This document shows, in pieces, positions 1 through 64,000 of a stretch of 64,000 bases of DNA (position 1 is the stretch's first letter; each line of letters opens with the position of its first letter). The translations under genes were made by a program, and so were the position numbers. The notes beneath the pieces were generated by a model, which was not told the origin of the DNA, made no database searches, and saw nothing but the letters and a program-made list of their open reading frames with translations. Origin of the DNA: an uncultured Spirochaetota bacterium (lineage in GTDB: Bacteria; Spirochaetota; Spirochaetia; SZUA-6; Fen-1364); NCBI GenBank assembly GCA_963820525.1, contig CAWGAA010000003.1, positions 736,001 to 800,000 on the forward strand, written 5' to 3'.

Positions 1-394
1 CCCGAAGATCTTCCGCGCGCTCGTTGAAGCCACGGCCTTCGGCGCCCGCGCCATTGTCGAGCAGTTCCGCAGGGAAGGGATCCGAATAGATTCCGTCATC
101 GCCCAGGGGGGCATCGCGCGAAAGAGTCCCTTCGTCATGCAGGTGACTGCAGACGTCCTGGGGATGCCGATCCGCGTCGTGGCCTCGGATCAGGCCTGCG
201 CTCTCGGGGCGGGGATGTTCGGGGCGGTGGCTGCGGGCGCCTACCCGTCAGTTGCGGCGGCGCAGAAAAAGATGGGAAGCGGCTTCGACATGAGCTTCAG
301 CCCGAACAGGCGGCGAGCCCGGCTCTACAGCGGCCTGTATCGCAGGTACGCAAGCCTCGGCGGGAGCCTGGAAGAGCTCCTGCGCGCCCTATGA
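1..394 (+). CDS. araB: Ribulokinase (FGGY family), C-terminal part; 5' end outside the window
   Basis: Frame is open from base 2: PKIFRALVEATAFGARAIVEQF...GGIARKSPFVMQVTADVLG...QACALGAGMFGAVAAG, an FGGY C-terminal domain. Stop overlaps the araD start (ATGA). Confidence 0.85.
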   Translation, partial: PKIFRALVEATAFGARAIVEQFRREGIRIDSVIAQGGIARKSPFVMQVTADVLGMPIRVVASDQACALGAGMFGAVAAGAYPSVAAAQKKMGSGFDMSFSPNRRRARLYSGLYRRYASLGGSLEELLRAL

Positions 395-1104
395 ACGCGG
401 CTCACGCGGGACGCGTCCGACGCTTGCGCGAAGAGGTCTGCGCGGCCAACAAGGAGCTGGTCACCCGCGGGCTGGTGATTTCAACCTTCGGAAACGTCTC
501 CGGCATCGACAAGGAGCTGGGAGTCATCGCCATCAAGCCGAGCGGTGTGGATTATGCTGAGCTCACCCCACGAAACATCGTGCTTCTCGACGCCGACGGC
601 AAAAGGATGGAAGGGGACCTGAACCCGTCCTCGGACGCCAAGACCCATGTGCGGCTCTACAAGGCCTTCCCGGGCATCGGCGGAGTCGTGCACACCCACT
701 CGCGCTATGCCACCTCCTGGGCCCAGGCCGGGCTCCCCCTCCCCTGCTACGGGACCACCCATGCCGATTATTTTCACGGCGAGGTGCCCTGCACCGAAGT
801 CATAACCGACGCCCAGATCTCGCGGGACTACGAGGAGGAGACTGCGGTCCAGATCATCGACGCCTTCCGGGCGCTGGATCCCCTCGAGGTTCCCGCGGTG
901 CTCGTCGCTTCACACGGTCCCTTTACGTGGGGGACGGACGCATTCGATGCGGTCCACAACGCCCAGATGCTCGAGTACGCCGCGGAGATGGCCATTTCCA
1001 CCAGGCTCCTCAACCCGGCGATACAGGGGGTCAAGAAAACCCTCCTGGACAAGCATTTCCTGCGCAAGCACGGAAAAAATGCCTACTATGGGCAGAAGAA
1101 ATAG
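391..1104 (+). CDS. araD: L-ribulose-5-phosphate 4-epimerase
   Basis: Class II aldolase/epimerase motifs GNVS, IKPSG, PSSD..TH, HTHS, GTTHADYF and HGPFTWG. C-terminus KHFLRKHGKNAYYGQ is typical of AraD. Confidence 0.93.
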   Translation: MNAAHAGRVRRLREEVCAANKELVTRGLVISTFGNVSGIDKELGVIAIKPSGVDYAELTPRNIVLLDADGKRMEGDLNPSSDAKTHVRLYKAFPGIGGVVHTHSRYATSWAQAGLPLPCYGTTHADYFHGEVPCTEVITDAQISRDYEEETAVQIIDAFRALDPLEVPAVLVASHGPFTWGTDAFDAVHNAQMLEYAAEMAISTRLLNPAIQGVKKTLLDKHFLRKHGKNAYYGQKK

Positions 1105-1146
1105 CTTTCGAGGAACTCTCTCCTCATAGAGCCTCCACTTCTCAAG

Positions 1147-1179
1147 TCTGGCGGGCGGCGCGTGGCGCCGCCCGCCAGA
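1147..1179. terminator. Perfect 15-bp GC hairpin between convergent genes (candidate bidirectional terminator or RNA stabiliser)
   Basis: TCTGGCGGGCGGCGC-GTG-GCGCCGCCCGCCAGA is an exact inverted repeat with a 3-nt loop. No U-tract on either strand. Confidence 0.55.
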
Positions 1180-1191
1180 GACCGCCCGGCC

Positions 1192-2082
1192 TCAGCACCC
1201 GGCGACAGGCTCGATCCGCTCCATCGAAGAGATGAGAAACGTCCGCCTTTCCTCCCGAAGATGACAGAATGCTTCCAGCGCGGGAACGCCGCCGACCAGG
1301 AGAAACGAGAGCGGCGTAATCCTGCGGACCGTCCGCTCGCCCCGGCCGCTCATATAGGTGATCTCCACCGGCTCCCCCTTTCCAAGGGCACGGCTCAATA
1401 GGCAGATGCGTTCCGCCTCCGGCGGCCGGCGGGAGACGAAGCTGAGCGGGGGACCAGAGCGCTCCAGAATGTCTTCCACGCGGCAGACACCGTGAGCTGC
1501 CAGCCGCCTGACACAGACGAGGAAAAGATCGCGGCATGTCAGGGCATCCGCCAGCGCCCGGTGGATCTCCCGCCCTTCCAGGCAATGCTCGCGCCTGAGG
1601 GAGGAGAGGCTGTAGCTGTGGCGGTTTGGGAAGACGCACCTTGCCAGGCCTCGCGTGTCTATCACGGGAACGTCGGGTGAATCGATGCCCAGGCGGGCCA
1701 TCTCCCGCGAAATGAATCCGACGTCGAAGGACGCGTTGTGCGCGATCGGGAATGAGCCTGCCAGGAAGGAAAGAAAGCGCGGCAGGGCTTCCTCGATGGG
1801 CGGGGCTCCCAGGAGCATCTCATCCGTGATGCAGTTGACCCTCCGCGCCTCCGCGGGAACGGGGATCCCCGGATCCACGAAGGTCTCGAACGTGCCGACG
1901 CCTTCCGGGCCGAATGAAACAGCGCCGATCTCCACGATGCGGTCTACCCCGGGGTAGAGCCCCGTGGTTTCCAGGTCGAAAGCCGTGAAGACCGGCCGCG
2001 GAGCGCCGCCGCCTTCCAAGAGGGCAAGGATGGGCCGCGGCGCGCCGTCTCCGCCTCCCACAAGGGGAATGTTGCCGCTCAC
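1192..2082 (-). CDS. DEDDh (DnaQ-like) 3'-5' exonuclease fused to a C-terminal WYL-like domain
   Basis: ExoI FDLETTG, ExoII HNASFD, ExoIII HRALADA. The C-terminal segment ALGKGEPVEITYMSGRGERTVRRITPL...LEAFCHLREERRTF matches the WYL pattern. GTG start overlaps the upstream stop (GTGA). Confidence 0.8.
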   Translation of the reverse strand: MSGNIPLVGGGDGAPRPILALLEGGGAPRPVFTAFDLETTGLYPGVDRIVEIGAVSFGPEGVGTFETFVDPGIPVPAEARRVNCITDEMLLGAPPIEEALPRFLSFLAGSFPIAHNASFDVGFISREMARLGIDSPDVPVIDTRGLARCVFPNRHSYSLSSLRREHCLEGREIHRALADALTCRDLFLVCVRRLAAHGVCRVEDILERSGPPLSFVSRRPPEAERICLLSRALGKGEPVEITYMSGRGERTVRRITPLSFLLVGGVPALEAFCHLREERRTFLISSMERIEPVAGC

Positions 2083-2264
2083 TCTTTCAGCTTTTCCGGG
2101 GTGGATTCTCCGAGGAGGAGCTTGCAGATGTTCTTGTACCCCACTTTTCTGTAGGCGCGGAAGAGCTTCGAAAACTCATCGTACGCCTCCGGGTAGCCGT
2201 CCTTCAGCTTCTCCAATCGCACAAGCACTTCCTTGAGTTCTTCCAACGACGCCATGGCGGGCAT
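2079..2264 (-). CDS. Small helical hypothetical protein (58-61 aa)
   Basis: GGAGG RBS just upstream of the ATG, K/E-rich protein-like composition, and stop overlapping the exonuclease start. Confidence 0.7.
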   Translation of the reverse strand: MPAMASLEELKEVLVRLEKLKDGYPEAYDEFSKLFRAYRKVGYKNICKLLLGESTPEKLKE

Positions 2265-2309
2265 GCAATCCTCCTTCGAGCGCTCGCCGGCGGACGAGCG
2301 TGTCTCTCT

Positions 2310-3443
2310 TCAGACTACGGTGAAGGAATCCACCGCGCTTCTATCGAGCCGCTTGAGGACCTCGACCACGAGCGCGATGCAGTTATCGACGTCCTCCAGG
2401 CTGAGGATCCCGACGTGGGAGTGGATGTGGCGTGTGGGGATGGAAACGACGATGCTGGGGCAGCCCGCATTGGCCATATGGATGGCCCCGGCGTCCGTTC
2501 CACCGCCGCGGGTCTGGGAAAGCTGGTAGGGAATCTTCGCTTCCTCGGCGGCGTGGACCACGAGCTCTTTCAGCGGCTGGTTGGGGATCATGGAGGAGTC
2601 GAAGGTGATGATGGAAGGGCCCAGCCCCATCTTGGTCGGCGCGTCGCTCGGCTCGATCCCGGGCACGTCCCCCGCGATGTCCACTTCCAGGGTCAGGCAC
2701 ACGTCGGGCTGGGCCATGTGCGCCGAGGTGCGCGCTCCGCGCAGCCCCACTTCCTCCTGGACCGTGGCGATGCCCACGACGGTATTGGGATGGTCTATCC
2801 GCTCGTCCCGGAGGCGGCGGATCGCTTCGCAGGCGACGAACGCCCCCACCCGGTCGTCGAAGCCCTTGCCGAAGGCGAGCGTGGTCTTGCCCAGATTTTT
2901 TTCCTCGCCGTCGAGCTTTCTGAAAACACTCTTCTCTATGGTGAAGAAGGGGGAGTCGGGCGCAACGGGGTCACCGATACGGATCCCCAGCTCCTTCGCT
3001 TCCCGCTCATTGGAGCATCCCACATCGATGAACATCTTGTCCTTGGTAACCACCTTGGAGCGCTCTTCAGGGGGCAGCACGTGCGGCGGCTTTGCGGCGA
3101 TGACCCCGATGACAAAACCTCCCCGCGACGTCCTGATCCGCACCTTCTGGCCCAGGAGCACCTGGTCAAACCATCCCCCCAGGGCATTGAAGGTGAGATA
3201 CCCCTTCTCGTTGATGCCGGACACCACGAAGCCCACTTCGTCCACATGTCCCGCAAGGATGACGAGGGGTTTGTCCGAGCTTCCCCTCTTTCTGAAGTGG
3301 AGAGACCCCAGCTTGTCGCTGGCCAATCCATCCACGAACGGGGAGACGTAGTCCTTTACGGCGCGCACGACATCCCGCTCGAACCCGGAAGGCCCGAAAC
3401 TTTCGCTCAAGCGCTTCAGGAACTCCAGCGCCTTGCTTTCCAT
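2310..3443 (-). CDS. M42 family (TET-like) metallo-aminopeptidase
   Basis: GPSGFE, AGHVDEVG, FDDRVG, QEEVGLRGA, GGTDAG and PTRHIHS metal-binding motifs. Start set at MESKAL directly after the promoter. Confidence 0.92.
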   Translation of the reverse strand: MESKALEFLKRLSESFGPSGFERDVVRAVKDYVSPFVDGLASDKLGSLHFRKRGSSDKPLVILAGHVDEVGFVVSGINEKGYLTFNALGGWFDQVLLGQKVRIRTSRGGFVIGVIAAKPPHVLPPEERSKVVTKDKMFIDVGCSNEREAKELGIRIGDPVAPDSPFFTIEKSVFRKLDGEEKNLGKTTLAFGKGFDDRVGAFVACEAIRRLRDERIDHPNTVVGIATVQEEVGLRGARTSAHMAQPDVCLTLEVDIAGDVPGIEPSDAPTKMGLGPSIITFDSSMIPNQPLKELVVHAAEEAKIPYQLSQTRGGGTDAGAIHMANAGCPSIVVSIPTRHIHSHVGILSLEDVDNCIALVVEVLKRLDRSAVDSFTVV

Positions 3444-3449
3444 GAAAAA

Positions 3450-3479
3450 AGGATACGTGCACGCGCGCGCACATGTCAA
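3450..3479 (-). promoter_or_regulatory. Sigma70-type promoter for the M42 peptidase operon (probably leaderless)
   Basis: Minus strand reads TTGACA-18 nt-TATCCT-6 nt-ATG, with no Shine-Dalgarno. Confidence 0.7.
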
Positions 3480-3576
3480 GGCAAGCAAAGCCGCGCTGCG
3501 TTACTGCAAGCGGCGGCAGCGGCGCCAGGGACAAACGGCAGCGGCTGGTGCGCCAGATGCTGCCGACGGGCCGCTG

Positions 3577-3604
3577 TTGCTCACCCGCCTTGCGGTGATA
3601 TAGT
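3577..3604 (+). promoter_or_regulatory. Extended -10 promoter for rhomboid-DUF4139 (probably leaderless)
   Basis: TTGCTC-16 nt-TATAGT with the TGn extension, 7 nt before ATG 3612. Confidence 0.55.
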
Positions 3605-3611
3605 TGCCTCA

Positions 3612-4229
3612 ATGAAACTCAAATACAACGCGCCCGTCTGTTTGAGCTTTTCCCTGATCTCTGCCCTGGTCCTCCTGATAAGCCAGGTCACGGGGGGCAC
3701 CCTGATCTCCACCATGTTCTCGATCTCTCCGTTTGGATTCAACCTCGCCTCGCCGCTTTCGTGGTTTCGCCTCTTCTCCCACGTGATCGGGCACGCCAGC
3801 TGGACCCACCTCATCGGCAACTTCTCCTTCATCCTGCTCATCGGCCCCATCCTGGAGGAGAAGTACCACTCGGGGCCCATCCTCCTCATGATGCTCGTCA
3901 CCGCCCTGGCCACGGGACTGCTGGACCTCTTCATCATGAGGGCCCAGCTCCTCGGGGCGAGCGGCATCGTTTTCATGTTCATTCTTCTGTCCTCCTTCAC
4001 CAATATCCGCTCCAGGGAGATTCCCGTCACCTTCATCCTCATCGTGGTCCTGTATCTGGTGAAGGAGTTCGTCGACGCTCTCACTCCGAGTCCCATCGCC
4101 AATCTCGCCCACATCCTCGGAGGAGTCATCGGGGCAATGTTCGGTTTCCTCTTCAGCAGGAATGACGCGCAGGCAAAGACCCTTCCGCCAAAGCCTGACG
4201 GCACGACGATACAGGGGAGAAAGATATGA
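3612..4229 (+). CDS. Rhomboid family intramembrane serine protease
   Basis: About six TM segments, WFRLFSHVIGH..WTHLIGN, catalytic GASG and AHILGG. Confidence 0.88.
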   Translation: MKLKYNAPVCLSFSLISALVLLISQVTGGTLISTMFSISPFGFNLASPLSWFRLFSHVIGHASWTHLIGNFSFILLIGPILEEKYHSGPILLMMLVTALATGLLDLFIMRAQLLGASGIVFMFILLSSFTNIRSREIPVTFILIVVLYLVKEFVDALTPSPIANLAHILGGVIGAMFGFLFSRNDAQAKTLPPKPDGTTIQGRKI

Positions 4230-6264
4230 GCACGATACGCGCTTTTTATCCGATCTTTACCGCTGCGGCCATCCTCTTCGCCGCCCTTCCCGCGGCCGCC
4301 GACGAGAAGCCCGCCTCGGTCCCTCTGACGGGGATCGTTCTCTTCACGAGCGGCGTGGGGTACTTCCAGCACGACGGAACGGTGGAAGGCGATGGGCGGA
4401 TGGAGCTTCAGTTCACGGCCGACGGAATCAACGATGTGCTGAAGAGCATGATTCTGCGGGACTTCGGCGGCGGCGCTGTCTCCAGCGTCACCTACGCCTC
4501 GCAGGATCCCCTCACCCGGACCTTGAAGTCCTTTGCCGTCGACCTCACCGGCAACCCCGGACTTGCCGCCATTCTCTCCCAGGTGCGCGGCAGGGCGGTG
4601 GAGGTCTCCGCCCCCGACACGGTCCGGGGTACCGTTCTCGCAGTGGAGGCACAGCAGCAGACATCGGACAAGGCGACGATAACGACATACACCCTGGACC
4701 TCCTCACGCCCCAAGGGATACGGAGCGTCGCCCTTGCCCAGGTCCAGGTGATCAGGTTCCTCGACAAGGATCTCCAGACGGAATTGGAGGAGGCGCTCGC
4801 CCTGATCGCCTCCTCCAAGGACCTGGACAAAAAGAAGGTGGTCCTGCACTTCGCCGGCTCCGGGAAGCGCCGCGTCCGGGTGGGATACATCCAGGAGACG
4901 CCGGTGTGGAAGACCAGCTACCGCCTCGCCGTCGGCGAGGACAAGACCCCATTCCTCCAGGGCTGGGCGGTCGTGGAGAACACCTCGGACCAGGATTGGA
5001 AGGACGTGAGCCTCACCCTGGTATCCGGGAGACCCATCACGTTCGCCATGGACCTCTACACGCCGCTGTATGTGGAAAGGCCCGAGGTCCAACTGGACCT
5101 GTACTCGTCCCTGCGCCCGCAGACCTACGACATGGCGATGAGCGAATCGCAGGGGGAGCCGGCCGCCCCTCCAAGGGCCGAATCCGCGCGGGCGCCCGCC
5201 CCGGCGCCATCCCTCAGGAAAGCGGCGCCGCCGCCGGCCGGACAAGCGCTCGCCTCCCAGGATTTTTCTCTGGCGCAGGGCGTTGCCCAGGCCGCCAGGG
5301 CCTCCGAGGTGGGAGAGCTGTTCCAGTACGCGATCGAAAAGCCCGTGAGCCTCCCCCGCCAACAGTCCGCCCTCTTTCCCATCGTCAACAGGAACATCAC
5401 GGGAGAGAAATACTCGATCTACAACGAGTCCGTGGACCCGGCGCGCCCCCTCGCCGCCTTGAAGCTGAAGAACTCGAGCGTCCTTCATCTCATGCAGGGG
5501 CCCGTGACCGTCTTCGACGGCGGCACCTACGCGGGGGACGCCCGCATCACGGATTTCCCCCCCGGCGCCGAGCAGCTCATCAGCTACGCGGTGGACCTCG
5601 ACACCGAGGTGCAGGCCGTCGCGGGCCCGACCCCCGGGACCTCTTCTCCGTGAAGATCTCCAAGGGGATCGTGACCACCACATACAAGATGTCGCGGGAG
5701 AGGGACTATCAGGCGAGGAACCGCGGCTCGAAGCCCAAGTCCCTGATCATCGAGCACCCGTTCGACGCCGATTGGACCCTGGCTCAGCCCCGGCAGCCCA
5801 TGGAGCGCTCACGCTCGGCCTACCGCTTCCTCCTCCCCCTGGAGGCGGGAGCGACGAAGAAGCTCGCCGTGATCGAGGAGCGCCAGGTGGACCAGACCGT
5901 ATCCGCGGGAAGCCTCACCCCGGACGCTGTCGGCATTTTCGTGCGCTCCTCCGCCGTGAGCCAGGCCGTGAAGGACGCGCTGGCGAAGCTCCTGGCGCTG
6001 AAGCTCAAGCTTTCCGACGCGCAGTCCCAGCGCCAGCGCCTGGAGACCGAGGTGGCGGACATCTACAAGGAGCAGGAGCGGATCCGGGAGAACCTCGGCC
6101 GGATCGACCAGGGCTCCACGCTCTCTGCCCGCTACGTGAAGACCTTGAATGACCAGGAGGACCGGCTTGCCAAGCTGCGCGATGACATCACCCGGGCGCG
6201 GGCCGATGAGGCCGCGCGGCAGAAGGACGTGGATGCCTTTCTCCTGGCCATCGATGTGAAATAG
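4226..6264 (+). CDS. Secreted DUF4139/DUF4140-type protein, split by a one-base frameshift near 5631-5635
   Basis: Signal peptide; LFTSGVGYF, WKTSYRL, LQGWAVVENTS..DW..V.LTLVSG.P and FQY motifs. Coding continues in the -1 frame (RDLFSVKISKG...coiled coil) to the stop at 6264. One extra C in the C5 run restores a single ORF. Confidence 0.75.
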
Positions 6265-6350
6265 ACGCCGGCGCTTCGGTGCATGTGATGCGGCCTGTTG
6301 AGCCTGCCGCTTTTGTGCTACATTCATTGGTGCAACCTCGAAGGATCCGT

Positions 6351-7493
6351 ATGAAGCGCAGAAGAACTGCTTTTGTTTTCATCCTGACGCTCGGGACGCT
6401 CCTCCCCTGGCGGCTTGCCGCCTGGGACGGCGCTTTCTTCGACCTTTTCCAGATCCCCTTCTCCGCCCGGGAAGCGGCGCTGGGGGGGGTCCACGCGGCC
6501 CTGGCCGACGATCTGACCACCCTGGTGAGCAATCCCGCCGGGTTCCGCTCCGCCGGCCCGGAGTTCTCCCTCGCTGAAATGACCTTCAGCATCTACGATT
6601 CGGCTCCTTCGCTGCTCGACGAGGTGATCACGAGCCAGCCCAGCACCACCCCGGATCTCCGCCGCGCGACCATGAACCTCATGGGGCCCCTTTTCATCGG
6701 CTACGTGGGCGATGGGCTGGGTTTCGGCCTTTTCAGCAGCACCAACGTCCGCACGTGGACCTGGGGGGCGTATCCAGCCGGCCGCTCGGTGATCCAGCAG
6801 AACCTCGTGGTGGTGGCCGGATATTCGTTTCGAATCCCGTTCCCCGAGGAGTGGCAGAGCACCCTCGACCTGGGCTTCACGATCCCCGTATTCGTCACGG
6901 CAAGAAGCGACACCGCGAAGGATGTCCGCGGGATATTCACTTCCTCCATTACCCCTCCCGCCGTGGTTGCCGACCAGCCCTTCACCATGGCGGAGGGAGT
7001 GAGCGCGGAGTTCGGGATTCTGTACTCCTACGACAATGTGTTCTCCGTGGGGATAGCGGCGCGGGACCTGGCCATTGTCTCGACGAACTCCTACCCATCC
7101 CTCGTCTCGTTTCTCGCGGGCGGTCTTCCCGATACGCGCAACACCCCCCTGCCCATGGACATATCGGCGGGGTTCAAATGGAGCCCGCCCATCAAGAATC
7201 TTCTCCGTTCCATCGATGGGCTCAGTCTCATGGCCGATTATCACGATATCTTCGATTTCGTCTTCTATCCGGAGGGGGCGCGAAATCCTTTCCTGCACAT
7301 CGGAATCGGCCTTGAGATGCAGATCCTGCAGATCGTGAAGCTGCGCGCCGGCTTTTACCAGTGCCTGCCCAGCGGAGGAATCGAGCTGGATCTTTCCCTG
7401 TTCAAGCTGAACGTGGCCGTATTCGGCAGGGAATTGACGAGCCGGCCCTGGGGGTACCCCGTGTACGGGTATATGATCGGGGTGAGATTCTAG
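6351..7493 (+). CDS. Outer-membrane beta-barrel protein, FadL/PorV/UPF0164-like
   Basis: Signal peptide; N-terminal SAREAALGG..AALADD.....NPAG hatch motif; amphipathic strands; C-terminal YMIGVRF beta-signal. Extended -10 TGcTACATT at 6316-6324. Confidence 0.65.
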   Translation: MKRRRTAFVFILTLGTLLPWRLAAWDGAFFDLFQIPFSAREAALGGVHAALADDLTTLVSNPAGFRSAGPEFSLAEMTFSIYDSAPSLLDEVITSQPSTTPDLRRATMNLMGPLFIGYVGDGLGFGLFSSTNVRTWTWGAYPAGRSVIQQNLVVVAGYSFRIPFPEEWQSTLDLGFTIPVFVTARSDTAKDVRGIFTSSITPPAVVADQPFTMAEGVSAEFGILYSYDNVFSVGIAARDLAIVSTNSYPSLVSFLAGGLPDTRNTPLPMDISAGFKWSPPIKNLLRSIDGLSLMADYHDIFDFVFYPEGARNPFLHIGIGLEMQILQIVKLRAGFYQCLPSGGIELDLSLFKLNVAVFGRELTSRPWGYPVYGYMIGVRF

Positions 7494-7524
7494 GTCAGTG
7501 CAGGCCAAACGAATGCGCCGAACG

Positions 7525-8208
7525 ATGAAGATTTTCGCGACCTTGACGGTCGCCCTCCTCACGGCAACGCCGGCGGCATGGACGCAGGAGCGGGCCGCAT
7601 CCGATGGGCTCATGCGAAAAATGGCCGCCCTGGTCCTGACGCACAACCCCATCCTCCTGTCGCAGAGCCGGCTCATCGAAGAGGGCCGGCGCATCGTCGA
7701 GCCGGGAGACGGATTCGCGATCCCGGGGATGACCCTCGGCGCGGGGCTTGGTATCTGGAACCCGTACACGAACTCCTTCGCCGTCACCCCCTCCGTGACC
7801 TTTGGTTTGAGCTTCTCCTTCAGCGATCCGACCCGGGGGCTGAACGTCCTGAAGATCAAGGAGGAGAAGGAGCTGGCCAAGCAGCAATGGGAGACGGCGA
7901 AGAACACGACGCTGGCCCAGCTCTTCTCCAAGATCCGCGACATCCAGAAGCTGAAGAGCCAGGGGAGGAACCTCGCCTCCCTGAAGAAGTACCTCGAGGA
8001 TTACAGCAGCGTTGCCCAGAGCCAGAGGATCGAGCAGGCAATCGGTCCCGACAAGCTCTGGGAGCTGAAGGAGCGGCTTACGAATCTCGATATTGACCTC
8101 CAGACCCTGGACGGCCAGCTTGAAACGACGATGCTGGAAACGGCCATGAGCCTCGGTGGGGACGCGTGGGAAGACCTGCTCCAGCTCCTCCGCGAGCTCG
8201 ACGGGTGA
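7525..8208 (+). CDS. Secreted protein resembling a single TolC/OEP repeat (half-TolC)
   Basis: Signal peptide (ATPAAWT). VLTHNPIL helix, two amphipathic strands (PGMTLGAGLGIW, PSVTFGLSFSF), then long coiled-coil helices ending AMSLGG. Stop overlaps the wzc GTG. Alternative start at 7498. Confidence 0.55.
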   Translation: MKIFATLTVALLTATPAAWTQERAASDGLMRKMAALVLTHNPILLSQSRLIEEGRRIVEPGDGFAIPGMTLGAGLGIWNPYTNSFAVTPSVTFGLSFSFSDPTRGLNVLKIKEEKELAKQQWETAKNTTLAQLFSKIRDIQKLKSQGRNLASLKKYLEDYSSVAQSQRIEQAIGPDKLWELKERLTNLDIDLQTLDGQLETTMLETAMSLGGDAWEDLLQLLRELDG

Positions 8209-10361
8209 GCGCGCCGGTCGGGGAGGACGGAAGAGCTTTGGCTGACGGCGCGAAGGACAGGAGGAGACTCGAGGATTTCTGGACCATCGTCTGGCAGCGG
8301 AAGTGGATCGTCGGCCTGGCCGTGCTCGCCACTCTGGCCGCCGTCTACATCGGCAACTCCCTGGCGACTCCCGCCTACGAGGCATCCGCCACCCTCCATA
8401 TCAAGGAGCAGATGCCCTCCGTCCTGGGCGAAAGCCTCTACAGCACGGGATTCTCGGATCTCTCCCCCCTGGAGGAGATCAACACGCAGATGGAGATCCT
8501 CAAGAGCCGCAGCATGCTGGAAGAGGTGATAGCCAAGCTGGGGCTCGTGGAGGCGCTGGCGCCCGTAAACAAGGGGCTCTCCCAGAGCGAGAGGCTGCAA
8601 TCTACCATCGACATCCTCAAGAAGCGGATTTCTGTCGGCAATGTCACAAGCACGCGGCTCATCAGGGTGTCGGTGCGTTCGCGGGATCCCGAGCAGGCGA
8701 TGAGAATCGCCAATGCGATCTCCGAGGCCTTCATAGAGAGGAACGTCGAGTCGAAACGCAGCGAGGCGAACGCGGTTTTGGCTTTCGTGAGCGACCAGGT
8801 GAACCAAGTGAGCGCCAAGCTGGACAGGGCGGAAGAGGACCTGCTGAAATACAAGCAGGCGCAGCGGATAACGGATCTCCCCGAGGAGGCCAGGCTCAAG
8901 CTCGACAGGCTTGCCGAGCTTGAAAGCTCCTACCAGCAGGCGAATATCGAGCGGCAGATCCTGGCCACCCGAAACGCCGGCGCACAGAAGCTCTCGCCGA
9001 CGGACGATCTCCTCGCCGGCATTTCGAACAACCCGTCCGTGAAGGCGATGCAGGACCAGCTCACGGGGCTGGAGGGACGCCTGACGGAACTGGGACCGGA
9101 AGACCCGAAAGCCGCGGGACTGAAGGGCCGGATCGAGTCCCTGCGGAAGGACATCCAGACGGAAATCGAAAAGGCGCTTGCGCCGGGCAAAGGCACGTCC
9201 GTCAATTCGGTGCTCCAGCTCCAGCTGGCCGAATACAAGTCGCAGGATATAATCCTCGCCGCCCAGCAGGAGGCGCTGCGGAAGCTGATCGATGCCAACG
9301 AAGGGGAGATAAACAGGCTGTCCGCCCAGGATATAAGCCTCGCCAGGCTGGAGCGGGCCCGAAGGATAAACGACGAGCTGTACTCCGCCTTGATGAAAGC
9401 GAAAAACGAGGCGCAGATCGAAGCGATCAGCCAGATCGGGAACATCGACGTCATCGATCCGGCCGTGACGCCCCTCTCTCCCGTGAGCCCGCGAAAGCAG
9501 GAGAACTTCATCGTCGGCTTTCTGCTCAGCCTCCTGATGGGAGTATGCCTCACCTTCCTCCTGGACTACTTCGACAACACGGTGAAGACGGAGGAAGAGG
9601 TCAAGAAGCTGCTGGAGATCCCGCTCCTGGGATTCATCCCCCGGTTCCATCAGAACGGCTCCCTGTCCGGCGGCAGGAAGTCCCGGGAAACCTCCAGAAA
9701 CCTCTCCCTCTTCACCCGGGACGCGCCGAAGTCCTCGATTTCCGAGGCTTTTCGCCTGCTGCGGACCAACCTCTCTTTCATCGAGCTGGACAGGGGGCTG
9801 AAGACGATCGCCGTGACGAGCGCCGTGCCCGGCGAGGGCAAGACCACGATCGTCGCCAACCTCGCCGTCGCCCTGGCCGCCCAGGAAGAGAGGGTGCTGG
9901 TCATGGACGCCGATTTCCGCGCCCCCGCCGTCCACAAGATGTTCGGTTTCCCCCATGCTCCCGGCTTCACCAACATCCTCACGGACCGCCTGAGCCCCCA
10001 GAGCCTGATCAGGCGGGTCAGCGGGGTTCCGAACCTGAGCATCATCACGAGCGGCCCCATCCCCCCGAACCCTGCGGAGATCATCGGCTCCTCGCGGATG
10101 AAGGAGCTGATCGATGAGCTGCGCGAGGGTTTTGATCGGGTCATCTTCGATGCGCCCCCGGTCCTCGGGGCCACGGACGCCGTGGTATTGGCTTCCCGCG
10201 TGGACGGCACGCTGCTGGTCCTCAGGACGGGAAGAATCGACAGGAGGGCAATCACGAGGATGAGGGAGATCCTCGGAAACACGAGAACCAACATCCTCGG
10301 GGGAATCCTCAACGGGGTCGACGTGGGGGACAAGCGATACAGCTACTACGGGTACTACTAA
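8205..10361 (+). CDS. wzc: Polysaccharide co-polymerase / tyrosine autokinase (PCP-2a)
   Basis: Wzz-type N-terminal TM, long periplasmic coiled coil, P..PVSP + TM2, EAFRLLRTN, Walker A GEGKT, DADFR, FDAPP, and C-terminal Tyr cluster YSYYGYY. Confidence 0.93.
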   Translation: MSAPVGEDGRALADGAKDRRRLEDFWTIVWQRKWIVGLAVLATLAAVYIGNSLATPAYEASATLHIKEQMPSVLGESLYSTGFSDLSPLEEINTQMEILKSRSMLEEVIAKLGLVEALAPVNKGLSQSERLQSTIDILKKRISVGNVTSTRLIRVSVRSRDPEQAMRIANAISEAFIERNVESKRSEANAVLAFVSDQVNQVSAKLDRAEEDLLKYKQAQRITDLPEEARLKLDRLAELESSYQQANIERQILATRNAGAQKLSPTDDLLAGISNNPSVKAMQDQLTGLEGRLTELGPEDPKAAGLKGRIESLRKDIQTEIEKALAPGKGTSVNSVLQLQLAEYKSQDIILAAQQEALRKLIDANEGEINRLSAQDISLARLERARRINDELYSALMKAKNEAQIEAISQIGNIDVIDPAVTPLSPVSPRKQENFIVGFLLSLLMGVCLTFLLDYFDNTVKTEEEVKKLLEIPLLGFIPRFHQNGSLSGGRKSRETSRNLSLFTRDAPKSSISEAFRLLRTNLSFIELDRGLKTIAVTSAVPGEGKTTIVANLAVALAAQEERVLVMDADFRAPAVHKMFGFPHAPGFTNILTDRLSPQSLIRRVSGVPNLSIITSGPIPPNPAEIIGSSRMKELIDELREGFDRVIFDAPPVLGATDAVVLASRVDGTLLVLRTGRIDRRAITRMREILGNTRTNILGGILNGVDVGDKRYSYYGYY

Positions 10362-10398
10362 ACGGTTCCCGTTCCACGGCCGGGTGAATCGGGACCGT
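10362..10398. terminator. Imperfect hairpin between convergent wzc and GT genes
   Basis: ACGGTTCCCG...CGGGACCGT inverted repeat with one bulge, immediately after the wzc stop. Confidence 0.35.
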
Positions 10399-10433
10399 GC
10401 GGCGGGGCAAGGCCATGCGCTGGCCGGTTCCCT

Positions 10434-11600
10434 CTACCCGCCGCCTTCGCCGCGAAGGACGAATCGCACAGCTTCCCCCAACCCTGCCGCTGCGGAGGCG
10501 AGAGCGTTCCCGGAAATCAGATCTCCAGCCCTGCGGCCCATTCTCCCCGCCTTCGACGGATCATCGATGAATAGCTTCATCCTCTCGGCGAGCTCCTCCG
10601 GCTGATGGGGATCGAAAACAATCCCGTTTTCTCCCTCGATGACCAGTTCGGACGCGCCCGCCCATCGGGAGCAGAGAACGGGCTTCGAAAAGGCCATGGC
10701 TTCCAGCACGGCCATTCCCCAGACATCCGTAAGAGTCGGGAATACGAAGACGTCGGCGAAATCGAAATATGACCCCAGCCGCCCGTATTCGACCCACCCC
10801 GCCCACGTGATGAGATCCTGCACGGCGAGCCTTCGAGAGCGCTCTTCGAGCTCTGCGCGCTGCGGCCCATCTCCGACCATCAGCACGGTGAAATCCCTCC
10901 GGCCCTGCGCCGCAAGAATCGCGCAGGCGTCCAGGAGGAACGAGAGGCCTTTGAGATGCGCTATCCGCCCGACGTACAGGAAAACGGGACGCCGCAAGCC
11001 GACAAGCCCCGATCCCGCCGGCGCCCCTACCGTGGACAGGGCGGCGGCGCACGGGACGAGATACGGCCTGCTGAAGACCCTGCCTTCTTCCGCTCGAAGC
11101 ACGTCGATCAGGTATTTGCGGCCCATGCGCGAATTCGTGATGAAAGCGTCCGCCCGCCTGGCCATGGCTTTCCTCATCAGCAGGCGGGTTTTCTTGCGCA
11201 TCGAATCGACGCCCGGGGAACTGCCGTCATACACGACGATCACTCTGAACCGAAACACCATCCGCAGAACAAGGGAGAGGGCGCTCCACGCATTGAAGCC
11301 GCTTGCGAAAATGACGCGGGGCCTGAAGCGCGCGATGTGGTACATGGCCCGCACCGGCAAGAGCGTCATGACGAGGTTGTGACTCCTGTCCGCCTTCTTG
11401 AGCGTGAGATTCCTGGCCCTCCCGACAAACCGATGCGAGAAAGATCCGGCATACTGCGCCGGGATGACGGTGCGCAGGCATGAGAAAACGGTCGTGCGGG
11501 GAAACAGCCGGGAAAACTCCGCCAGGATCGGATACCAGTAATACCCGCGCGCCATGAAGGGAATAAGCCACGCGACTGCGGGGCTCTCGCTTCTTTTCAT
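10434..11600 (-). CDS. Glycosyltransferase family 4 (GT-B)
   Basis: LYVGRIAHLKG, VGDGPQR, DVFVFPT..DVWGMAVLEAMA. Start MKRSES has a GGAG RBS and overlaps the wzx stop. Confidence 0.9.
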   Translation of the reverse strand: MKRSESPAVAWLIPFMARGYYWYPILAEFSRLFPRTTVFSCLRTVIPAQYAGSFSHRFVGRARNLTLKKADRSHNLVMTLLPVRAMYHIARFRPRVIFASGFNAWSALSLVLRMVFRFRVIVVYDGSSPGVDSMRKKTRLLMRKAMARRADAFITNSRMGRKYLIDVLRAEEGRVFSRPYLVPCAAALSTVGAPAGSGLVGLRRPVFLYVGRIAHLKGLSFLLDACAILAAQGRRDFTVLMVGDGPQRAELEERSRRLAVQDLITWAGWVEYGRLGSYFDFADVFVFPTLTDVWGMAVLEAMAFSKPVLCSRWAGASELVIEGENGIVFDPHQPEELAERMKLFIDDPSKAGRMGRRAGDLISGNALASAAAGLGEAVRFVLRGEGGG

Positions 11601-12904
11601 ATTCTCCTGTTTACATGGCGCCGCAGAAACAGGAAATACGCGATTCCCGTGACGATGCTCGCCAGAACCATGCCCGCGGCGGCGCCATTGGTTCTGAAAG
11701 CATACACGAGGTACAGCCCGATCGTCAGCGTGAACAACGCCCCCACGGTCTGGGACCAGAATAGAGAGCTGGTTCGCTGAACCGATTTCAAGCCAATGAC
11801 GAGTCCCTGCGTCACGGCCCCCGCCAGGGTCGCAGCCCAGAGGTAGGGGAGCAATGCAAGGAAGCCGCCGTAGTAGGGGCGGCGGTAGATGAATACCACC
11901 ATCCATTTCTGTGCCAGGAGAAGGAATGCGAGGTACGCGCAGGAAAGGGCGACGTTTGCCGCAATGATCCTTCGAAGGATCGTCCCGAGGGAACGATCGC
12001 CGAGGCTGGCATGCTTGCGGGAAACAAGCGGCAGGAAGAGCATGCTCAACGCCGTCAGGCTCTGCTGCAGGGGTCGGAGGAAATTCTGCATCGCCTGGTA
12101 TGCGCCGGCTTGTTCCAGGCCGGCAAAAGACCCCACGAGAGGGATATAGAGGGTGCCGCTCATCCAGAAGACGAACGCGGAGCCGACAATCCATTTCCCG
12201 TACTGCCAGTGCTCCGACGCCACACTCGCGATGGCTCGCGATGCCGTGCGCCAGATCATCTCCTTCAGCCTCATGCCGAGGGAATAGAAAATCACGACGC
12301 CCGCCGCGACGCTGGCTGCCGCCATTGAGAGAAACGCGGAGAAAGTCGACGCCATCCTCCTGTCATGGATCAAAAACAAGGCGCCCAGGAGGACGAGGCA
12401 ATAGAGGAAACTTCCCCGCACGGCGAGATCGGGACGAGTCTGCGCATAGCACGCCGCGCGCAGCAGCCAGTAGAAAAGAATGAATGGCGAAGCGGCGGCA
12501 AGAGCAAGTATGGAGAGCGCCAGCGAGGACCCCGAAGCCTTCTCGACCAGTCCCGCTATCGTCAGCACCACGCTCAAGCCGATGGCCAGCCCGCCGTGAA
12601 GCCAGACGAGAGTGTAGGTATAGCGCCGCATTTCTTCTGCGTGGCGCGAGGGTCCCACGACGTATATCGGGTCCAGGATGAAGGCGTTATGAAAGCCGGA
12701 AATGAAGAGGAAAATCGAGAAGGCGATCGCGTAGATGCCGTACTCGGCGGGAGAAAGCCACCGGGCCAATACGAGGGTGAGGAGGAAGTTGGATCCCGAT
12801 GCGAGGCCCTGATCAAGAACGCTGAACAGGGATTTAACGCCCCACTTCTTCAGGAGAATCCATGCGGAATCGATCAGCCCTCTCAGGCCATGGAGGGAAG
12901 GCAC
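11597..12904 (-). CDS. wzx: Polysaccharide flippase (Wzx/MOP family)
   Basis: About 12 TM segments, DQGLASGSNF..LARWLSPAEYG N-terminus, AGAYQA motif, and location within the polysaccharide cluster. Confidence 0.8.
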   Translation of the reverse strand: MPSLHGLRGLIDSAWILLKKWGVKSLFSVLDQGLASGSNFLLTLVLARWLSPAEYGIYAIAFSIFLFISGFHNAFILDPIYVVGPSRHAEEMRRYTYTLVWLHGGLAIGLSVVLTIAGLVEKASGSSLALSILALAAASPFILFYWLLRAACYAQTRPDLAVRGSFLYCLVLLGALFLIHDRRMASTFSAFLSMAAASVAAGVVIFYSLGMRLKEMIWRTASRAIASVASEHWQYGKWIVGSAFVFWMSGTLYIPLVGSFAGLEQAGAYQAMQNFLRPLQQSLTALSMLFLPLVSRKHASLGDRSLGTILRRIIAANVALSCAYLAFLLLAQKWMVVFIYRRPYYGGFLALLPYLWAATLAGAVTQGLVIGLKSVQRTSSLFWSQTVGALFTLTIGLYLVYAFRTNGAAAGMVLASIVTGIAYFLFLRRHVNRRI

Positions 12905-13797
12905 GCTCCCTCCTTCGCGGCAATGAGATTATTGACGCCTGATGGAACGCGGGGCGGATGGATTGGCGTGCAGTCTTCTCCGTCCCGGCAGCACCAGATG
13001 CGATACCCGTTGCGCGCGAGGAGGGCGAACAGCTCTTCGGGTGTGTACCCGAAGCTGGCATAATTCTCCGGCTCGTATTCGAAGATCCAGACCGGCGCCT
13101 CTTCCACCGGGAGCTTCAAAAGCGATGCCGAGCCGAGAAAAACCATCAATTCCGCACCCTCGACATCGACTTTCACGAGATTGGCTTTTTTCCTCTTCTG
13201 GGCGAAGTAGGTGTCCAGCCGAATCGATTTCACGCGAATGGCCTTCGCCACTTCGCGTCCCGGGAGGCGGACCGTCTTCCTCTTCAGCGCGGAAAAGGTC
13301 GACTCGGCGCATACCTCGAACTCTCCCGTCCCATCGCAATCCGAGACGGCGCACTCCCGCACAAGCACGTTGTCCAGGCCGTTGCTGGCGACGTTGCGCT
13401 TGAGAAGATCGAAAATCCGCGGATTCGGCTCGAAAGCATGGACTTCACCGTCACGCCGGACCGCGCGCGCTCCAAGCAATGTGTATTTCCCGATATGGGC
13501 GCCGACATCGACGAAAGTCATTCCCGGCTTCAGGAACCGCAGGACGAGCTTTTCAGTCTCGGGTTCGGAATAGCCCTGGTAGAAGAGCAGGGAGCCCTGC
13601 CCGTCATTTGCTACGGCAATCGTGAAATGCCCATGGAACGGGAGCAGCCAGGGCTTGCGAAAAAACCTCCACCGGAGCCGCCACAGCAGGCGCCGCCAGA
13701 GGGCTCGAGCGGGATTGCGCCGGAAATCCGAACGTCGGATGAGGCCCCGTGCCAGGAGACGGTATTGCTTGAGGGAGATTCTCGGGAATGATCTCAA
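12883..13797 (-). CDS. FkbM family SAM-dependent methyltransferase
   Basis: FVDVGAHIG, HAFEPNP and KVDVEGAE motifs. Confidence 0.88.
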   Translation of the reverse strand: MRSFPRISLKQYRLLARGLIRRSDFRRNPARALWRRLLWRLRWRFFRKPWLLPFHGHFTIAVANDGQGSLLFYQGYSEPETEKLVLRFLKPGMTFVDVGAHIGKYTLLGARAVRRDGEVHAFEPNPRIFDLLKRNVASNGLDNVLVRECAVSDCDGTGEFEVCAESTFSALKRKTVRLPGREVAKAIRVKSIRLDTYFAQKRKKANLVKVDVEGAELMVFLGSASLLKLPVEEAPVWIFEYEPENYASFGYTPEELFALLARNGYRIWCCRDGEDCTPIHPPRVPSGVNNLIAAKEGACLPSMA

Positions 13798-13817
13798 TCG
13801 AAAGTCCCCAGGGCACT

Positions 13818-13922
13818 ACTATAGTGGAATGCCGCGCACGTGTCCATGAAGGAGCATCGGGCCTGCCCCGCGCGGTGCGCTTTCGAGATGCAATTGACGA
13901 AAGACAGCCGTTCTGGTATCGA
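13818..13922. promoter_or_regulatory. Divergent sigma70-like promoters inside the polysaccharide locus
   Basis: Minus strand TGGACA-17-TATAGT upstream of the FkbM gene. Plus strand TTGACG (13894)-17-TATCGA just before ATG 13928. Confidence 0.5.
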
Positions 13923-13927
13923 TACGA

Positions 13928-16536
13928 ATGAGAGAGGACCGACACTCCAGGGAGGCGAATTCCATCGCAAGGTCTCAGAGGACCTCCCCAGAATCCTCCG
14001 TTCGCGATCGCAGCGCCAAGAGGTCCGCGCAGTCTCTGCAGCACACGGCGGACGAGATACTCCAATTGCTGGAACACCGGGGGATCCCGTACTGCATCCT
14101 TCACGGCTATCATGAATCGCGGCCCGATCTGGCTTCCGATCTGGACATCGCCATGCACCGCGGGAAAGTGAAAGAGCTTTTCCATCTGCTGTGCGCGCAG
14201 GATACCGCCCGATGCATTCAGATCATCGAATACGGGACCACAGGCTATTGTTTCGTCCTGGAGAACCGGGACGGTCTCGCCGTCCGTTTTCTCCCCTTGG
14301 ATTTCACCACGGAGTATCGCCGCAAAGGGCATGTCTTTTTTTCGTCGGATGAGCTTCTTGCGGATCGGCGCCGCGCGGGACGCTCCTGGATCTCGTCCCC
14401 GTCCGTGGAATTCCTCTACACGCTCGTCAAGAAAACGCTGAAGGGCAATTGTCCCGAGAGACAGCGAAAACGCCTGCAGGCCCTGAGCCTCGAGCTCGGC
14501 GAGGACGCCGCCACAAAAGTACAGCGGCTCTTTGGAAAGAAGCTGGCGGATCGCATCCCCTCCTGGTTGAGCGATGACGGCTCGAGTGCCTTCCAGGAGA
14601 ACCTCCCTCTTCTCCGTCGAGCCCTCCTGCGAAAAACGTTCCCGCTCAGCCCCCTCGCTCTCCTCCGCTACTGGCTGCCGGAGATTGGGCGGCTCTGGCG
14701 GCGAATCCGCCGTCCCACGGGCATGTTCGTCGCTGTTTTCGGGCCCGACGGCGCCGGCAAGAGTACGCTCATCCGGCATCTTTCAGAGCGCGTCAGAAAG
14801 GCTTTCCGAAACAACGATCGTTTTCATCTGCGTCCGGGAATCATGCCGTCGCGATTAGCAGCGATCCCGGCGGATGATCCTCATGGCAGGCCGCCGCAGC
14901 CATGGATTCGCTCCACCCTGAAGATCGCCTATCTCCTCCTGGACTATTCGCTGGGGTACCTCTGGAGAATACGCCCCAGGCTCTCGAGGTCATCCCTGGT
15001 TCTGTTTGACCGCTACTACGATGACCTGATGGTGGACTCACGCCGCTACCGGTATGGCGGACCTCCATGGCTCGTCCGTCTGGCTCGCCGACTCGTTCCC
15101 ACGCCCGATATGTACATGTTCCTGGACGTTTCCGAAGATGAGCTTGAAGCCAGAAAAAGGGAGATGTCTCGCGAGGAATTGCGGCGGCTGCGGGGGGCAT
15201 ACCGGAAGCTGGCTTTGCAGCTTCCAAACGCCATCCTCCTGGACGGGTCTCTCCCGGCGGCGACGGTGGCCCGCCATGCAAGCGAAATGGTCCTCCATTA
15301 CCTGAGAGATCGGTGTCGAAGGAGCTTTCGACGGCGGGGCGGCGGCGACCGCCGCGCCATGACAAGCCTTCTTCTGCAGATGCTGGGCGATCCTGCTGGG
15401 GGCGATTCGACGGATCAAAGACCGGGCAGGGGGTACGCGCTCCTCCCCCTGGATGATGGAAGGGGCTTGCTTCTTCCCCTCGAGCGCGGGCGCACCGCAT
15501 CGAGTGCCCTGGGGCTTTACAGCGCCCAGAGGCCGAGGGCGAGGGCGGTGAAGGCCCTCCTCGGCGCGGGAATGAGGTGCGGCGTCGCTCAGCCCTTCCT
15601 CCGGAGGATCGGGCCGGACGAAGGCTCCGTCGTGTTTCCCCTGCTCGAGCACCTGGCGCAGATTCTTGGACGGAGCGACCTGAGCTTCGCCATGTCGCTC
15701 GGCACACCGGGCCCCGATCAAAAGCCCGTCATCCAGGGGACCGCTCCGGATGGCAGCGTGCTGGCCTACGTCAAAGTAGGATGGAATCGGGCGACGAAAG
15801 ATCTGGTGCAGAGAGAAGCTGAGTTCCTGACCCGGATGAAGAGCATCGACATCCACTCCTGCGTCATACCGGAGCCGTATCATGCGGGCTCGTGGAAAAA
15901 TCGGTTCCTCCTCGTCCAATTGGCGCCTCAAAAGAAGGCGCTTCCCGCGCCGCGGGAGATGACCCAAAAGCATGTGTCGATTTGCCAGGAATTGGCGGGC
16001 ATCCATACCCGTCGGCAGCCGCTCACGGAGGCCGCATTCTGGTTGCGCCTCGTCCAACGGGTCCGGCGGATCCCCAACGCCTGCCTCCGTCACCTCATTT
16101 CGCGCGGAATGCGCCGCCTGGAAGCACAGCTTGGCGGACTTCGGCTCGCTTTTCATCTCTGCCATGGAGATTTCGCTCCCTGGAACATGCTATCGTTGAA
16201 TGGGACGCTGTTCCTCTTCGACTGGGAGTACGCGGATTGGGAAGGGCCGCCTGGATACGACCTGTTCCATTTCAACTTCCAGACCAGGCCCTGCTCCAGA
16301 GACAGCCGCCCGCGCGGATCCGAAAGGAGCTTGGAAAAAACGGGACGTGCGCGAGCTGGATTGGGCGCTATCTGCAGGCACTGGGAATGGGAACGGAGCT
16401 TCTCGAGCCCCTCCTTTTGCTTTACCTGCTGGACCGATTGACCTTCCGCGCCCTTGACGAGCGTGAGAGCTTCTCGACGCTGCTCCGTCTTTCAACGATG
16501 GTCCACCTGTGTCTGGAGGAGGAAGAGAGGCCGTGA
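13928..16536 (+). CDS. Three-domain protein: nucleotidyltransferase-like + thymidylate-kinase-like P-loop + APH/choline-kinase-like phosphotransferase; one-base frameshift near 16288
   Basis: IPYCILHG....SDLDI and LPLDF (NTase fold); VAVFGPDGAGKST and FDRYYDD (dTMP kinase-like); YVKVG, HGDFAPWN, FDWE, YDLFH (APH-like). The -1 frame continues QRQPP...LYLLDR to TGA 16536, which overlaps the next GTG start. Confidence 0.7.
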
Positions 16537-17768
16537 TACAGCGCCTGAGGGTCCTGGCATCGGCATACGCGTGCGAGCCGGAAAAGGGATCCGAGCCGGG
16601 CATCGGTTGGAACCTGGTACTGCAAATAAGCCGCTTCAACGAAGTCTGGGTCATCACGCGGAAATCAAACGAGGATGCCATTCGCCGGGCGGGACATCCC
16701 TTGCCACATGTCCACTGGTCATTCTACGATCTGCCCGTCTGGGCGCGTTTCTGGAAAAGGGGGCAGCGGGGAGTCCATCTCTATTACCACCTCTGGCAGG
16801 CAGGCGCATATCTCCAGGCCAGACGGCTGTCCAGGAGAGTCCGCTTCGATCTCGCTCACCACGTCACCTTCGGGAACTACTGGATGCCCAGCCTTCTGTG
16901 GCTTCTTCCCGTGCCCTTCGTCTGGGGGCCGGTCGGCGGCGGCGAGTCCGCCCCTGCCGCACTGTGGAAGTCCTTCGGGGCGCGGGCGAGGCTTTTCGAG
17001 CGCCTGAGGGCCGCCGCGCGCTCGCTCGGCGAGAGCAATCCCCTGGTCAGGCTCGGCGCCCGGCGAGCCAGCCTTGCGCTCGCCGCTACTCCCGAGACGG
17101 CGGCACGTCTGGCGCGGCTGGGGTCCAGAGAGGTGAAAACCTTCGGAAACACGGGCCTGGGGGAGGAGGAGATCGAGCGGCTGGGCTCCGTGCCCGTTCG
17201 GGACGACGGACCTCTTCGGCTGGTGAGCATCGGGCGGCTTCTCCCGTGGAAGGGCTTCCATCTGGGGTTGGAGGCCTTCGCCAGGCTGCTCGCCGCTTTT
17301 CCCGGGAGCACCTATGGGTTGATCGGCGACGGGCCCGAACGTCCCCTGCTGGAAGCCCTCTCACGGCGATTGGCAATTGCCGGCGCCGTCACTTTTCGGG
17401 GACGGCTTCCCCGGCCGCGCGTCCTGGAATCGATGGCGGACTACGACGTCCTGGTCCATCCCAGCCTGCACGATTCGGGAGGCTGGGTCTGCCTGGAGGC
17501 AATGGCCGCGGGACGTCCCGTGATCTGCCTCGATCTGGGCGGGCCGGCGCAGCAGGTGTCCGAAGAGACGGGCTTCGCGGTGCCCGCCTTTTCACGCGAG
17601 CAGGCGGTCGAAGGATTGGCGCGCGCCATGAGGAGCCTCGCTTCCGACGCGGAAATGAGGAAACGGATGGGTGAATCCGCCAGGAAAAGGGCGGCGGAGC
17701 GTTTCGCTTGGAGCAGGAAAGGGGAGCGGATGAGAGAACTGTATGCACGCGCCCGGGAGAGGATCTAG
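16533..17768 (+). CDS. Glycosyltransferase family 4
   Basis: SAYACEP..GSEPGIGW, PFVWGPVGG, GRLLPWKG, HPSLHDSGGWVCLEAMAAG. GGAGGAGG RBS. Confidence 0.9.
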   Translation: MIQRLRVLASAYACEPEKGSEPGIGWNLVLQISRFNEVWVITRKSNEDAIRRAGHPLPHVHWSFYDLPVWARFWKRGQRGVHLYYHLWQAGAYLQARRLSRRVRFDLAHHVTFGNYWMPSLLWLLPVPFVWGPVGGGESAPAALWKSFGARARLFERLRAAARSLGESNPLVRLGARRASLALAATPETAARLARLGSREVKTFGNTGLGEEEIERLGSVPVRDDGPLRLVSIGRLLPWKGFHLGLEAFARLLAAFPGSTYGLIGDGPERPLLEALSRRLAIAGAVTFRGRLPRPRVLESMADYDVLVHPSLHDSGGWVCLEAMAAGRPVICLDLGGPAQQVSEETGFAVPAFSREQAVEGLARAMRSLASDAEMRKRMGESARKRAAERFAWSRKGERMRELYARARERI

Positions 17769-19244
17769 GTGCCACGGGCTTCTCTCCTGGGCGTCCCGCC
17801 CAGGATCATCATATACCGCGGCGTCATTGCGGGCGCTGTGCTCGTTACCGGAATGCTCACGGGACTCTCCGTCGTGGACACCCCCTGGATCGCCTGGGCG
17901 CTGGCGGCAGTCATGGCGGCTGCCGTGCTCTTCATTGCGCCCGCCCACATCCGCATCGGTGCTGTCGTGCTGGCGGCGGCATGTTCGAGACTCCTCGTCG
18001 CCACAGGGGTTGTCTCCAACTTTGCGAACTTCTTCCACTTTCCCCTGGCGCTCGGTGTCGCCCTCATCTCCGCCATTGAATCGACGACAAAGTCGCGCCT
18101 CAAGCGGCCGCTTGAAGTGGCGTCAATCTCTCTCCTCGGGGTCTCCCTTGTTAGCTGGCTCATCAATCGAGGAGAGCTCATCCGCCCCTTCCTGGATTGG
18201 CTTGTTTTCGTGGAGCCCCTTTTGATCGTGTACGCCATCGTGAACATGCCCCCGGATCACTCCAAGGTGAAGGCGCTGTGGATGCTGGTCCTCCTTATCC
18301 CCTTTGCACAACTGATTCTGGCTGCATACCAGGCGCTGACCCTGGGTCTGGGTGATCCCGTTCAGGGATTCTTCGTCGACATGGGCGCCGGCGCCCACGT
18401 TGCGGGAGCCGTCTCCTTGATGGGGACCCTGACCTGCGTTTCCCGGGCCCTTTCCGTCGAGAAAGCGACCTCACGGCTCTCCTGGCTGCTGGGCGCGAGC
18501 ACGCTCTTTCTGGTTGCAGTCGGCGCGGACGCAAAACAGGTCATCATCGCCTTCCTGCCGGCGCTGGTCATGCTCCTTCTCATTTCAACTCGCATCCGTC
18601 TCTCCAGGGCCATTTTTGCCCTCCCGCTCCTGGCCGTGCTCGTGCTGGGCGCGTTTTCCTACTACCGTCCTTTGCAGATGGTTCTGGACTGGGCTCTGAT
18701 CAGCCGAGGCGCCCTGGGAAAAGCCCAGGCATTCTCCATGATAGCGGGAAAGCTCTCCGAGAGCGGGGTCCGATGGCTTCTGGGGCTGGGTCCGGGCAAC
18801 TCTGTGAGTCGGGTAGCGCTGATGGGGCTGGAAACAATGGTGAAGCTCGACTCGCCCGTGAGGCTGCTCGGTCTCGGCCCGGCGGCGGTAACGCGAGAGC
18901 TCATGACCCAGACCGCGGCCAACTGGCTGTACTCGTCTTCCTCCGTCTGGAGCTTCGTATCGAGCTGGCTGGCGCTCTTGGGAGATCTGGGCCTGGCCGG
19001 CATCGGCATCTTTCTCTGGACATTCTGGAAATTATGGGTCAGCTTGCGCGCTCGCCGCGGATGGAAGGCGGCCACCGCAAGGGCGGTATTGCTCATGATG
19101 ATCATTCTCGCGTGCCTCTACAGCTGGCTCGAGGAGCCGGGATTCACCTTGATCGCCGCGCTCATCGTGGGGCTCGGCTCGATCGACACCGCATCACAAG
19201 AAATCCTTCCGGAGAAACAACCGGAGAAAAGCCCCGCGCACTGA
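17769..19244 (+). CDS. Polytopic membrane protein, probable Wzy-type polysaccharide polymerase
   Basis: About 11-12 TM segments, a large loop with LLGLGPG, then LLGDLGLAG (O-antigen ligase/Wzy-like pattern). It is the only polymerase candidate in the locus. Confidence 0.6.
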   Translation: MPRASLLGVPPRIIIYRGVIAGAVLVTGMLTGLSVVDTPWIAWALAAVMAAAVLFIAPAHIRIGAVVLAAACSRLLVATGVVSNFANFFHFPLALGVALISAIESTTKSRLKRPLEVASISLLGVSLVSWLINRGELIRPFLDWLVFVEPLLIVYAIVNMPPDHSKVKALWMLVLLIPFAQLILAAYQALTLGLGDPVQGFFVDMGAGAHVAGAVSLMGTLTCVSRALSVEKATSRLSWLLGASTLFLVAVGADAKQVIIAFLPALVMLLLISTRIRLSRAIFALPLLAVLVLGAFSYYRPLQMVLDWALISRGALGKAQAFSMIAGKLSESGVRWLLGLGPGNSVSRVALMGLETMVKLDSPVRLLGLGPAAVTRELMTQTAANWLYSSSSVWSFVSSWLALLGDLGLAGIGIFLWTFWKLWVSLRARRGWKAATARAVLLMMIILACLYSWLEEPGFTLIAALIVGLGSIDTASQEILPEKQPEKSPAH

Positions 19245-19254
19245 GGAGACGACA

Positions 19255-19905
19255 TTGCAGAAAAGAGTGCAGTGGATACTGCGTCACGTGAAAGGCCCCC
19301 GCGTTCTCGACATCGGGTGCGCCGGCTACCTCCCCGATGCCTCATCGGCCTGGTGGCTCCATGGCCGGCTCTACAGCCTTTTCCCCCAAGTGGTCGGAAT
19401 CGATTACGATGAGAAAATCGTCGGGGACCTGGCGGCCATGGGCTACCAGCGCATCCACCATGCCGACGCCCAGAGTTTCCAGCTCGCGGAGCGGTTCGAT
19501 ACCATTGTGGCCGGAGAGGTGATCGAGCACCTGCCAAACCCTGGAGTCTTCCTGGAGCGGGCGCGACATCATCTTGCTCCCGGCGGCAGGCTGATCGTCA
19601 CAACGCCCTCGGTCTTCTCGCTCGCTCACTTCCTCTATGCGCTGGTGCATTTTCCGCATACCTGCCCGAATCCAGGGCATACGGGCTGGTTCTGCCTGGA
19701 GACGCTTGCGCGCCTGGCTGCACTCAACGGCTTTCGGATCCGCTCCTGGGACCTGCTGGAAGATTACCGCTTCGATGTCCCGGCGCCGCTGTATCGCCTT
19801 TTCATTGCCGCGCTCTCCATCACGCGTCCGCTGATCCCGAAACGCCTGCGGGCAAACACTCTGGCCTTCATTCTGGAGCCCAATGAAGATACTCCTCGTC
19901 CATAA
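19255..19905 (+). CDS. Class I SAM-dependent methyltransferase
   Basis: VLDIGCAG, FDTIVAGEVIEHL, LAPGGRLIVTTP. GAGGAG RBS before the TTG start. Confidence 0.85.
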   Translation: MQKRVQWILRHVKGPRVLDIGCAGYLPDASSAWWLHGRLYSLFPQVVGIDYDEKIVGDLAAMGYQRIHHADAQSFQLAERFDTIVAGEVIEHLPNPGVFLERARHHLAPGGRLIVTTPSVFSLAHFLYALVHFPHTCPNPGHTGWFCLETLARLAALNGFRIRSWDLLEDYRFDVPAPLYRLFIAALSITRPLIPKRLRANTLAFILEPNEDTPRP

Positions 19906-21052
19906 TCACTACCTCCAGTCCGGCGGCGAAGACGCCGTTTTCGCCGCGGAAAGCGCCCTCCTCGACCGTCACGGCCATCAGGTGGCGCGCTATGTGGAGG
20001 ACAACCGGCGGATCGAGAAGATCGGCCGGTCGGCGGCGGCCGTGCGTGCCGTATGGTCTTCCCCTGCGAAGCGGAGAGTGCTTCGCCTCCTCCGCCGCGA
20101 GCTGCCGGATGTGGCTCATTTCCACAATACCTTCCCCCTCATCTCCCCGTCGGCATACTACGCGTGCCGCGAGACCAGTACCCCCGTGATCCAGACTCTC
20201 CACAACTTCAGGCTCCTCTGCCCGAACGCTCTTTTCCTGCGTAATGGACGTGTATGCGAAGACTGCATGGGCCGGCCTCTGCCCTGGCCGGGAATCGTCC
20301 ATGCCTGCTACCGGAAGTCCCTTCTCCAGAGCGCCGGCGTGGCCGCGATTCTCGGGCTGCATCGCCTGATCGGTACCTGGAACGGCCGTGTTGACCTCTA
20401 TATCGCGCTGAGCGAGTTCGCCAGGGAGAAGTTCGTCATGAACGGCGTCCCGGCGGAGAAGATCGCCGTGAAGCCGAATTTCGTGCATCCCGACCCCGGG
20501 GGGAACGCGGGCGGCGGATCCTACGCGCTTTTCGCGGGAAGGCTCTCCGAGGAGAAGGGGATCGAGACGCTGCTCGATGCATGGCGAACGCTGAAGAACA
20601 TAGAGCTTGCCGTCGCCGGTGACGGCCCCCTCATGGGGAGAGTTCGCGCGCTGGCTGAATCCCACCCCGAGACGGGAATCCGGGCATACGGCCGGCTCCC
20701 GCATGAGGAGGTGCTCCGGCTGATGAAGAGCGCCCGCTTCCTCGTATGCCCGTCTCTGTGCTACGAGAGCTTTCCCATGGTGATTGCCGAAGCCTTCGCC
20801 TGCGGGCTGCCGGTCGTTGCGACCGACATCGGGGCGGTCGCGGAGCTGGTGGTTGACCGGCGCACGGGAAGGCGCTTCCGCGCGGGTGATCCCTCAAGCC
20901 TGGCGGAAGCGGTGGCATGGCTGTGGTCGCACCCCGAGCAGGCGCGGGGCATGGGAAGGGAAGCGCGTCGGGAGTTCGAGACGAAGTACACCGCGGAGAG
21001 GAACTACGAGCTTCTGCTCGATATCTATTCCAGGGCGATGAGAAGCCGCTGA
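19883..21052 (+). CDS. Glycosyltransferase family 4
   Basis: HNHYLQSGGED, HFHN.FP, GRLSEEKG, PSLCYESFPMVIAEAFA. Confidence 0.92.
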   Translation: MKILLVHNHYLQSGGEDAVFAAESALLDRHGHQVARYVEDNRRIEKIGRSAAAVRAVWSSPAKRRVLRLLRRELPDVAHFHNTFPLISPSAYYACRETSTPVIQTLHNFRLLCPNALFLRNGRVCEDCMGRPLPWPGIVHACYRKSLLQSAGVAAILGLHRLIGTWNGRVDLYIALSEFAREKFVMNGVPAEKIAVKPNFVHPDPGGNAGGGSYALFAGRLSEEKGIETLLDAWRTLKNIELAVAGDGPLMGRVRALAESHPETGIRAYGRLPHEEVLRLMKSARFLVCPSLCYESFPMVIAEAFACGLPVVATDIGAVAELVVDRRTGRRFRAGDPSSLAEAVAWLWSHPEQARGMGREARREFETKYTAERNYELLLDIYSRAMRSR

Positions 21053-21068
21053 TGGAGGGGATGCGCGC

Positions 21069-21857
21069 ATGACGGACGCGAGCGCAGGCACCCTGAGAGT
21101 CGACATCCTCGGATGCGCCGTGGACCGTCTCACGATGCAGACCGCACTCGAGAAGCTCGAGCGATTGATCGCCTCCCCGGGCAAGCACCAGGTGATCGTG
21201 CTTCCCGTCAACTCCGTCATGACCGCCCGAAGGGACGCGGGATTCCGAAAGATCTGCAACGCCTCATCCCTTGTCCTTCCCGACGGCGTGCCCGTTCTCT
21301 GGGCATCGCGGCTCCTGGGTCGGCCAATCCCCGGCCGTGTGGCGGGCTCGGACCTGTTCTGGGAGCTTTCCCGCCTCGCCTCCCGAAGGGGCTGGTCATG
21401 CTACCTTCTGGGCTCGCGCGCCGAGGTTCTCGAAGCGCTGGAGGCAAGGCTGCGCGAGCGGTTCCCGGGGCTCATCGTGTCCGGCCGGCATGCTCCTCCC
21501 CTGCGCCACGAGTTTCCCGCCGCGGTGACCGACGACATCATCGCGCGCATCAACGCGGCGCATCCCGACATCCTCTGGGTCGGCATCGGCGCCCCCAAAC
21601 AGGAGAGGTGGATCCACGCCAACCTGGAAAAGGTGAATGCGAAGCTTGCCATCGGCGTCGGTGCCGCATTCGATCTGTGCAGCGGCTCCATGAAGCGCGC
21701 TCCCCGCTGGATGCAGCGCTGCGGGCTGGAATGGCTCTACAGGTTCATCAAGGAGCCCCGAAGGCTGTTCAGGCGCTACTTCATCGAAGCGATGCCGTTC
21801 CTTCCCCTGGTCCTGGCACGGCGGTTGAACGATCTGTTCACGGGGCATGGAGTCTGA
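21069..21857 (+). CDS. WecB/TagA/CpsF family glycosyltransferase (GT26)
   Basis: PDGVPVLW, RVAGSDL, VGIGAPKQERW, GVGAAFD, RAPRWMQRCGLEWLYR. Confidence 0.93.
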   Translation: MTDASAGTLRVDILGCAVDRLTMQTALEKLERLIASPGKHQVIVLPVNSVMTARRDAGFRKICNASSLVLPDGVPVLWASRLLGRPIPGRVAGSDLFWELSRLASRRGWSCYLLGSRAEVLEALEARLRERFPGLIVSGRHAPPLRHEFPAAVTDDIIARINAAHPDILWVGIGAPKQERWIHANLEKVNAKLAIGVGAAFDLCSGSMKRAPRWMQRCGLEWLYRFIKEPRRLFRRYFIEAMPFLPLVLARRLNDLFTGHGV

Positions 21858-21867
21858 TACCGCAATG

Positions 21868-21876
21868 TGCTATACT
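21868..21876 (+). promoter_or_regulatory. Extended -10 element for the 21919-26128 genes
   Basis: TGcTATACT about 40 nt upstream of a GGGGAG RBS and ATG 21919. Confidence 0.55.
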
Positions 21877-21918
21877 AGGGGGTACGCATTCATTATCCGA
21901 AGGAATTACGGGGAGAAC

Positions 21919-22827
21919 ATGGCAAGAGCACGCCTCCATCCCTACCTCCTCATCCTTATGCTCACCGTGCCCGTCGCCGCGGCTGGCTGCCTGGAAATCG
22001 GCGGGGAGTTCCAGCTCGGGAATATGGGCTTCACCTCGAGCCGATCCAGCTCGGACACCTCGTTCAAGGGGGGGGATTACTTCTGGGGCGGCTCCCTGTA
22101 CATTACCCAGGGCGTGATGGACAATTTCCAGGTCGAGGGGGGGGTATTCAGGGACCTGATCCTCGGCAACGTCGTCTATTCGCTTCTCCAGTACAGGACG
22201 GACTACTTCAGCCTGGGGATCGGCCCATTCCTCGGCCTGTTCAACTCCAGTTCCGTTTTCATGAAATCGGGGATTTCAACCCTCGTGCGGCTGGAGCTTC
22301 CGGGCGTGGCATACGTCTCGCTGCGCACGGATGGCACCCTGGGAAACGCCGTGAGCACCGAGGGGGACTACAGCGAGCAGCGAAGCGACATCGCGCTGGG
22401 CTTCTACGTTCCCAACGCCATCTGCACTCTGAGCCTCTCCTCCCTGGAGTTCGTTTCGATGCAGGGAACCGCGCAGGTGGTGGACAGCCTGACCGAGTAC
22501 TCGCTCAAGGTCGTCGTCTTCGAGAAGAATGTGCCCTTCCGGCTCGACTTCGACTTCGCCTACCAGGTGCTGCTCAAGAAATACATCGACGGGGCTGCCA
22601 ACCCGACCCACGGCCTCACTTCCTTCATCCTGGGAGTGGGGCTTGATCTCCTCTTCTCAAAGGAGTTTTCATTCCTCCTCGACATGGAGACCAGCGTCTA
22701 TACGGTGGGAACCAGCCAGCTCTCCGCCTTCTCGGACGTCGGCTTCGCTCCCTTCCTCTTCCGGGCGTCGAGCGGATTCAGGTTGATCCTCGGATCTCCC
22801 TCCCAGACAGACCAGGAATCTCCCTAG
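21919..22827 (+). CDS. Exported hypothetical protein, probable outer-membrane beta-barrel
   Basis: Signal peptide (possible AAGC lipobox) and many aromatic/Gly amphipathic strands, ending FRASSGFRLIL. Confidence 0.55.
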   Translation: MARARLHPYLLILMLTVPVAAAGCLEIGGEFQLGNMGFTSSRSSSDTSFKGGDYFWGGSLYITQGVMDNFQVEGGVFRDLILGNVVYSLLQYRTDYFSLGIGPFLGLFNSSSVFMKSGISTLVRLELPGVAYVSLRTDGTLGNAVSTEGDYSEQRSDIALGFYVPNAICTLSLSSLEFVSMQGTAQVVDSLTEYSLKVVVFEKNVPFRLDFDFAYQVLLKKYIDGAANPTHGLTSFILGVGLDLLFSKEFSFLLDMETSVYTVGTSQLSAFSDVGFAPFLFRASSGFRLILGSPSQTDQESP

Positions 22828-22878
22828 CCGGTGCTGAAAGCGCCGGCGTGAGATGGTATCATCTGGTGCGGTGAGACG

Positions 22879-24471
22879 ATGTCGACATATCAGGACGGAT
22901 ACGATAGCTGGGAAGCCTCCGGCGGTTCACAAGGCGCCGCCCTGCCCCGCACCGATGGCGCGGCCGGGTCAGCCGAATCTTTCGTAAATACCCCCTTTCC
23001 CGCAAGCCGCGGATCGCTCTGGGCCGGGACGATGAGGCCTCGAAAGCACAAGCTCATGATCTTCCTCGTCCTTCAGCTTTCTTTTTTCTTCGGGCTTCAG
23101 TATATGGCATGGAGGACCGCGGGGCTTCTCTTCCCCGTGGAAAACGATCTCTGCTACCGGCTCGTTCTGCCGCTTTCGATATTCTTTCTGGCCTATTTCA
23201 TCCTGATGTGGAGGAGCGTCTATTCCCGCGACTACCACTATTATTTAAAGAACAACCACGGCGCCGTGATCCGCAGTGCCCCCCTGCCCGTGGCGCTCAC
23301 ATGCGCCGTGTTCCTTGCGCTTGGAACCCATTCATCCCATCCCCTCACCGTGATCCTTCTCTACCTGACCGCGGGGGTGATCAGCTTTTCGATCGTTCAA
23401 GGCATGCAGTATCTGTGGATCCGGTATCTGAGCCGCCTCGGCTATTTCAAGAAAAAGGTCCTTGTCATCGGCTGCTCCCCCGATGGGTATTCATCGGATT
23501 CCCGCGTTCGCGACTTCGGAAGAACGAAGAGCTATGCGGGGGAGATCACCCGCTCGGGAGGCTCATGGCTGTGGAAACCGGCGGGGAACGCGGAATGCCG
23601 CCCCGTCGACGGATTCCCGCAGATCAAAACGATCATCCTGAAAGAAAACATCGGAGATATCATTCTCTTCCAGGGCGACTGGAGACAGCGCGAAGTGGAG
23701 CGGCAGCTCATCGGGTACTGCCAGTCCCTATCCATCGGCTACTATCTTGTGCCGGAGGCAGTGGAGAAGACAGCGACAAAAAACGTGAGCTCGCTTCTGT
23801 TCCCCTACATCCCGGTGCTGGAGAGGTTCGCGGGAACTAGGGACTCCCTCACGGCGGTATCCCTGAAAAGGCTGATCGACATGGCGATCTCCTTCATCAC
23901 ATTGCTTCTCTTCATTCCCGTCGGTCTGTTGATCGCGCTGGCCATCCTCGTCGACGACGGCGGCCCCGTTTTCTACGTCTCCACCCGGATCGGCAAGAAC
24001 GGCAGGCCGATACGCTTCTACAAGTTCAGGACCATGATCCGCGGCGCGGACAGGGAGAAAAGCAAGCTCCTCGCGTTCAACGACAGGGGGGACGGTCCCC
24101 TGTTCAAGATGAAGAACGATCCACGGGTCACGAGGGTGGGCGGGCTTTTGCGGCGGTGCAGCCTCGACGAGTTCCCCCAGCTTTTCAGCGTCCTTGTGGG
24201 GAGCATGAGCCTCGTGGGCCCGCGGCCCCACCTGCCCGGCGAGGTCGCGGAATACCGGGAAAGCGACTACCTGCGGCTGGAATGCATGCCCGGAATCGTG
24301 GGGCTGCCGCAGGTGACGGGGAGGAACACCATGGGATTCCGGGAATGGGTGAGCCTGGACCTGAGATACCGCAAGGGCTGGTCAATCGCCCTCGACCTCG
24401 GAATAATCGGCCGGACAATCGTCATCTTCGTCACGGATCTCTTCACGCGAAGGTCTCGGGACCATTACTAG
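22879..24471 (+). CDS. Priming sugar-1-phosphate transferase (WcaJ/WbaP/ExoY family)
   Basis: Four N-terminal TMs, KRLIDM, GPVFY..RIGKNG..F.FYKFRTM, DPRVTRVG.LLR..SLDEFPQL..V..G.MSLVGPRP. Confidence 0.92.
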   Translation: MSTYQDGYDSWEASGGSQGAALPRTDGAAGSAESFVNTPFPASRGSLWAGTMRPRKHKLMIFLVLQLSFFFGLQYMAWRTAGLLFPVENDLCYRLVLPLSIFFLAYFILMWRSVYSRDYHYYLKNNHGAVIRSAPLPVALTCAVFLALGTHSSHPLTVILLYLTAGVISFSIVQGMQYLWIRYLSRLGYFKKKVLVIGCSPDGYSSDSRVRDFGRTKSYAGEITRSGGSWLWKPAGNAECRPVDGFPQIKTIILKENIGDIILFQGDWRQREVERQLIGYCQSLSIGYYLVPEAVEKTATKNVSSLLFPYIPVLERFAGTRDSLTAVSLKRLIDMAISFITLLLFIPVGLLIALAILVDDGGPVFYVSTRIGKNGRPIRFYKFRTMIRGADREKSKLLAFNDRGDGPLFKMKNDPRVTRVGGLLRRCSLDEFPQLFSVLVGSMSLVGPRPHLPGEVAEYRESDYLRLECMPGIVGLPQVTGRNTMGFREWVSLDLRYRKGWSIALDLGIIGRTIVIFVTDLFTRRSRDHY

Positions 24472-24493
24472 ACCGAAATTCGCCAAGGCCAAC

Positions 24494-26128
24494 ATGAATC
24501 GGGCACGCCTGATATCAATCCTGCTCTGGACAGCCCTCACATGCCCGCTTCAAGCGCAGGGCGAGCTCCCCGTGGACATCGACGACCCCGTCTATCCCCT
24601 CCTGGAGATCTGCGAGATTCGGGGAGCTCTTCCTCCCCTATCCGCCCTGAAGCCCTACACGGAGCGGGAAGTCCGGGGCTACCTGGCGACGGCGATCGCG
24701 AAGAAGGATGCCCTCACGGCGGAGGAGCTCTCGGCGCTCGAGGGGATCGAGAAAGGTTTTGCGCGGGGGGATGCCCCCCCTGTGTATTTCGAAGCTGCGG
24801 GAGCTTCCGATTTTCGCGTCGACCTCACCGACACCTCGGCACTGCACTCCATGAACATGGCGGAAGCCGCCATAAAGGGCAGCCTGTGGTCCATCCTCTC
24901 GTACAAGGTCGACATCGAGGCGTTCCTCGACAAGGTGGACCCCGACGCGTTCCCTCCCTTCGACTTCACCAAGCTGTGGGACGGGTTTCACGTCTGGGGC
25001 GAGAACGGCCAGGTCCTTGTCTCGACCGGCATCAATTCCCACCTGAACTTCAGCTCCGCGTCGCTTCCCGAGCTCTCCGTCGATCTCTTCGACCACGCTC
25101 TCAATCTCCAGCTCACCCGCACGCGGCGCGAGTGGGGACTCGGGGAAGGAAGCCTGAGCCTTTCGGGGACCGCGAGGCCCATCGAAGCCTTCGAGGGATC
25201 CACCCGTCCCGTCTCCTGGGCCGGCTTCCATTTCCTGGCCGGGACCCTCGGCTACTGGTGGAGTCCCACGAAAGAACAGAAGATGTTCTCCATCCACCGC
25301 CTGGAGCTTTTTCCTTTCGATTGGCTGTACATCTCTCCCTGGGAGAGCGTCGTCTACGCCAAGCGATTGGAGATTTCCTACCTCAACCCGCTCATGCCGT
25401 ACTTCTTCGGACAGCAGATCGGAGGGGATCTCGACAACGTGGCGTTCGGCGTCGACGCGGCGGTAACGATATCGCCCTTTGTCCGCCTCCACGCCTCCCT
25501 GTTTATCGATGAAATATCGTTCATCCCACTGGACACCTTCTTCTCGCGCCCTAAAAACCAGTACGCGTGGCAGGCCGGCCTCAAGGTGCCGCTCCCCTGG
25601 CCCGCATGGACGCTTTTCACCTTTCAGTACACGAAAATCGAGCCGTATTGCTATACCCACTATCTCCAGACAGTGCCCCAGTACACGTCGCCCATCGACA
25701 TCAATTTCACCAACGACGGGGAAAACATCGGCTACCATCTGCCTCCGAACTCGGACGAGTTCCTCTTCCGCCTCTTCGCCTCCCCCCTGGCGGGCATGGC
25801 GGTGACGGTCCAGTACCAGCTGATCCGGCATGGGACGGGAGATCACCTCGCGGGACAGATCGAGGGGGATATCGACACGCCGATCATCTATGACCCGCCC
25901 AGCGTGTACCCCATGAAGAGCTTCCTCAACGACGGTATCTATGAATGGATCAACGTCGCAACGCTTCACATCGCGTACGTTTTTGCCGCGATCCGAACGA
26001 GCGTGTGGGCTGAATACAGCTATGTGAACGCGACAAACTACACGAGCATCGTGGGCAACAATGTGGTGATGAACCTGGTCGGGCTGGGAGTCAGGATCAG
26101 CTGCTCGACGTGGGCAACCGGCGAATAG
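24494..26128 (+). CDS. Capsule assembly Wzi-like outer-membrane protein
   Basis: Signal peptide; N-terminal D.VYPLLE...RG......KPYT helical bundle; REWG.G..SL.LS..A.P, HRLE, YLNP and DN motifs typical of Wzi-family barrels. Confidence 0.65.
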   Translation: MNRARLISILLWTALTCPLQAQGELPVDIDDPVYPLLEICEIRGALPPLSALKPYTEREVRGYLATAIAKKDALTAEELSALEGIEKGFARGDAPPVYFEAAGASDFRVDLTDTSALHSMNMAEAAIKGSLWSILSYKVDIEAFLDKVDPDAFPPFDFTKLWDGFHVWGENGQVLVSTGINSHLNFSSASLPELSVDLFDHALNLQLTRTRREWGLGEGSLSLSGTARPIEAFEGSTRPVSWAGFHFLAGTLGYWWSPTKEQKMFSIHRLELFPFDWLYISPWESVVYAKRLEISYLNPLMPYFFGQQIGGDLDNVAFGVDAAVTISPFVRLHASLFIDEISFIPLDTFFSRPKNQYAWQAGLKVPLPWPAWTLFTFQYTKIEPYCYTHYLQTVPQYTSPIDINFTNDGENIGYHLPPNSDEFLFRLFASPLAGMAVTVQYQLIRHGTGDHLAGQIEGDIDTPIIYDPPSVYPMKSFLNDGIYEWINVATLHIAYVFAAIRTSVWAEYSYVNATNYTSIVGNNVVMNLVGLGVRISCSTWATGE

Positions 26129-26177
26129 CGCACGGCGGCCCCGCGGCGTGGAAGCACGGCCGGCCTCAGCCGTCCAG

Positions 26178-26197
26178 CGCGGCGGGGTACCGCCGCG
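26178..26197. terminator. 8-bp GC hairpin between convergent genes
   Basis: CGCGGCGG-GGTA-CCGCCGCG. Confidence 0.4.
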
Positions 26198-26201
26198 GGA
26201 C

Positions 26202-26711
26202 TTAGGGCGTGAACTCCTTCGACTTTCCCTTTGCAATCGAAAGGGTCTTCCAATCTCCCGAGCGCAGCGCCTTGGCCAACAAGACGATCTGTCCGACATG
26301 GTACGCCGTATGGGTGACGCTTCTGTTGAGCGCTTCGATCAGCGTGAGGGACTGGCCGCGGATGCGGATTGTCTTGTCGAGCGTTCCCTCGTCAATGGAG
26401 GCCAGGGCGGCGAACACGGCCTGCCAGCCCTTCTCCCACTGCTCGACCAGTTGTCTGCGTGAAGCGGATTGATCCTCGAATTCGGCGTCCCTCTCCCGCC
26501 ACGGCTTCTCACCATCCGTGGTCTGGAAGTCGGTCCACCTGGACCTGAGGTTTCCCCCGACATGCTGCATGATGACGGCGATGCTGTTGGACTCGGGATC
26601 CGGCTTCCAGGAAAGCTCCCCGTCGCGGACCTGGGAGATGGCCTTGTCCCCGAGGTCCTTGTACTGCCTGAAGAGGCCCGAAACGTTATCGATATAATTC
26701 CTCCAATTCAT
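26202..26711 (-). CDS. DUF1572 / DinB-like family protein
   Basis: SNSIAVIMQHVGGNLRSRWTDF.T.DGEKPWR.RD.EF and HTAYHVGQIV motifs. Confidence 0.85.
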   Translation of the reverse strand: MNWRNYIDNVSGLFRQYKDLGDKAISQVRDGELSWKPDPESNSIAVIMQHVGGNLRSRWTDFQTTDGEKPWRERDAEFEDQSASRRQLVEQWEKGWQAVFAALASIDEGTLDKTIRIRGQSLTLIEALNRSVTHTAYHVGQIVLLAKALRSGDWKTLSIAKGKSKEFTP

Positions 26712-26712
26712 C

Positions 26713-27435
26713 TCATGCGCCTTCCTTCTTCCAGTATCCGTCGAGGCTGATCGTGGAGTGGAAAACACGCTTGATGAAGAGAAACGCTCCCGTACCATCG
26801 ATCGACATCCCGCGGAGAAACCCGTCTCCCGCGGGGCCGTCGGCGTATGTGAGGACCGTCGTCATCTTTTCCACGCCGAAGGGAAGCGGACTGAGGGTAT
26901 AGCTCACCTCAACCGGAACCCCGCTTTCCCTTTCCAGGGCCGCGGTCCCCGTCAGGCTTGTCCCGTCCTTTTTCTTCAAATTGAAGGAGTACAGGGCGCA
27001 GCTCTTTCCGTCGAGGAGCTTGCTCTCCCCCAGGTCTTTCACGGTGACGGCCTGCTGGAGATCGGGATTGAACGGATTGTCTTCCAGGCCGATGGACATC
27101 GATTTGCCGTCCTTTGCCGCCTTTCGGTTTCGCTCCTCCATCGCCTTCTGCTCCTTTTCGGTCACGTCTTCGCCGTTTCGCGTTGCTTTTTCGATTGTGC
27201 TCACGGGGCTCCCATCGGCTCCCGGGGAAATGCGGATCAGCGACTCGAAGGTGTCGGTCATCTTGCCATTGTCGTCAAGGACTTCGGAGCGCATCACGGT
27301 GACTCCGGGAATCCACGGCTTGTTTCGTCCGGCTATCTCCACTGCCTTTGGCCAGAGGGAGTCCTGGGCGGAAGCCCGAAGGGCGCAGGAGCCGAGGAGA
27401 AAGATCGCCATCGCGGTTCTCGCATGAGTTTTCAT
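26713..27435 (-). CDS. Secreted hypothetical protein (beta-rich)
   Basis: Signal peptide ending ASA-Q. Promoter TTGGAC-17-TACTAT lies 9 nt upstream. Stop sits 1 nt from the next gene's start. Confidence 0.7.
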   Translation of the reverse strand: MKTHARTAMAIFLLGSCALRASAQDSLWPKAVEIAGRNKPWIPGVTVMRSEVLDDNGKMTDTFESLIRISPGADGSPVSTIEKATRNGEDVTEKEQKAMEERNRKAAKDGKSMSIGLEDNPFNPDLQQAVTVKDLGESKLLDGKSCALYSFNLKKKDGTSLTGTAALERESGVPVEVSYTLSPLPFGVEKMTTVLTYADGPAGDGFLRGMSIDGTGAFLFIKRVFHSTISLDGYWKKEGA

Positions 27436-27551
27436 GACAAGGAAATAGTACCTCCGTTCGGCGCCTTGTCCAAGACCGCCTCGGTGAGACCCGTCCGTAT
27501 CGTCGTCAAGAGCTCGGCCGCGGCGTCCGACATTGAAGAGTGGAGAACAAC

Positions 27552-28010
27552 ATGACGGAAGCGGCGCTCCAAACCGTACCCCAGCCCACGAGCCACGACA
27601 CCGAGATAATCCGGATCATCGGAGAGCTTCGGGAAGTGTTCGAGGCGCATTTCGACAGGACCTGGTTTGCCCTGCTCATCGATGAGATGCCCATCGATTC
27701 GCGCGCGGTGCGCGAGATCAGGCGCCTGGTCTCGCTGAAGAGCATTTTTCCCGGAGAGGAGTGGGAGGTCTGGCAGCGGGTGCAGGAGATGGAGGAGTTC
27801 ATCCTCCATGTGAAGCGCTTCCTCCTTCCCGTGCTCAAGGAGAGGCTAGGCGTCTCGTGGCTCACCCCATCGCGCCGCTCGCCGGACCGGACCCAGATCA
27901 TCATCAGGGAATTCGTTGCCTTCACCTTCCCCTACAACCTCGAGCGCCTGCGGGTGCTCACGGAGAAGCTCAAGGCGAGCCTCCGCCTCCACTACCCCTT
28001 TCTCCAGTGA
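27552..28010 (+). CDS. Hypothetical alpha-helical cytoplasmic protein
   Basis: GGAG RBS, host-like codon usage, and it fills the gap before the MoxR gene. Confidence 0.7.
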   Translation: MTEAALQTVPQPTSHDTEIIRIIGELREVFEAHFDRTWFALLIDEMPIDSRAVREIRRLVSLKSIFPGEEWEVWQRVQEMEEFILHVKRFLLPVLKERLGVSWLTPSRRSPDRTQIIIREFVAFTFPYNLERLRVLTEKLKASLRLHYPFLQ

Positions 28011-28028
28011 GGTGCTACACTAGGCTCG

Positions 28029-29018
28029 ATGGGTGAATCGCAAGCGGAAGTCCTTCCTCAGCAGGACTTCGCCCGGTCCCACGAATTGGCGCGCCGGCTC
28101 GTCGACGGCCTTGAGCGCGTCATTCGCGGTAAAAGGACCGTTCTTGAATACCTGATCACGGGGATCCTCGCCAGCGGACACGTCCTGATCGAGGACGTGC
28201 CGGGCCTCGGCAAGACCACCCTGGCCAAGACCGTCGCACGGCTCATCTCCCGGTCGCGCAAATCCAGCCCCGTCGTCTTCCGGAGAATACAGTTCACTCC
28301 CGACCTGCTGCCCTACGACATCACGGGGGTGGACATATTCGATCCGGAGAGCAAGGGCTTCGTCTTCTCCCCCGGACCCGTTTTCGCCAATGTGCTCCTC
28401 GCCGACGAGATCAACCGCACCACCCCCAAGGTGCAGTCGGCGCTGCTGGAGGTCATGGCGGAGAGCCAGGTCACCGTGGGCAACAAGACCTACCCCATGG
28501 ACCCCTTCTTCTTCGTCATCGCCACGCAGAACCCGGTGGAGATCGAGGGCGTGTATCCTCTGCCCCTGGCGCAGATCGACAGGTTCCTGATGCGGCTGCG
28601 CATCGGGTATCCCGACCTCGAGGTGGAAGTGGGCATCGTTCGCGACGACCCGTCGGCGACGATCATGCCGGAGATCCAGCCCGTGTGCGGCAAGGATGAC
28701 GTCCTCGACGCGCGGGGGTGGGCGTCCCGCGTCTTCTGCGACGAACGGCTCATGCGCGCGGCCGTGGGGGTATCCGCCGCCACGCGGGGGCACCAGGGCA
28801 TCGAGCTTGGCGCATCCCCCCGGGGAAGCCTCATGCTGGTGCGCGCGGCGCGCGCCCTGGCGCTGGTCCGCGGCAGGGACTACGTGATAGATCAGGACCT
28901 CGTGGACATGGCGCCGCCCGTCATCGCGCATCGGCTGCGCCTCAAGGATACTCGACTGGATTCGGAGAGCCTCGTGCGGGAGATCGTGCTGGCGGAGCTT
29001 TCTCGGATCCCCTACTAG
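28029..29018 (+). CDS. MoxR family AAA+ ATPase
   Basis: EDVPGLGKT, RIQFTPDLLP.DITG, LADEINRTTPKVQSALLE, ATQNP.E.EG.YPLP.AQ.DRF. TGcTACACT lies 7 nt before the ATG. Confidence 0.95.
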   Translation: MGESQAEVLPQQDFARSHELARRLVDGLERVIRGKRTVLEYLITGILASGHVLIEDVPGLGKTTLAKTVARLISRSRKSSPVVFRRIQFTPDLLPYDITGVDIFDPESKGFVFSPGPVFANVLLADEINRTTPKVQSALLEVMAESQVTVGNKTYPMDPFFFVIATQNPVEIEGVYPLPLAQIDRFLMRLRIGYPDLEVEVGIVRDDPSATIMPEIQPVCGKDDVLDARGWASRVFCDERLMRAAVGVSAATRGHQGIELGASPRGSLMLVRAARALALVRGRDYVIDQDLVDMAPPVIAHRLRLKDTRLDSESLVREIVLAELSRIPY

Positions 29019-29027
29019 GCAGGCAAG

Positions 29028-30365
29028 ATGCGCAGCCCTCCGCTTCGATCCTCCCCCCTTGGATTCATCAAGAAGGCCGTTCCCCTGACATCGCGCGGGG
29101 TGTTCCTCCTCTCGCTTTCCGTGCTCATTCTCGGCCTCGGGGTCTGGCGGGCCGACATGGCCGGCCTGTTCTGGGGCTCCAGCTTCCTGCTCGCTTCTCT
29201 GTACGCCGTGGTAGGAAACCACCTCACCCGGCTTTTCGTCTCCCGAGGCAAGGGGGCGCCGGGCTTCCTGGAGGTTCACCTGCCCGTGTCGGTCCTCTCC
29301 CCGGGGGAGGAAGCCGAGGCGCACATCGGCGTCACCCTCGCGAAAATACTGATGCCCGGATTCACCGTCCGCTTTACCCTGCCGCTCCACTGGCACGAGA
29401 GAAGCGTGAGCGGCGTCCGCTCGCCCCTCGCCCCCGGACAAAACCGGCACTCCATCCGCTTCCGCGCCGAGAAAAGAGGAAGCTATTCGGCTGATGAGGC
29501 GCTCTTCGAGGTGCGCGACATCCTCGGTTTCTCTTCAGGAGCCTTTTCCGTCTCCGTGCGCGAATCGGTAAAGGTCTTCCCCCGGGTGGCTCCCCGAAGG
29601 GACCCCCTGCGCGTGGTTCAGGAGGGCGGGGACGCGGTGCGCTACGCCGCGCAGAGACGGAGGAGCGAGGAGCTTCTGGAGGTAAGAAAGTACTTCCCCG
29701 GAGACGACGTTCGAAAGCTCAACTGGAAGGTGTTCGCCCACTCCAGCGAGCTGTTCCTGAGGATCGGGGAGGAGACTCCTCCGCCGGAGTCCCGCTTCCT
29801 CATCATCCTCGATTCCACCGCCAATCCCCTGGTGCCGCGCGGCATGGCGGCTGATTATCTCGACGGCGTGGTCGAGGAATGCGCCACTACCATGACGATC
29901 CTTCTCTCACGCGGCACCGAGGCGTTGTTCTGGAGGCCGGGGTCGGCGCAGTGCCACCCCTTCACGCAGGAATCCGCCACGGAGCTCATGGCCATCCTTG
30001 CCGACGTGTGGTGGGCCGAGCCCGGGTGGGCCATGGAGCTTCCCGCGCGCACGGGCATGCACGCTTTAGTTTTCTCCACGCCGGGATCCCCGTCCTTAGA
30101 CCGCATCATGAGAGAGGTCGCCGGCAGGGGGTGGAGGGCGAGCCTGTTCCTCAAGGATCTCGATTGCGCTCCGCAAGGGGCCGGACGCGTGCGCGTGCGA
30201 GACCTGATATTCGTTTCCCCCGCGGGAAGCGCCCCCGCCCGGGGGCAGGCGTACAACGCCAGGAGCCTCCGCCCCTTCCGCGACGCGATGGCGGAAGCCG
30301 TGGCGCGCTACGGGGGATCGCTCGCGGGGGCTGCGCCTCCCCGGACCGAAAGGACTCGACCATGA
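29028..30365 (+). CDS. DUF58 domain membrane protein
   Basis: Two N-terminal TMs, RG.Y, D.LG, V.V.P, EVRKYFPGDDVRKLNWK, IILD. Confidence 0.88.
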   Translation: MRSPPLRSSPLGFIKKAVPLTSRGVFLLSLSVLILGLGVWRADMAGLFWGSSFLLASLYAVVGNHLTRLFVSRGKGAPGFLEVHLPVSVLSPGEEAEAHIGVTLAKILMPGFTVRFTLPLHWHERSVSGVRSPLAPGQNRHSIRFRAEKRGSYSADEALFEVRDILGFSSGAFSVSVRESVKVFPRVAPRRDPLRVVQEGGDAVRYAAQRRRSEELLEVRKYFPGDDVRKLNWKVFAHSSELFLRIGEETPPPESRFLIILDSTANPLVPRGMAADYLDGVVEECATTMTILLSRGTEALFWRPGSAQCHPFTQESATELMAILADVWWAEPGWAMELPARTGMHALVFSTPGSPSLDRIMREVAGRGWRASLFLKDLDCAPQGAGRVRVRDLIFVSPAGSAPARGQAYNARSLRPFRDAMAEAVARYGGSLAGAAPPRTERTRP

Positions 30366-32536
30366 TGCAAGCGCGTGAGAGGGCCCGCCCCCTCGCCCTC
30401 TTCCTTCTTCGAAACCTCGTCCTCTACTTCTTCCTGGTGAACGGCTACCTCCAGCTGCGCGAGCAGCTGGACATCTTCTTCCAATGCGCCGCGTTCCTGG
30501 TCGGCGTGCTCGTGGCGCTCTGGATGGAGAAAGGACGTTTGAGGTTTCTCCCCGCCCTGCTCCTGGCGGCCGCGCTGCCCGCCGCGCTTCACGCCCTGTT
30601 CTTTCTCGTGTTCCGGCTCCAGCGAGCCGCCGCCCCGGGGCCCGCCACGGATTTCCTCTTCCTTCTCTTCGACAAGGACTTCCCCCCCTCCGTCGTCGCC
30701 TTCGCGCTGGCCTGGCTTTTCAACTTCCTGGCCCTCCGGTGGCGCGGGTTCCCCTTCATCGAAGTCGGGCTCAACTCCCTTCTCCTGCTCCTCGTGTTCT
30801 GGACCCAGGCCGGATACCGCTTGAGCCTGTACTCGCACCCTTCCATCCTGGCATACCTGCTCGCCGCTTTCGTTGTGTCGGAGCTCTTCGTGCTGCTCCT
30901 CGCCTGGGTGGGTGAAGCCCGGGAGAAGGAGGGAGCGAGGGGACGGCTCTCCGCACGGTCCCTGCTTTCGTTCTCCTGGATCGTGCTTCCCCTGCTCCTG
31001 GTTTTCCTCTTCTTCCTCCTGGGAAAGTACAGCGAAGGAGCCGTGAAGGCCGGCGGAGGGCTCATGAAGCCGACTCTCTTCAGATTCGACTTCTCGCCCT
31101 TCATCAAGCTGGAGAGCGAGATCCGGATGTCGGACGAGCTCGTGCTCCTGTACCGCACGGAAGGCGAGGCGGACAGGTGGCTTCTCAAGCGCTTCGTCCT
31201 TCCCGGCTACGATCCGAACCGGGGATTCTTCATGGAAAAGGGCAAGGGCATCGACGAATACCCTTCAACGGTCCCCGACTCATCCCAGTCGTTCCCCGAC
31301 CCGCGCTATCGGGACAGGCAGGACGTCACGCAGGAGTACTTCTTCCTCACCCTGGATCCTTCTTCCCTGATCGCGGTGGACTATCCCCTTCAGGTGACCC
31401 CCCTGAAGAACTGGAAGGGCTCCTCGTTTCTCAGGGTCTACAGGGTGCTGTCGCGGGCGGTGAGATCGGAAACGGCCGCCTCCAGGGTGAGCAGGCCTCC
31501 CGCTCTGCCCCCCGGAGCCCTCGCCTACTACACGGATTACGCGAAAGACGACCTGATCAGGAACCTCGCGCTCACCGTGACCGCGGACGAATCTTCCTAT
31601 TATGGAAAAGTATGGGCGATCGAAGACTACCTGAAAACGAACTACCTCTACTCTCTGAAACCGGGGATCGCGGAGGACGGCAACCAGCTCCACTACTTCC
31701 TCTTCGACTCCAAGAAGGGCTACTGCTCCTACTTCGCTTTCGCCATGGCCCTCATGTGCCGCAGCCTCGGCATCCCCGCCCGCGTGGCCGTCGGATTCTA
31801 CGTGGATCCCAAGCTCGAGGTGCTCAACTTCTACGAGGTGCGCGCCTTCCAGGCCCACGCCTGGGTGGAGGTGTACTTCGGGGACCTGGGGTGGATCCAG
31901 TTCGATCCCACCTCGGACCGCCTTGCGCCGGGCGAGCAGTTCAGCTTCTTCATGGGTCCGGACAAGGACACGCTGTCCAAGCTCATCAAGGAGATCCTGG
32001 CCAACCAGAACGCCCTCACCGAGGAGCAGCCCCCGCTGCCGCCTCCCTCTCCCATCTCCGGAATAGGGGCTGAGGTTGCCCGGGTCATCTGGATCCTGGC
32101 CCGCCTGTGGTACGTGACCCTGCCCGCACTCTATCTGCTGTACCTCCTCTCGGCGAAGCTCCTCCCCTCGCTTCCCGGCCTGCTCTTCGGCCCGCCGCGG
32201 GCCCGGGCGCGCAGCCTCTACCGCCTCTCTCTCACCCTTCTCTACGGCATCGGAGCCACGCGGCGGTCCACCGAGTCTCCCCTGGAGTACGGATGCCGCG
32301 TCGAGAGGGAGAAAGGGATCGAGCTTTCCCCACTCACCGACGGATACCTCAAGGCCGTGTTCGGCGGGAGCTTCACCGGGGAGGACCTTCGCGGCCAGCG
32401 GGCCGCTCGCGCCCGCTTCCTGGCGTCCTATCGGGCGCGGGTGAACCCCGCCCTGCGGATCCTCGGCCTCCTCAACCCCTTGAACTCACTAAGCCTCTCG
32501 ATCCGCGCCTGGCAGGCGGTCGGGGAGCGCCGCTGA
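30362..32536 (+). CDS. Membrane-bound transglutaminase-like protein (TgpA-like)
   Basis: Multiple N-terminal TMs; catalytic triad GYCSYFA / HAWVEV / FDPT; GIPARVAVGF. Confidence 0.88.
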   Translation: MMQARERARPLALFLLRNLVLYFFLVNGYLQLREQLDIFFQCAAFLVGVLVALWMEKGRLRFLPALLLAAALPAALHALFFLVFRLQRAAAPGPATDFLFLLFDKDFPPSVVAFALAWLFNFLALRWRGFPFIEVGLNSLLLLLVFWTQAGYRLSLYSHPSILAYLLAAFVVSELFVLLLAWVGEAREKEGARGRLSARSLLSFSWIVLPLLLVFLFFLLGKYSEGAVKAGGGLMKPTLFRFDFSPFIKLESEIRMSDELVLLYRTEGEADRWLLKRFVLPGYDPNRGFFMEKGKGIDEYPSTVPDSSQSFPDPRYRDRQDVTQEYFFLTLDPSSLIAVDYPLQVTPLKNWKGSSFLRVYRVLSRAVRSETAASRVSRPPALPPGALAYYTDYAKDDLIRNLALTVTADESSYYGKVWAIEDYLKTNYLYSLKPGIAEDGNQLHYFLFDSKKGYCSYFAFAMALMCRSLGIPARVAVGFYVDPKLEVLNFYEVRAFQAHAWVEVYFGDLGWIQFDPTSDRLAPGEQFSFFMGPDKDTLSKLIKEILANQNALTEEQPPLPPPSPISGIGAEVARVIWILARLWYVTLPALYLLYLLSAKLLPSLPGLLFGPPRARARSLYRLSLTLLYGIGATRRSTESPLEYGCRVEREKGIELSPLTDGYLKAVFGGSFTGEDLRGQRAARARFLASYRARVNPALRILGLLNPLNSLSLSIRAWQAVGERR

Positions 32537-34329
32537 TGAGGCGCCCGTCGGTTTGCCTCCTCCTTCTGCTTCTCTTCACAGCGACGGTTGTTTCCGCCCA
32601 GGCGGGAGCGGTGGGATCGCTGGACTGGTACGATTCAGAGGCGAAGCAGGCCATCTCCCAGAGCAACTATGAGACCGCCGTGCGCATCCTCACCGAGGCG
32701 AAAGGGAAATTTCCCGACGCCTCCAAGATCAACCTGGAGCTGGCCGACCTCTACTACGACAAGGAGCTGTACCCGCTGGCGCTCGACGAGTATCGCGATG
32801 CCGAGAAAAAGGGAAGCGAAGACTTCCACACCCTCAACCAGATCGCCAGATCGTACGGCAAGCTCAACAGGGAAAAGGACTCCATCGGGTACCTCACCCG
32901 CATCCTCTCCCTCTATCCCGACAGCGTGGAGACCATCGACGATCTAGGCTGGATGTACTTCAAGACCTTCCAGCTGGAGAAGGGGGAGAAGATCCTGCTC
33001 GCCGGGATCAAGAAGTTCGGCTTGCAGCGCAACATGGCCATGACCCTCGGCACGATCTACTCCGGGATGAACAACTACGACCGCTCGCGCGAGTACTACC
33101 TCAAGTCGATCGACGACGCCCTGTCGGCCAACGACCGGTATTTCGCCTCGATCGCCTACTACAACCTCTCGCTGCTGGAAGAGAGCTTCTACCACTACAA
33201 CTCGGCCCTCGCCTTCACGGAGGATTCCGTCTTCATGGAGGATCGCGCTTCCGGCCACCTTGCCCGCGGGGAGCTCATCCAGTCACGGATGGACTTCCGC
33301 GGGGCGCTGGAGGAATACCAGAAGGCCTTCGAGCGCGACTCCACGCCCCTCACGCGCGTCAACCTCGCCATCCTGCACCGGCTCTTCGGTCACCTGGAGC
33401 TCGCCCGCCGCTACGCCGAGGAGGCGTTCGGCACCAAGGATCTGGCCTGGATGCTGTACTATGGCACCGACGTGTCCCGCCACTACAAGGACTTGAGCGA
33501 GATCCTGAGCGATGTCTACCGGGGGCTTTCCCGCGTGGAAGCCACGCGGCCGACGGCGGGCCCCTTCGACCGCGTTGCCGCCCTCGCCGTCTCCCTCAGG
33601 GACCGCGTCATCTCCTGGTACTACGCCCAGAGATTCCGTCTCTACTCCCTCGCCATCGGCAAGCAATATATGGCCGAAGGAAGGTGGGAGGAGGCCTCCT
33701 GGGAGTTCTACAAGGCGAGCCAACCGTATCGGGAGGTGGCGGCGACATACCTTGCCAAGGCGCGAGCCCTGGAAACGGCCCGCACCCCCCACGCCGAGCC
33801 CTTCTACCTCCAGGAGGAAGGCAAGCTGCGGGGCTCGGTTGAGCTTCTCACCAGGTCGATTGCGGGCTTCGATCCCTTCTGGGAGCGGGAAGCCACGGCG
33901 GACTCCCTCACCACCCTGGCCCCCCTGCTGGCCCGCCGCGGGGAGACTGCAGCCCGACGGGATGCGCTGAACCGGCTCTACGACATCAACCCCGGCGCGT
34001 TCCGCCAGGAAGCGCTCGGGCTCCCCCTTTCCCTCCAGATGCCCGAGAATCTCTGGGGGGGATGGGAAAAAGCCCTGATTGTCCGATACTTGAAGAGGGC
34101 GGGCTCCGAGATCGTCGAGTCCCGGGCCGGCGGGTCGCCCCCGCCGTCGGGGTTCCGGTACGCTCTGTCGCTCAGCCTCCAGGCCGAGGGGAAGGCGCGC
34201 TACGCCCTGACGGACGTCCATTCCGGACAGGTCCTGGTGGAGAACAGCCGCCGGCTTTCCGGCGGCGTCTTCAAGCGGTGCGCCGCCCTCGTGCAGGGGA
34301 TTCTTGATGATTTATATAAGGTTCAATAG
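32536..34329 (+). CDS. Exported tetratricopeptide-repeat protein
   Basis: Signal peptide VSA-Q; repeated LADLYY, LGWMY, LGTIY, YYNLS and ARGEL helical TPR motifs; TGATG coupling to the upstream gene. Confidence 0.8.
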   Translation: MRRPSVCLLLLLLFTATVVSAQAGAVGSLDWYDSEAKQAISQSNYETAVRILTEAKGKFPDASKINLELADLYYDKELYPLALDEYRDAEKKGSEDFHTLNQIARSYGKLNREKDSIGYLTRILSLYPDSVETIDDLGWMYFKTFQLEKGEKILLAGIKKFGLQRNMAMTLGTIYSGMNNYDRSREYYLKSIDDALSANDRYFASIAYYNLSLLEESFYHYNSALAFTEDSVFMEDRASGHLARGELIQSRMDFRGALEEYQKAFERDSTPLTRVNLAILHRLFGHLELARRYAEEAFGTKDLAWMLYYGTDVSRHYKDLSEILSDVYRGLSRVEATRPTAGPFDRVAALAVSLRDRVISWYYAQRFRLYSLAIGKQYMAEGRWEEASWEFYKASQPYREVAATYLAKARALETARTPHAEPFYLQEEGKLRGSVELLTRSIAGFDPFWEREATADSLTTLAPLLARRGETAARRDALNRLYDINPGAFRQEALGLPLSLQMPENLWGGWEKALIVRYLKRAGSEIVESRAGGSPPPSGFRYALSLSLQAEGKARYALTDVHSGQVLVENSRRLSGGVFKRCAALVQGILDDLYKVQ

Positions 34330-34366
34330 ATTCTTCTTTGAGGGGAGATAGAGTGAGGAAGGTGCA

Positions 34367-36313
34367 ATGCGCAAGTTGATCCTAAAGGTTTCAGAAAAGG
34401 TTCCGGAGCTTCCCACTCCCGTGCTCAAGGAATCCACCCTTAGCGTGAAACGGGTGAAGAAGCTCACCCCTCAGGCGGATGGAATCTCCGCGTATCTGGT
34501 GGACAGGCAATTCCTCGAGCAGAACGCCCAGGCGCTCAAGGGCGGAGGTCTCGCGCCCGGCTCCCTTTTGATATGGAACCCGGGGGGTGAAAAGAAGCTC
34601 CCCCCGGATCTGGTCCCCGAGGAGCTGGTCTACGACGAGGTGCTGTCCTTCAAACACCCCGCGCATTTCCTTCGAACCCTCCGAAACCTCTATCGAAGGC
34701 AGTTTTTAGAGAAAGAGCTCGCCCACAAGGAGCAGCTCCTCAAGGCCAAGGAGGACGAGAACGCGGAGCTTTTGGGCGTCGGGATAGCGCTTTCGGCTGA
34801 GCGGGACAATGACAAGCTGTTGAATTTCATCCTGTGGCAGCTTCGGCAAATCACCTGCGCGGATGCCGGCACCCTCTACCTGCTGGAGCGCGACGAGTCC
34901 ACCGGCGAGCAGAGGATGCATTTCAAGATCACGCAGAACGACTCCAACCCCTCGGACTACGACGAGTTCGTGATGCCGCTCTCCAAGAAAACGATATCGG
35001 GCTACGTCGCCTCGACGGCCAGGCCGCTCAACATAGAAGACGCCTACAAGATCCCCTCGGACAGGGAGTATGCGTTCAACAAGAACGTCGACGCCTCCAC
35101 GGGCTACCGGTGCAAGAGCATGCTCACGGTTCCCATGCAGGACCACAAGGGGGAGGTCCTCGGGGTCATCCAGCTCATCAACAGGAAAAAGAACATCGAT
35201 GTACGCATCGGCAAGCCGGAGGACGCCGAGAGGCTGGTGGTGCCCTTCTCGAGCGACATGGAGCCGATCGTGCTCTCCCTCGCGTCCCAGGCCGCAGTGT
35301 CCCTCGAGAACAACATGCTCTACGAGGAGATCGAGACCCTCTTCGAGGGGTTCGTGAAAGCGTCCGTGCTGGCCATCGAGTCCCGGGACCCCACCACCTT
35401 CGGCCATTCCAACAGGGTGGCCATCTACACGGTCGGGCTCGCCCAGGCCGTGGACAGGGCGGGCTTCGGCGCCTACAAGGACATCCACTTCACGGCGGAT
35501 CATTTGAAGGAGATCCGCTACGCCAGCCTCCTGCACGACTTCGGCAAGGTCGGCGTGCGCGAGAACGTCCTGGTGAAGGCCAAGAAGCTCTACCCCGGCC
35601 AGCTCGACCTGCTGAAGATGCGCTTCGCTTACATCCAGAAGGCCGTGATGTACTCCCTGCTCAAGGAGAGATTCGACGCGCTGTGCAACAGCGGGTTGGA
35701 GGGCTACCTGAAGATCAAGGCGGATTTCGACAAGAGGGAAGAGCAGTACCTGGCCGAGATCGACGGATACCTCAAGACAATCGTTTCAGCCAACGAGCCC
35801 CCGGTCCTGGCCGAAGAGCCTTCACGGATTCTCGACGAGATCCACGGCAAGACCTTCCTGGAAAAGGGCGGCCAGGCGCTTCCCTTCCTCACCGACGACG
35901 AGTACATCAAGCTGAAGATCCCCCGGGGAAGCCTCGACGAGCAGGAGAGGAAGGAGATCGAGAACCACGTGACGCACACATTCCTGTTCCTGCGCACCAT
36001 CCCGTGGACAAAGGAGATGAAAAATATCCCGGCCATTGCGTACGGCCACCACGAGATGCTCGACGGCAACGGCTATCCCCGGAAAATCCCCGCGGCCGAG
36101 ATCCCCGTCCAGACGCGCATGATGACGGTGAGCGACATCTATGATGCCCTCACGGCGTCCGATCGTCCCTACAAAAAGATAACCCCCCCGCAGAGGGCCC
36201 TCGACATCCTCTGCGCGATGGTCGACGAGCATAAGCTCGACGCTGACCTCGTGAAGCTCTTCATCGAAGCGAAGGTCTGGGAGAAGAAGCCCGAGCCGTC
36301 GAGAGCGGGCTAG
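34367..36313 (+). CDS. GAF + HD-GYP domain cyclic-di-GMP phosphodiesterase
   Basis: GAF (ADAGTLYL, KSMLTVPM..GVIQLIN), GHSNRVA, LHDFGK, HHEMLDGNGYP, DIYDALTASDRPYKK. Promoter TTGATG-17-TAGATT at 34304-34332. Confidence 0.9.
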   Translation: MRKLILKVSEKVPELPTPVLKESTLSVKRVKKLTPQADGISAYLVDRQFLEQNAQALKGGGLAPGSLLIWNPGGEKKLPPDLVPEELVYDEVLSFKHPAHFLRTLRNLYRRQFLEKELAHKEQLLKAKEDENAELLGVGIALSAERDNDKLLNFILWQLRQITCADAGTLYLLERDESTGEQRMHFKITQNDSNPSDYDEFVMPLSKKTISGYVASTARPLNIEDAYKIPSDREYAFNKNVDASTGYRCKSMLTVPMQDHKGEVLGVIQLINRKKNIDVRIGKPEDAERLVVPFSSDMEPIVLSLASQAAVSLENNMLYEEIETLFEGFVKASVLAIESRDPTTFGHSNRVAIYTVGLAQAVDRAGFGAYKDIHFTADHLKEIRYASLLHDFGKVGVRENVLVKAKKLYPGQLDLLKMRFAYIQKAVMYSLLKERFDALCNSGLEGYLKIKADFDKREEQYLAEIDGYLKTIVSANEPPVLAEEPSRILDEIHGKTFLEKGGQALPFLTDDEYIKLKIPRGSLDEQERKEIENHVTHTFLFLRTIPWTKEMKNIPAIAYGHHEMLDGNGYPRKIPAAEIPVQTRMMTVSDIYDALTASDRPYKKITPPQRALDILCAMVDEHKLDADLVKLFIEAKVWEKKPEPSRAG

Positions 36314-37317
36314 CGGCCGGACAGTTTCACGATCTCGTCCTGCGGCGATGATCTCAAGCGCTCCCTCTTTCCGCCCCGCTCGAGCATCACACCCTCGCCT
36401 TTCGGCCTGATCTCCCCGATGAGGGATGCGGGAATGCCGCGGGCTTTCAGGAGCGCGCAGGCGCGCTCGGCGACGTTCGGCGCCGCGGTGAAGAGAAAGA
36501 CGCCGGAGCTCAGGAGGCCCAGGGGGTCCAGCCCGAAATGCCGGCACAAGAGAGACGTCTCCTCCCGGATGGGGAGGGATTCGAGGGAAATGAAGGCGCC
36601 CACCTCGCTTCGGGCGCACACCTCGTGAACGCCCATTGCAAGCCCGCCCTCGGTGGGATCGTGACCGCTTGAAAGCTCCACGCCTTCGAGCGTCTTGCCT
36701 TCCTCTACGATGGAGATTCCCGGGTTTTCCAGCCATGCGAGCACGGAGCGGTATCTCTCGGACCCCAGCACCCGCTCCGATTCCGCGGGCCTTTCGCGGG
36801 CGATCAGCGTCGTTCCTTCCAGCCCCACCCACTTCGTCATGCCGATGACATCGCCGGGCTTGGCGCCCCCCGTCAAAAGCGGGGCGCGGGAGAGAAATCC
36901 CACGGCATGCCCCGAGACCACGATCCGGCTCACCGCCGAGGTCACCTCCGTATGCCCCCCAACCCAGAGGATCTCCGCCTTGGCGCAGGCCTCCGCGATC
37001 TCGGCGAACACCCTCTCGCAGCGCTCCGCGGTGGTTCCCGGCGGAAGCAGGATGGTCGTGGTGAGGTACATGGGCCGGCCGCCCATGGCAACGACGTCGT
37101 TGGCGTTGACCGCCACGGCATACGCGCCGATCCGCTCCTCCGTGAACGTGATGGGATCCGCCGTGAGCACAATGGTTTCGGCCCCCGCGGCCACGGCCGC
37201 GTCCTCGCCGCACGCCGCGCCGACGCTTAAAAGCGGGGAACGGGAGGTGTAGCCGAGAAGCCGCTCGAGGATTTCAGGGGGCAGCTTCCCTTCCTCAAGG
37301 CGCCGAGTATCCTTCAT
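36310..37317 (-). CDS. AIR synthase-related (PurM/HypE/ThiL superfamily) protein
   Basis: GKLP, GEDAA, DPIT, NANDV..MGG.P, GGHTEVT, HDPTEGG, DPL.LLSSG. Confidence 0.85.
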   Translation of the reverse strand: MKDTRRLEEGKLPPEILERLLGYTSRSPLLSVGAACGEDAAVAAGAETIVLTADPITFTEERIGAYAVAVNANDVVAMGGRPMYLTTTILLPPGTTAERCERVFAEIAEACAKAEILWVGGHTEVTSAVSRIVVSGHAVGFLSRAPLLTGGAKPGDVIGMTKWVGLEGTTLIARERPAESERVLGSERYRSVLAWLENPGISIVEEGKTLEGVELSSGHDPTEGGLAMGVHEVCARSEVGAFISLESLPIREETSLLCRHFGLDPLGLLSSGVFLFTAAPNVAERACALLKARGIPASLIGEIRPKGEGVMLERGGKRERLRSSPQDEIVKLSGR

Positions 37318-37363
37318 TGAGCACAAGGATCGGAGATTGGGGCCGTTCGGTCAAGCCGCCGGC

Positions 37364-37393
37364 TTGAAACTCCACCCGCCCGCGGGCTACAAT
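37364..37393 (+). promoter_or_regulatory. Sigma70 promoter for the PilZN3-recQ genes (probably leaderless), back-to-back with a minus-strand TTGACC promoter
   Basis: TTGAAA-18-TACAAT-8 nt-ATG with no SD. Minus strand has TTGACC at 37354-37349. Confidence 0.6.
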
Positions 37394-37401
37394 AGAACAG
37401 T

Positions 37402-38205
37402 ATGGCGAAAACGCGGGTCCAGGAATACGTGGAGAAGTATGCCGACCAGTCGATCCGCTTCACGCCGCACGCTCTGAAAAAAACGGGCCTCGTCCAGTCC
37501 CAGGTTTTCCTGATTATCCAAGACTACCACCTGATCTGCGCTCCCTACCAGATCTCCATGAGCCGCGCGCTCTTCCTCGTCGTCCTGAGCCCCCAGGAGA
37601 TCGTCTTCTTCCAGCAGTTCCAGAAGAAGATCTGTTCGATCAACCTCACCTTCCAGAACACGCAGGACCGGAAGCCCATAACCCTGCTCATCCGCGCCAC
37701 CCTGGATCGCGTGGGGCCCCTTAAGGGAAGGCAGAACGTCTGCATTATGGACACCGCAATCAGGAGCTGCCCGAACGACCTGGTGGAGATCATCGGCAAC
37801 TACATCACGGCCTCGGCCGCCCTGAAATCCCAGTACGAGGCCTTCCAGGACAAGCGGATCACGGTGGACGAGACGAGCTCCCGCTTGATGCGCTTCAACA
37901 ACTACTGCGAGCTCGTGGTGGGGGCAGCCAAGACCCGCGCCACCCTCCTCTCGTTTTCCGTGACCAGCCTCCTCCTGCGTCCATCCATCGAGATCCCGGG
38001 GCTGGAGGTGGGGGCCTCCTGTTCGGCGCGCCTCTACTTCCAGATCTACCAGTTCACGGTGAACGGGAAGATCGCCGGCGTGGAGAGAGACCCCCGCGGC
38101 CAGAGCCTGGTGACGATGATCATCGATTTCGCCCCCGAGCTGATCGAGATCGTCGACGATTACTTCTACAGGGAGACCATGCAGGGGAGGCCGAAAAATC
38201 CCTGA
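37402..38205 (+). CDS. PlzA-like PilZN3 + degenerate PilZ domain protein
   Basis: Length and N-terminal pattern (KKTGL....FL.I.DY.L.C.PY..SM, P.DLVEIIG) recall spirochaete PlzA. The C-terminal domain is beta-barrel-like but lacks RxxxR. Confidence 0.65.
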   Translation: MAKTRVQEYVEKYADQSIRFTPHALKKTGLVQSQVFLIIQDYHLICAPYQISMSRALFLVVLSPQEIVFFQQFQKKICSINLTFQNTQDRKPITLLIRATLDRVGPLKGRQNVCIMDTAIRSCPNDLVEIIGNYITASAALKSQYEAFQDKRITVDETSSRLMRFNNYCELVVGAAKTRATLLSFSVTSLLLRPSIEIPGLEVGASCSARLYFQIYQFTVNGKIAGVERDPRGQSLVTMIIDFAPELIEIVDDYFYRETMQGRPKNP

Positions 38206-38212
38206 CGCCGGT

Positions 38213-39727
38213 GTGGCAGCCCCCGATCCCATCCAGGAGCTTGCCGCCCGGGAGTTCGGCATCCCGTACCTCTACCCGATCCAGCGCTTCGTCATCTCCA
38301 ACATCCTGGAGGGCATACCCCAGATCGTGGTCCTCCCCACGGGATCGGGAAAATCGCTGTGCTTCCAGCTCCCATCCCTCGCCCTTCCCGGCCCGACGCT
38401 CGTCATTATCCCCCTCCTCTCCCTGATGGCGGACCAGGTGCGAAAGCTCACGGCCGCCAAAGCCCCGGTTGCGGCCCTCCGGGGGGGCATGTCGGCCGCG
38501 GAGAAGAAAGACCTGTTCCGGGGCATACGCGCGGGAGCAGTCCGGATCGTTTTCGCGACACCCGAGGCATGCCTCGTCCCGCGAACCGAGGCCGAGCTCG
38601 CGGCGTGCGCCTTCTCCCACCTCGTGGTTGACGAAGCCCACTGCATCTCGGAGTGGGGTGAAAGCTTCCGGCCCGTATACCGGGAGCTCGGCGCCCTCGC
38701 GCTGCGGCTCGGCATCCCGCTGATCACCGCATTCACGGCCACCGCCTCCGTGAAAGTCATTGAGAAGATCACGGCCATGCTCTTTGCCGGCATGGAGGTG
38801 AGGGTCGTCGCAGCCGCGCCAGACAGGCCGAACATCTTCTATCGCGTCATGCCGGCGCTGTGCAGGCTTCACGTCATCGTGCGCCTGTTGGGAAACCGCC
38901 CCGGCCCCACCCTTGTGTTCTGCCGCTCCCGAAAGGAAACCGAACTCGCCGCCCGCAGCCTTGCCAGACGCGTCCCATCGCGTGAGGTTTTCTTCTACCA
39001 CGCGGGGCTCACCGCTTTGGAGCGGAATCGCGTCGAGCGATGGTTCCTGGACTCGAGGGATGGGATGCTGTGCGCCACCTCGGCCTATGGCATGGGCGTG
39101 GACAAGCCCGACATCCGCACGGTGATCCACGCAAGCGTCCCTCCGTCGGTGGAGGCCTACCTGCAGGAGACGGGGAGGGCCGGTAGGGACGGCGAGCCCG
39201 CCGAGGCGATCCAGCTTGTCACGCGGGAAGACGAGCTGTTCCTCGCCACGCTCTCGGGCGAGGTGGAGAGGCAGAGGTATGCGGCGATGCTGGGATACGC
39301 GTTTTCGCGCGGAGAGTGCCGCAGGCAGCTCCTCCTCTCCTCCATCGGCCAGGAGGCTTCGGCCTGCTCCGGCTGCGACGTCTGCGACGCGAGCGCGGAG
39401 AACGAGCCCGAGGGGGCCAAAGAGATCGTCGGCTTCGTGAGACGGAACAGGCGGAGGTTCACGCCCGTGCTGGCCGCCGAGATCCTCTGCGGCGCTCGCA
39501 GTCCCCGCGTGGCGCGGGGATTTCTCGATTCCACTCCCGGCTATGGCCTGCTCCATGGGTGGAAAACCGAGGACATCGAGGAGGCGATAACGGAGCTTGT
39601 CGCATCCGGTGCGCTTCGTCTTCTTCGCTGGGGGCAGTGGGTGGGGAGGCTGTCCGCGCAGCGCGCGCCCGCCCTTGAACCGGCCCCTCATGCGTGCTAC
39701 ACTTTTTCATCCCTTTTGAAGTACTGA
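38213..39727 (+). CDS. recQ: RecQ family ATP-dependent DNA helicase (no HRDC domain)
   Basis: PTGSGKSLCFQLP, VDEAHCISEWG..FRP.Y, TATA, YHAG, GMGVDKPDIR, QETGRAGRDG, Zn site CRR...CSGCDVC and a winged-helix tail. Confidence 0.9.
   Translation: MAAPDPIQELAAREFGIPYLYPIQRFVISNILEGIPQIVVLPTGSGKSLCFQLPSLALPGPTLVIIPLLSLMADQVRKLTAAKAPVAALRGGMSAAEKKDLFRGIRAGAVRIVFATPEACLVPRTEAELAACAFSHLVVDEAHCISEWGESFRPVYRELGALALRLGIPLITAFTATASVKVIEKITAMLFAGMEVRVVAAAPDRPNIFYRVMPALCRLHVIVRLLGNRPGPTLVFCRSRKETELAARSLARRVPSREVFFYHAGLTALERNRVERWFLDSRDGMLCATSAYGMGVDKPDIRTVIHASVPPSVEAYLQETGRAGRDGEPAEAIQLVTREDELFLATLSGEVERQRYAAMLGYAFSRGECRRQLLLSSIGQEASACSGCDVCDASAENEPEGAKEIVGFVRRNRRRFTPVLAAEILCGARSPRVARGFLDSTPGYGLLHGWKTEDIEEAITELVASGALRLLRWGQWVGRLSAQRAPALEPAPHACYTFSSLLKY
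39675..39703 (+). promoter_or_regulatory. Promoter for the oxidoreductase operon, inside the recQ 3' end
   Basis: TTGAAC-17-TACACT with TGn extension. TAAGGAG RBS before ATG 39766. Confidence 0.6.
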
Positions 39728-39765
39728 AGCCCGGAATGTGGCAACGGTTGATGTAAGGAGACCGC

Positions 39766-40263
39766 ATGGAGCAGGCATTCAATGCTCTCCTGGGCGAGTG
39801 GAAGTCCGTCAAAGGCAACGTCATTCCCCTTTTGCAAAAGACCCAGGAGCTCTTCGGCTATCTCCCCGTGGAGGCCATGCGCGACATCGCCCGGGTCACG
39901 GGGAAAACGCCCGCTGAAGTCTACGGCGTCGCAACCTTCTATGCCCAGTTCCGCTTCACGCCCAGGGGAAAGCACCTGATCAAGGTATGCCACGGAACCG
40001 CCTGTCACGTGCAGGGCGCGGATTCGATGGACACGGTGCTGGAGACCGCGATCGGCGCCAAGGCGGGAGAGACGACCGCGGACGGCCTTTTCTCCGTGGA
40101 GCGAGTGGCCTGCCTCGGCTGCTGCTCCCTGGCGCCGGTGGTCATGATAGACGGCGAGGTGTATGGACGGCTCACCGGAGCAAAGCTGGGAAAAATTGTC
40201 GCGGCGGTGGGGGGGCGGAAAGTGAGCGCCCGAGCCGAAGCGGCCGCGGAGGGCGCAAAGTGA
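39766..40263 (+). CDS. NuoE/HydC-like [2Fe-2S] subunit (StnA-like)
   Basis: GVATFYAQF, VCHGTACHV, ACLGCCSLAPV. Confidence 0.92.
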   Translation: MEQAFNALLGEWKSVKGNVIPLLQKTQELFGYLPVEAMRDIARVTGKTPAEVYGVATFYAQFRFTPRGKHLIKVCHGTACHVQGADSMDTVLETAIGAKAGETTADGLFSVERVACLGCCSLAPVVMIDGEVYGRLTGAKLGKIVAAVGGRKVSARAEAAAEGAK

Positions 40264-42025
40264 GCGCGCGCGCCGAGATCGCCGTCGGAATGAGCTCGTG
40301 CGGCATTGCGGCGGGCGCCCGCGCCGTGTTCGACGCCTTGGGCAGGGAAGTTTCGCGGAGAGGCCTCCCGTGGGCGGTGGCCTCCACGGGGTGCAACGGA
40401 GCCTGCCACGCGGAACCGCTGGTGGAGGTGCGCCGGGACGGCGAGCGGTTCCTCTATGCAAACATTGACGAGGCAAAGGCGCTTCGGATCGTTGAAAGCC
40501 ACCTCGCGGGGGGAACGCCCGTCACGGAGCTTCTCATCCCCCCGGACTACCCCTACCTCGCTATGCAGAAACGGATCGTGCTCGCCAACTGCGGGCTCAT
40601 AGACCCCGAGTCCATAGACCAGTATATCGAGCGGGACGGGTATTCGGCGCTGCGCAAGGCGCTCTTTTCCATGACGCCCGGGGGGGTGATCGAGGAGGTG
40701 AAGTCCTCGGGCCTTCGCGGAAGGGGCGGGGCTGGCTTCTCCGCCGGGCAGAAGTGGGTATTCGCGCGCGACGCAAAGGGAGAGCGCAAGTTCGTCATCT
40801 GCAATGCCGACGAGGGGGACCCCGGGGCCTTCATGGACCGTTCGGTGCTCGAGGGGACCCGCACGAGGTGCTGGAGGGAATGCTGATCGCGGCCTATGCC
40901 ATCGGCGCCCAGGAAGGCTACATCTACGTGCGCGCCGAGTACCCCCTGGCCATCACGCGCATTCGCATCGCGCTGGAGCAGATGGAGGGGAAAGCTCTCC
41001 TGGGCGAGCGGATCCTCGGCTCCGAGTTCGCCTTCCGCCTCCACATCAAGGAGGGCGCAGGGGCGTTCGTCTGCGGAGAGGAAACCGCCCTCATGGGCTC
41101 CATCGAGGGAAGGCGCGGCATGCCCAACCTGAGGCCCCCCTACCCCGCGGTGCGCGGCCTGTGGGGCTGCCCGACAAACATCAACAACGTGGAGACCTAT
41201 GCGAACATCCCCTCGATAATCCGCATGGGCGGCGCCCGCTTCGCCGGCCTGGGAACGGAGAAGAGCAAGGGCACCAAGATCTTCGCCCTGGCGGGAAAGA
41301 TCAAGCGCGGCGGGATGATCGAGGTCCCCATGGGGATCAGCCTGCGCCGGATCATCTACGACATCGGCGGGGGCATCCAGGGGGACCATGCCTTCAAGGC
41401 AGTCCAGATGGGAGGGCCTTCGGGAGGGTGCATTCCATCGAGCCTTGCCGACGTTCTCATCGACTATGACTCGCTCACCGCCACCGGCGCGATCATGGGA
41501 TCCGGCGGAATGGTGGTCATGGACGATTCCACCTGCATGGTGGACATCGCGCGCTACTTCCTTTCCTTCATCCAGAGCGAATCATGCGGGAAGTGCACCT
41601 TCTGCCGCATCGGCACGAAACGGATGCTGGAGATCCTCACGCGCATCACGGAGGGCAGGGGCGAGGAGACGGACATCGGGGAGCTGGAGGAGCTGGCGGA
41701 AAAGGTGAAGGTTTCCTCGCTGTGCGGTCTCGGCCAGACGGCCCCCAACCCCGTCCTGACGACCCTGCGCTTCTTCCGCTCGGAGTACGACGAGCACATC
41801 AGGAACAAGCGCTGTCCCGCCAAGAAATGCAAGGCCCTTATCCGCTTCGGCGTGAATGCGGAGAGCTGCACGGGCTGCACCCTCTGCGTCAAGGTCTGCC
41901 CCACAAAAGCGGCGCGAGGGGAGAGGAAGAAGGCCCATTGGATAGACCAGGAGACCTGCATCCGCTGCGGCCTGTGTCTGGAGGCATGCCGGTTCGACGC
42001 GATCAAGGTCGCAACCGGACCATGA
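40260..42025 (+). CDS. NuoF/HydB-like FMN/NADH-binding subunit (StnB-like); one-base frameshift near 40853-40856
   Basis: N-terminal thioredoxin-like [2Fe-2S] ([14 protein letters not shown]), [53 protein letters not shown], and two C-terminal [4Fe-4S] motifs. One extra G restores LEGDPH. Confidence 0.88.
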
Positions 42026-45000
42026 GCGAACAGAGAATCGAGATCACGCTGGACGGCAGAAAGCTCATGGTGGAGCCGGGGAAGACCATCCTGGAGGTTG
42101 CGCAGAGCCAGGGGATCGATGTTCCCACCCTCTGCCATGACCGCCGCCTGGAGCCCTTTGCCTCCTGCTGGGTTTGCCTCGTGAAGGTGGAGAAGGCGAA
42201 AGGGTTCGTGCCCTCGTGCGGCACAAGAGTCGCTCCGGGGATGGTCATTTCCACCTCCTCGACGGACGTGCTCGCCGCGCGAAAGACGGCCTTCGAGCTC
42301 CTGCTCTCCAATCACTACGGCGATTGCAAAGCGCCCTGCTCCCTCTCCTGCCCTTCCAATGTCGATATCCAGGGCTACATCGGCCTTCTGGCAAACGGCA
42401 GGACGGCCGAGGCCGCGGAGCTGATCCGCAGGGACAACCCGATGCCCGCCGTGATCGGGAGGATCTGCCCGCGGCCGTGCGAGTCCGCGTGCAGGCGGCG
42501 CCTGGTGGACGAGCCGCTCAACATCAACGGCCTGAAGCGCTTCGTCGCCGACGCGGAAAGCGAGACGGGCGGGATGCCGGCGGGAGCGCTCCCCCCTCGA
42601 ATGGGCAAAAGGGTCGCCATCGTGGGCGCCGGGCCTGCCGGGCTTTCCGCCGCCTGGTACCTGTCCCAGGAAGGCGTGGACGTCACCCTCTTCGAGGCCA
42701 TGGAGAAGGCGGGCGGAATGCTTCGCTATGGAATCCCCGACTACCGGCTCCCCTCAGCCGTGCTCGACCGCGCGATCGCCGAGATGCTGAGCCTGGGGGC
42801 CGTGCTCAAGACCGGGGTGGCGCTGGGAAAAGACATATCCCTGGTGGACATTCGGTCCGACTTCGACGCCGTTATTCTCGCGATCGGGGCCTGGAAGAGC
42901 CGGGACCTTCGCATCCCGGGGGAAGAGCATAAAGAAGTGCTTTCCGGCATCGAGTTTCTCCGGGACGTGAACTCGGGAAAGCCGGCAGCGGTGGGCGCGC
43001 GCGTGGCGGTCATCGGCGGCGGAAACACGGCGCTGGACGCGGCCCGATGCTCGCTCCGCCTGGGCGCGCAAAACGTCACGATCTACTACCGCCGAACGCG
43101 GGAGGAGATGCCGGCCTCCGATGCCGAGATCGAGGAAGCCCTTGAGGAGGGGATCGGCATCCAGTTCCTCGCCGCTCCCGTATCGATTCATGCCGAAGGC
43201 GAGCGCCTGAAGTCCCTGACCCTGTTGAAGATGGAGCTGGGCGAGCCTGACGCCTCGGGGCGGAAACGGCCGGTTCCCATCACGGGCTCCGAGTTCTCCG
43301 AGCCCGTGGACAGCGTGATCTCCGCCGTAGGACAGTACGCGGACACCCGTCTTCTGGAATCCCTCCCCGGGCTCGTTGACGGGAGAGGCAGCCTGATCGG
43401 TGACCCCGAGACGGGCTCGACCGGGATTCAGGGAGTGTTTGCCGCGGGAGACCTCCTGAGCGGGGCCGATATCGCCATCCGGGCCGTCGCCGGCGGAAAG
43501 AATGCCGCCCGCTCGGTGCTGGCCGCTTTCGAGGCGCGGCCGGTCGTTCTGCCGAGGGAGTTCCTCAGCAAGAAAGAGGATTTCCGGGAGCCGTCTCCTG
43601 ACGATTACAAGGACACCCTTCGCGCTCCTCGATCGAGAGCGCATCTGCGCGCCCCTGAAGCCCGAAAGAAGGATTTCGCCGAGATCGAGAGCGCCCTGAG
43701 CCGGGACCAGGCAATGGCTGAAGCCGCCCGCTGCCTTGCCTGCGGCTGTCAGGACCTGAAGGAGTGCAGGCTCAAGGACTATGCCGGCCGCTACGACGCC
43801 ATGGCAAAGCGGTTTCTTGGCGAGGTGGCGGTCCATCCCATAGACGACAGCCATCCCTTCATCTCCCGCGACCCTTCCAAGTGCATCCTCTGCGGCCGCT
43901 GCGTCAGGATCTGCCTGGAGGTCCAGGGGATCGGGGTGTTCGGATACATGTACCGCGGCTTCGCCTCACTCGTGGCCCCTTCTTTCGGAACGCCTTTCGG
44001 CAGCGACACGGCCTGCAACTCCTGCGGCCAGTGCGTGTCGGCATGTCCCGTTGGAGCCCTCACGGAGAAGCTCCCGGGGCGAAAGACCGTTCCCCTGGAG
44101 GAGACGGTGGAGGAGGGCTACTGCTCCCTCTGCTCGATGTGCTGCGCCCTGGAGTATCGACGGCACGGAAGCATGCTCACGCGGGTGACCGAGCGCTTCG
44201 AGGGGCCCGGCAACGGCAAGCTGTGCAAAAAGGGAAGGTTCGGCCACGGTTTCCTGGACCATCGGACGGCGGGAGGCCCCCGGGGACCTGACGGCGCCGC
44301 GCTCACCCTGGATCAGGCGGCGGAGATGGCCCGGCGGATGCTCGCCGAGGCCAGACACCCTCTCATGCGAATCTCCCCGCTTCTCTGCGGCGAAGCGATA
44401 GACGCTTTTGTGGCCGCCGCCGCGAAAATGGGAATCCCCGTCCAGGCGTACGGCCTGGAGCGCCTTGATCCCGGCTGGGCCCGTCTTGTCGACCTGGATG
44501 GCCGCGCAGACGGTCTCTTTCAGCCCGGATACCTCGCTTCCCCGAACACGGTTTGCCTCATGGTGGGCGATATAGCTTCCTCCAACAACGTGGCATTCAC
44601 CGAGGTCTATAGAATGCGGCGCCAGGGCCTGATCGAGCCCTGGATCGTGGGACATGACGATGAAGTGGCTCGGCGGGTCGCCTCGAAGGTCGAACCCGAC
44701 CTTTCAAAGCTCAAAGCCATTCTGGAAATCGCTTCGAAAGAAGGCAAAACGGTAGAGGTTCTCGTCAACCCCGAGGCAATCCATGAAAGACATGGCAAAC
44801 GGGCTGAGAAAGCCGTTCTGGAAGCATTGAGCGCAGCGGGTGCGGCAGGAAACCATCGAGTGACTCTCCTCTGGAATTGCCGCAACTCGGGCTATCTTCT
44901 CTCTCAGGTGCACAAAGCAACCCTTGCCGGAAAACACGACCTGTATCTCGACGCTGGAATAGATGATGGAGATGCTTCGGCAAAGCGGATCGTCTGGGGG

Positions 45001-45144
45001 AGAGGAAACGGAGAGAAGACCCTCTCGATTCCCCTTCCTCTTGAATTGTGGATCAGGGGAAGGTCGTACCCTTCGGGAAGAGAGAGCCTCCGGATCGGTT
45101 CGATTGATGAAGAGGGCCTCGCCGCGCTGACCCTCCTGCTATAG
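42022..45144 (+). CDS. Large subunit: [2Fe-2S] + GltD/NfnB-like FAD/NADP(H) oxidoreductase + NuoG-like Fe-S domains + degenerate tail (StnC-like)
   Basis: PTLCH...[54 protein letters not shown] (NADPH type); [33 protein letters not shown]...LC.KGRFG. Confidence 0.82.
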
Positions 45145-45330
45145 GACTTTTACCACCTTGCCGCTTCGCAGGCAGCGGGTGCAGATCTTGACCGTCGTCT
45201 TGGTGCTTCCCACCATGGTCCGTACCTTGTGGAGATTCGGCTTCCAGGTTCTGCGGGTCCGATTCTTCGCGTGGCTTACTTTATTTCCGGTGACCGTGCT
45301 CTTGCCGCATATATCGCACTTGCGAGCCAT
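45139..45330 (-). CDS. rpmB: 50S ribosomal protein L28 (Zn-ribbon CxxC...CxxC form)
   Basis: MARKCDICGK....GNKVSHAKNRTRRTWKPNL...ICTRCLRSG. GAGG RBS; promoter TTTACA-17-TATGTT at 45397-45369. Confidence 0.96.
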   Translation of the reverse strand: MARKCDICGKSTVTGNKVSHAKNRTRRTWKPNLHKVRTMVGSTKTTVKICTRCLRSGKVVKVL

Positions 45331-45494
45331 AGTATTTCCTCACCTTGAGTCGAGATTCGTGAGCAAAAAACATACACAAAACAGTTGATTGTGTAAAGAG
45401 GAGGCCGGGGGGTTTATGGGGCGGACGCCCATCTGACTTCGGCCGCCGGTTTTTGTATATTTATACGGTACAGCACGGAAACGGGAGAATGAAT

Positions 45495-45932
45495 ATGAGA
45501 ACAGTTCGAGACGTCTTGAAGGAAAAGGGAAACGCGATGTGGACGGTCAGCCCGGATGCAACCGTCTTCGAAGCCCTCCAGCTCATGGCCGAGCGCAACA
45601 TCGGAGCCGTCATGGTGCTCGAAGGGGGGGCCCTCGTCGGCATCCTCTCCGAGAGGGATTACGCGCGCAAGGTGGTTCTCAAGGGCCGGATGTCCAAGGA
45701 CACGCGGGCGCGCGATATCATGACTGAACACGTCCTGTTCGCGCGGCCGGACCAGAGCATCGAGGAGTGCATGGCGGTGATGACCAACAAGCACATCCGG
45801 CATCTTCCCGTATTCGAGGCGGACAAGCTCGCCGGCCTGATCTCCATTGGTGACGTCGTGAAGGCCATCATCGAGGACCAAGGATTCACGATAGGGCAGC
45901 TCACCGACTATATAACAGGAAAGACCCGATAG
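45495..45932 (+). CDS. CBS-pair domain protein
   Basis: NIGAVMV, GILSERDYARKV, IRHLPV, GLISIGDVVK. Upstream CTGACT-17-TATATT and a GGGAG RBS. Confidence 0.92.
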   Translation: MRTVRDVLKEKGNAMWTVSPDATVFEALQLMAERNIGAVMVLEGGALVGILSERDYARKVVLKGRMSKDTRARDIMTEHVLFARPDQSIEECMAVMTNKHIRHLPVFEADKLAGLISIGDVVKAIIEDQGFTIGQLTDYITGKTR

Positions 45933-45989
45933 CGCGGCCGGCACCTCGCCTGATCCGGCGTTATGCGGTCCGCGGAAAGGAGTCGAATC

Positions 45990-46781
45990 ATGAAAAAAAG
46001 TTTCTTTGCCGTTCTTCTCCTGCTCGCCCTCTCGTCGCTTTCGGCCATGGCTGACGCCAGGGCCATGCTCAACATCAAGTCCCCCTCGGCCCTCGAGGCG
46101 AACCAGGGAGACCTCGACATCCTGCATCGCTTCTTCGGCAGCATTTTCGAACAGCCGCTCCAGTCACTTTTCGGAATCAACTCCGGGGCCAATGTGTACA
46201 TCGGCTACCGTTATATGATCGGCTCCGGCTTCGAGCTCAATGCCGGCTACTACTGGCTGTACCAGGAGTTCACCGTGGGGGCAAGCTACACGTACAGCAT
46301 GCCATTCGGGCTCCACACCCAGGCCGACCTCCAGTACTTCAACCTCGCCCCTTCGGCCACGGAGCGCGCGGGAGGCGTCTATGCAGTCGTGAGCCTGCAG
46401 ACCGACCCGCTTTGGGGGTTGTTTTCACCGGTACTGGTGACGGGCTACGACAGCTACTACAACCGCCTGGGCTTCGGCGCCGGCCTGCTCGTGACCGTCA
46501 TGGAGGGGCTTTCCGTCATCGCCGAGGTCTACCCGCCCTTCGGGATCGGAGGAACCGCCCACACCGACGAGCTGGCCGCCTACGCGACGGTGTCGCTGGG
46601 CGTTAGGCTGGACACCTTCGGGCACAACTTCGTGTTCCTCGTCGGCAACAGCTACCAGATGGAAGAGCGCAGGCTCATGGCCGGCTCAATCGGCGGGCCT
46701 CCCGGCACCGGCCTTGGCGGAACCGGCTTCCTCAACGCCCTGTACCTCGGCTTCAACGTTCATCGGCGCTTCGACTACTAG
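45990..46781 (+). CDS. Exported beta-barrel protein, DUF5777-like
   Basis: AAGGAG RBS, signal peptide, ILHRFFG, FGINSGAN, TFGHNF.F.VGN and C-terminal LYLGFNVHRRF. Confidence 0.6.
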   Translation: MKKSFFAVLLLLALSSLSAMADARAMLNIKSPSALEANQGDLDILHRFFGSIFEQPLQSLFGINSGANVYIGYRYMIGSGFELNAGYYWLYQEFTVGASYTYSMPFGLHTQADLQYFNLAPSATERAGGVYAVVSLQTDPLWGLFSPVLVTGYDSYYNRLGFGAGLLVTVMEGLSVIAEVYPPFGIGGTAHTDELAAYATVSLGVRLDTFGHNFVFLVGNSYQMEERRLMAGSIGGPPGTGLGGTGFLNALYLGFNVHRRFDY

Positions 46782-47212
46782 CCCGTGATATCGATCTTCC
46801 ATCCCATGTCGGGATGCACGGCGCATTGGTAATAGATGAGGGCGGGAGTCGATGCCCCGGGGGTGAAGGTCAGGGTGCCGGTCTGGGTCTGCGATCCCAT
46901 GACTCCGGACGTGATCTCGCCCGGCGCGCCCGGCCCGCCGGTGGGATCCGTAGTGAGATAGAATGGATGCCCCGGGGTATCGATGCCGAAGGTATAGGTG
47001 ACGCCCCTGGTCAGGGTGATCTCCTGCTCGTGCACCCCGTTTATGGCGAAACAAAACGCGTTGCCGACGCCGAAGTAAGGATCTCCCGCGGTTTTCGCCA
47101 CCGCCGTCACGTCGAAGTCCGCGTTGGCCGTCGTGCCTGCGGGCATGCACGAGACAAGCGCGAGGGCCAGGAGGCCCGCACCCGATACCGTAATCCATTT
47201 CAACAAGCGCAT
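46778..47212 (-). CDS. Cupredoxin-like lipoprotein
   Basis: Lipobox LVSC, L.RG.TY.F, GHPFYL and YYQCAVHPDMG (His / Cys-x2-His-x2-Met, a type-1-copper-like ligand set). Confidence 0.65.
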   Translation of the reverse strand: MRLLKWITVSGAGLLALALVSCMPAGTTANADFDVTAVAKTAGDPYFGVGNAFCFAINGVHEQEITLTRGVTYTFGIDTPGHPFYLTTDPTGGPGAPGEITSGVMGSQTQTGTLTFTPGASTPALIYYQCAVHPDMGWKIDITG

Positions 47213-47275
47213 CGCTTACCGTCTCCTTCACGCATCTCATACGCGGGAGCGCGGACTTCGGATGCATGGCGCCCT

Positions 47276-47713
47276 TTATTTTCCTCCCGGACGGGACCTC
47301 TCTTCCACCGCCAGGCTGAGCCTTTCCGCTCCCGACTTCTTCACGGCGTCGAGCACCTGGATGACACGGTCGAAGATGACGCTCTTGTCCGACCTCACGA
47401 TCACCGTGGTGGTCGTGTCGCCGGCAAGCAGGGCCTTCACCCCCGCCGTCAGGCCGGAGAGCGCGGCGGGCTTTCCGCCGAGGTAGATCTGGCCCCGGGC
47501 GTCGATCGACACCTCGATGGGGCTCTTGGGCTGCGCCGGAGCACGCACGTCGGCCTGCGGCAGCTTCACCTGGATCCGCGATTCGCGGCTGGGATTGAAG
47601 GTGTACACGAGACTGAAAGAGGTGAAGAAAAAGATGAACATGTTGAGGATGATGTCGGTGATCGCCACGGACTCCAGGGAGACCATGGCGTCCCTGTGCG
47701 TGCGGATTTTCAC
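47276..47713 (-). CDS. exbD: ExbD/TolR family biopolymer transport protein
   Basis: Single TM with the conserved Asp (AITDIILNMFIFF), V.LP.A, VRSDK, V..LD. Confidence 0.85.
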   Translation of the reverse strand: MKIRTHRDAMVSLESVAITDIILNMFIFFFTSFSLVYTFNPSRESRIQVKLPQADVRAPAQPKSPIEVSIDARGQIYLGGKPAALSGLTAGVKALLAGDTTTTVIVRSDKSVIFDRVIQVLDAVKKSGAERLSLAVEERSRPGGK

Positions 47714-48333
47714 AGGGCCACCTCCTTGCGCCCGGAGCCCAGGATGTCGAGGAGCTGGTTGCCGAAGTAGCTCATCTGGGAGGCCTGGCTCTTGATGCGC
47801 GCAACGAAGAGGTGGTAGCAGATGAAGTAGGGAATCGCCACGATCAGCCCGGCGGCGGTCGTGATCATGGCCTGATAGATTCCCGCCGCAAGCGCGTTCA
47901 CCGTGATGTTCGTTCCCAGCTGCTCCCAGGTCATGAATGCTTTGATCAGGCCCACGATGGTGCCCAGGAACCCCAGCATGGGCTCCACCCCGATGATCAC
48001 CAGGAGTCCGCCCAGCCCCCGCTCCAGCCTCTGGATGTTGCGCTCCCCTTCCCGCTCCAGAAGCCGCTCCAGCTCATCGCGCCTCATGCCGCGGTTGGAG
48101 ATGCCCAGAAGGAAAAGCTTGCCGATGGGGTGTTTCACCGCCCCGCATTTCTCCGCGGCCTTCGAGTAGTAGCCGCGTTGAACGTCGAGGAAGACGTCCT
48201 TTGCGAACAGCGGCACGTTCTGCCGGATCGCCAGGAGCGCCCACGCCCTCTCGAGGATTATGGCGAGCGCCACGACGGAAAGAACAATGATCGGCACCAT
48301 GACGGCGCCGCCCTTGATGATCATAGGAAGCAT
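47710..48333 (-). CDS. exbB: ExbB/TolQ/MotA family proton channel
   Basis: GG.VM.PI, ILER, PMLGFLGTIVGLI.AF, GIYQAMITTAAGL.VAIP. Confidence 0.88.
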   Translation of the reverse strand: MLPMIIKGGAVMVPIIVLSVVALAIILERAWALLAIRQNVPLFAKDVFLDVQRGYYSKAAEKCGAVKHPIGKLFLLGISNRGMRRDELERLLEREGERNIQRLERGLGGLLVIIGVEPMLGFLGTIVGLIKAFMTWEQLGTNITVNALAAGIYQAMITTAAGLIVAIPYFICYHLFVARIKSQASQMSYFGNQLLDILGSGRKEVAL

Positions 48334-48425
48334 CAAAAACCCCCTGAAAGGCCTGAGAGGCCTCTCGCGCGTAACGATATCACGATCCGGCAAGCTTTTC
48401 ATCAGCCTCCGGGCGCTGCCTTTTA

Positions 48426-48453
48426 GAAAGTTTTGCCTCTGTTATGCCGAAAA
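48426..48453 (+). promoter_or_regulatory. Candidate sigma28 (FliA) promoter upstream of fapA
   Basis: GAAA-16 nt-GCCGAAAA, against the consensus TAAA-N15/16-GCCGATAA, followed by an AGGAGG RBS. Confidence 0.5.
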
Positions 48454-48478
48454 TCGAAGGAGGGGACGGTTAGAAGCC

Positions 48479-50032
48479 ATGATGCCCTTCTCAGGATCCG
48501 ACAGAGACGGCGCAATCCTTGTCCATATATCCGAGGACGAGATGCTTGCCGTTGTGGACCTCTACCCCCATGTGGGAAAGGGCAAGCCGCTCGATCTGGA
48601 CTCTGTGGAATACGCCATGCTCAATGCGGGCGTCACGAACGGAATCGACCGGGAAGCCCTGGTCGAGGGCATCCGAAACACGGAAGGCAAAGACGAGCCG
48701 CTCAAGGGGGTCGCGGCGGCGCGAGGAACACCCGCTGTCAACACGACGCCGCTGCACTTCGAGTTGTCCTTCCATGCTGAGAGCGCGCATGCCAAAGCCC
48801 AGGAGAAGGTCGACTACCGGGAGTCCTCCGCCATTCCCATCGTGCATAAGAACGACGTGCTGGCAAGACCCGTTCCACGCGTGGAAGGCAGGCAGGGAAT
48901 CACCGTGACGGGAAGAGAGCTGCCCTTCTCGGATGCTGCGGATGAGCGGCTGGAAGCGGGAGACAACGTCGCGGTATTGGGAAACGGCCAATACGTGGCC
49001 CGGGACGACGGCCGCCTGATAGCCGAAAAGGGAAGGATCCGCATCGAAAGCGCGCTGATCGTGGAGAAGGACGTCGATTTCTCCACGGGAAACATCCGCT
49101 TCCCCAAGGACGTCGTCGTCAACGGAAACGTGCTGGACGATTTCGTGGTGGAGACCAACGGGAACCTCTCCGTCAAGGGGCTGGTTTCCGCGGCGTCCCT
49201 CTACGCGAAGGGCGCGATCGAGATCCTGGGAGGTTTTTCGGGAAAGGGCCGGGGAGCCGTCCGGGGAGACGGTGAGGTCCATGTGGCGTACGTGGACAAC
49301 GGCCTTCTCGTCTGCAAGGGGAATCTCGTCGTCGCCAATGAAATCGTCAACTCCTCGGTCTTCTCAAACGGGAAGGTCACCTGCGTCGGGAAAAAGGGGA
49401 CCATCATCGGCGGCAGCGTCAGCGCGCGCGGCGGAATCGAGTGCTCAACGGCGGGCGCGGAGAGAAGCCACGCCACGCGGCTGGAAGTCGGGGTCGACGT
49501 GCTGGCGGCATCGCGCCTGAAAAAAGCCGAGGCTCTGATCGCCAGGCTTTCCGAGCGGATCTCCGCCGTGGCCTTCGCCCTGGAGGATGCGTCGAGGAAG
49601 GGGAAGAGCTCGCCGGGCCTGGACAAGGAACGAAAGGAGCTCGTGGGAAAGCTCAACGAGGTGGTCCTTGTCCGTGAGAAGCTCAAGGAGGTACTCTATT
49701 TCCCCGAAGCGGCTCTGGTGCGCGTGCACGCACGCGTCTTTCCGGGAGTGGTCATCTCGATATGCGGAGTCGAAAAACCGATCACGGAGACGATGGGCCC
49801 CACGACATTCGCCCTGGACGCCGGCAGCGGCCATATCGTAACCGACAAGCAGCCCAAAGGCTCTCATCCGGCGGACGCCGGAGGAGTCCATAAGCCCGGC
49901 GCCTCCGCTCATGAGAAGGGCGGCCATCCGGCGGACGGTCGAGGCGCGGGCGAGCGCAAGCCCGCCCCCCCCGCGCACGAGCAGGGCGGCGGCGGCGAGC
50001 CCCGACGCGGGAAGCGCAAAGGGGACGGTTAG
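48479..50032 (+). CDS. fapA: FapA / DUF342 family protein
   Basis: ISEDEMLA, GVTNGID, VDYRE, G.TVTG, DVDFSTGNI.F..DV.V.GNV, IIGG...A, T..EVG, RVFPGV.I. Confidence 0.85.
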   Translation: MMPFSGSDRDGAILVHISEDEMLAVVDLYPHVGKGKPLDLDSVEYAMLNAGVTNGIDREALVEGIRNTEGKDEPLKGVAAARGTPAVNTTPLHFELSFHAESAHAKAQEKVDYRESSAIPIVHKNDVLARPVPRVEGRQGITVTGRELPFSDAADERLEAGDNVAVLGNGQYVARDDGRLIAEKGRIRIESALIVEKDVDFSTGNIRFPKDVVVNGNVLDDFVVETNGNLSVKGLVSAASLYAKGAIEILGGFSGKGRGAVRGDGEVHVAYVDNGLLVCKGNLVVANEIVNSSVFSNGKVTCVGKKGTIIGGSVSARGGIECSTAGAERSHATRLEVGVDVLAASRLKKAEALIARLSERISAVAFALEDASRKGKSSPGLDKERKELVGKLNEVVLVREKLKEVLYFPEAALVRVHARVFPGVVISICGVEKPITETMGPTTFALDAGSGHIVTDKQPKGSHPADAGGVHKPGASAHEKGGHPADGRGAGERKPAPPAHEQGGGGEPRRGKRKGDG

Positions 50033-51994
50033 GAAAGCATCACCTGGCCGCCGGTTACGGGCAGGGCCTGGCCGGTCTCGTACTCCTGCTCTACAAGGTA
50101 GAGGATTGCGCGCACAACGTCTTCGACGCGGCACCCGCGGCCCATGGGCACGCGGGACTCGTAGAAAGCCTTCACGTCCTGGATGCTCTTCGCGCCGGGC
50201 GACCTTCCCCGCCCGGAGGTATTGCACGAAAAGCCCGTTTTCAGGGTCGGACCAGAGCGGCCCCTCGAAAAAGTTTCCCGGGCAGATCGAGTTCACCTTG
50301 ATCCCGTGCTCCACGAGCTCGAGGGCGAAGGACTGGGTCAGGCCGATCCCGCCGAACTTGCTCCCGGCGTAGGCGAAGTTCTTGTTGCTCCCCTCCAGTC
50401 CGGATTTCGAGTTGATCTGGATGATGTCCGTAATAAGGCCGGAACGGAAGCGATGCTGGAGCTTCATCACGGGGGAGAGGTGCTTGACGCAGAGGAAGTA
50501 GCCGGTATAGTTGACCCGCGTCACGAAGTCGAAGGTTTCCTCGGCCAGCTCATCCAGGCCCCCCGCCCGAAGGACCCCGGCGTTGCTCACCACGAGGTCG
50601 ATGCCCCCGAAGCATTTCACGCTCTCCCGGGCCAGGGCATCGAGGGAGGGGGGACGCGTCACGTCGGCGGCGACGAACAGGGCGCCGTTTGCCGCTCCGC
50701 CCGCGGCGAGACCCGCGGCTACGGCGCGGCCCTCCGCCTCGTTCACGTCCGCCACCACCACGTTGGCGCCCGCGCGAAACAGCCCCTCGGCAATCCCCTT
50801 GCCGAATCCCTGCGCCGCCCCCGTGACCACCGCGATCCTGCCCTCCAGCCTGCGCTCGGCGGCCTTCTTTGCCACGGAGCTCCGGTAGCTTTCGACTTCC
50901 CACGACGTGATGAACTCGATCTCCTTCCTTGAGAGGAAGCGCGGACCACCGAAGCTCTCGGACAGGGCGCTCACCCTCATCATATCGGCGAACATGTCGA
51001 GTGCCGTCTCCGCGGAGCGCTTGGAGTCCTCAGCCGCCGCCATCCCCAGGCCGCCGATGAGAAGCACCCGCGGAAGACTTCCCCAGGCCTTTCTGTATTC
51101 TTCAAGCCGCAGGGGCATTGCGGAGAGAAACGCATCGAGGTCTCCCGTGAAATCCGCCACCAGAGGCGAGACCCCGCAGTACACGATGTTGTCGGGCGTG
51201 AATGGCAATGACACTTTGCGGCGGTTCTCCGGGCGCAGGAACCACTCGATGAGCGAATCGTTGCGGATCGAAAGGATCTTCGGCCTCTCGACCCCCGAGA
51301 GCATCATGCGCAGGGCCGGAAGAATGCCGGTCACCACTTCGGGCACGGGGAGGGGGCGGACCTCCAGGGGCGCAAAGAAGGCGCCCCGGATCTTTGCCAG
51401 AACCTCTTCGGTAAGCGACTGGATCTCCCCCGCCGTGTCCGCGGCCACCACCAGGCCGTGGTTCTGCATGAGGATCACGTGGGGGTCTCCTCCGCGCCCC
51501 TTCCTGCAGGCGGCAAGGGCGACCGCGAGGCTCCGGGCCAGGGTATAGCCGGGGTCCGTGTAGGGGATGAAAAGGACGTCGTCCCCGAAGAGCCTCCGCG
51601 ATTCGGCTTCCCCGTTTGCGGCGCACAACAGGGCATTGACGGTGAAGGGGTGCGTGTGCACCACGAGGCGGTATTCGATCATCTCGTGAAGCGAAGACTC
51701 GACGGACGGGCGGCCCCCCCTCTCCGGCTGGAGGCGGGCGGCCAGGAGATCGGCCTTGACCTCCGCTTCGCGCCGGAAGGGGTCCGTGCTGTAGATCCTG
51801 GAGAGGATCTGCCGGACGGCCGCTCGGGAGAGCAGGACGAATCCATTTTCGCTGATGCCGCGAAGCGGAATGCCGCTCGCTTTCACGGCCAGGGTCTCGT
51901 CGTCCTTGATCGAGGTGTTCCCGCCCCCGGCCACGGCGAAGTCGAGGCCTTCGCCGTAGAATCGGGAGATTTCAACCAGCCCCTTCATGTCCAT
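50029..51994 (-). CDS. Bifunctional class II aldolase (rhamnulose-1-phosphate type) / short-chain dehydrogenase; one-base frameshift near 50195-50201
   Basis: GGGNTS.K, VKASG, PSVE..LH, VHTHP, NHGL, TPD; SDR motifs TGAAQGFG, NAG, YAGSKFG. Removing one base gives GAKSIQDVKAFYESRVPMGRGC...TGQALPVTGGQVMLS-stop (50029). Confidence 0.8.
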
Positions 51995-52001
51995 GGATCC
52001 G

Positions 52002-53273
52002 TCACTTCCTTCTCGCGAGGACCTTTTTTTCGTACTCCGCGACGTTCGACATCCACGTGGCGCCCACCGGTACTCCCTTCTGGTGGCAGTAGCGGTCCCA
52101 GACGGCGCCCAAGGGGAGGGTCTTGATCTCCTCCATGAGGGCGAGGCGCGCCGTGAGGTTCCCTGAAGTCTCCACCCGCTCCAGCTGCTCCGTCGGCTCC
52201 AGGAGCGCAGCAAGCACGGCCTTGAGCGCGGCCCGCGCCCCGATCACCCACGCGGCCACCCTGTTGATGCTGGCGTCGAAGTAGTCCAGCCCGAGGCTCA
52301 CGCGGCTCCATGCCCCGGCGCGCGCAATCTCCGAGGCCACCGCCCGCAGCGGGTCGTCCAGGATCACCACGTGGTCGCTGTCCCAGCGTACACCGCGGCT
52401 CACGTGGATGAACAGCTCCCTGGCGAACAGGAGAATCGCCGATATCTTGTCCGCCACCGACTCGGTGGGATGGAAGTGCCCCATGTCGATGGTGAGCATC
52501 ATGTCGTTGGCCAGGGCATAGCCGAGGTAGAACTCGTGGGAGCCTACCACGTAGGACTCGGAGCCGATCCCGAAGAGCTTCCCCTCCACCGTGTCCCGAG
52601 CGAACCGCGGGTCCAGCTTCCTGGCGAAGATCCGGTCCAGCGACTCCTTCAGCAGGGCTCGCGGAGTGAAACGGTCCACCGGGACGTCCTTGTAGCCGTC
52701 CGCGATCCAGAGGTTCACGATGCAGGGGCTGGCCAGCTCCCTTCCCATCGCTTCTGCGATCTCCCGGCAGCGGATGGCGTGCGCCACCCAGAAATCCCGC
52801 ACCTTTTTGTCCCTGCTGGAGAGGGTGAATCCGCTTTCCGCCAGCGGATGGCTGAAGAAGGTCTGGTTCAAGTCCAGCTTGACTCCCTTGTCCTTGGCCC
52901 AGGAGATCCAGCGGGAGAAGTGCTCGGGAGCCAGGCGGTCGCGCTCCACCTTCTTCCCCCCGGTCTCGGCATAGATTGCGTGAAGGTTCACCCGGTGCCG
53001 GCCGGGGATCAGCGAGAGGGCTTTTTCAAGATCGAAACGCAGTTCCTCGGCGTTTCTCGCTTTGCCGGGATAGTTTCCGGTGGCTTGAATGCCCCCGCCG
53101 GACAGGCCTCCGTCACCCTCGAATCCCCCGACGTCGTCCCCCTGCCAGCAGTGAAGGGACAGGGAAATCGCGGCCAGGCTTTTCATGGCCGCTTCGGTGT
53201 CGACGCTCCAGGCTGAATATGCAGCCTGCGCCGCCTCGTAGTCGCGCGAGATCCTTTTCTCGCCAAGCTCCAT
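52002..53273 (-). CDS. rhaA: L-rhamnose isomerase
   Basis: SLHCWQGDDV.GFE, GGGIQATGNYPGKAR, NLHAIY, EGKLFGIGSESY.VGSHEFY, HVSRGVRWDSDHV, LDYFDASINR. Confidence 0.95.
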   Translation of the reverse strand: MELGEKRISRDYEAAQAAYSAWSVDTEAAMKSLAAISLSLHCWQGDDVGGFEGDGGLSGGGIQATGNYPGKARNAEELRFDLEKALSLIPGRHRVNLHAIYAETGGKKVERDRLAPEHFSRWISWAKDKGVKLDLNQTFFSHPLAESGFTLSSRDKKVRDFWVAHAIRCREIAEAMGRELASPCIVNLWIADGYKDVPVDRFTPRALLKESLDRIFARKLDPRFARDTVEGKLFGIGSESYVVGSHEFYLGYALANDMMLTIDMGHFHPTESVADKISAILLFARELFIHVSRGVRWDSDHVVILDDPLRAVASEIARAGAWSRVSLGLDYFDASINRVAAWVIGARAALKAVLAALLEPTEQLERVETSGNLTARLALMEEIKTLPLGAVWDRYCHQKGVPVGATWMSNVAEYEKKVLARRK

Positions 53274-53342
53274 AACGGGCCTCCTCGGCGCCGTCGGGAC
53301 GGTTGGATGGCCGGCCTCGACGCCGCATTACGCTCAAGGAAA

Positions 53343-53372
53343 AATGTACAGGGAGGAGAGTCATCGGGTCAA
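53343..53372 (-). promoter_or_regulatory. Sigma70 promoter for the rha genes
   Basis: TTGACC-18-TACATT on the minus strand, with a GAGGAGG RBS before rhaA. Confidence 0.55.
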
Positions 53373-53490
53373 AGAGCCGCCAAGCGGCGCGAGGGCGCCC
53401 TGGCCGGCGAGCGCCCGCCTTGTGCCGGGCGCCGCCGCGCATCGCAGCCATCGGGCTCAGCGTCGGCCCGCCGGGGTTGCACGCCGCGCT

Positions 53491-54804
53491 CTAGTTCGTC
53501 AGCGCCGCGATGGCCGCCCCGATCAGGGGCGCATCCTCGGCGGCGATGATCTCATAGCTTCTCTCGCGCTTTTCCCGCAGGAACGAGCGCATGGCGCATT
53601 CCACCCGGATGCGGAACCCCTTCATCTGCCAGAAGGTCGTGCCGTCCACCGTGATGCACACGGGGAAGCGCGGGTCGGCGCCCTTGCCCGTCTTGAGCAG
53701 GACGGCGCACAGGTTGGAGGCCACAAGCACGGCGGCCCGTTCCACGATGGCGTCCATGATTGAGTACAGGCCCTGCGCGTCGGCGGGCGGGATGCGGGAA
53801 CAGAGAGCCGAAAGCGAATTTGCTCCGGCGGCCGGCGAGGAGAGGAAGTCGCTCACGTCCTTGGTGGAAACGGATTGAAGCCCGGCGAGCGCCCGGCCCG
53901 TCTCGGGGGAAAGGCAGCCGTCGCGCGCCGCGCGACGGGCCGCGGCGAAGCACAGGCCGCCGAGGTAGGCGCCGGAGATCATCTTCTCGTTCCTGTACTT
54001 GCCCGGGTTGGCCGTGGAGGCGTTGAACTCCACATCCACCGCTCCCGAGGGGACGCGGGAAAAAGAGCCGGACTCGGTGTTGATGATCTGAGAGCCCGCC
54101 GGGTCCAGCTCGGGCTTCTTCTTGATCGCGGAGTTGGCTTCGACATACGCGACATTGAGGCCCGTGCCGCACACGAAGCCCACGAACCCGTCGAACCGTT
54201 TTCCCGGCACCGACTGCCGGCCGGCGAGCAGCGTCGCCACCGTGTCGTTGAGCAGAACGACCCGCGCAGGCTGGAGCAGGCCCGCCGCCTTCATCGCGGC
54301 GAGCAGGCCTCTGCCGATCATCTCGCCTTCCACGCCGCGAGCCTTGATCTCCTTGGAAAAGTACAGGAGCCTGCCGTCCTTGTCCGGGGTGATCTCCGCG
54401 GGGTAGGAGAAACAGAAACCGATGCCGTCGGCCTTCCCGGCAACGGGAGCCGCGAACCGCGCCAGCGCGGCGAAAAACTCGTCCCTGCCGATCTCCCCGT
54501 CGCTGCCCGGCATGCGGTGCCGGGCCAGATCCTCGATGAGGGGTTTTCCGCGGCCATCGAAGCTCACCACCGCCACGCGCAGGTTTGTCCCCCCCGCGTC
54601 CATGGCGATCACGCGCCGCGCGGCGGGCACCTCGCGGGATGTCTCGATGTAGGTGGGAATCATGTCGAGGCTTGACGGGAGTCCCTCCAATCCGCGGCGC
54701 ATCTCCTCCAGAAAAGCGGCGGCGGTGCGCCCCATATCGACTCCCCGGTAGTGCATCCGCGTGCGGATGAGGAACGCGTCGACGCGGCCCCTGACATCCT
54801 TCAT
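53491..54804 (-). CDS. Hexokinase (eukaryote-type hexokinase family)
   Basis: L.MIPTY, DAGGTNLRVA, GFCFSYP, LNDTVATL, GTGLN, INTESG, EKMISGAYLG, VDGT, GAAIAA. Confidence 0.9.
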   Translation of the reverse strand: MKDVRGRVDAFLIRTRMHYRGVDMGRTAAAFLEEMRRGLEGLPSSLDMIPTYIETSREVPAARRVIAMDAGGTNLRVAVVSFDGRGKPLIEDLARHRMPGSDGEIGRDEFFAALARFAAPVAGKADGIGFCFSYPAEITPDKDGRLLYFSKEIKARGVEGEMIGRGLLAAMKAAGLLQPARVVLLNDTVATLLAGRQSVPGKRFDGFVGFVCGTGLNVAYVEANSAIKKKPELDPAGSQIINTESGSFSRVPSGAVDVEFNASTANPGKYRNEKMISGAYLGGLCFAAARRAARDGCLSPETGRALAGLQSVSTKDVSDFLSSPAAGANSLSALCSRIPPADAQGLYSIMDAIVERAAVLVASNLCAVLLKTGKGADPRFPVCITVDGTTFWQMKGFRIRVECAMRSFLREKRERSYEIIAAEDAPLIGAAIAALTN

Positions 54805-54866
54805 TCGCCAATCCCTCCCTCACCCCTTTGTACGTTTTTCATGGAGAAAAATCCAGCCGCGGTCGC

Positions 54867-55661
54867 TCAACGGCTCTTCGCAATAAGCGACATTCCGATG
54901 GCGGACTCCATTTCCTGCTGGAGCGAGTAGAAGATGAAGCGATGGATCTTCTCCTTCGAATTCGAGGCGATGGGATGGCGGAACATGAGAAGGTTGCGGG
55001 GGCCGCCCTCCTTGACCTCTCCCACGAACGTGCCGGAGACCCGGCACAGGACCCCCTTCAGCTTGAGCTGGATGTCCTCGAAGATCGCGTTCGCCTTCAA
55101 GGGAAGAGGCTTGTCCAGACGGAAGGTCATGCCGGCCGCGCTGATGTCCACGATGACGCCGGTGACGAGGCGGCCTTGGAACTTCACGTTGAAGGTTGCC
55201 TTCTGCGGATCCATGCACCGCGCGCGCACGTACCGCCGCCTGCCGCGCGCCTCGTTCGCTTCCAGGGTCTTGAGAATGATCCTCTTGCTCTCCACCAGGC
55301 CCTGCTTGAGCTGGATGAAGCCGCAGGGGACCCCGATTTCCATGAGGTAGGTCTTGGCGAGCGCCTGGTCGACATTGTAGGTGAGGATTCCCACGCGGGT
55401 GGAGGACCTCTCCCGGTCCGCCAGAAGCTTGCGGACCCAGGCTTCCCAATCCTTCTCCGAGAGCGTGTCGTCCACATTGACGAATACGATGGATCCGGGA
55501 AAGACCGCCGCGGCCTTCCACAACGCCTCGTGGCTTTTCAGGACATAGATCTCGTACTGGCTGTCCATGATTTCCATGAACAGCTCCTCGTTGAATACGC
55601 TGTGCGGATTGAGAAAAAAGACCTTTCTCCCCCAGGCGGCTTTTACTTCCTCCGATGTCAC
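54867..55661 (-). CDS. PilZ domain protein (spirochaete type, with an N-terminal REC-like region)
   Basis: RRRYVR (RxxxR) and DISAAG (D/NxSxxG) c-di-GMP-binding motifs. GGAGGGAG RBS before the GTG start. Confidence 0.82.
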   Translation of the reverse strand: MTSEEVKAAWGRKVFFLNPHSVFNEELFMEIMDSQYEIYVLKSHEALWKAAAVFPGSIVFVNVDDTLSEKDWEAWVRKLLADRERSSTRVGILTYNVDQALAKTYLMEIGVPCGFIQLKQGLVESKRIILKTLEANEARGRRRYVRARCMDPQKATFNVKFQGRLVTGVIVDISAAGMTFRLDKPLPLKANAIFEDIQLKLKGVLCRVSGTFVGEVKEGGPRNLLMFRHPIASNSKEKIHRFIFYSLQQEMESAIGMSLIAKSR

Positions 55662-55837
55662 GTGGCTCCCTCCAGTCGCGCCTCACGGCACGGCCGCGCG
55701 GCATCGCGTGAAGGCGCTTCGTCATGGTATCGAAATCATGCTGATCCGGCGGCGCCGTCGGCCATGCCGTGGAAGCACAAGGGTGTCACAGCGTATACGG
55801 GGCGTCAATAGGGCGGAGCGTGGAGAGCCGTTCGGCC

Positions 55838-56389
55838 TTAGCCCGGCTCGGGCAGCGTCGCGAACATCGGCTTGAGCGTGATATCGAGGTCCTGGGCATT
55901 TTGAAGAAGGCCAAGCTCCTCCTTGAGGCGGGCTATGGAGACCGACGGGGAAATGACGAGGTGCGCCTTCATGCGGAACATCGGCGCTCCCGTCCACGGC
56001 GCGGCCCCGGTGTCCGTTTCCAGGTCTTCGATGTTGACCCCATGCCGGCGGAGCACGGCGGTTACGGCATGAACGATTCCCGGCGAGTCGAGGGAGACAG
56101 CCTCCAGGAGGTACGGCCTGCCGCTTTCCTCCGCGCGCGGCGCGCTCGTGGCCCGCCACTCGATGCGCAGCCCGAGCCGCTCCCCGCGGTCAACAAGAGA
56201 CCTCGCAAGCGATTCCATGGCCGGGGCGTCCCCGGAGACCAGCATGATGACGGCGAACTCGCCGCCGAGCACCGCCATCTTGCTCTCCTCGATGTTGCAC
56301 GCGCGCTCGACGACAAGGCCGGAGATGTCGTCCACGATGCCGACCCTGTCCGGACCGATGGCCGTGAGGACCGCGAATGACTTCGCCAT
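55838..56389 (-). CDS. Tandem ACT domain protein (GcvR-like)
   Basis: IGPDRVGIV, CNIEESKM..LGGEFA, DSPGIV..V...L...GVNI, APWTG.PMF. Confidence 0.88.
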   Translation of the reverse strand: MAKSFAVLTAIGPDRVGIVDDISGLVVERACNIEESKMAVLGGEFAVIMLVSGDAPAMESLARSLVDRGERLGLRIEWRATSAPRAEESGRPYLLEAVSLDSPGIVHAVTAVLRRHGVNIEDLETDTGAAPWTGAPMFRMKAHLVISPSVSIARLKEELGLLQNAQDLDITLKPMFATLPEPG

Positions 56390-56422
56390 GGCCGAAGCCT
56401 ACCACCCCGCGGCTTCTGGAGT

Positions 56423-57766
56423 CTATCCCGTCATGCGGGCATACCTGGCCGCCTCAGCCATATGGCGGATCGCTTCTTTCAGTCTTTCCGTCTCCTCGAA
56501 TCCGTAGGAGAGACGAAGCTGGCGCTTCCCCTCCTCCACAATGCTCCCGTGGGGATGCACGCAGAACTCGCCCGGAATATAGATCACCCGCGGCTGCACG
56601 GCATTCGCGGGCCCGTCAACTTCGGCGATTCCCGTCGTGCGCGCCAGGAATCGGAAGAAGGGCGAGCCTTCCGAGGTCCGGATGCCGTCCAGGGTGAGGT
56701 AGAAGTAGAAGCCGGCCTGGCCGCCGGTGCTCCGAGCCACCGCGGAGCCGAGCATTTCATCGATCCATCCCTTCACCTTCACGGCCTTCTCCCTGTAGCC
56801 GGCCCTCACGCGCCGGATCTGGGCGTCGACGGCCGTGTCGAGCAGACGGCTGGCGATCTCCTGGTTGGCGAGCGGCGCGCTGAAGCCCACGTCGCTCGTC
56901 CGCTGGATCATTGCCTGCAGGAAAGGCCCGCCCTCCCCGACCATGTAGCCGATTCGAAGCCCCGGGGCGACTATCTTGGAGAGGGTGCCGATCTCGAACA
57001 CCACTCCCTCCTCGTCCCAGAGAAAGCCGGAGCGCGGCGGACGGACGCGCGGATCGTGGATCAGGTCCTCATACGCCTTGTCCCGCACCAGGGGAACCCG
57101 CCGGCCCAGCTCGCGGGAAAGCTCGGAGGCGATCCGTACCAGCCCCTCCCGCTCGGCGTCGGCCAGGATCGTGGCGCTGGGATTGTTCACGGTCACCACG
57201 TAGATGAAGCTGATCCGGGAGCGTTCGCTTCCCAGCTCCTTCATCTTCTGCCGCACTGCATCGGCGTGAAGCCCATCCGCCTCCTCAGGCACCGTGACCA
57301 CCCGGAAGCCCCGCCGCTCGAGGAAGTCGCAGTAGATGTAGTACATGGGATCAGTGGTGATGACGATGCCGGGCCGCAGGACCTGGGCTATCCCTTCCAG
57401 GAGGCTCGTGGCTCCATTCGCCCCGATGATGATCTCTTTCTTCGACACTATCTCGGGGGTCAGGCCGCCGATCCGCCGCGACGCGAGGTAGGAGCGAATG
57501 CTCTCGATAAGGTTGGCGCTTCCCCGCGGCCCCCCGTAGTTGAGGGCGGCCCGGTATTTTTTCGGATTCCCCAGCACGTCCTCCAGGGCCTGCGCGATGA
57601 GATCGCGGGGGATTGTGTTCTCATTGACGTATCCCACGCCGAGATTGATGTCGACACCCTCGCGGAAGTCCTCCGCGAATGACGACATCATTCTGTTGAC
57701 CGGGGAGGGGCAGCGGCAAAGGCCGCCGTATTCGCTCAAGAGGATATTATTAGTGTTGAGGCTCAT
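56423..57766 (-). CDS. PLP-dependent aminotransferase, class I/II
   Basis: INLGVG, LNYG...G, VNNPSA, D.AY.DL, GTLSKIVAPGLRIGY, LRLSYG. Promoter TTGCCG-17-TAGAAT lies 9 nt upstream. Confidence 0.88.
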   Translation of the reverse strand: MSLNTNNILLSEYGGLCRCPSPVNRMMSSFAEDFREGVDINLGVGYVNENTIPRDLIAQALEDVLGNPKKYRAALNYGGPRGSANLIESIRSYLASRRIGGLTPEIVSKKEIIIGANGATSLLEGIAQVLRPGIVITTDPMYYIYCDFLERRGFRVVTVPEEADGLHADAVRQKMKELGSERSRISFIYVVTVNNPSATILADAEREGLVRIASELSRELGRRVPLVRDKAYEDLIHDPRVRPPRSGFLWDEEGVVFEIGTLSKIVAPGLRIGYMVGEGGPFLQAMIQRTSDVGFSAPLANQEIASRLLDTAVDAQIRRVRAGYREKAVKVKGWIDEMLGSAVARSTGGQAGFYFYLTLDGIRTSEGSPFFRFLARTTGIAEVDGPANAVQPRVIYIPGEFCVHPHGSIVEEGKRQLRLSYGFEETERLKEAIRHMAEAARYARMTG

Positions 57767-57825
57767 AATCCAAGGATTCTATAGTGCCGATAGCTGTGCG
57801 GCAATCGGGGTTACATGTTGTCCGA

Positions 57826-58671
57826 TTACAAGCTATGCTCTTTCTTCAATTGCGTGAGATCGCTCGATAATTGAATGGACATTTTTTTCGTATATATCCT
57901 ATAAATCGAGCCATCATTCTGGAATTGAATCAATTTTCGTAGATCATTCACTCGATAGTTCCAGGTTATGCCATCTGTAACGAACAAAAAAGAAGTGTCG
58001 TGACGCTTTTCTTCAAGGATACGCCTAACATCGCCGAGAACGTCAGTCTGTTTGCTCCCCGTCGCTCCATATGCCTTCACCTCGATGACAATTCGCGGTT
58101 CTTCTTTTGACGGGATCGCAAAATCGGCTTTTTCGGTGCTCTGCCCCGATTTTCCGGTGAAACTGCACCTTTTGTCATATGAACCGGGGCCGAATACGGA
58201 TCTCACGATTTCTTCCACGAAATTCTCAAGTGCACGCCCGCGGTGCTGACCTTTGATTGCGCTACCTCTACCAGATTTGAGCCGCTCAACAATGATATCT
58301 TTCCATGAATACTTTCGATTGATTGTCAGACGTATGGCTTCGCGAATGAGGAGATGATCGAGCGCACGTATATACCCATCCTTGTTCTCCAGATATGCTT
58401 TTCTGCCAGTGCCTGGCATTTCGAGGAGTTCTGTCTTCACGATAGTCGTAAACTCATCCTTCGATTTGTCCAGAAACAGCCTGAAAACAGTGGTAGCGGA
58501 TTCGAAATCCTCATCGAGAAGGTCTTTCAAGTCCTCAAGCGAATAGCGTGGTTTATCTTTAATAATTTCGAGGAATTGGATGACACGTTCCGCGAAAGAA
58601 TCCTTCCACTCCGTGTCCAGTGCGCTTAAGCTGGCGCGCAAATCGGCCAGGCTCTGTCTATGTCTTTCCAT
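57826..58671 (-). CDS. Type II restriction endonuclease, PD-(D/E)xK fold with DpnII-like C-terminus
   Basis: RGRALE, KADFAIP......IEVKAYGATGSK, FLFVTDG.TW. Sits 4 nt downstream of the MTase in an AT-rich segment. Confidence 0.75.
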   Translation of the reverse strand: MERHRQSLADLRASLSALDTEWKDSFAERVIQFLEIIKDKPRYSLEDLKDLLDEDFESATTVFRLFLDKSKDEFTTIVKTELLEMPGTGRKAYLENKDGYIRALDHLLIREAIRLTINRKYSWKDIIVERLKSGRGSAIKGQHRGRALENFVEEIVRSVFGPGSYDKRCSFTGKSGQSTEKADFAIPSKEEPRIVIEVKAYGATGSKQTDVLGDVRRILEEKRHDTSFLFVTDGITWNYRVNDLRKLIQFQNDGSIYRIYTKKMSIQLSSDLTQLKKEHSL

Positions 58672-58675
58672 TCGC

Positions 58676-59755
58676 TTATTTGGTTCCTACTATCAGGTAT
58701 TCGGTGACGATAGCTCTCTTCACTGCGGCATGAGTACCGAAATGATAGCGATGATCATGTTCGAAAACCCTAATCGATCTCTTTGATTCCCTAAGGAGAT
58801 CGATGAGAATTTGCAGATCTGGAAAACCGTTCGATGAATATGAAAGCACGATGATGCTGTTTTGAAAAAGCTGGAAGAGACTACGAAAAGCCGGTATGGC
58901 GTTGCTTCTATACGAAAAGGGGGTATGCTTTTTCTTGATTTTTTTCACTTTCGAATGCTCGAGGATCTCCTGGTCTCGCCAGTAGCAGGATAAGCCTTCG
59001 AGAAAATGATAACGCTTGATGTAACAATTATCATCCGATCGGGGAATATAGGGAGGATCGAGATAGACCAAATCTATATCCCCCGAATGTTTTCCCAGAG
59101 CGAAGACGTCACTTCGAAAGGAGAGATTTTTCTTCGAATTATCGAAAACCGTACCGTTATAAACCTGAACTTGCTCTAGGAAGTGTTCGCGAAGAGAAAG
59201 ATTAACATCTCTTCGCCCATCCTTGTACTTCGCTGGATCTCCAGCGACCGTAAAAACTCCTCTGGGCTGGCGTTTCACACATGAGCGCAGCAGGGCGGAA
59301 ACCGCGAGACTTCGAATGTAGGGATTATTGATTTTCTCTAGGTTCCCGGAGACCCGATCAAGGAAAGAGAGATCCCCCCGAGTGAAAAATATGCCATCGA
59401 AAGTATCGGTAATGAACGTTTCCTTGTTTCCATCTTCAGAGAGGAGCAACCTGAGATCATGAGAAGAAATTCGATATCTGGAATTCTCGATAGTTGCCTT
59501 GGCGATGGTAGCGCAGAAATTTAGGAAATCGTTCGAAACCACCCTTTTGCCCATGCACTTTAAGAGATAGGAGACACAACCTGATCCGGAGAAAGCGTCG
59601 ATCACACTCTCGAATCGATATTCAGAAAGAACATCATGAATCCAAGGCAGCAGACGGTACTTGCTCCCCATGAAACGTAGTTGAGGAAATCGTTTAATGC
59701 GATCCGCGATCGCTTGATATTCACGAGTAGGCGCACGATCCGAGACTGCTTTCAT
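58676..59755 (-). CDS. DNA N6-adenine methyltransferase (D12/Dam-like class)
   Basis: RFMGSK..L, DAFSGSG.VS, ND, DLVYLDPPY, YHFLEGL, LSYSS. Perfect TATAAT about 15 nt upstream. Confidence 0.9.
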   Translation of the reverse strand: MKAVSDRAPTREYQAIADRIKRFPQLRFMGSKYRLLPWIHDVLSEYRFESVIDAFSGSGCVSYLLKCMGKRVVSNDFLNFCATIAKATIENSRYRISSHDLRLLLSEDGNKETFITDTFDGIFFTRGDLSFLDRVSGNLEKINNPYIRSLAVSALLRSCVKRQPRGVFTVAGDPAKYKDGRRDVNLSLREHFLEQVQVYNGTVFDNSKKNLSFRSDVFALGKHSGDIDLVYLDPPYIPRSDDNCYIKRYHFLEGLSCYWRDQEILEHSKVKKIKKKHTPFSYRSNAIPAFRSLFQLFQNSIIVLSYSSNGFPDLQILIDLLRESKRSIRVFEHDHRYHFGTHAAVKRAIVTEYLIVGTK

Positions 59756-59827
59756 TGTATTGCTTTCCGGATTATAATAACAAATGATTTTTCTGTATAG
59801 CTTGTCGAAAAACGAGGGGTGTTGCCT

Positions 59828-60250
59828 TCACCCGTCGAATCCGAGGGCCCTTCCCCGCAGCCTCTTCGCGTCGGACCGCCGCTTCTTGTCCCGCAGGCGC
59901 GCTTCTCGCGAGCGGGCGCTCGGCCTGGTCGGCACGCGCTTTCGAGGCCGGCGCATCGCGGAGGCGAGGAGGTCCGCCATGCGCTCCACGGCGAGCTCCC
60001 TGTTCCTGGCCTGCTCGCGGGTATCCTGGACCGTCACGACGATCTCCCCTTGGGCGTTCATCCTGTTGGCCAGTCTCGCTTCCGCCATGCGGCGGATCTC
60101 TCCCGTGAGGAAGGTGAGGCTCGCGAACGGCAATCGGGCGATCACCTTGGTCTCCACCTTGTTCACGTTCTGGCCTCCCGGCCCGCCGGAGCGCGCGTAG
60201 CTGAAGGTGAGGTTTGACCGAATGGCCTCAGCGATCCTTCCCGCGTTCAC
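59828..60250 (-). CDS. arfB: Alternative ribosome-rescue factor B (peptidyl-tRNA hydrolase)
   Basis: RSGGPGGQNVNKV, R.Q..NR..A, and basic tail RVPTRPS...RL..KKRRS..K.LR. Confidence 0.92.
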   Translation of the reverse strand: MNAGRIAEAIRSNLTFSYARSGGPGGQNVNKVETKVIARLPFASLTFLTGEIRRMAEARLANRMNAQGEIVVTVQDTREQARNRELAVERMADLLASAMRRPRKRVPTRPSARSREARLRDKKRRSDAKRLRGRALGFDG

Positions 60251-61622
60251 CTCGTCCCCCTTCCTCGACAGCCGCTTTCACGAGCGGTATGCGGATGGTG
60301 AAGGTTGATCCCTCTCCCACGATGGAAACCACTCCGATGTTCCAGCCGTGGCCCTCGATGATGCTCTTCACCGTGGTCAGTCCCAGGCCGAAGCCCTGCT
60401 CGCGGCGGGAATTCGTTCCCCTGTAGAAAGGATCGTAGATTCGCGTGATGTCCTTCTGGGGGATCCCGATCCCCGAATCGGAAATGGACAGCACAACCTC
60501 CCCACCCTCCGCCCACGCCGTCATCTCGATCGTCCCGCCCTCCGCGGTGTAACGGATGGCATTGCCGATCAGGTTCTCCAGCGCCCGGTTGACGAGGCCC
60601 TCGTCTATCGAGATCTGAAGCCCGTCGGCGAGGTCGATAGCGAAGCGGAAATCCCTCTTCAATATCAGGGCGTCCTCGGAATACCGCTTCGCGATTCCGG
60701 TAAGGAACTCCTTGACCGACACGTGGCGGAAGGTCATCCGCCATTCCCCCGTCTCCATCTTCACGAACCCGATGAGGTCCTCGATCATGCCCTCCAGGGT
60801 CTGCGTCTTGTCGTGGATGATCGAGAGGTAGCGCTTCTGGACCTCGGGATCCCCTGCGAAGCCGTCCGTGATCGCCTCCACGTACCCCTGGATGAGGGCG
60901 AGGGGGGTCTTCAGGTCGTGGGATACGCCCATGATAAAGCGCGCCCGGCGCGCGTACTCCTCCTTCAATGCCTTCCTCATCCTGTCGAAGGACCTCGTAA
61001 GGGAAGAAATCTCGTCGCTCCCCTTGACGGGAAGCTCGAAGTCGTAGTCGCCCTCGGCCACCCGGCGGGTGGCTCCCTCGAGGGTCACGATGGAGCGGTT
61101 GACGGAGCGCAGGATCAGGAACGACATGAGGGAGGAGAAGACGAGCACGGCGATGGAGCTGTACATGATGTACTGCACGGCCTGGTTTCGAAACTCCCCT
61201 TCGTCGCGGAGCTTGGGGAACTTGATGATCACCAGGGAATCCGCGGCGCCGGCCCCGCGGGGGAGGTCGATCTGGAAGTGGAAGCTGCGGGCATTCGCCC
61301 GGATGTAGCCCATCACGAGCCCGTTCGCGAAGGCGGTGCCGGCGGGAATCTGGGAGATCGTGGAGAAGGCCACGGAATCGTCCGCTGCCAGGACGATGAA
61401 ATCCAGCCCCGGCGGCCTGTCCCGCATCAACGCCCGGAAATCGTTCGACCGAATGGCGTGCTGGACCTCACGCCTGATCCATCCCGAGATGCGCCCGTAG
61501 TTGGGCATCGGCTCCTGGCCCCGGGAGAACGCGTAGTCGAGGAACAGGATGAAGGCGCTCACGAGGAAGGGGACCAGGATTATCCCGATGATGAGGAATG
61601 CGAACTGGGTCCTGAGCTTCAT
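60228..61622 (-). CDS. HAMP-domain sensor histidine kinase
   Basis: Two TMs, HAMP (DEISSL..SF..M), H-box SHDLKTPL, N-box NLIGNAIRY, DSGIGI, FYRG, GLGL. Confidence 0.93.
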   Translation of the reverse strand: MKLRTQFAFLIIGIILVPFLVSAFILFLDYAFSRGQEPMPNYGRISGWIRREVQHAIRSNDFRALMRDRPPGLDFIVLAADDSVAFSTISQIPAGTAFANGLVMGYIRANARSFHFQIDLPRGAGAADSLVIIKFPKLRDEGEFRNQAVQYIMYSSIAVLVFSSLMSFLILRSVNRSIVTLEGATRRVAEGDYDFELPVKGSDEISSLTRSFDRMRKALKEEYARRARFIMGVSHDLKTPLALIQGYVEAITDGFAGDPEVQKRYLSIIHDKTQTLEGMIEDLIGFVKMETGEWRMTFRHVSVKEFLTGIAKRYSEDALILKRDFRFAIDLADGLQISIDEGLVNRALENLIGNAIRYTAEGGTIEMTAWAEGGEVVLSISDSGIGIPQKDITRIYDPFYRGTNSRREQGFGLGLTTVKSIIEGHGWNIGVVSIVGEGSTFTIRIPLVKAAVEEGGRGERGKDR

Positions 61623-62314
61623 GCGTGCACCGCCTCCGCGTTGAAACGGTATCCCATGCCGTGGACCGTCTCGATGAGAAACGGCCGTGCCGGATCCTCC
61701 TCCAGCTTCTTTCGAAGGCGCTGGATGTAGACGCCCACCGCGGTGACGTCTCCATACTGGTTCTTCCAGACGTCGGAGTAGATCGTTTCGGGGCTCAAAG
61801 CCTTGCCGGGGTGCGAGGCGAGGTAGGAGAGGACCTCGAACTCCTTGGATGAAAGGGGGACCTTGTCCTTGCCCCGCTTCAGGAGGTACCCGTCGAGGTC
61901 CAGGGTGAAATCCCCGAAGTGGATGTAGTTCGCGCTAGAGGGGCGCATGTCCGAGACGCGCCGCAGGATGGCCCGCACGCGGGCCGTCAACACCTTGGGA
62001 GAAAAGGGCTTTGTGACGAACTCGTCGGCCCCGATGCCCAGGCCGAGGATCATGTCCTCATCGGTGTCCCGCGCCGACACGATCACGACGGGCACGGGGC
62101 TGTCCTTGCGCAGCCTCTGGAGGAATTCGAACCCGTCCATCCCCGGGAGGTTGATGTCCAGGACCACCAGATCGAATGGAGCCGCACGGAAAGCCTCCAG
62201 CCCCTGCTCCGCGGTTTCCGTGAGGACGGTTTCCGCCCCCTCCTTGCCGAGATACAGGCGGATGAGCTCGCCCATCTCCTTCACGTCCTCGATGACCAGG
62301 ATTCTTGCTTTCAC
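61619..62314 (-). CDS. OmpR/PhoB family response regulator
   Basis: ILVIED, LDINLPGMDG, SAR, GADEFVTKPFS, winged helix KEFEVL...YIQRLRKKLE..P..IETVHGMGYRF. GGAGGGG RBS before GTG 62314. Confidence 0.93.
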   Translation of the reverse strand: MKARILVIEDVKEMGELIRLYLGKEGAETVLTETAEQGLEAFRAAPFDLVVLDINLPGMDGFEFLQRLRKDSPVPVVIVSARDTDEDMILGLGIGADEFVTKPFSPKVLTARVRAILRRVSDMRPSSANYIHFGDFTLDLDGYLLKRGKDKVPLSSKEFEVLSYLASHPGKALSPETIYSDVWKNQYGDVTAVGVYIQRLRKKLEEDPARPFLIETVHGMGYRFNAEAVHA

Positions 62315-62452
62315 GACTTTTCCCCCTCCATCTTGGATGGCGGAAACCCCCTTTTCAATACGCGCTCGCGCGCGCTCTGGAGCAGCGCGCCGCTGAATTT
62401 TCCGGCCCCGAGGCCGGACCGCGCGCTGCGACACCCAGCCATGCGCGCCGCG

Positions 62453-63154
62453 CTACCTGCCCATGTCCTTTTTCCACCGCTGCAGCGACTGGATGAAGTT
62501 GTCGATGAACAGCTGCCTTCTCTGGATCGGCGTAAGCTGCGGCCCCGTCCCGCCTTCCTGCTTCAAGCGAGCCTCGATGCGCTGCCGCGTCTCGGGAGGC
62601 AGGGTCTGGAGGAACCTCTGCCGCTCATCCGGCGTCATGTTCCGGAGGTTCGCAAACCCGCCGCCGTTCTGGCCGCCGTCGTTCTGCTGCCGTTCGGCCG
62701 CGGCTTTCACGCGCTGGTCGTGAAACGCATCCCGCGCGCTTTTCTGCTCCGCCGTGAGTATCCCGTCCACGGTCGCCTGGAGCTTCTTCGCGCCCGAGGG
62801 CGTGGGGAAGGGATTGTCCCTGAGCGCCTGGAGAAGCGGCACCAAAGTGTTCACCTCTTGAGCCGTGAAGAACAGCTTGGGATCCCGTTGGATGGAGAAC
62901 CCGCCGCGCTGGCCGCCCTGCTGGCCGGCCTGTTGTCCTGCGCCTCCCTGCTGGCCTGCCGCCGCCGGCCCCTGCCGCGCGCCGCGGGAGAAGCCCGCCA
63001 GGTTCTCCGGAAGGAAGATGGAAAGCTCGGCGAGCATCCCTTCCACGGAGAATCCGGGTACGGGCGTCTGGCCCGGGCCGGAAGAGGACTGGGCAAAGCC
63101 GGCCGCGCCCGAGAGGACGAACGCGACGGCCGCGATCGCCAAAACCCTATTCAT
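62453..63154 (-). CDS. Secreted helical protein with Gln/Gly-rich linkers (Spy/CpxP-like LTxxQ motifs)
   Basis: Signal peptide GFA-Q; FTAQE, ILTAEQK, MTPDER and LTPIQR motifs; AAGGAG RBS. Confidence 0.6.
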   Translation of the reverse strand: MNRVLAIAAVAFVLSGAAGFAQSSSGPGQTPVPGFSVEGMLAELSIFLPENLAGFSRGARQGPAAAGQQGGAGQQAGQQGGQRGGFSIQRDPKLFFTAQEVNTLVPLLQALRDNPFPTPSGAKKLQATVDGILTAEQKSARDAFHDQRVKAAAERQQNDGGQNGGGFANLRNMTPDERQRFLQTLPPETRQRIEARLKQEGGTGPQLTPIQRRQLFIDNFIQSLQRWKKDMGR

Positions 63155-63170
63155 CTTTGCCACGCTCCTT

Positions 63171-64000
63171 TCATTCGAAGTGCAGGGCCTGGATCGGGTC
63201 CATGCGCGACGCCTTTCGCGCCGGATAGATCCCGAAGAACAGCCCCACGGCGATCGAGAAGCCCATGGCCAGCCCCACGGTGCCCAGGCTGACCACCACG
63301 GTCATCTTGCCCAGCACGCTGATGAGGTTGGCCGCGATCCCGCCGAGGGCCCACCCGAACAGCCCCCCCGTTGCCGAGAGGATGATCGCCTCCGTGAGGA
63401 ACTGCGCCATGATGTCCCTGCGGCGCGCCCCAAGGGCCTTCCTGATCCCGATCTCCCGCGTGCGCTCAGTCACGGACACCAGCATGATGTTCATGATCCC
63501 AATGCCTCCCACCAGGAGGCTTATCCCCGCGATGCTCCCCAGCATCAGCGTCATGATCTGCGAAACCCCCTGCACCGTCTGGAGGATGTCCTGCTGGCTC
63601 ACCACGGTGAAATCGTTGTCCGAGGTATCCGAGAGCCTGTGGCGTTCGCGAAGCAGGGACGTGACGTCCGTCTTCACCTGCTCCATCAGGCTCTTGTCGG
63701 TCACCCCGATGCCGATCGAGCGCACGTCCTTCTGGTGGCGGAAGCGGGCGTACACGGTGGACAGCGGAATGAACACCACGTCGTCCTGGCTGAAGAAGCC
63801 TCCCCCGCCCTTCTTCTGCAGCACCCCGATAACGCGGAAGCTTCCCGTGGAGATCTTCACCGTCTTTCCCAACGGGTCTTCATCCGCGAAGAGGTTCGTG
63901 ACCACGTCCTGGCCGAGAACCGCCACGCTGCGCTTGGCCTTGTAGTCCTCCTCGCTGAAGAAATCTCCCGCGGAGAGGGGCCAGTTTCGCACGTTGGGGT
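63171..64000 (-). CDS. MacB-like ABC transporter permease, C-terminal part; 5' end outside the window
   Basis: F.VIGVL, IPLST, ISLLVGGIGIMNIMLVSVTERTREIGIRKALGA, QFL.EA, GLFFGIYPARKAS.MDPI.AL. Confidence 0.93.
   Translation of the reverse strand, partial: PNVRNWPLSAGDFFSEEDYKAKRSVAVLGQDVVTNLFADEDPLGKTVKISTGSFRVIGVLQKKGGGGFFSQDDVVFIPLSTVYARFRHQKDVRSIGIGVTDKSLMEQVKTDVTSLLRERHRLSDTSDNDFTVVSQQDILQTVQGVSQIMTLMLGSIAGISLLVGGIGIMNIMLVSVTERTREIGIRKALGARRRDIMAQFLTEAIILSATGGLFGWALGGIAANLISVLGKMTVVVSLGTVGLAMGFSIAVGLFFGIYPARKASRMDPIQALHFE

Follow-up and report, generated by a model that had tools for sequence, protein, structure and literature searches.

Organization of the Locus

The stretch of DNA analysed here (the window, 64,000 nucleotides) comes from a wetland spirochaete and contains a polysaccharide-export cluster, in which a small half-TolC-like protein occupies the usual position of the outer-membrane exporter gene. 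Three coding ORFs share one strand (+), namely 6279/6351-7493, 7498/7525-8208 and 8166/8205-10361, and their GC3 values of 0.79-0.86 are of the coding type. The first gene (6351-7493; 380 amino acids from the ATG at 6351, with the ORF open from a GTG at 6279) encodes a FadL/TodX/PorV-like outer-membrane barrel with 14 predicted strands. The second one (7525-8208, 227 amino acids), called half-TolC in the following, encodes a protein with a single OEP repeat according to Pfam, AF2, Foldseek and hhalign. The third one (8205-10361, 718 amino acids from the GTG at 8205) encodes the PCP-2a tyrosine autokinase Wzc, as assigned on the basis of Pfam, NCBIfam and solved chains.

The spacing of these genes is tight. 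Between the TAG stop codon of the barrel (7491-7493) and the possible starts of half-TolC the gap is 4-31 nt, and the TGA stop codon of half-TolC (8206-8208) overlaps the in-frame GTG of wzc at 8205, just as the earlier note on this DNA had stated. A second possible wzc start is an in-frame TTG at 8238, with GGAGG ahead of it. Half-TolC and Wzc are thus encoded in one operon, and the translation of wzc is probably coupled to that of half-TolC.

Beyond wzc, three genes are located on the opposite strand (−). For the first of them, a GT4 glycosyltransferase (10434-11590), the Pfam Glycos_transf_1 match covers residues 402-556 of a long ORF that is open to 12194; since the 5′ part of this ORF overlaps wzx, the start is probably near 11590. 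The other two are a Wzx-type flippase (11597-12904; Pfam Polysacc_synt_3, at least 8 hydrophobic segments) and an FkbM-family methyltransferase (12883-13797; Pfam). The plus strand then carries an 837-residue protein with a P-loop and an APH-type phosphotransferase domain (13928-16441; Pfam and NCBIfam), a GT4 glycosyltransferase (16509-17768; Pfam), and a candidate for the Wzy-type polymerase (17769-19244), which has 12-13 hydrophobic (TM) segments and matches no family. Next are a SAM-dependent methyltransferase (19255-19905), another GT4 glycosyltransferase (19883-21052) and a WecG/TagA-family glycosyltransferase (21069-21857), all assigned by Pfam. The priming enzyme, a polyprenyl-phosphate hexose-1-phosphate transferase (plus strand, 22879-24471), matches Pfam Bac_transf with an E-value of 3e-57.

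Two further genes on the plus strand encode, together with the FadL-like barrel, the other putative outer-membrane components of the locus. One is orf326 (21847-22827), a lipoprotein-like beta-rich protein of 326 amino acids with an AAGC lipobox-like motif, which has no match in Pfam or NCBIfam and is kept in related loci. The other is a Wzi-like secreted protein of 544 amino acids (24494-26128), whose gene also recurs in related loci. Its closest protein-atlas clusters, from Spirochaetota, are named Wzi family (score 0.99), while the match to Pfam Caps_assemb_Wzi is weak (E 0.5, 9.8 bits, cut-off 30.1); on these sequence comparisons, Wzi is a lead for this protein rather than a family membership.

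Wzc, Wzx, the Wzy candidate, the priming transferase and the Wzi-like protein, all claimed for the locus previously, were found again. The half-TolC/wzc pair stands at the head of a Wzx/Wzy polysaccharide locus, which is complete and contains no gene for an OPX: in the profile search, Poly_export (PF02563) matches neither 7525-8208 nor any other part of the window. The sole SLBB match in the window (41282-41428) is weak and belongs to a NuoF-like Fe-S protein, not to an OPX. There is no Wzb in the locus either, as the earlier note had it, and the only LMW-PTP match of the genome is on another contig, C1. Furthermore, Pfam detects no MFP, ABC, RND or MFS pump gene at positions 1-36 kb of the window, and the locus is free of genes for efflux or type I secretion.

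Sequence and Predicted Fold of Half-TolC

The product of 7525-8208 is a secreted protein with ca 205 mature residues, which corresponds to one structural repeat of a TolC/OprM-type outer-membrane-factor (OMF) protomer. Its signal peptide has no lipobox cysteine. The Pfam OEP profile (PF02321) matches with 27.2 bits (cut-off 22) and an E-value of 3.9e-6, and the match is a single one, with residues 67-211 corresponding to profile positions 38-187 of 187. The 240-residue open frame has thus one OEP match, compared to two in each full-length TolC of the same genome.

In the AF2 model (pLDDT 91.4), the elements are H16-40, H42-55, E68-79, E84-96, H102-169 and H175-226. The first two helices are separated by a kink at N41-P42, the beta-hairpin 68-96 is amphipathic, and the helical hairpin 102-226 consists of 68+52 residues, with the LGG motif at 210-212. 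This agrees with the one-repeat layout that had been read from the mature region. The longest helix has 68 residues, and the long helix of TolC has 67. Both strands alternate hydrophobic with small or polar residues, and this alternation is kept family-wide.

The best ca 38 Foldseek matches in the PDB are all OMF channels (OprM/TolC/CusC-type), with TMq of 0.5-0.62 and TMt of ca 0.3, which means that half-TolC covers about half of each target. Using hhalign, the half-TolC family is placed with 86% probability on the N-terminal repeat (residues 20-221) of a 468-residue TolC of the same genome. VIA-align superimposes 208 of the 227 residues on OprM (Z 9.9, rmsd 8.1). The helical hairpin alone is also similar to the adaptor hairpins of HlyD, LipC and MacA (Z ~10), but the whole model is covered only by OMF chains. 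The likeness to OEP, put forward in the earlier note as a point to check, is hence supported by Pfam, Foldseek and hhalign alike.

The Half-TolC Family and Its Linkage to wzc

The half-TolC family is small, with 49 representatives that are mostly ~200-300 amino acids long, apart from a few shorter fragments and one outlier of 1316 residues; phmmer found no full-length TolC among them. Its members come from uncultured wetland and sediment spirochaetes. Of 54 aligned members, 31 match OEP (best E 9.5e-15), and there are conserved motifs, including G-P-D-K-L-W at the hairpin tip around residues 174-179. The hairpin region is shortened or absent in 11 of the 54, and on one metagenome contig a paralogue of the full-hairpin type and one of the reduced type stand in tandem. 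Membrane spanning may therefore not be a property of the whole family.

Within the order, the gene is present in 8 of 92 genomes, and in seven of the eight it lies directly upstream of wzc; the carrier G048 (68% complete) has it without an adjoining wzc. The same arrangement is found in four of six metagenome loci, one of which (L052) is probably a duplicate of the G072 locus. The linkage to wzc, on which the earlier note had made its proposal depend, is thus seen in both sets. Starting instead from the 10 close wzc copies (9 genomes), half-TolC adjoins seven, two are truncated at a contig end, and in the remaining one the barrel adjoins wzc and half-TolC is 13 kb off.

The Wzc of the window (8205-10361) matches Wzz, GNVR and AAA_31 in Pfam as well as Wzc and eps_fam in NCBIfam. 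It has TM helices at 35-53 and 435-453, with a periplasmic domain of ~380 amino acids between them, and a C-terminal P-loop kinase with a Tyr cluster in the tail RYSYYGYY. With an E-value of 1e-52 to the solved E. coli Wzc chains (720-738 amino acids), it is, judged by its sequence, a full-length PCP-2a Wzc with the domain layout and Tyr cluster of this class.

Comparison with Known Systems

Half-TolC shares with the OMF channels (TolC, OprM, CusC, VceC, CmeC, MtrE) the succession of a first helix, a pair of membrane strands, and then a long helix running down and one running back, in addition to the OEP score above the cut-off and the structural matches described above. An OMF protomer has its repeat twice in tandem (about 430-490 amino acids), whereas half-TolC has it once in 227 residues. 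Half-TolC is also without the equatorial-domain segments, and next to it a PCP-2a Wzc is encoded in place of a membrane-fusion protein and its ABC, RND or MFS pump. The TolC channel is a trimer. With a single repeat, a TolC-like barrel would therefore need at least six copies instead of three.

The E. coli Wza-Wzc translocon (group 1 capsule, colanic acid) has an inner-membrane Wzc of the same kind and length, and the order wzi-wza-(wzb)-wzc in E. coli is paralleled here by barrel, outer-membrane component and wzc. However, the gene at the wza position has neither Poly_export nor SLBB, and wzb is missing. The outer-membrane barrel of Wza is alpha-helical, as stated in the accessible part of 10.1101/2022.04.04.486985, while any outer-membrane pore formed by half-TolC would be a beta-barrel.

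Composite translocons of an OPX and a beta-barrel are described for Myxococcus in the accessible parts of three sources (PMC9603273, 10.1101/2022.04.04.486985, PMC12819527). Like the Class-3 OPX with a Wzp/GfcD-type barrel in Myxococcus xanthus, the present locus represents a Wzx/Wzy pathway with an outer-membrane step that lacks a Wza-type helix barrel, and with a separate beta-barrel gene within the locus. The difference is that an OPX is still used there, whereas the locus here has none, and that the barrel here is FadL-like with 14 strands. A term search of the accessible text of PMC9603273 and PMC12819527 returned no mention of TolC, OEP, FadL or spirochaetes, and we found no description of such a half-TolC/Wzc system in the open literature.

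Proposed Export Route

The best explanation, to which we assign a probability of roughly 0.5, is that an oligomer of half-TolC on Wzc replaces the Wza-type OPX, such that the Wzy-made polymer would exit by an OMF-type duct; the channel role is what we infer here. Several copies of half-TolC would assemble into a TolC-like alpha/beta-barrel, where six copies would give the 12 strands of TolC and eight would correspond to the Wzc octamer. The outer membrane would be spanned by the beta-hairpins, and the helical tunnel, ~100 Å long, would extend to the periplasmic crown of Wzc, making contact through the conserved G-P-D-K-L-W tip. More tentatively, we suggest that 6-8 copies form this duct docked tip-to-crown on Wzc, that such OPX-free Wzx/Wzy export may represent an undescribed class of translocon, and that half-TolC may be a living pre-duplication "half" of TolC.

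The upstream barrel has to be considered in this context. It has no Pfam match, Toluene_X included, and only a weak NCBIfam PorV/PorQ N-terminal motif (28 bits, cut-off 90); PF03349 is found in 1 of the 120 barrel homologues listed. The AF2 model (pLDDT 86.9) has 14 strands and an N-terminal segment with an NPAGF motif, as in FadL, TodX and PorV, and its best Foldseek matches are FadL, TodX, TbuX, CymD and PorV (E 3e-8 to 1e-5). It differs from these proteins in the missing Toluene_X match, in TM values of only 0.4-0.5 and in adjoining wzc.

The half-TolC oligomer could be only a periplasmic conduit or adaptor on Wzc, functionally similar to a Class-3 OPX, with the outer-membrane passage provided or completed by a separate beta-barrel of the locus (FadL-like, Wzi-like or orf326). 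We consider this unlikely, although the Myxococcus systems offer a precedent and the reduced hairpins in the family would fit. In the window, as in L035/L052, L051 and L053, the operon starts with the barrel; a barrel gene also lies directly upstream of a second wzc copy in G064 that has no half-TolC, and in G033 it is found immediately 3′ of wzc; the recurrence of the Wzi-like gene and orf326 points in the same direction. However, the half-TolC of the window retains a well-formed and conserved amphipathic hairpin, and in four of the six pair loci of relatives (L036, L037, L039, L041) the barrel is not within ~10 kb of the pair, being located on the same contig at a distance of 11-30 kb in three of the genomes. 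Members of the barrel family are found in 33 of 92 genomes, in most cases in the absence of this wzc, and the six loci fetched for it contain tandem paralogue pairs in four cases and no wzc, wzx or priming transferase in any. The barrel-wzc link holds only for one sub-clade of a much wider family; for the FadL-like barrel that the earlier note saw as a possible part of the tunnel, the fold is supported and the link does not extend beyond that sub-clade. Also counting against this option, the plugged 14-stranded FadL fold is not known to act as a polysaccharide pore.

Another option is that Wzc exports via an OPX encoded elsewhere in the genome, and that half-TolC has another role, for example to assist or regulate Wzc or to serve as a duct for an unrelated substrate. 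The Poly_export matches above the cut-off are confined to contig C1 and correspond to three OPX genes, each within another polysaccharide locus, which means that the designation "Wza-less" is correct for the locus but not for the genome. Two of the three adjoin their own PCPs. For the third, a 301-residue protein at C1:882k, no PCP was detected within the 20 kb fetched, and it could therefore serve this Wzc in trans. An OPX is also present in the closest of the relatives that have the full operon, G072. The earlier note had named a canonical wza elsewhere that serves this locus as a refutation, and on this point its proposal passes only by half. The genome does contain the three OPX genes, but in six of the seven relatives with the pair the search gave no hit to Poly_export (E<=0.01), queries with the OPX proteins of the genome itself retrieved nothing from the five genomes tried, and across the order 2 of 8 half-TolC carriers have an OPX match compared to 49 of 84 non-carriers, these absences being taken from incomplete MAGs (68-96% for the relatives with the pair) with a Pfam model that gives the genome's own OPX genes only ~30 bits. 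PCPs that are more distant (29-36% identity) lie near OPX genes instead. In addition, the tight and conserved coupling of half-TolC and wzc argues for a shared function, and the locus is free of efflux and type I secretion genes. Export through a remote OPX is thus, in our judgement, quite improbable.

Finally, that the half-TolC gene is a decaying, functionless fragment of a full-length TolC gene is very unlikely, since, although there is a single OEP repeat instead of two, the protein is conserved in length (~200-300 amino acids in most representatives, 227-258 in all 15 close homologues) and in its motifs, the GC3 is 0.86, the model is confident, and no second half follows downstream, where wzc begins at the half-TolC stop codon.

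Conclusion

In all diderm Wzx/Wzy systems described in the accessible parts of the literature, the step across the outer membrane uses an OPX, either alone (Wza) or together with a beta-barrel. If export through a half-TolC duct on Wzc is true, the consistent pairing of a PCP-2a protein with a TolC-type protein, in genomes that gave no OPX match, would be a second solution for the outer-membrane step, and it would link the ducts of tripartite efflux and type I secretion with capsule export, which have hitherto been treated apart. As the family is small and stems from uncultured spirochaetes, the practical importance is limited for now. Half-TolC would nevertheless offer an experimentally tractable single-repeat OMF, which bears on the origin of the TolC fold by duplication and on the determinants of channel stoichiometry.

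Results and Discussion

The unit of interest is a tight arrangement of three ORFs on the + strand with coding-type composition (GC3 0.79-0.86), namely the upstream barrel (6351-7493, or from 6279), half-TolC (7525-8208, or from 7498) and wzc (8205-10361, or from 8166). The possible half-TolC starts lie 4-31 nt beyond the TAG stop of the barrel, and its TGA (8206-8208) overlaps the in-frame GTG of wzc at 8205, as the earlier note had read; an alternative wzc start is the TTG at 8238, with GGAGG ahead of it. The product of 8205-10361 matches the solved E. coli Wzc at equal length (E 1e-52) and is, judged by its sequence, a bona fide PCP-2a.

On the 3' side of wzc there is a complete Wzx/Wzy-type locus with three GT4 enzymes, Wzx, FkbM-type and SAM-dependent methyltransferases, a Wzy candidate with 12-13 TM segments, a WecG/TagA transferase, a Bac_transf priming enzyme and a Wzi-like protein, so that every component listed in the earlier note (Wzc, Wzx, Wzy candidate, priming transferase, Wzi-like protein) is present. 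The locus also encodes an 837-aa protein (13928-16441, +) with P-loop (thymidylate-kinase-like) and APH-type phosphotransferase domains, a putative kinase of a sugar or of the polymer, and orf326 (21847-22827, +), a lipoprotein-like, beta-rich protein that matches no family and is kept in most related loci. Adaptor or pump genes were not found near half-TolC.

The source genome (G000), from whose contig C3 the window takes positions 736001-800000, comprises 5.05 Mb in 4 contigs and is 96.7% complete. Relatives of the window are labelled Spirochaetaceae or Spirochaetia, and freshwater-sediment and wetland metagenomes hold DNA near-identical to it. Just 5' of the operon, a secreted protein is encoded at 4226-5653 (+); it weakly matches DUF4139 and the MuiA 'mucoidy inhibitor' family and was not found in the related loci. 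Elsewhere in the window, a low-GC island (57826-59755, -; 48% vs ca 63%) codes for a 281-aa restriction endonuclease resembling DpnII and for a 359-aa N6-adenine methyltransferase of the D12 class (DPPY motif), which suggests that a type II restriction-modification system was acquired.

We now turn to half-TolC itself. When 7525-8208 is compared with OEP (PF02321), as had been proposed, and its model with the PDB, Pfam gives one match, of residues 67-211 to positions 38-187 of the 187-position profile (27.2 bits, cut-off 22), and the first ca 38 Foldseek rows are all OMF channels (OprM, OprJ/OprN entries, VceC, TolC, CmeC, CusC, SilC, MtrE). The AlphaFold model, built from 54 family sequences, has a pLDDT of 91.4. 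It starts with helices 16-40 and 42-55, which meet in a kink at the invariant N41-P42; two strands (68-79, 84-96) follow, then a helix of 68 residues (102-169) and a returning one of 52 (175-226). Both strands alternate hydrophobic with small or polar residues, a pattern preserved family-wide. The Foldseek TMq is 0.5-0.62 while TMt is ca 0.3, which means that the model spans half of each OMF target. In hhalign the family aligns with the N-terminal repeat (residues 20-221) of a TolC of 468 aa from the source genome, with 86% probability and E 4.8e-6. These results agree on the single TolC/OEP repeat that had been suggested from the layout.

Searching the PDB sequences with the family profile recovers no TolC chain at E<=1; the link to the OMFs rests on Pfam, hhalign and the fold. 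A re-ranking with VIA-align is dominated by generic long helical hairpins and does not discriminate, as the helical hairpin alone scores Z ca 10 also against those of HlyD, LipC and MacA and many unrelated coiled hairpins; the whole model is covered by OMF chains only. No NCBIfam model matches half-TolC, and its signal peptide is without a lipobox cysteine. In the source genome, every full-length TolC-sized frame has two OEP matches and the 240-aa half-TolC frame has one. Half-TolC is thus a secreted single-repeat protein of OMF fold and, since the two OEP repeats that define the two-repeat TolC family were looked for and one was found, not a member of that family.

The family comprises 15 close homologues of 227-258 aa and, at E<=1e-3, 49 representatives that are nearly all 198-300 aa long and include no full-length TolC. 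A profile search of a 5.8-billion set gave no further members. A protein atlas holds clusters of 217-235-aa proteins from Pseudomonadota and Bacteroidota (score 0.98; 52% OEP in one cluster), counted as a lead only. Of the 92 genomes of the order, eight have half-TolC; outside it, a 401-genome sample of the phylum gives weak partial matches inside TolC-sized frames only.

The pairing with wzc is conserved. Run within this phylum, the neighbourhood survey that had been called for places half-TolC directly 5' of wzc in seven of the eight carriers. The exception is G048 (68% complete), in which half-TolC is followed by GT4 genes and lies 1.6 kb from the end of its contig. Seen from the other side, close Wzc orthologues (periplasmic domain at least 47% identical) number 10 copies in 9 genomes; half-TolC adjoins seven of these, two start at a contig end, and the last, a second copy in G064, has a FadL-like barrel directly 5' and the half-TolC-wzc pair 13 kb away. 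The G064 super-locus (L057, G064:C5:608000-624000, and L036) thus has two wzc copies, each with its own glycosyltransferase set. In G069 the half-TolC-adjacent wzc (G069:C28:111688-113098, L038) is split in two frames by an in-frame TGA or frameshift, the result either of gene decay to a pseudogene or of faulty assembly.

Three of six metagenome loci have the order barrel, half-TolC, wzc (with L052 probably a duplicate of G072), and one has half-TolC followed by wzc. In another, half-TolC is divergent from a priming transferase and has an aberrant 3' end. The half-TolC frame of L055 (2424-3908) continues for ca 280 residues into unrelated sequence past about residue 215, a possible fusion, frameshift or contig chimera. 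The remaining locus, L056 (586-1919), encodes two paralogues in tandem, the stop of one overlapping the start of the next. The first (223 aa) is of a shortened-hairpin type and the second has a full hairpin, which suggests hetero-oligomers imitating the two non-identical repeats of TolC.

In the mechanism that we favour, half-TolC copies would homo-oligomerise into an alpha/beta-barrel whose beta-hairpins would insert into the outer membrane. Docking on Wzc would fall to the conserved tip of the helical hairpin, whose residues P175-D176-K177-L178-W179 do not vary between close homologues, and the polymer would pass out through the duct. We assign this reading a probability of about 50%. The long helices of TolC have 67 residues, so that with a helix of 68 residues a tunnel of TolC length is plausible. 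One repeat per subunit leaves the copy number unconstrained: six would mirror TolC, and eight would match the Wzc octamer. A four-copy co-fold of residues 28-227, run without controls, gave a median score of 0.12 (mark 0.42), which speaks neither for nor against an oligomer. The strongest hints against a simple 'small TolC' are the L056 tandem and the reduced hairpin found in 11 of the 54 family members.

Half-TolC could instead form a composite translocon with one of the beta-barrels of the locus. The upstream barrel was correctly labelled FadL-like, since the best structural matches of its model (pLDDT 86.9, 14 strands) are FadL, TodX, TbuX, CymD and PorV; its N-terminal segment bears SAREAALGG...NPAGF. 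The closest barrels (at least 43% identity) share a contig with wzc. In G072, G064 and G033 they adjoin wzc or the pair, in G069 the distance to half-TolC is 3 kb, and in G046 the distance to wzc is 11 kb; G033 has a further copy (45% identity) on another contig. The barrel family is, however, far wider than that of half-TolC (164 proteins, 33 of 92 genomes), and none of six distant members fetched has wzc, wzx or a priming transferase nearby. Four of the six are in tandem paralogue pairs, and one (L062) has a GT4 gene 2 kb off. A further one, in G029, adjoins an orf326 homologue (L065 6100-6954) at a distance of 30 kb from half-TolC and wzc. The barrel, then, is an accessory that one sub-clade has recruited and not a constant partner. 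As a whole, the composite reading is the leading rival and fairly unlikely.

It is important to note that the earlier description of the module as Wza-less holds for the locus but not for the genome. The window has no Poly_export and no real SLBB match (the sole SLBB/SLBB_2 match is a NuoF-like Fe-S protein), while the whole-genome search for PF02563 finds three OPX genes on contig C1. They encode proteins of 842 aa (multi-SLBB, beside two Wzz-type PCPs and a flippase), 589 aa (3 kb from a GNVR protein) and 301 aa (adjoining sugar transferases; the 20 kb around it show no PCP). The first belongs to a second polysaccharide locus (G000:C1:906000-925900, L042), directly adjoining a full-length TolC and an ABC exporter.

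Among the seven half-TolC relatives, Poly_export is found at E<=0.01 in G072 only, the absences coming from incomplete MAGs (G064, 89%; G069, 74%; G029, 96%; G046, 83%; G048, 68%; G025, 83%) and from a Pfam model that gives the source genome's own OPX genes only ca 30 bits. Two of these OPX proteins, used as queries, had no match in the five genomes tried. Single-domain SLBB/SLBB_2 matches in the relatives occur in frames of many sizes and are not informative for OPX. Across the order, 51 of 92 genomes have Poly_export (2 of 8 carriers vs 49 of 84 others), a pattern rather than a test, since the genomes are related and the numbers small. More distantly related PCPs (29-36% identity) have a Poly_export match on their own contig, 2-20 kb away, in G056, G072 and G074. 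Export through a remote OPX, with half-TolC in another role, seems quite improbable.

Conclusion

In our searches of the open full-text literature, neither a single-repeat TolC-type protein nor a TolC-type partner for Wzc was found described. By term search, PMC9603273 and PMC12819527, two key papers on OPX classes, are silent on TolC, OEP, FadL and spirochaetes. The homologues are labelled 'hypothetical protein' or 'outer membrane protein TolC' in their source records, and ten distant members checked for cluster names gave one, 'TolC family protein', from a Bacillota MAG. With a half-TolC duct on Wzc as the favoured reading, we class the system as a Wzx/Wzy-Wzc pathway whose outer component is of OMF type.
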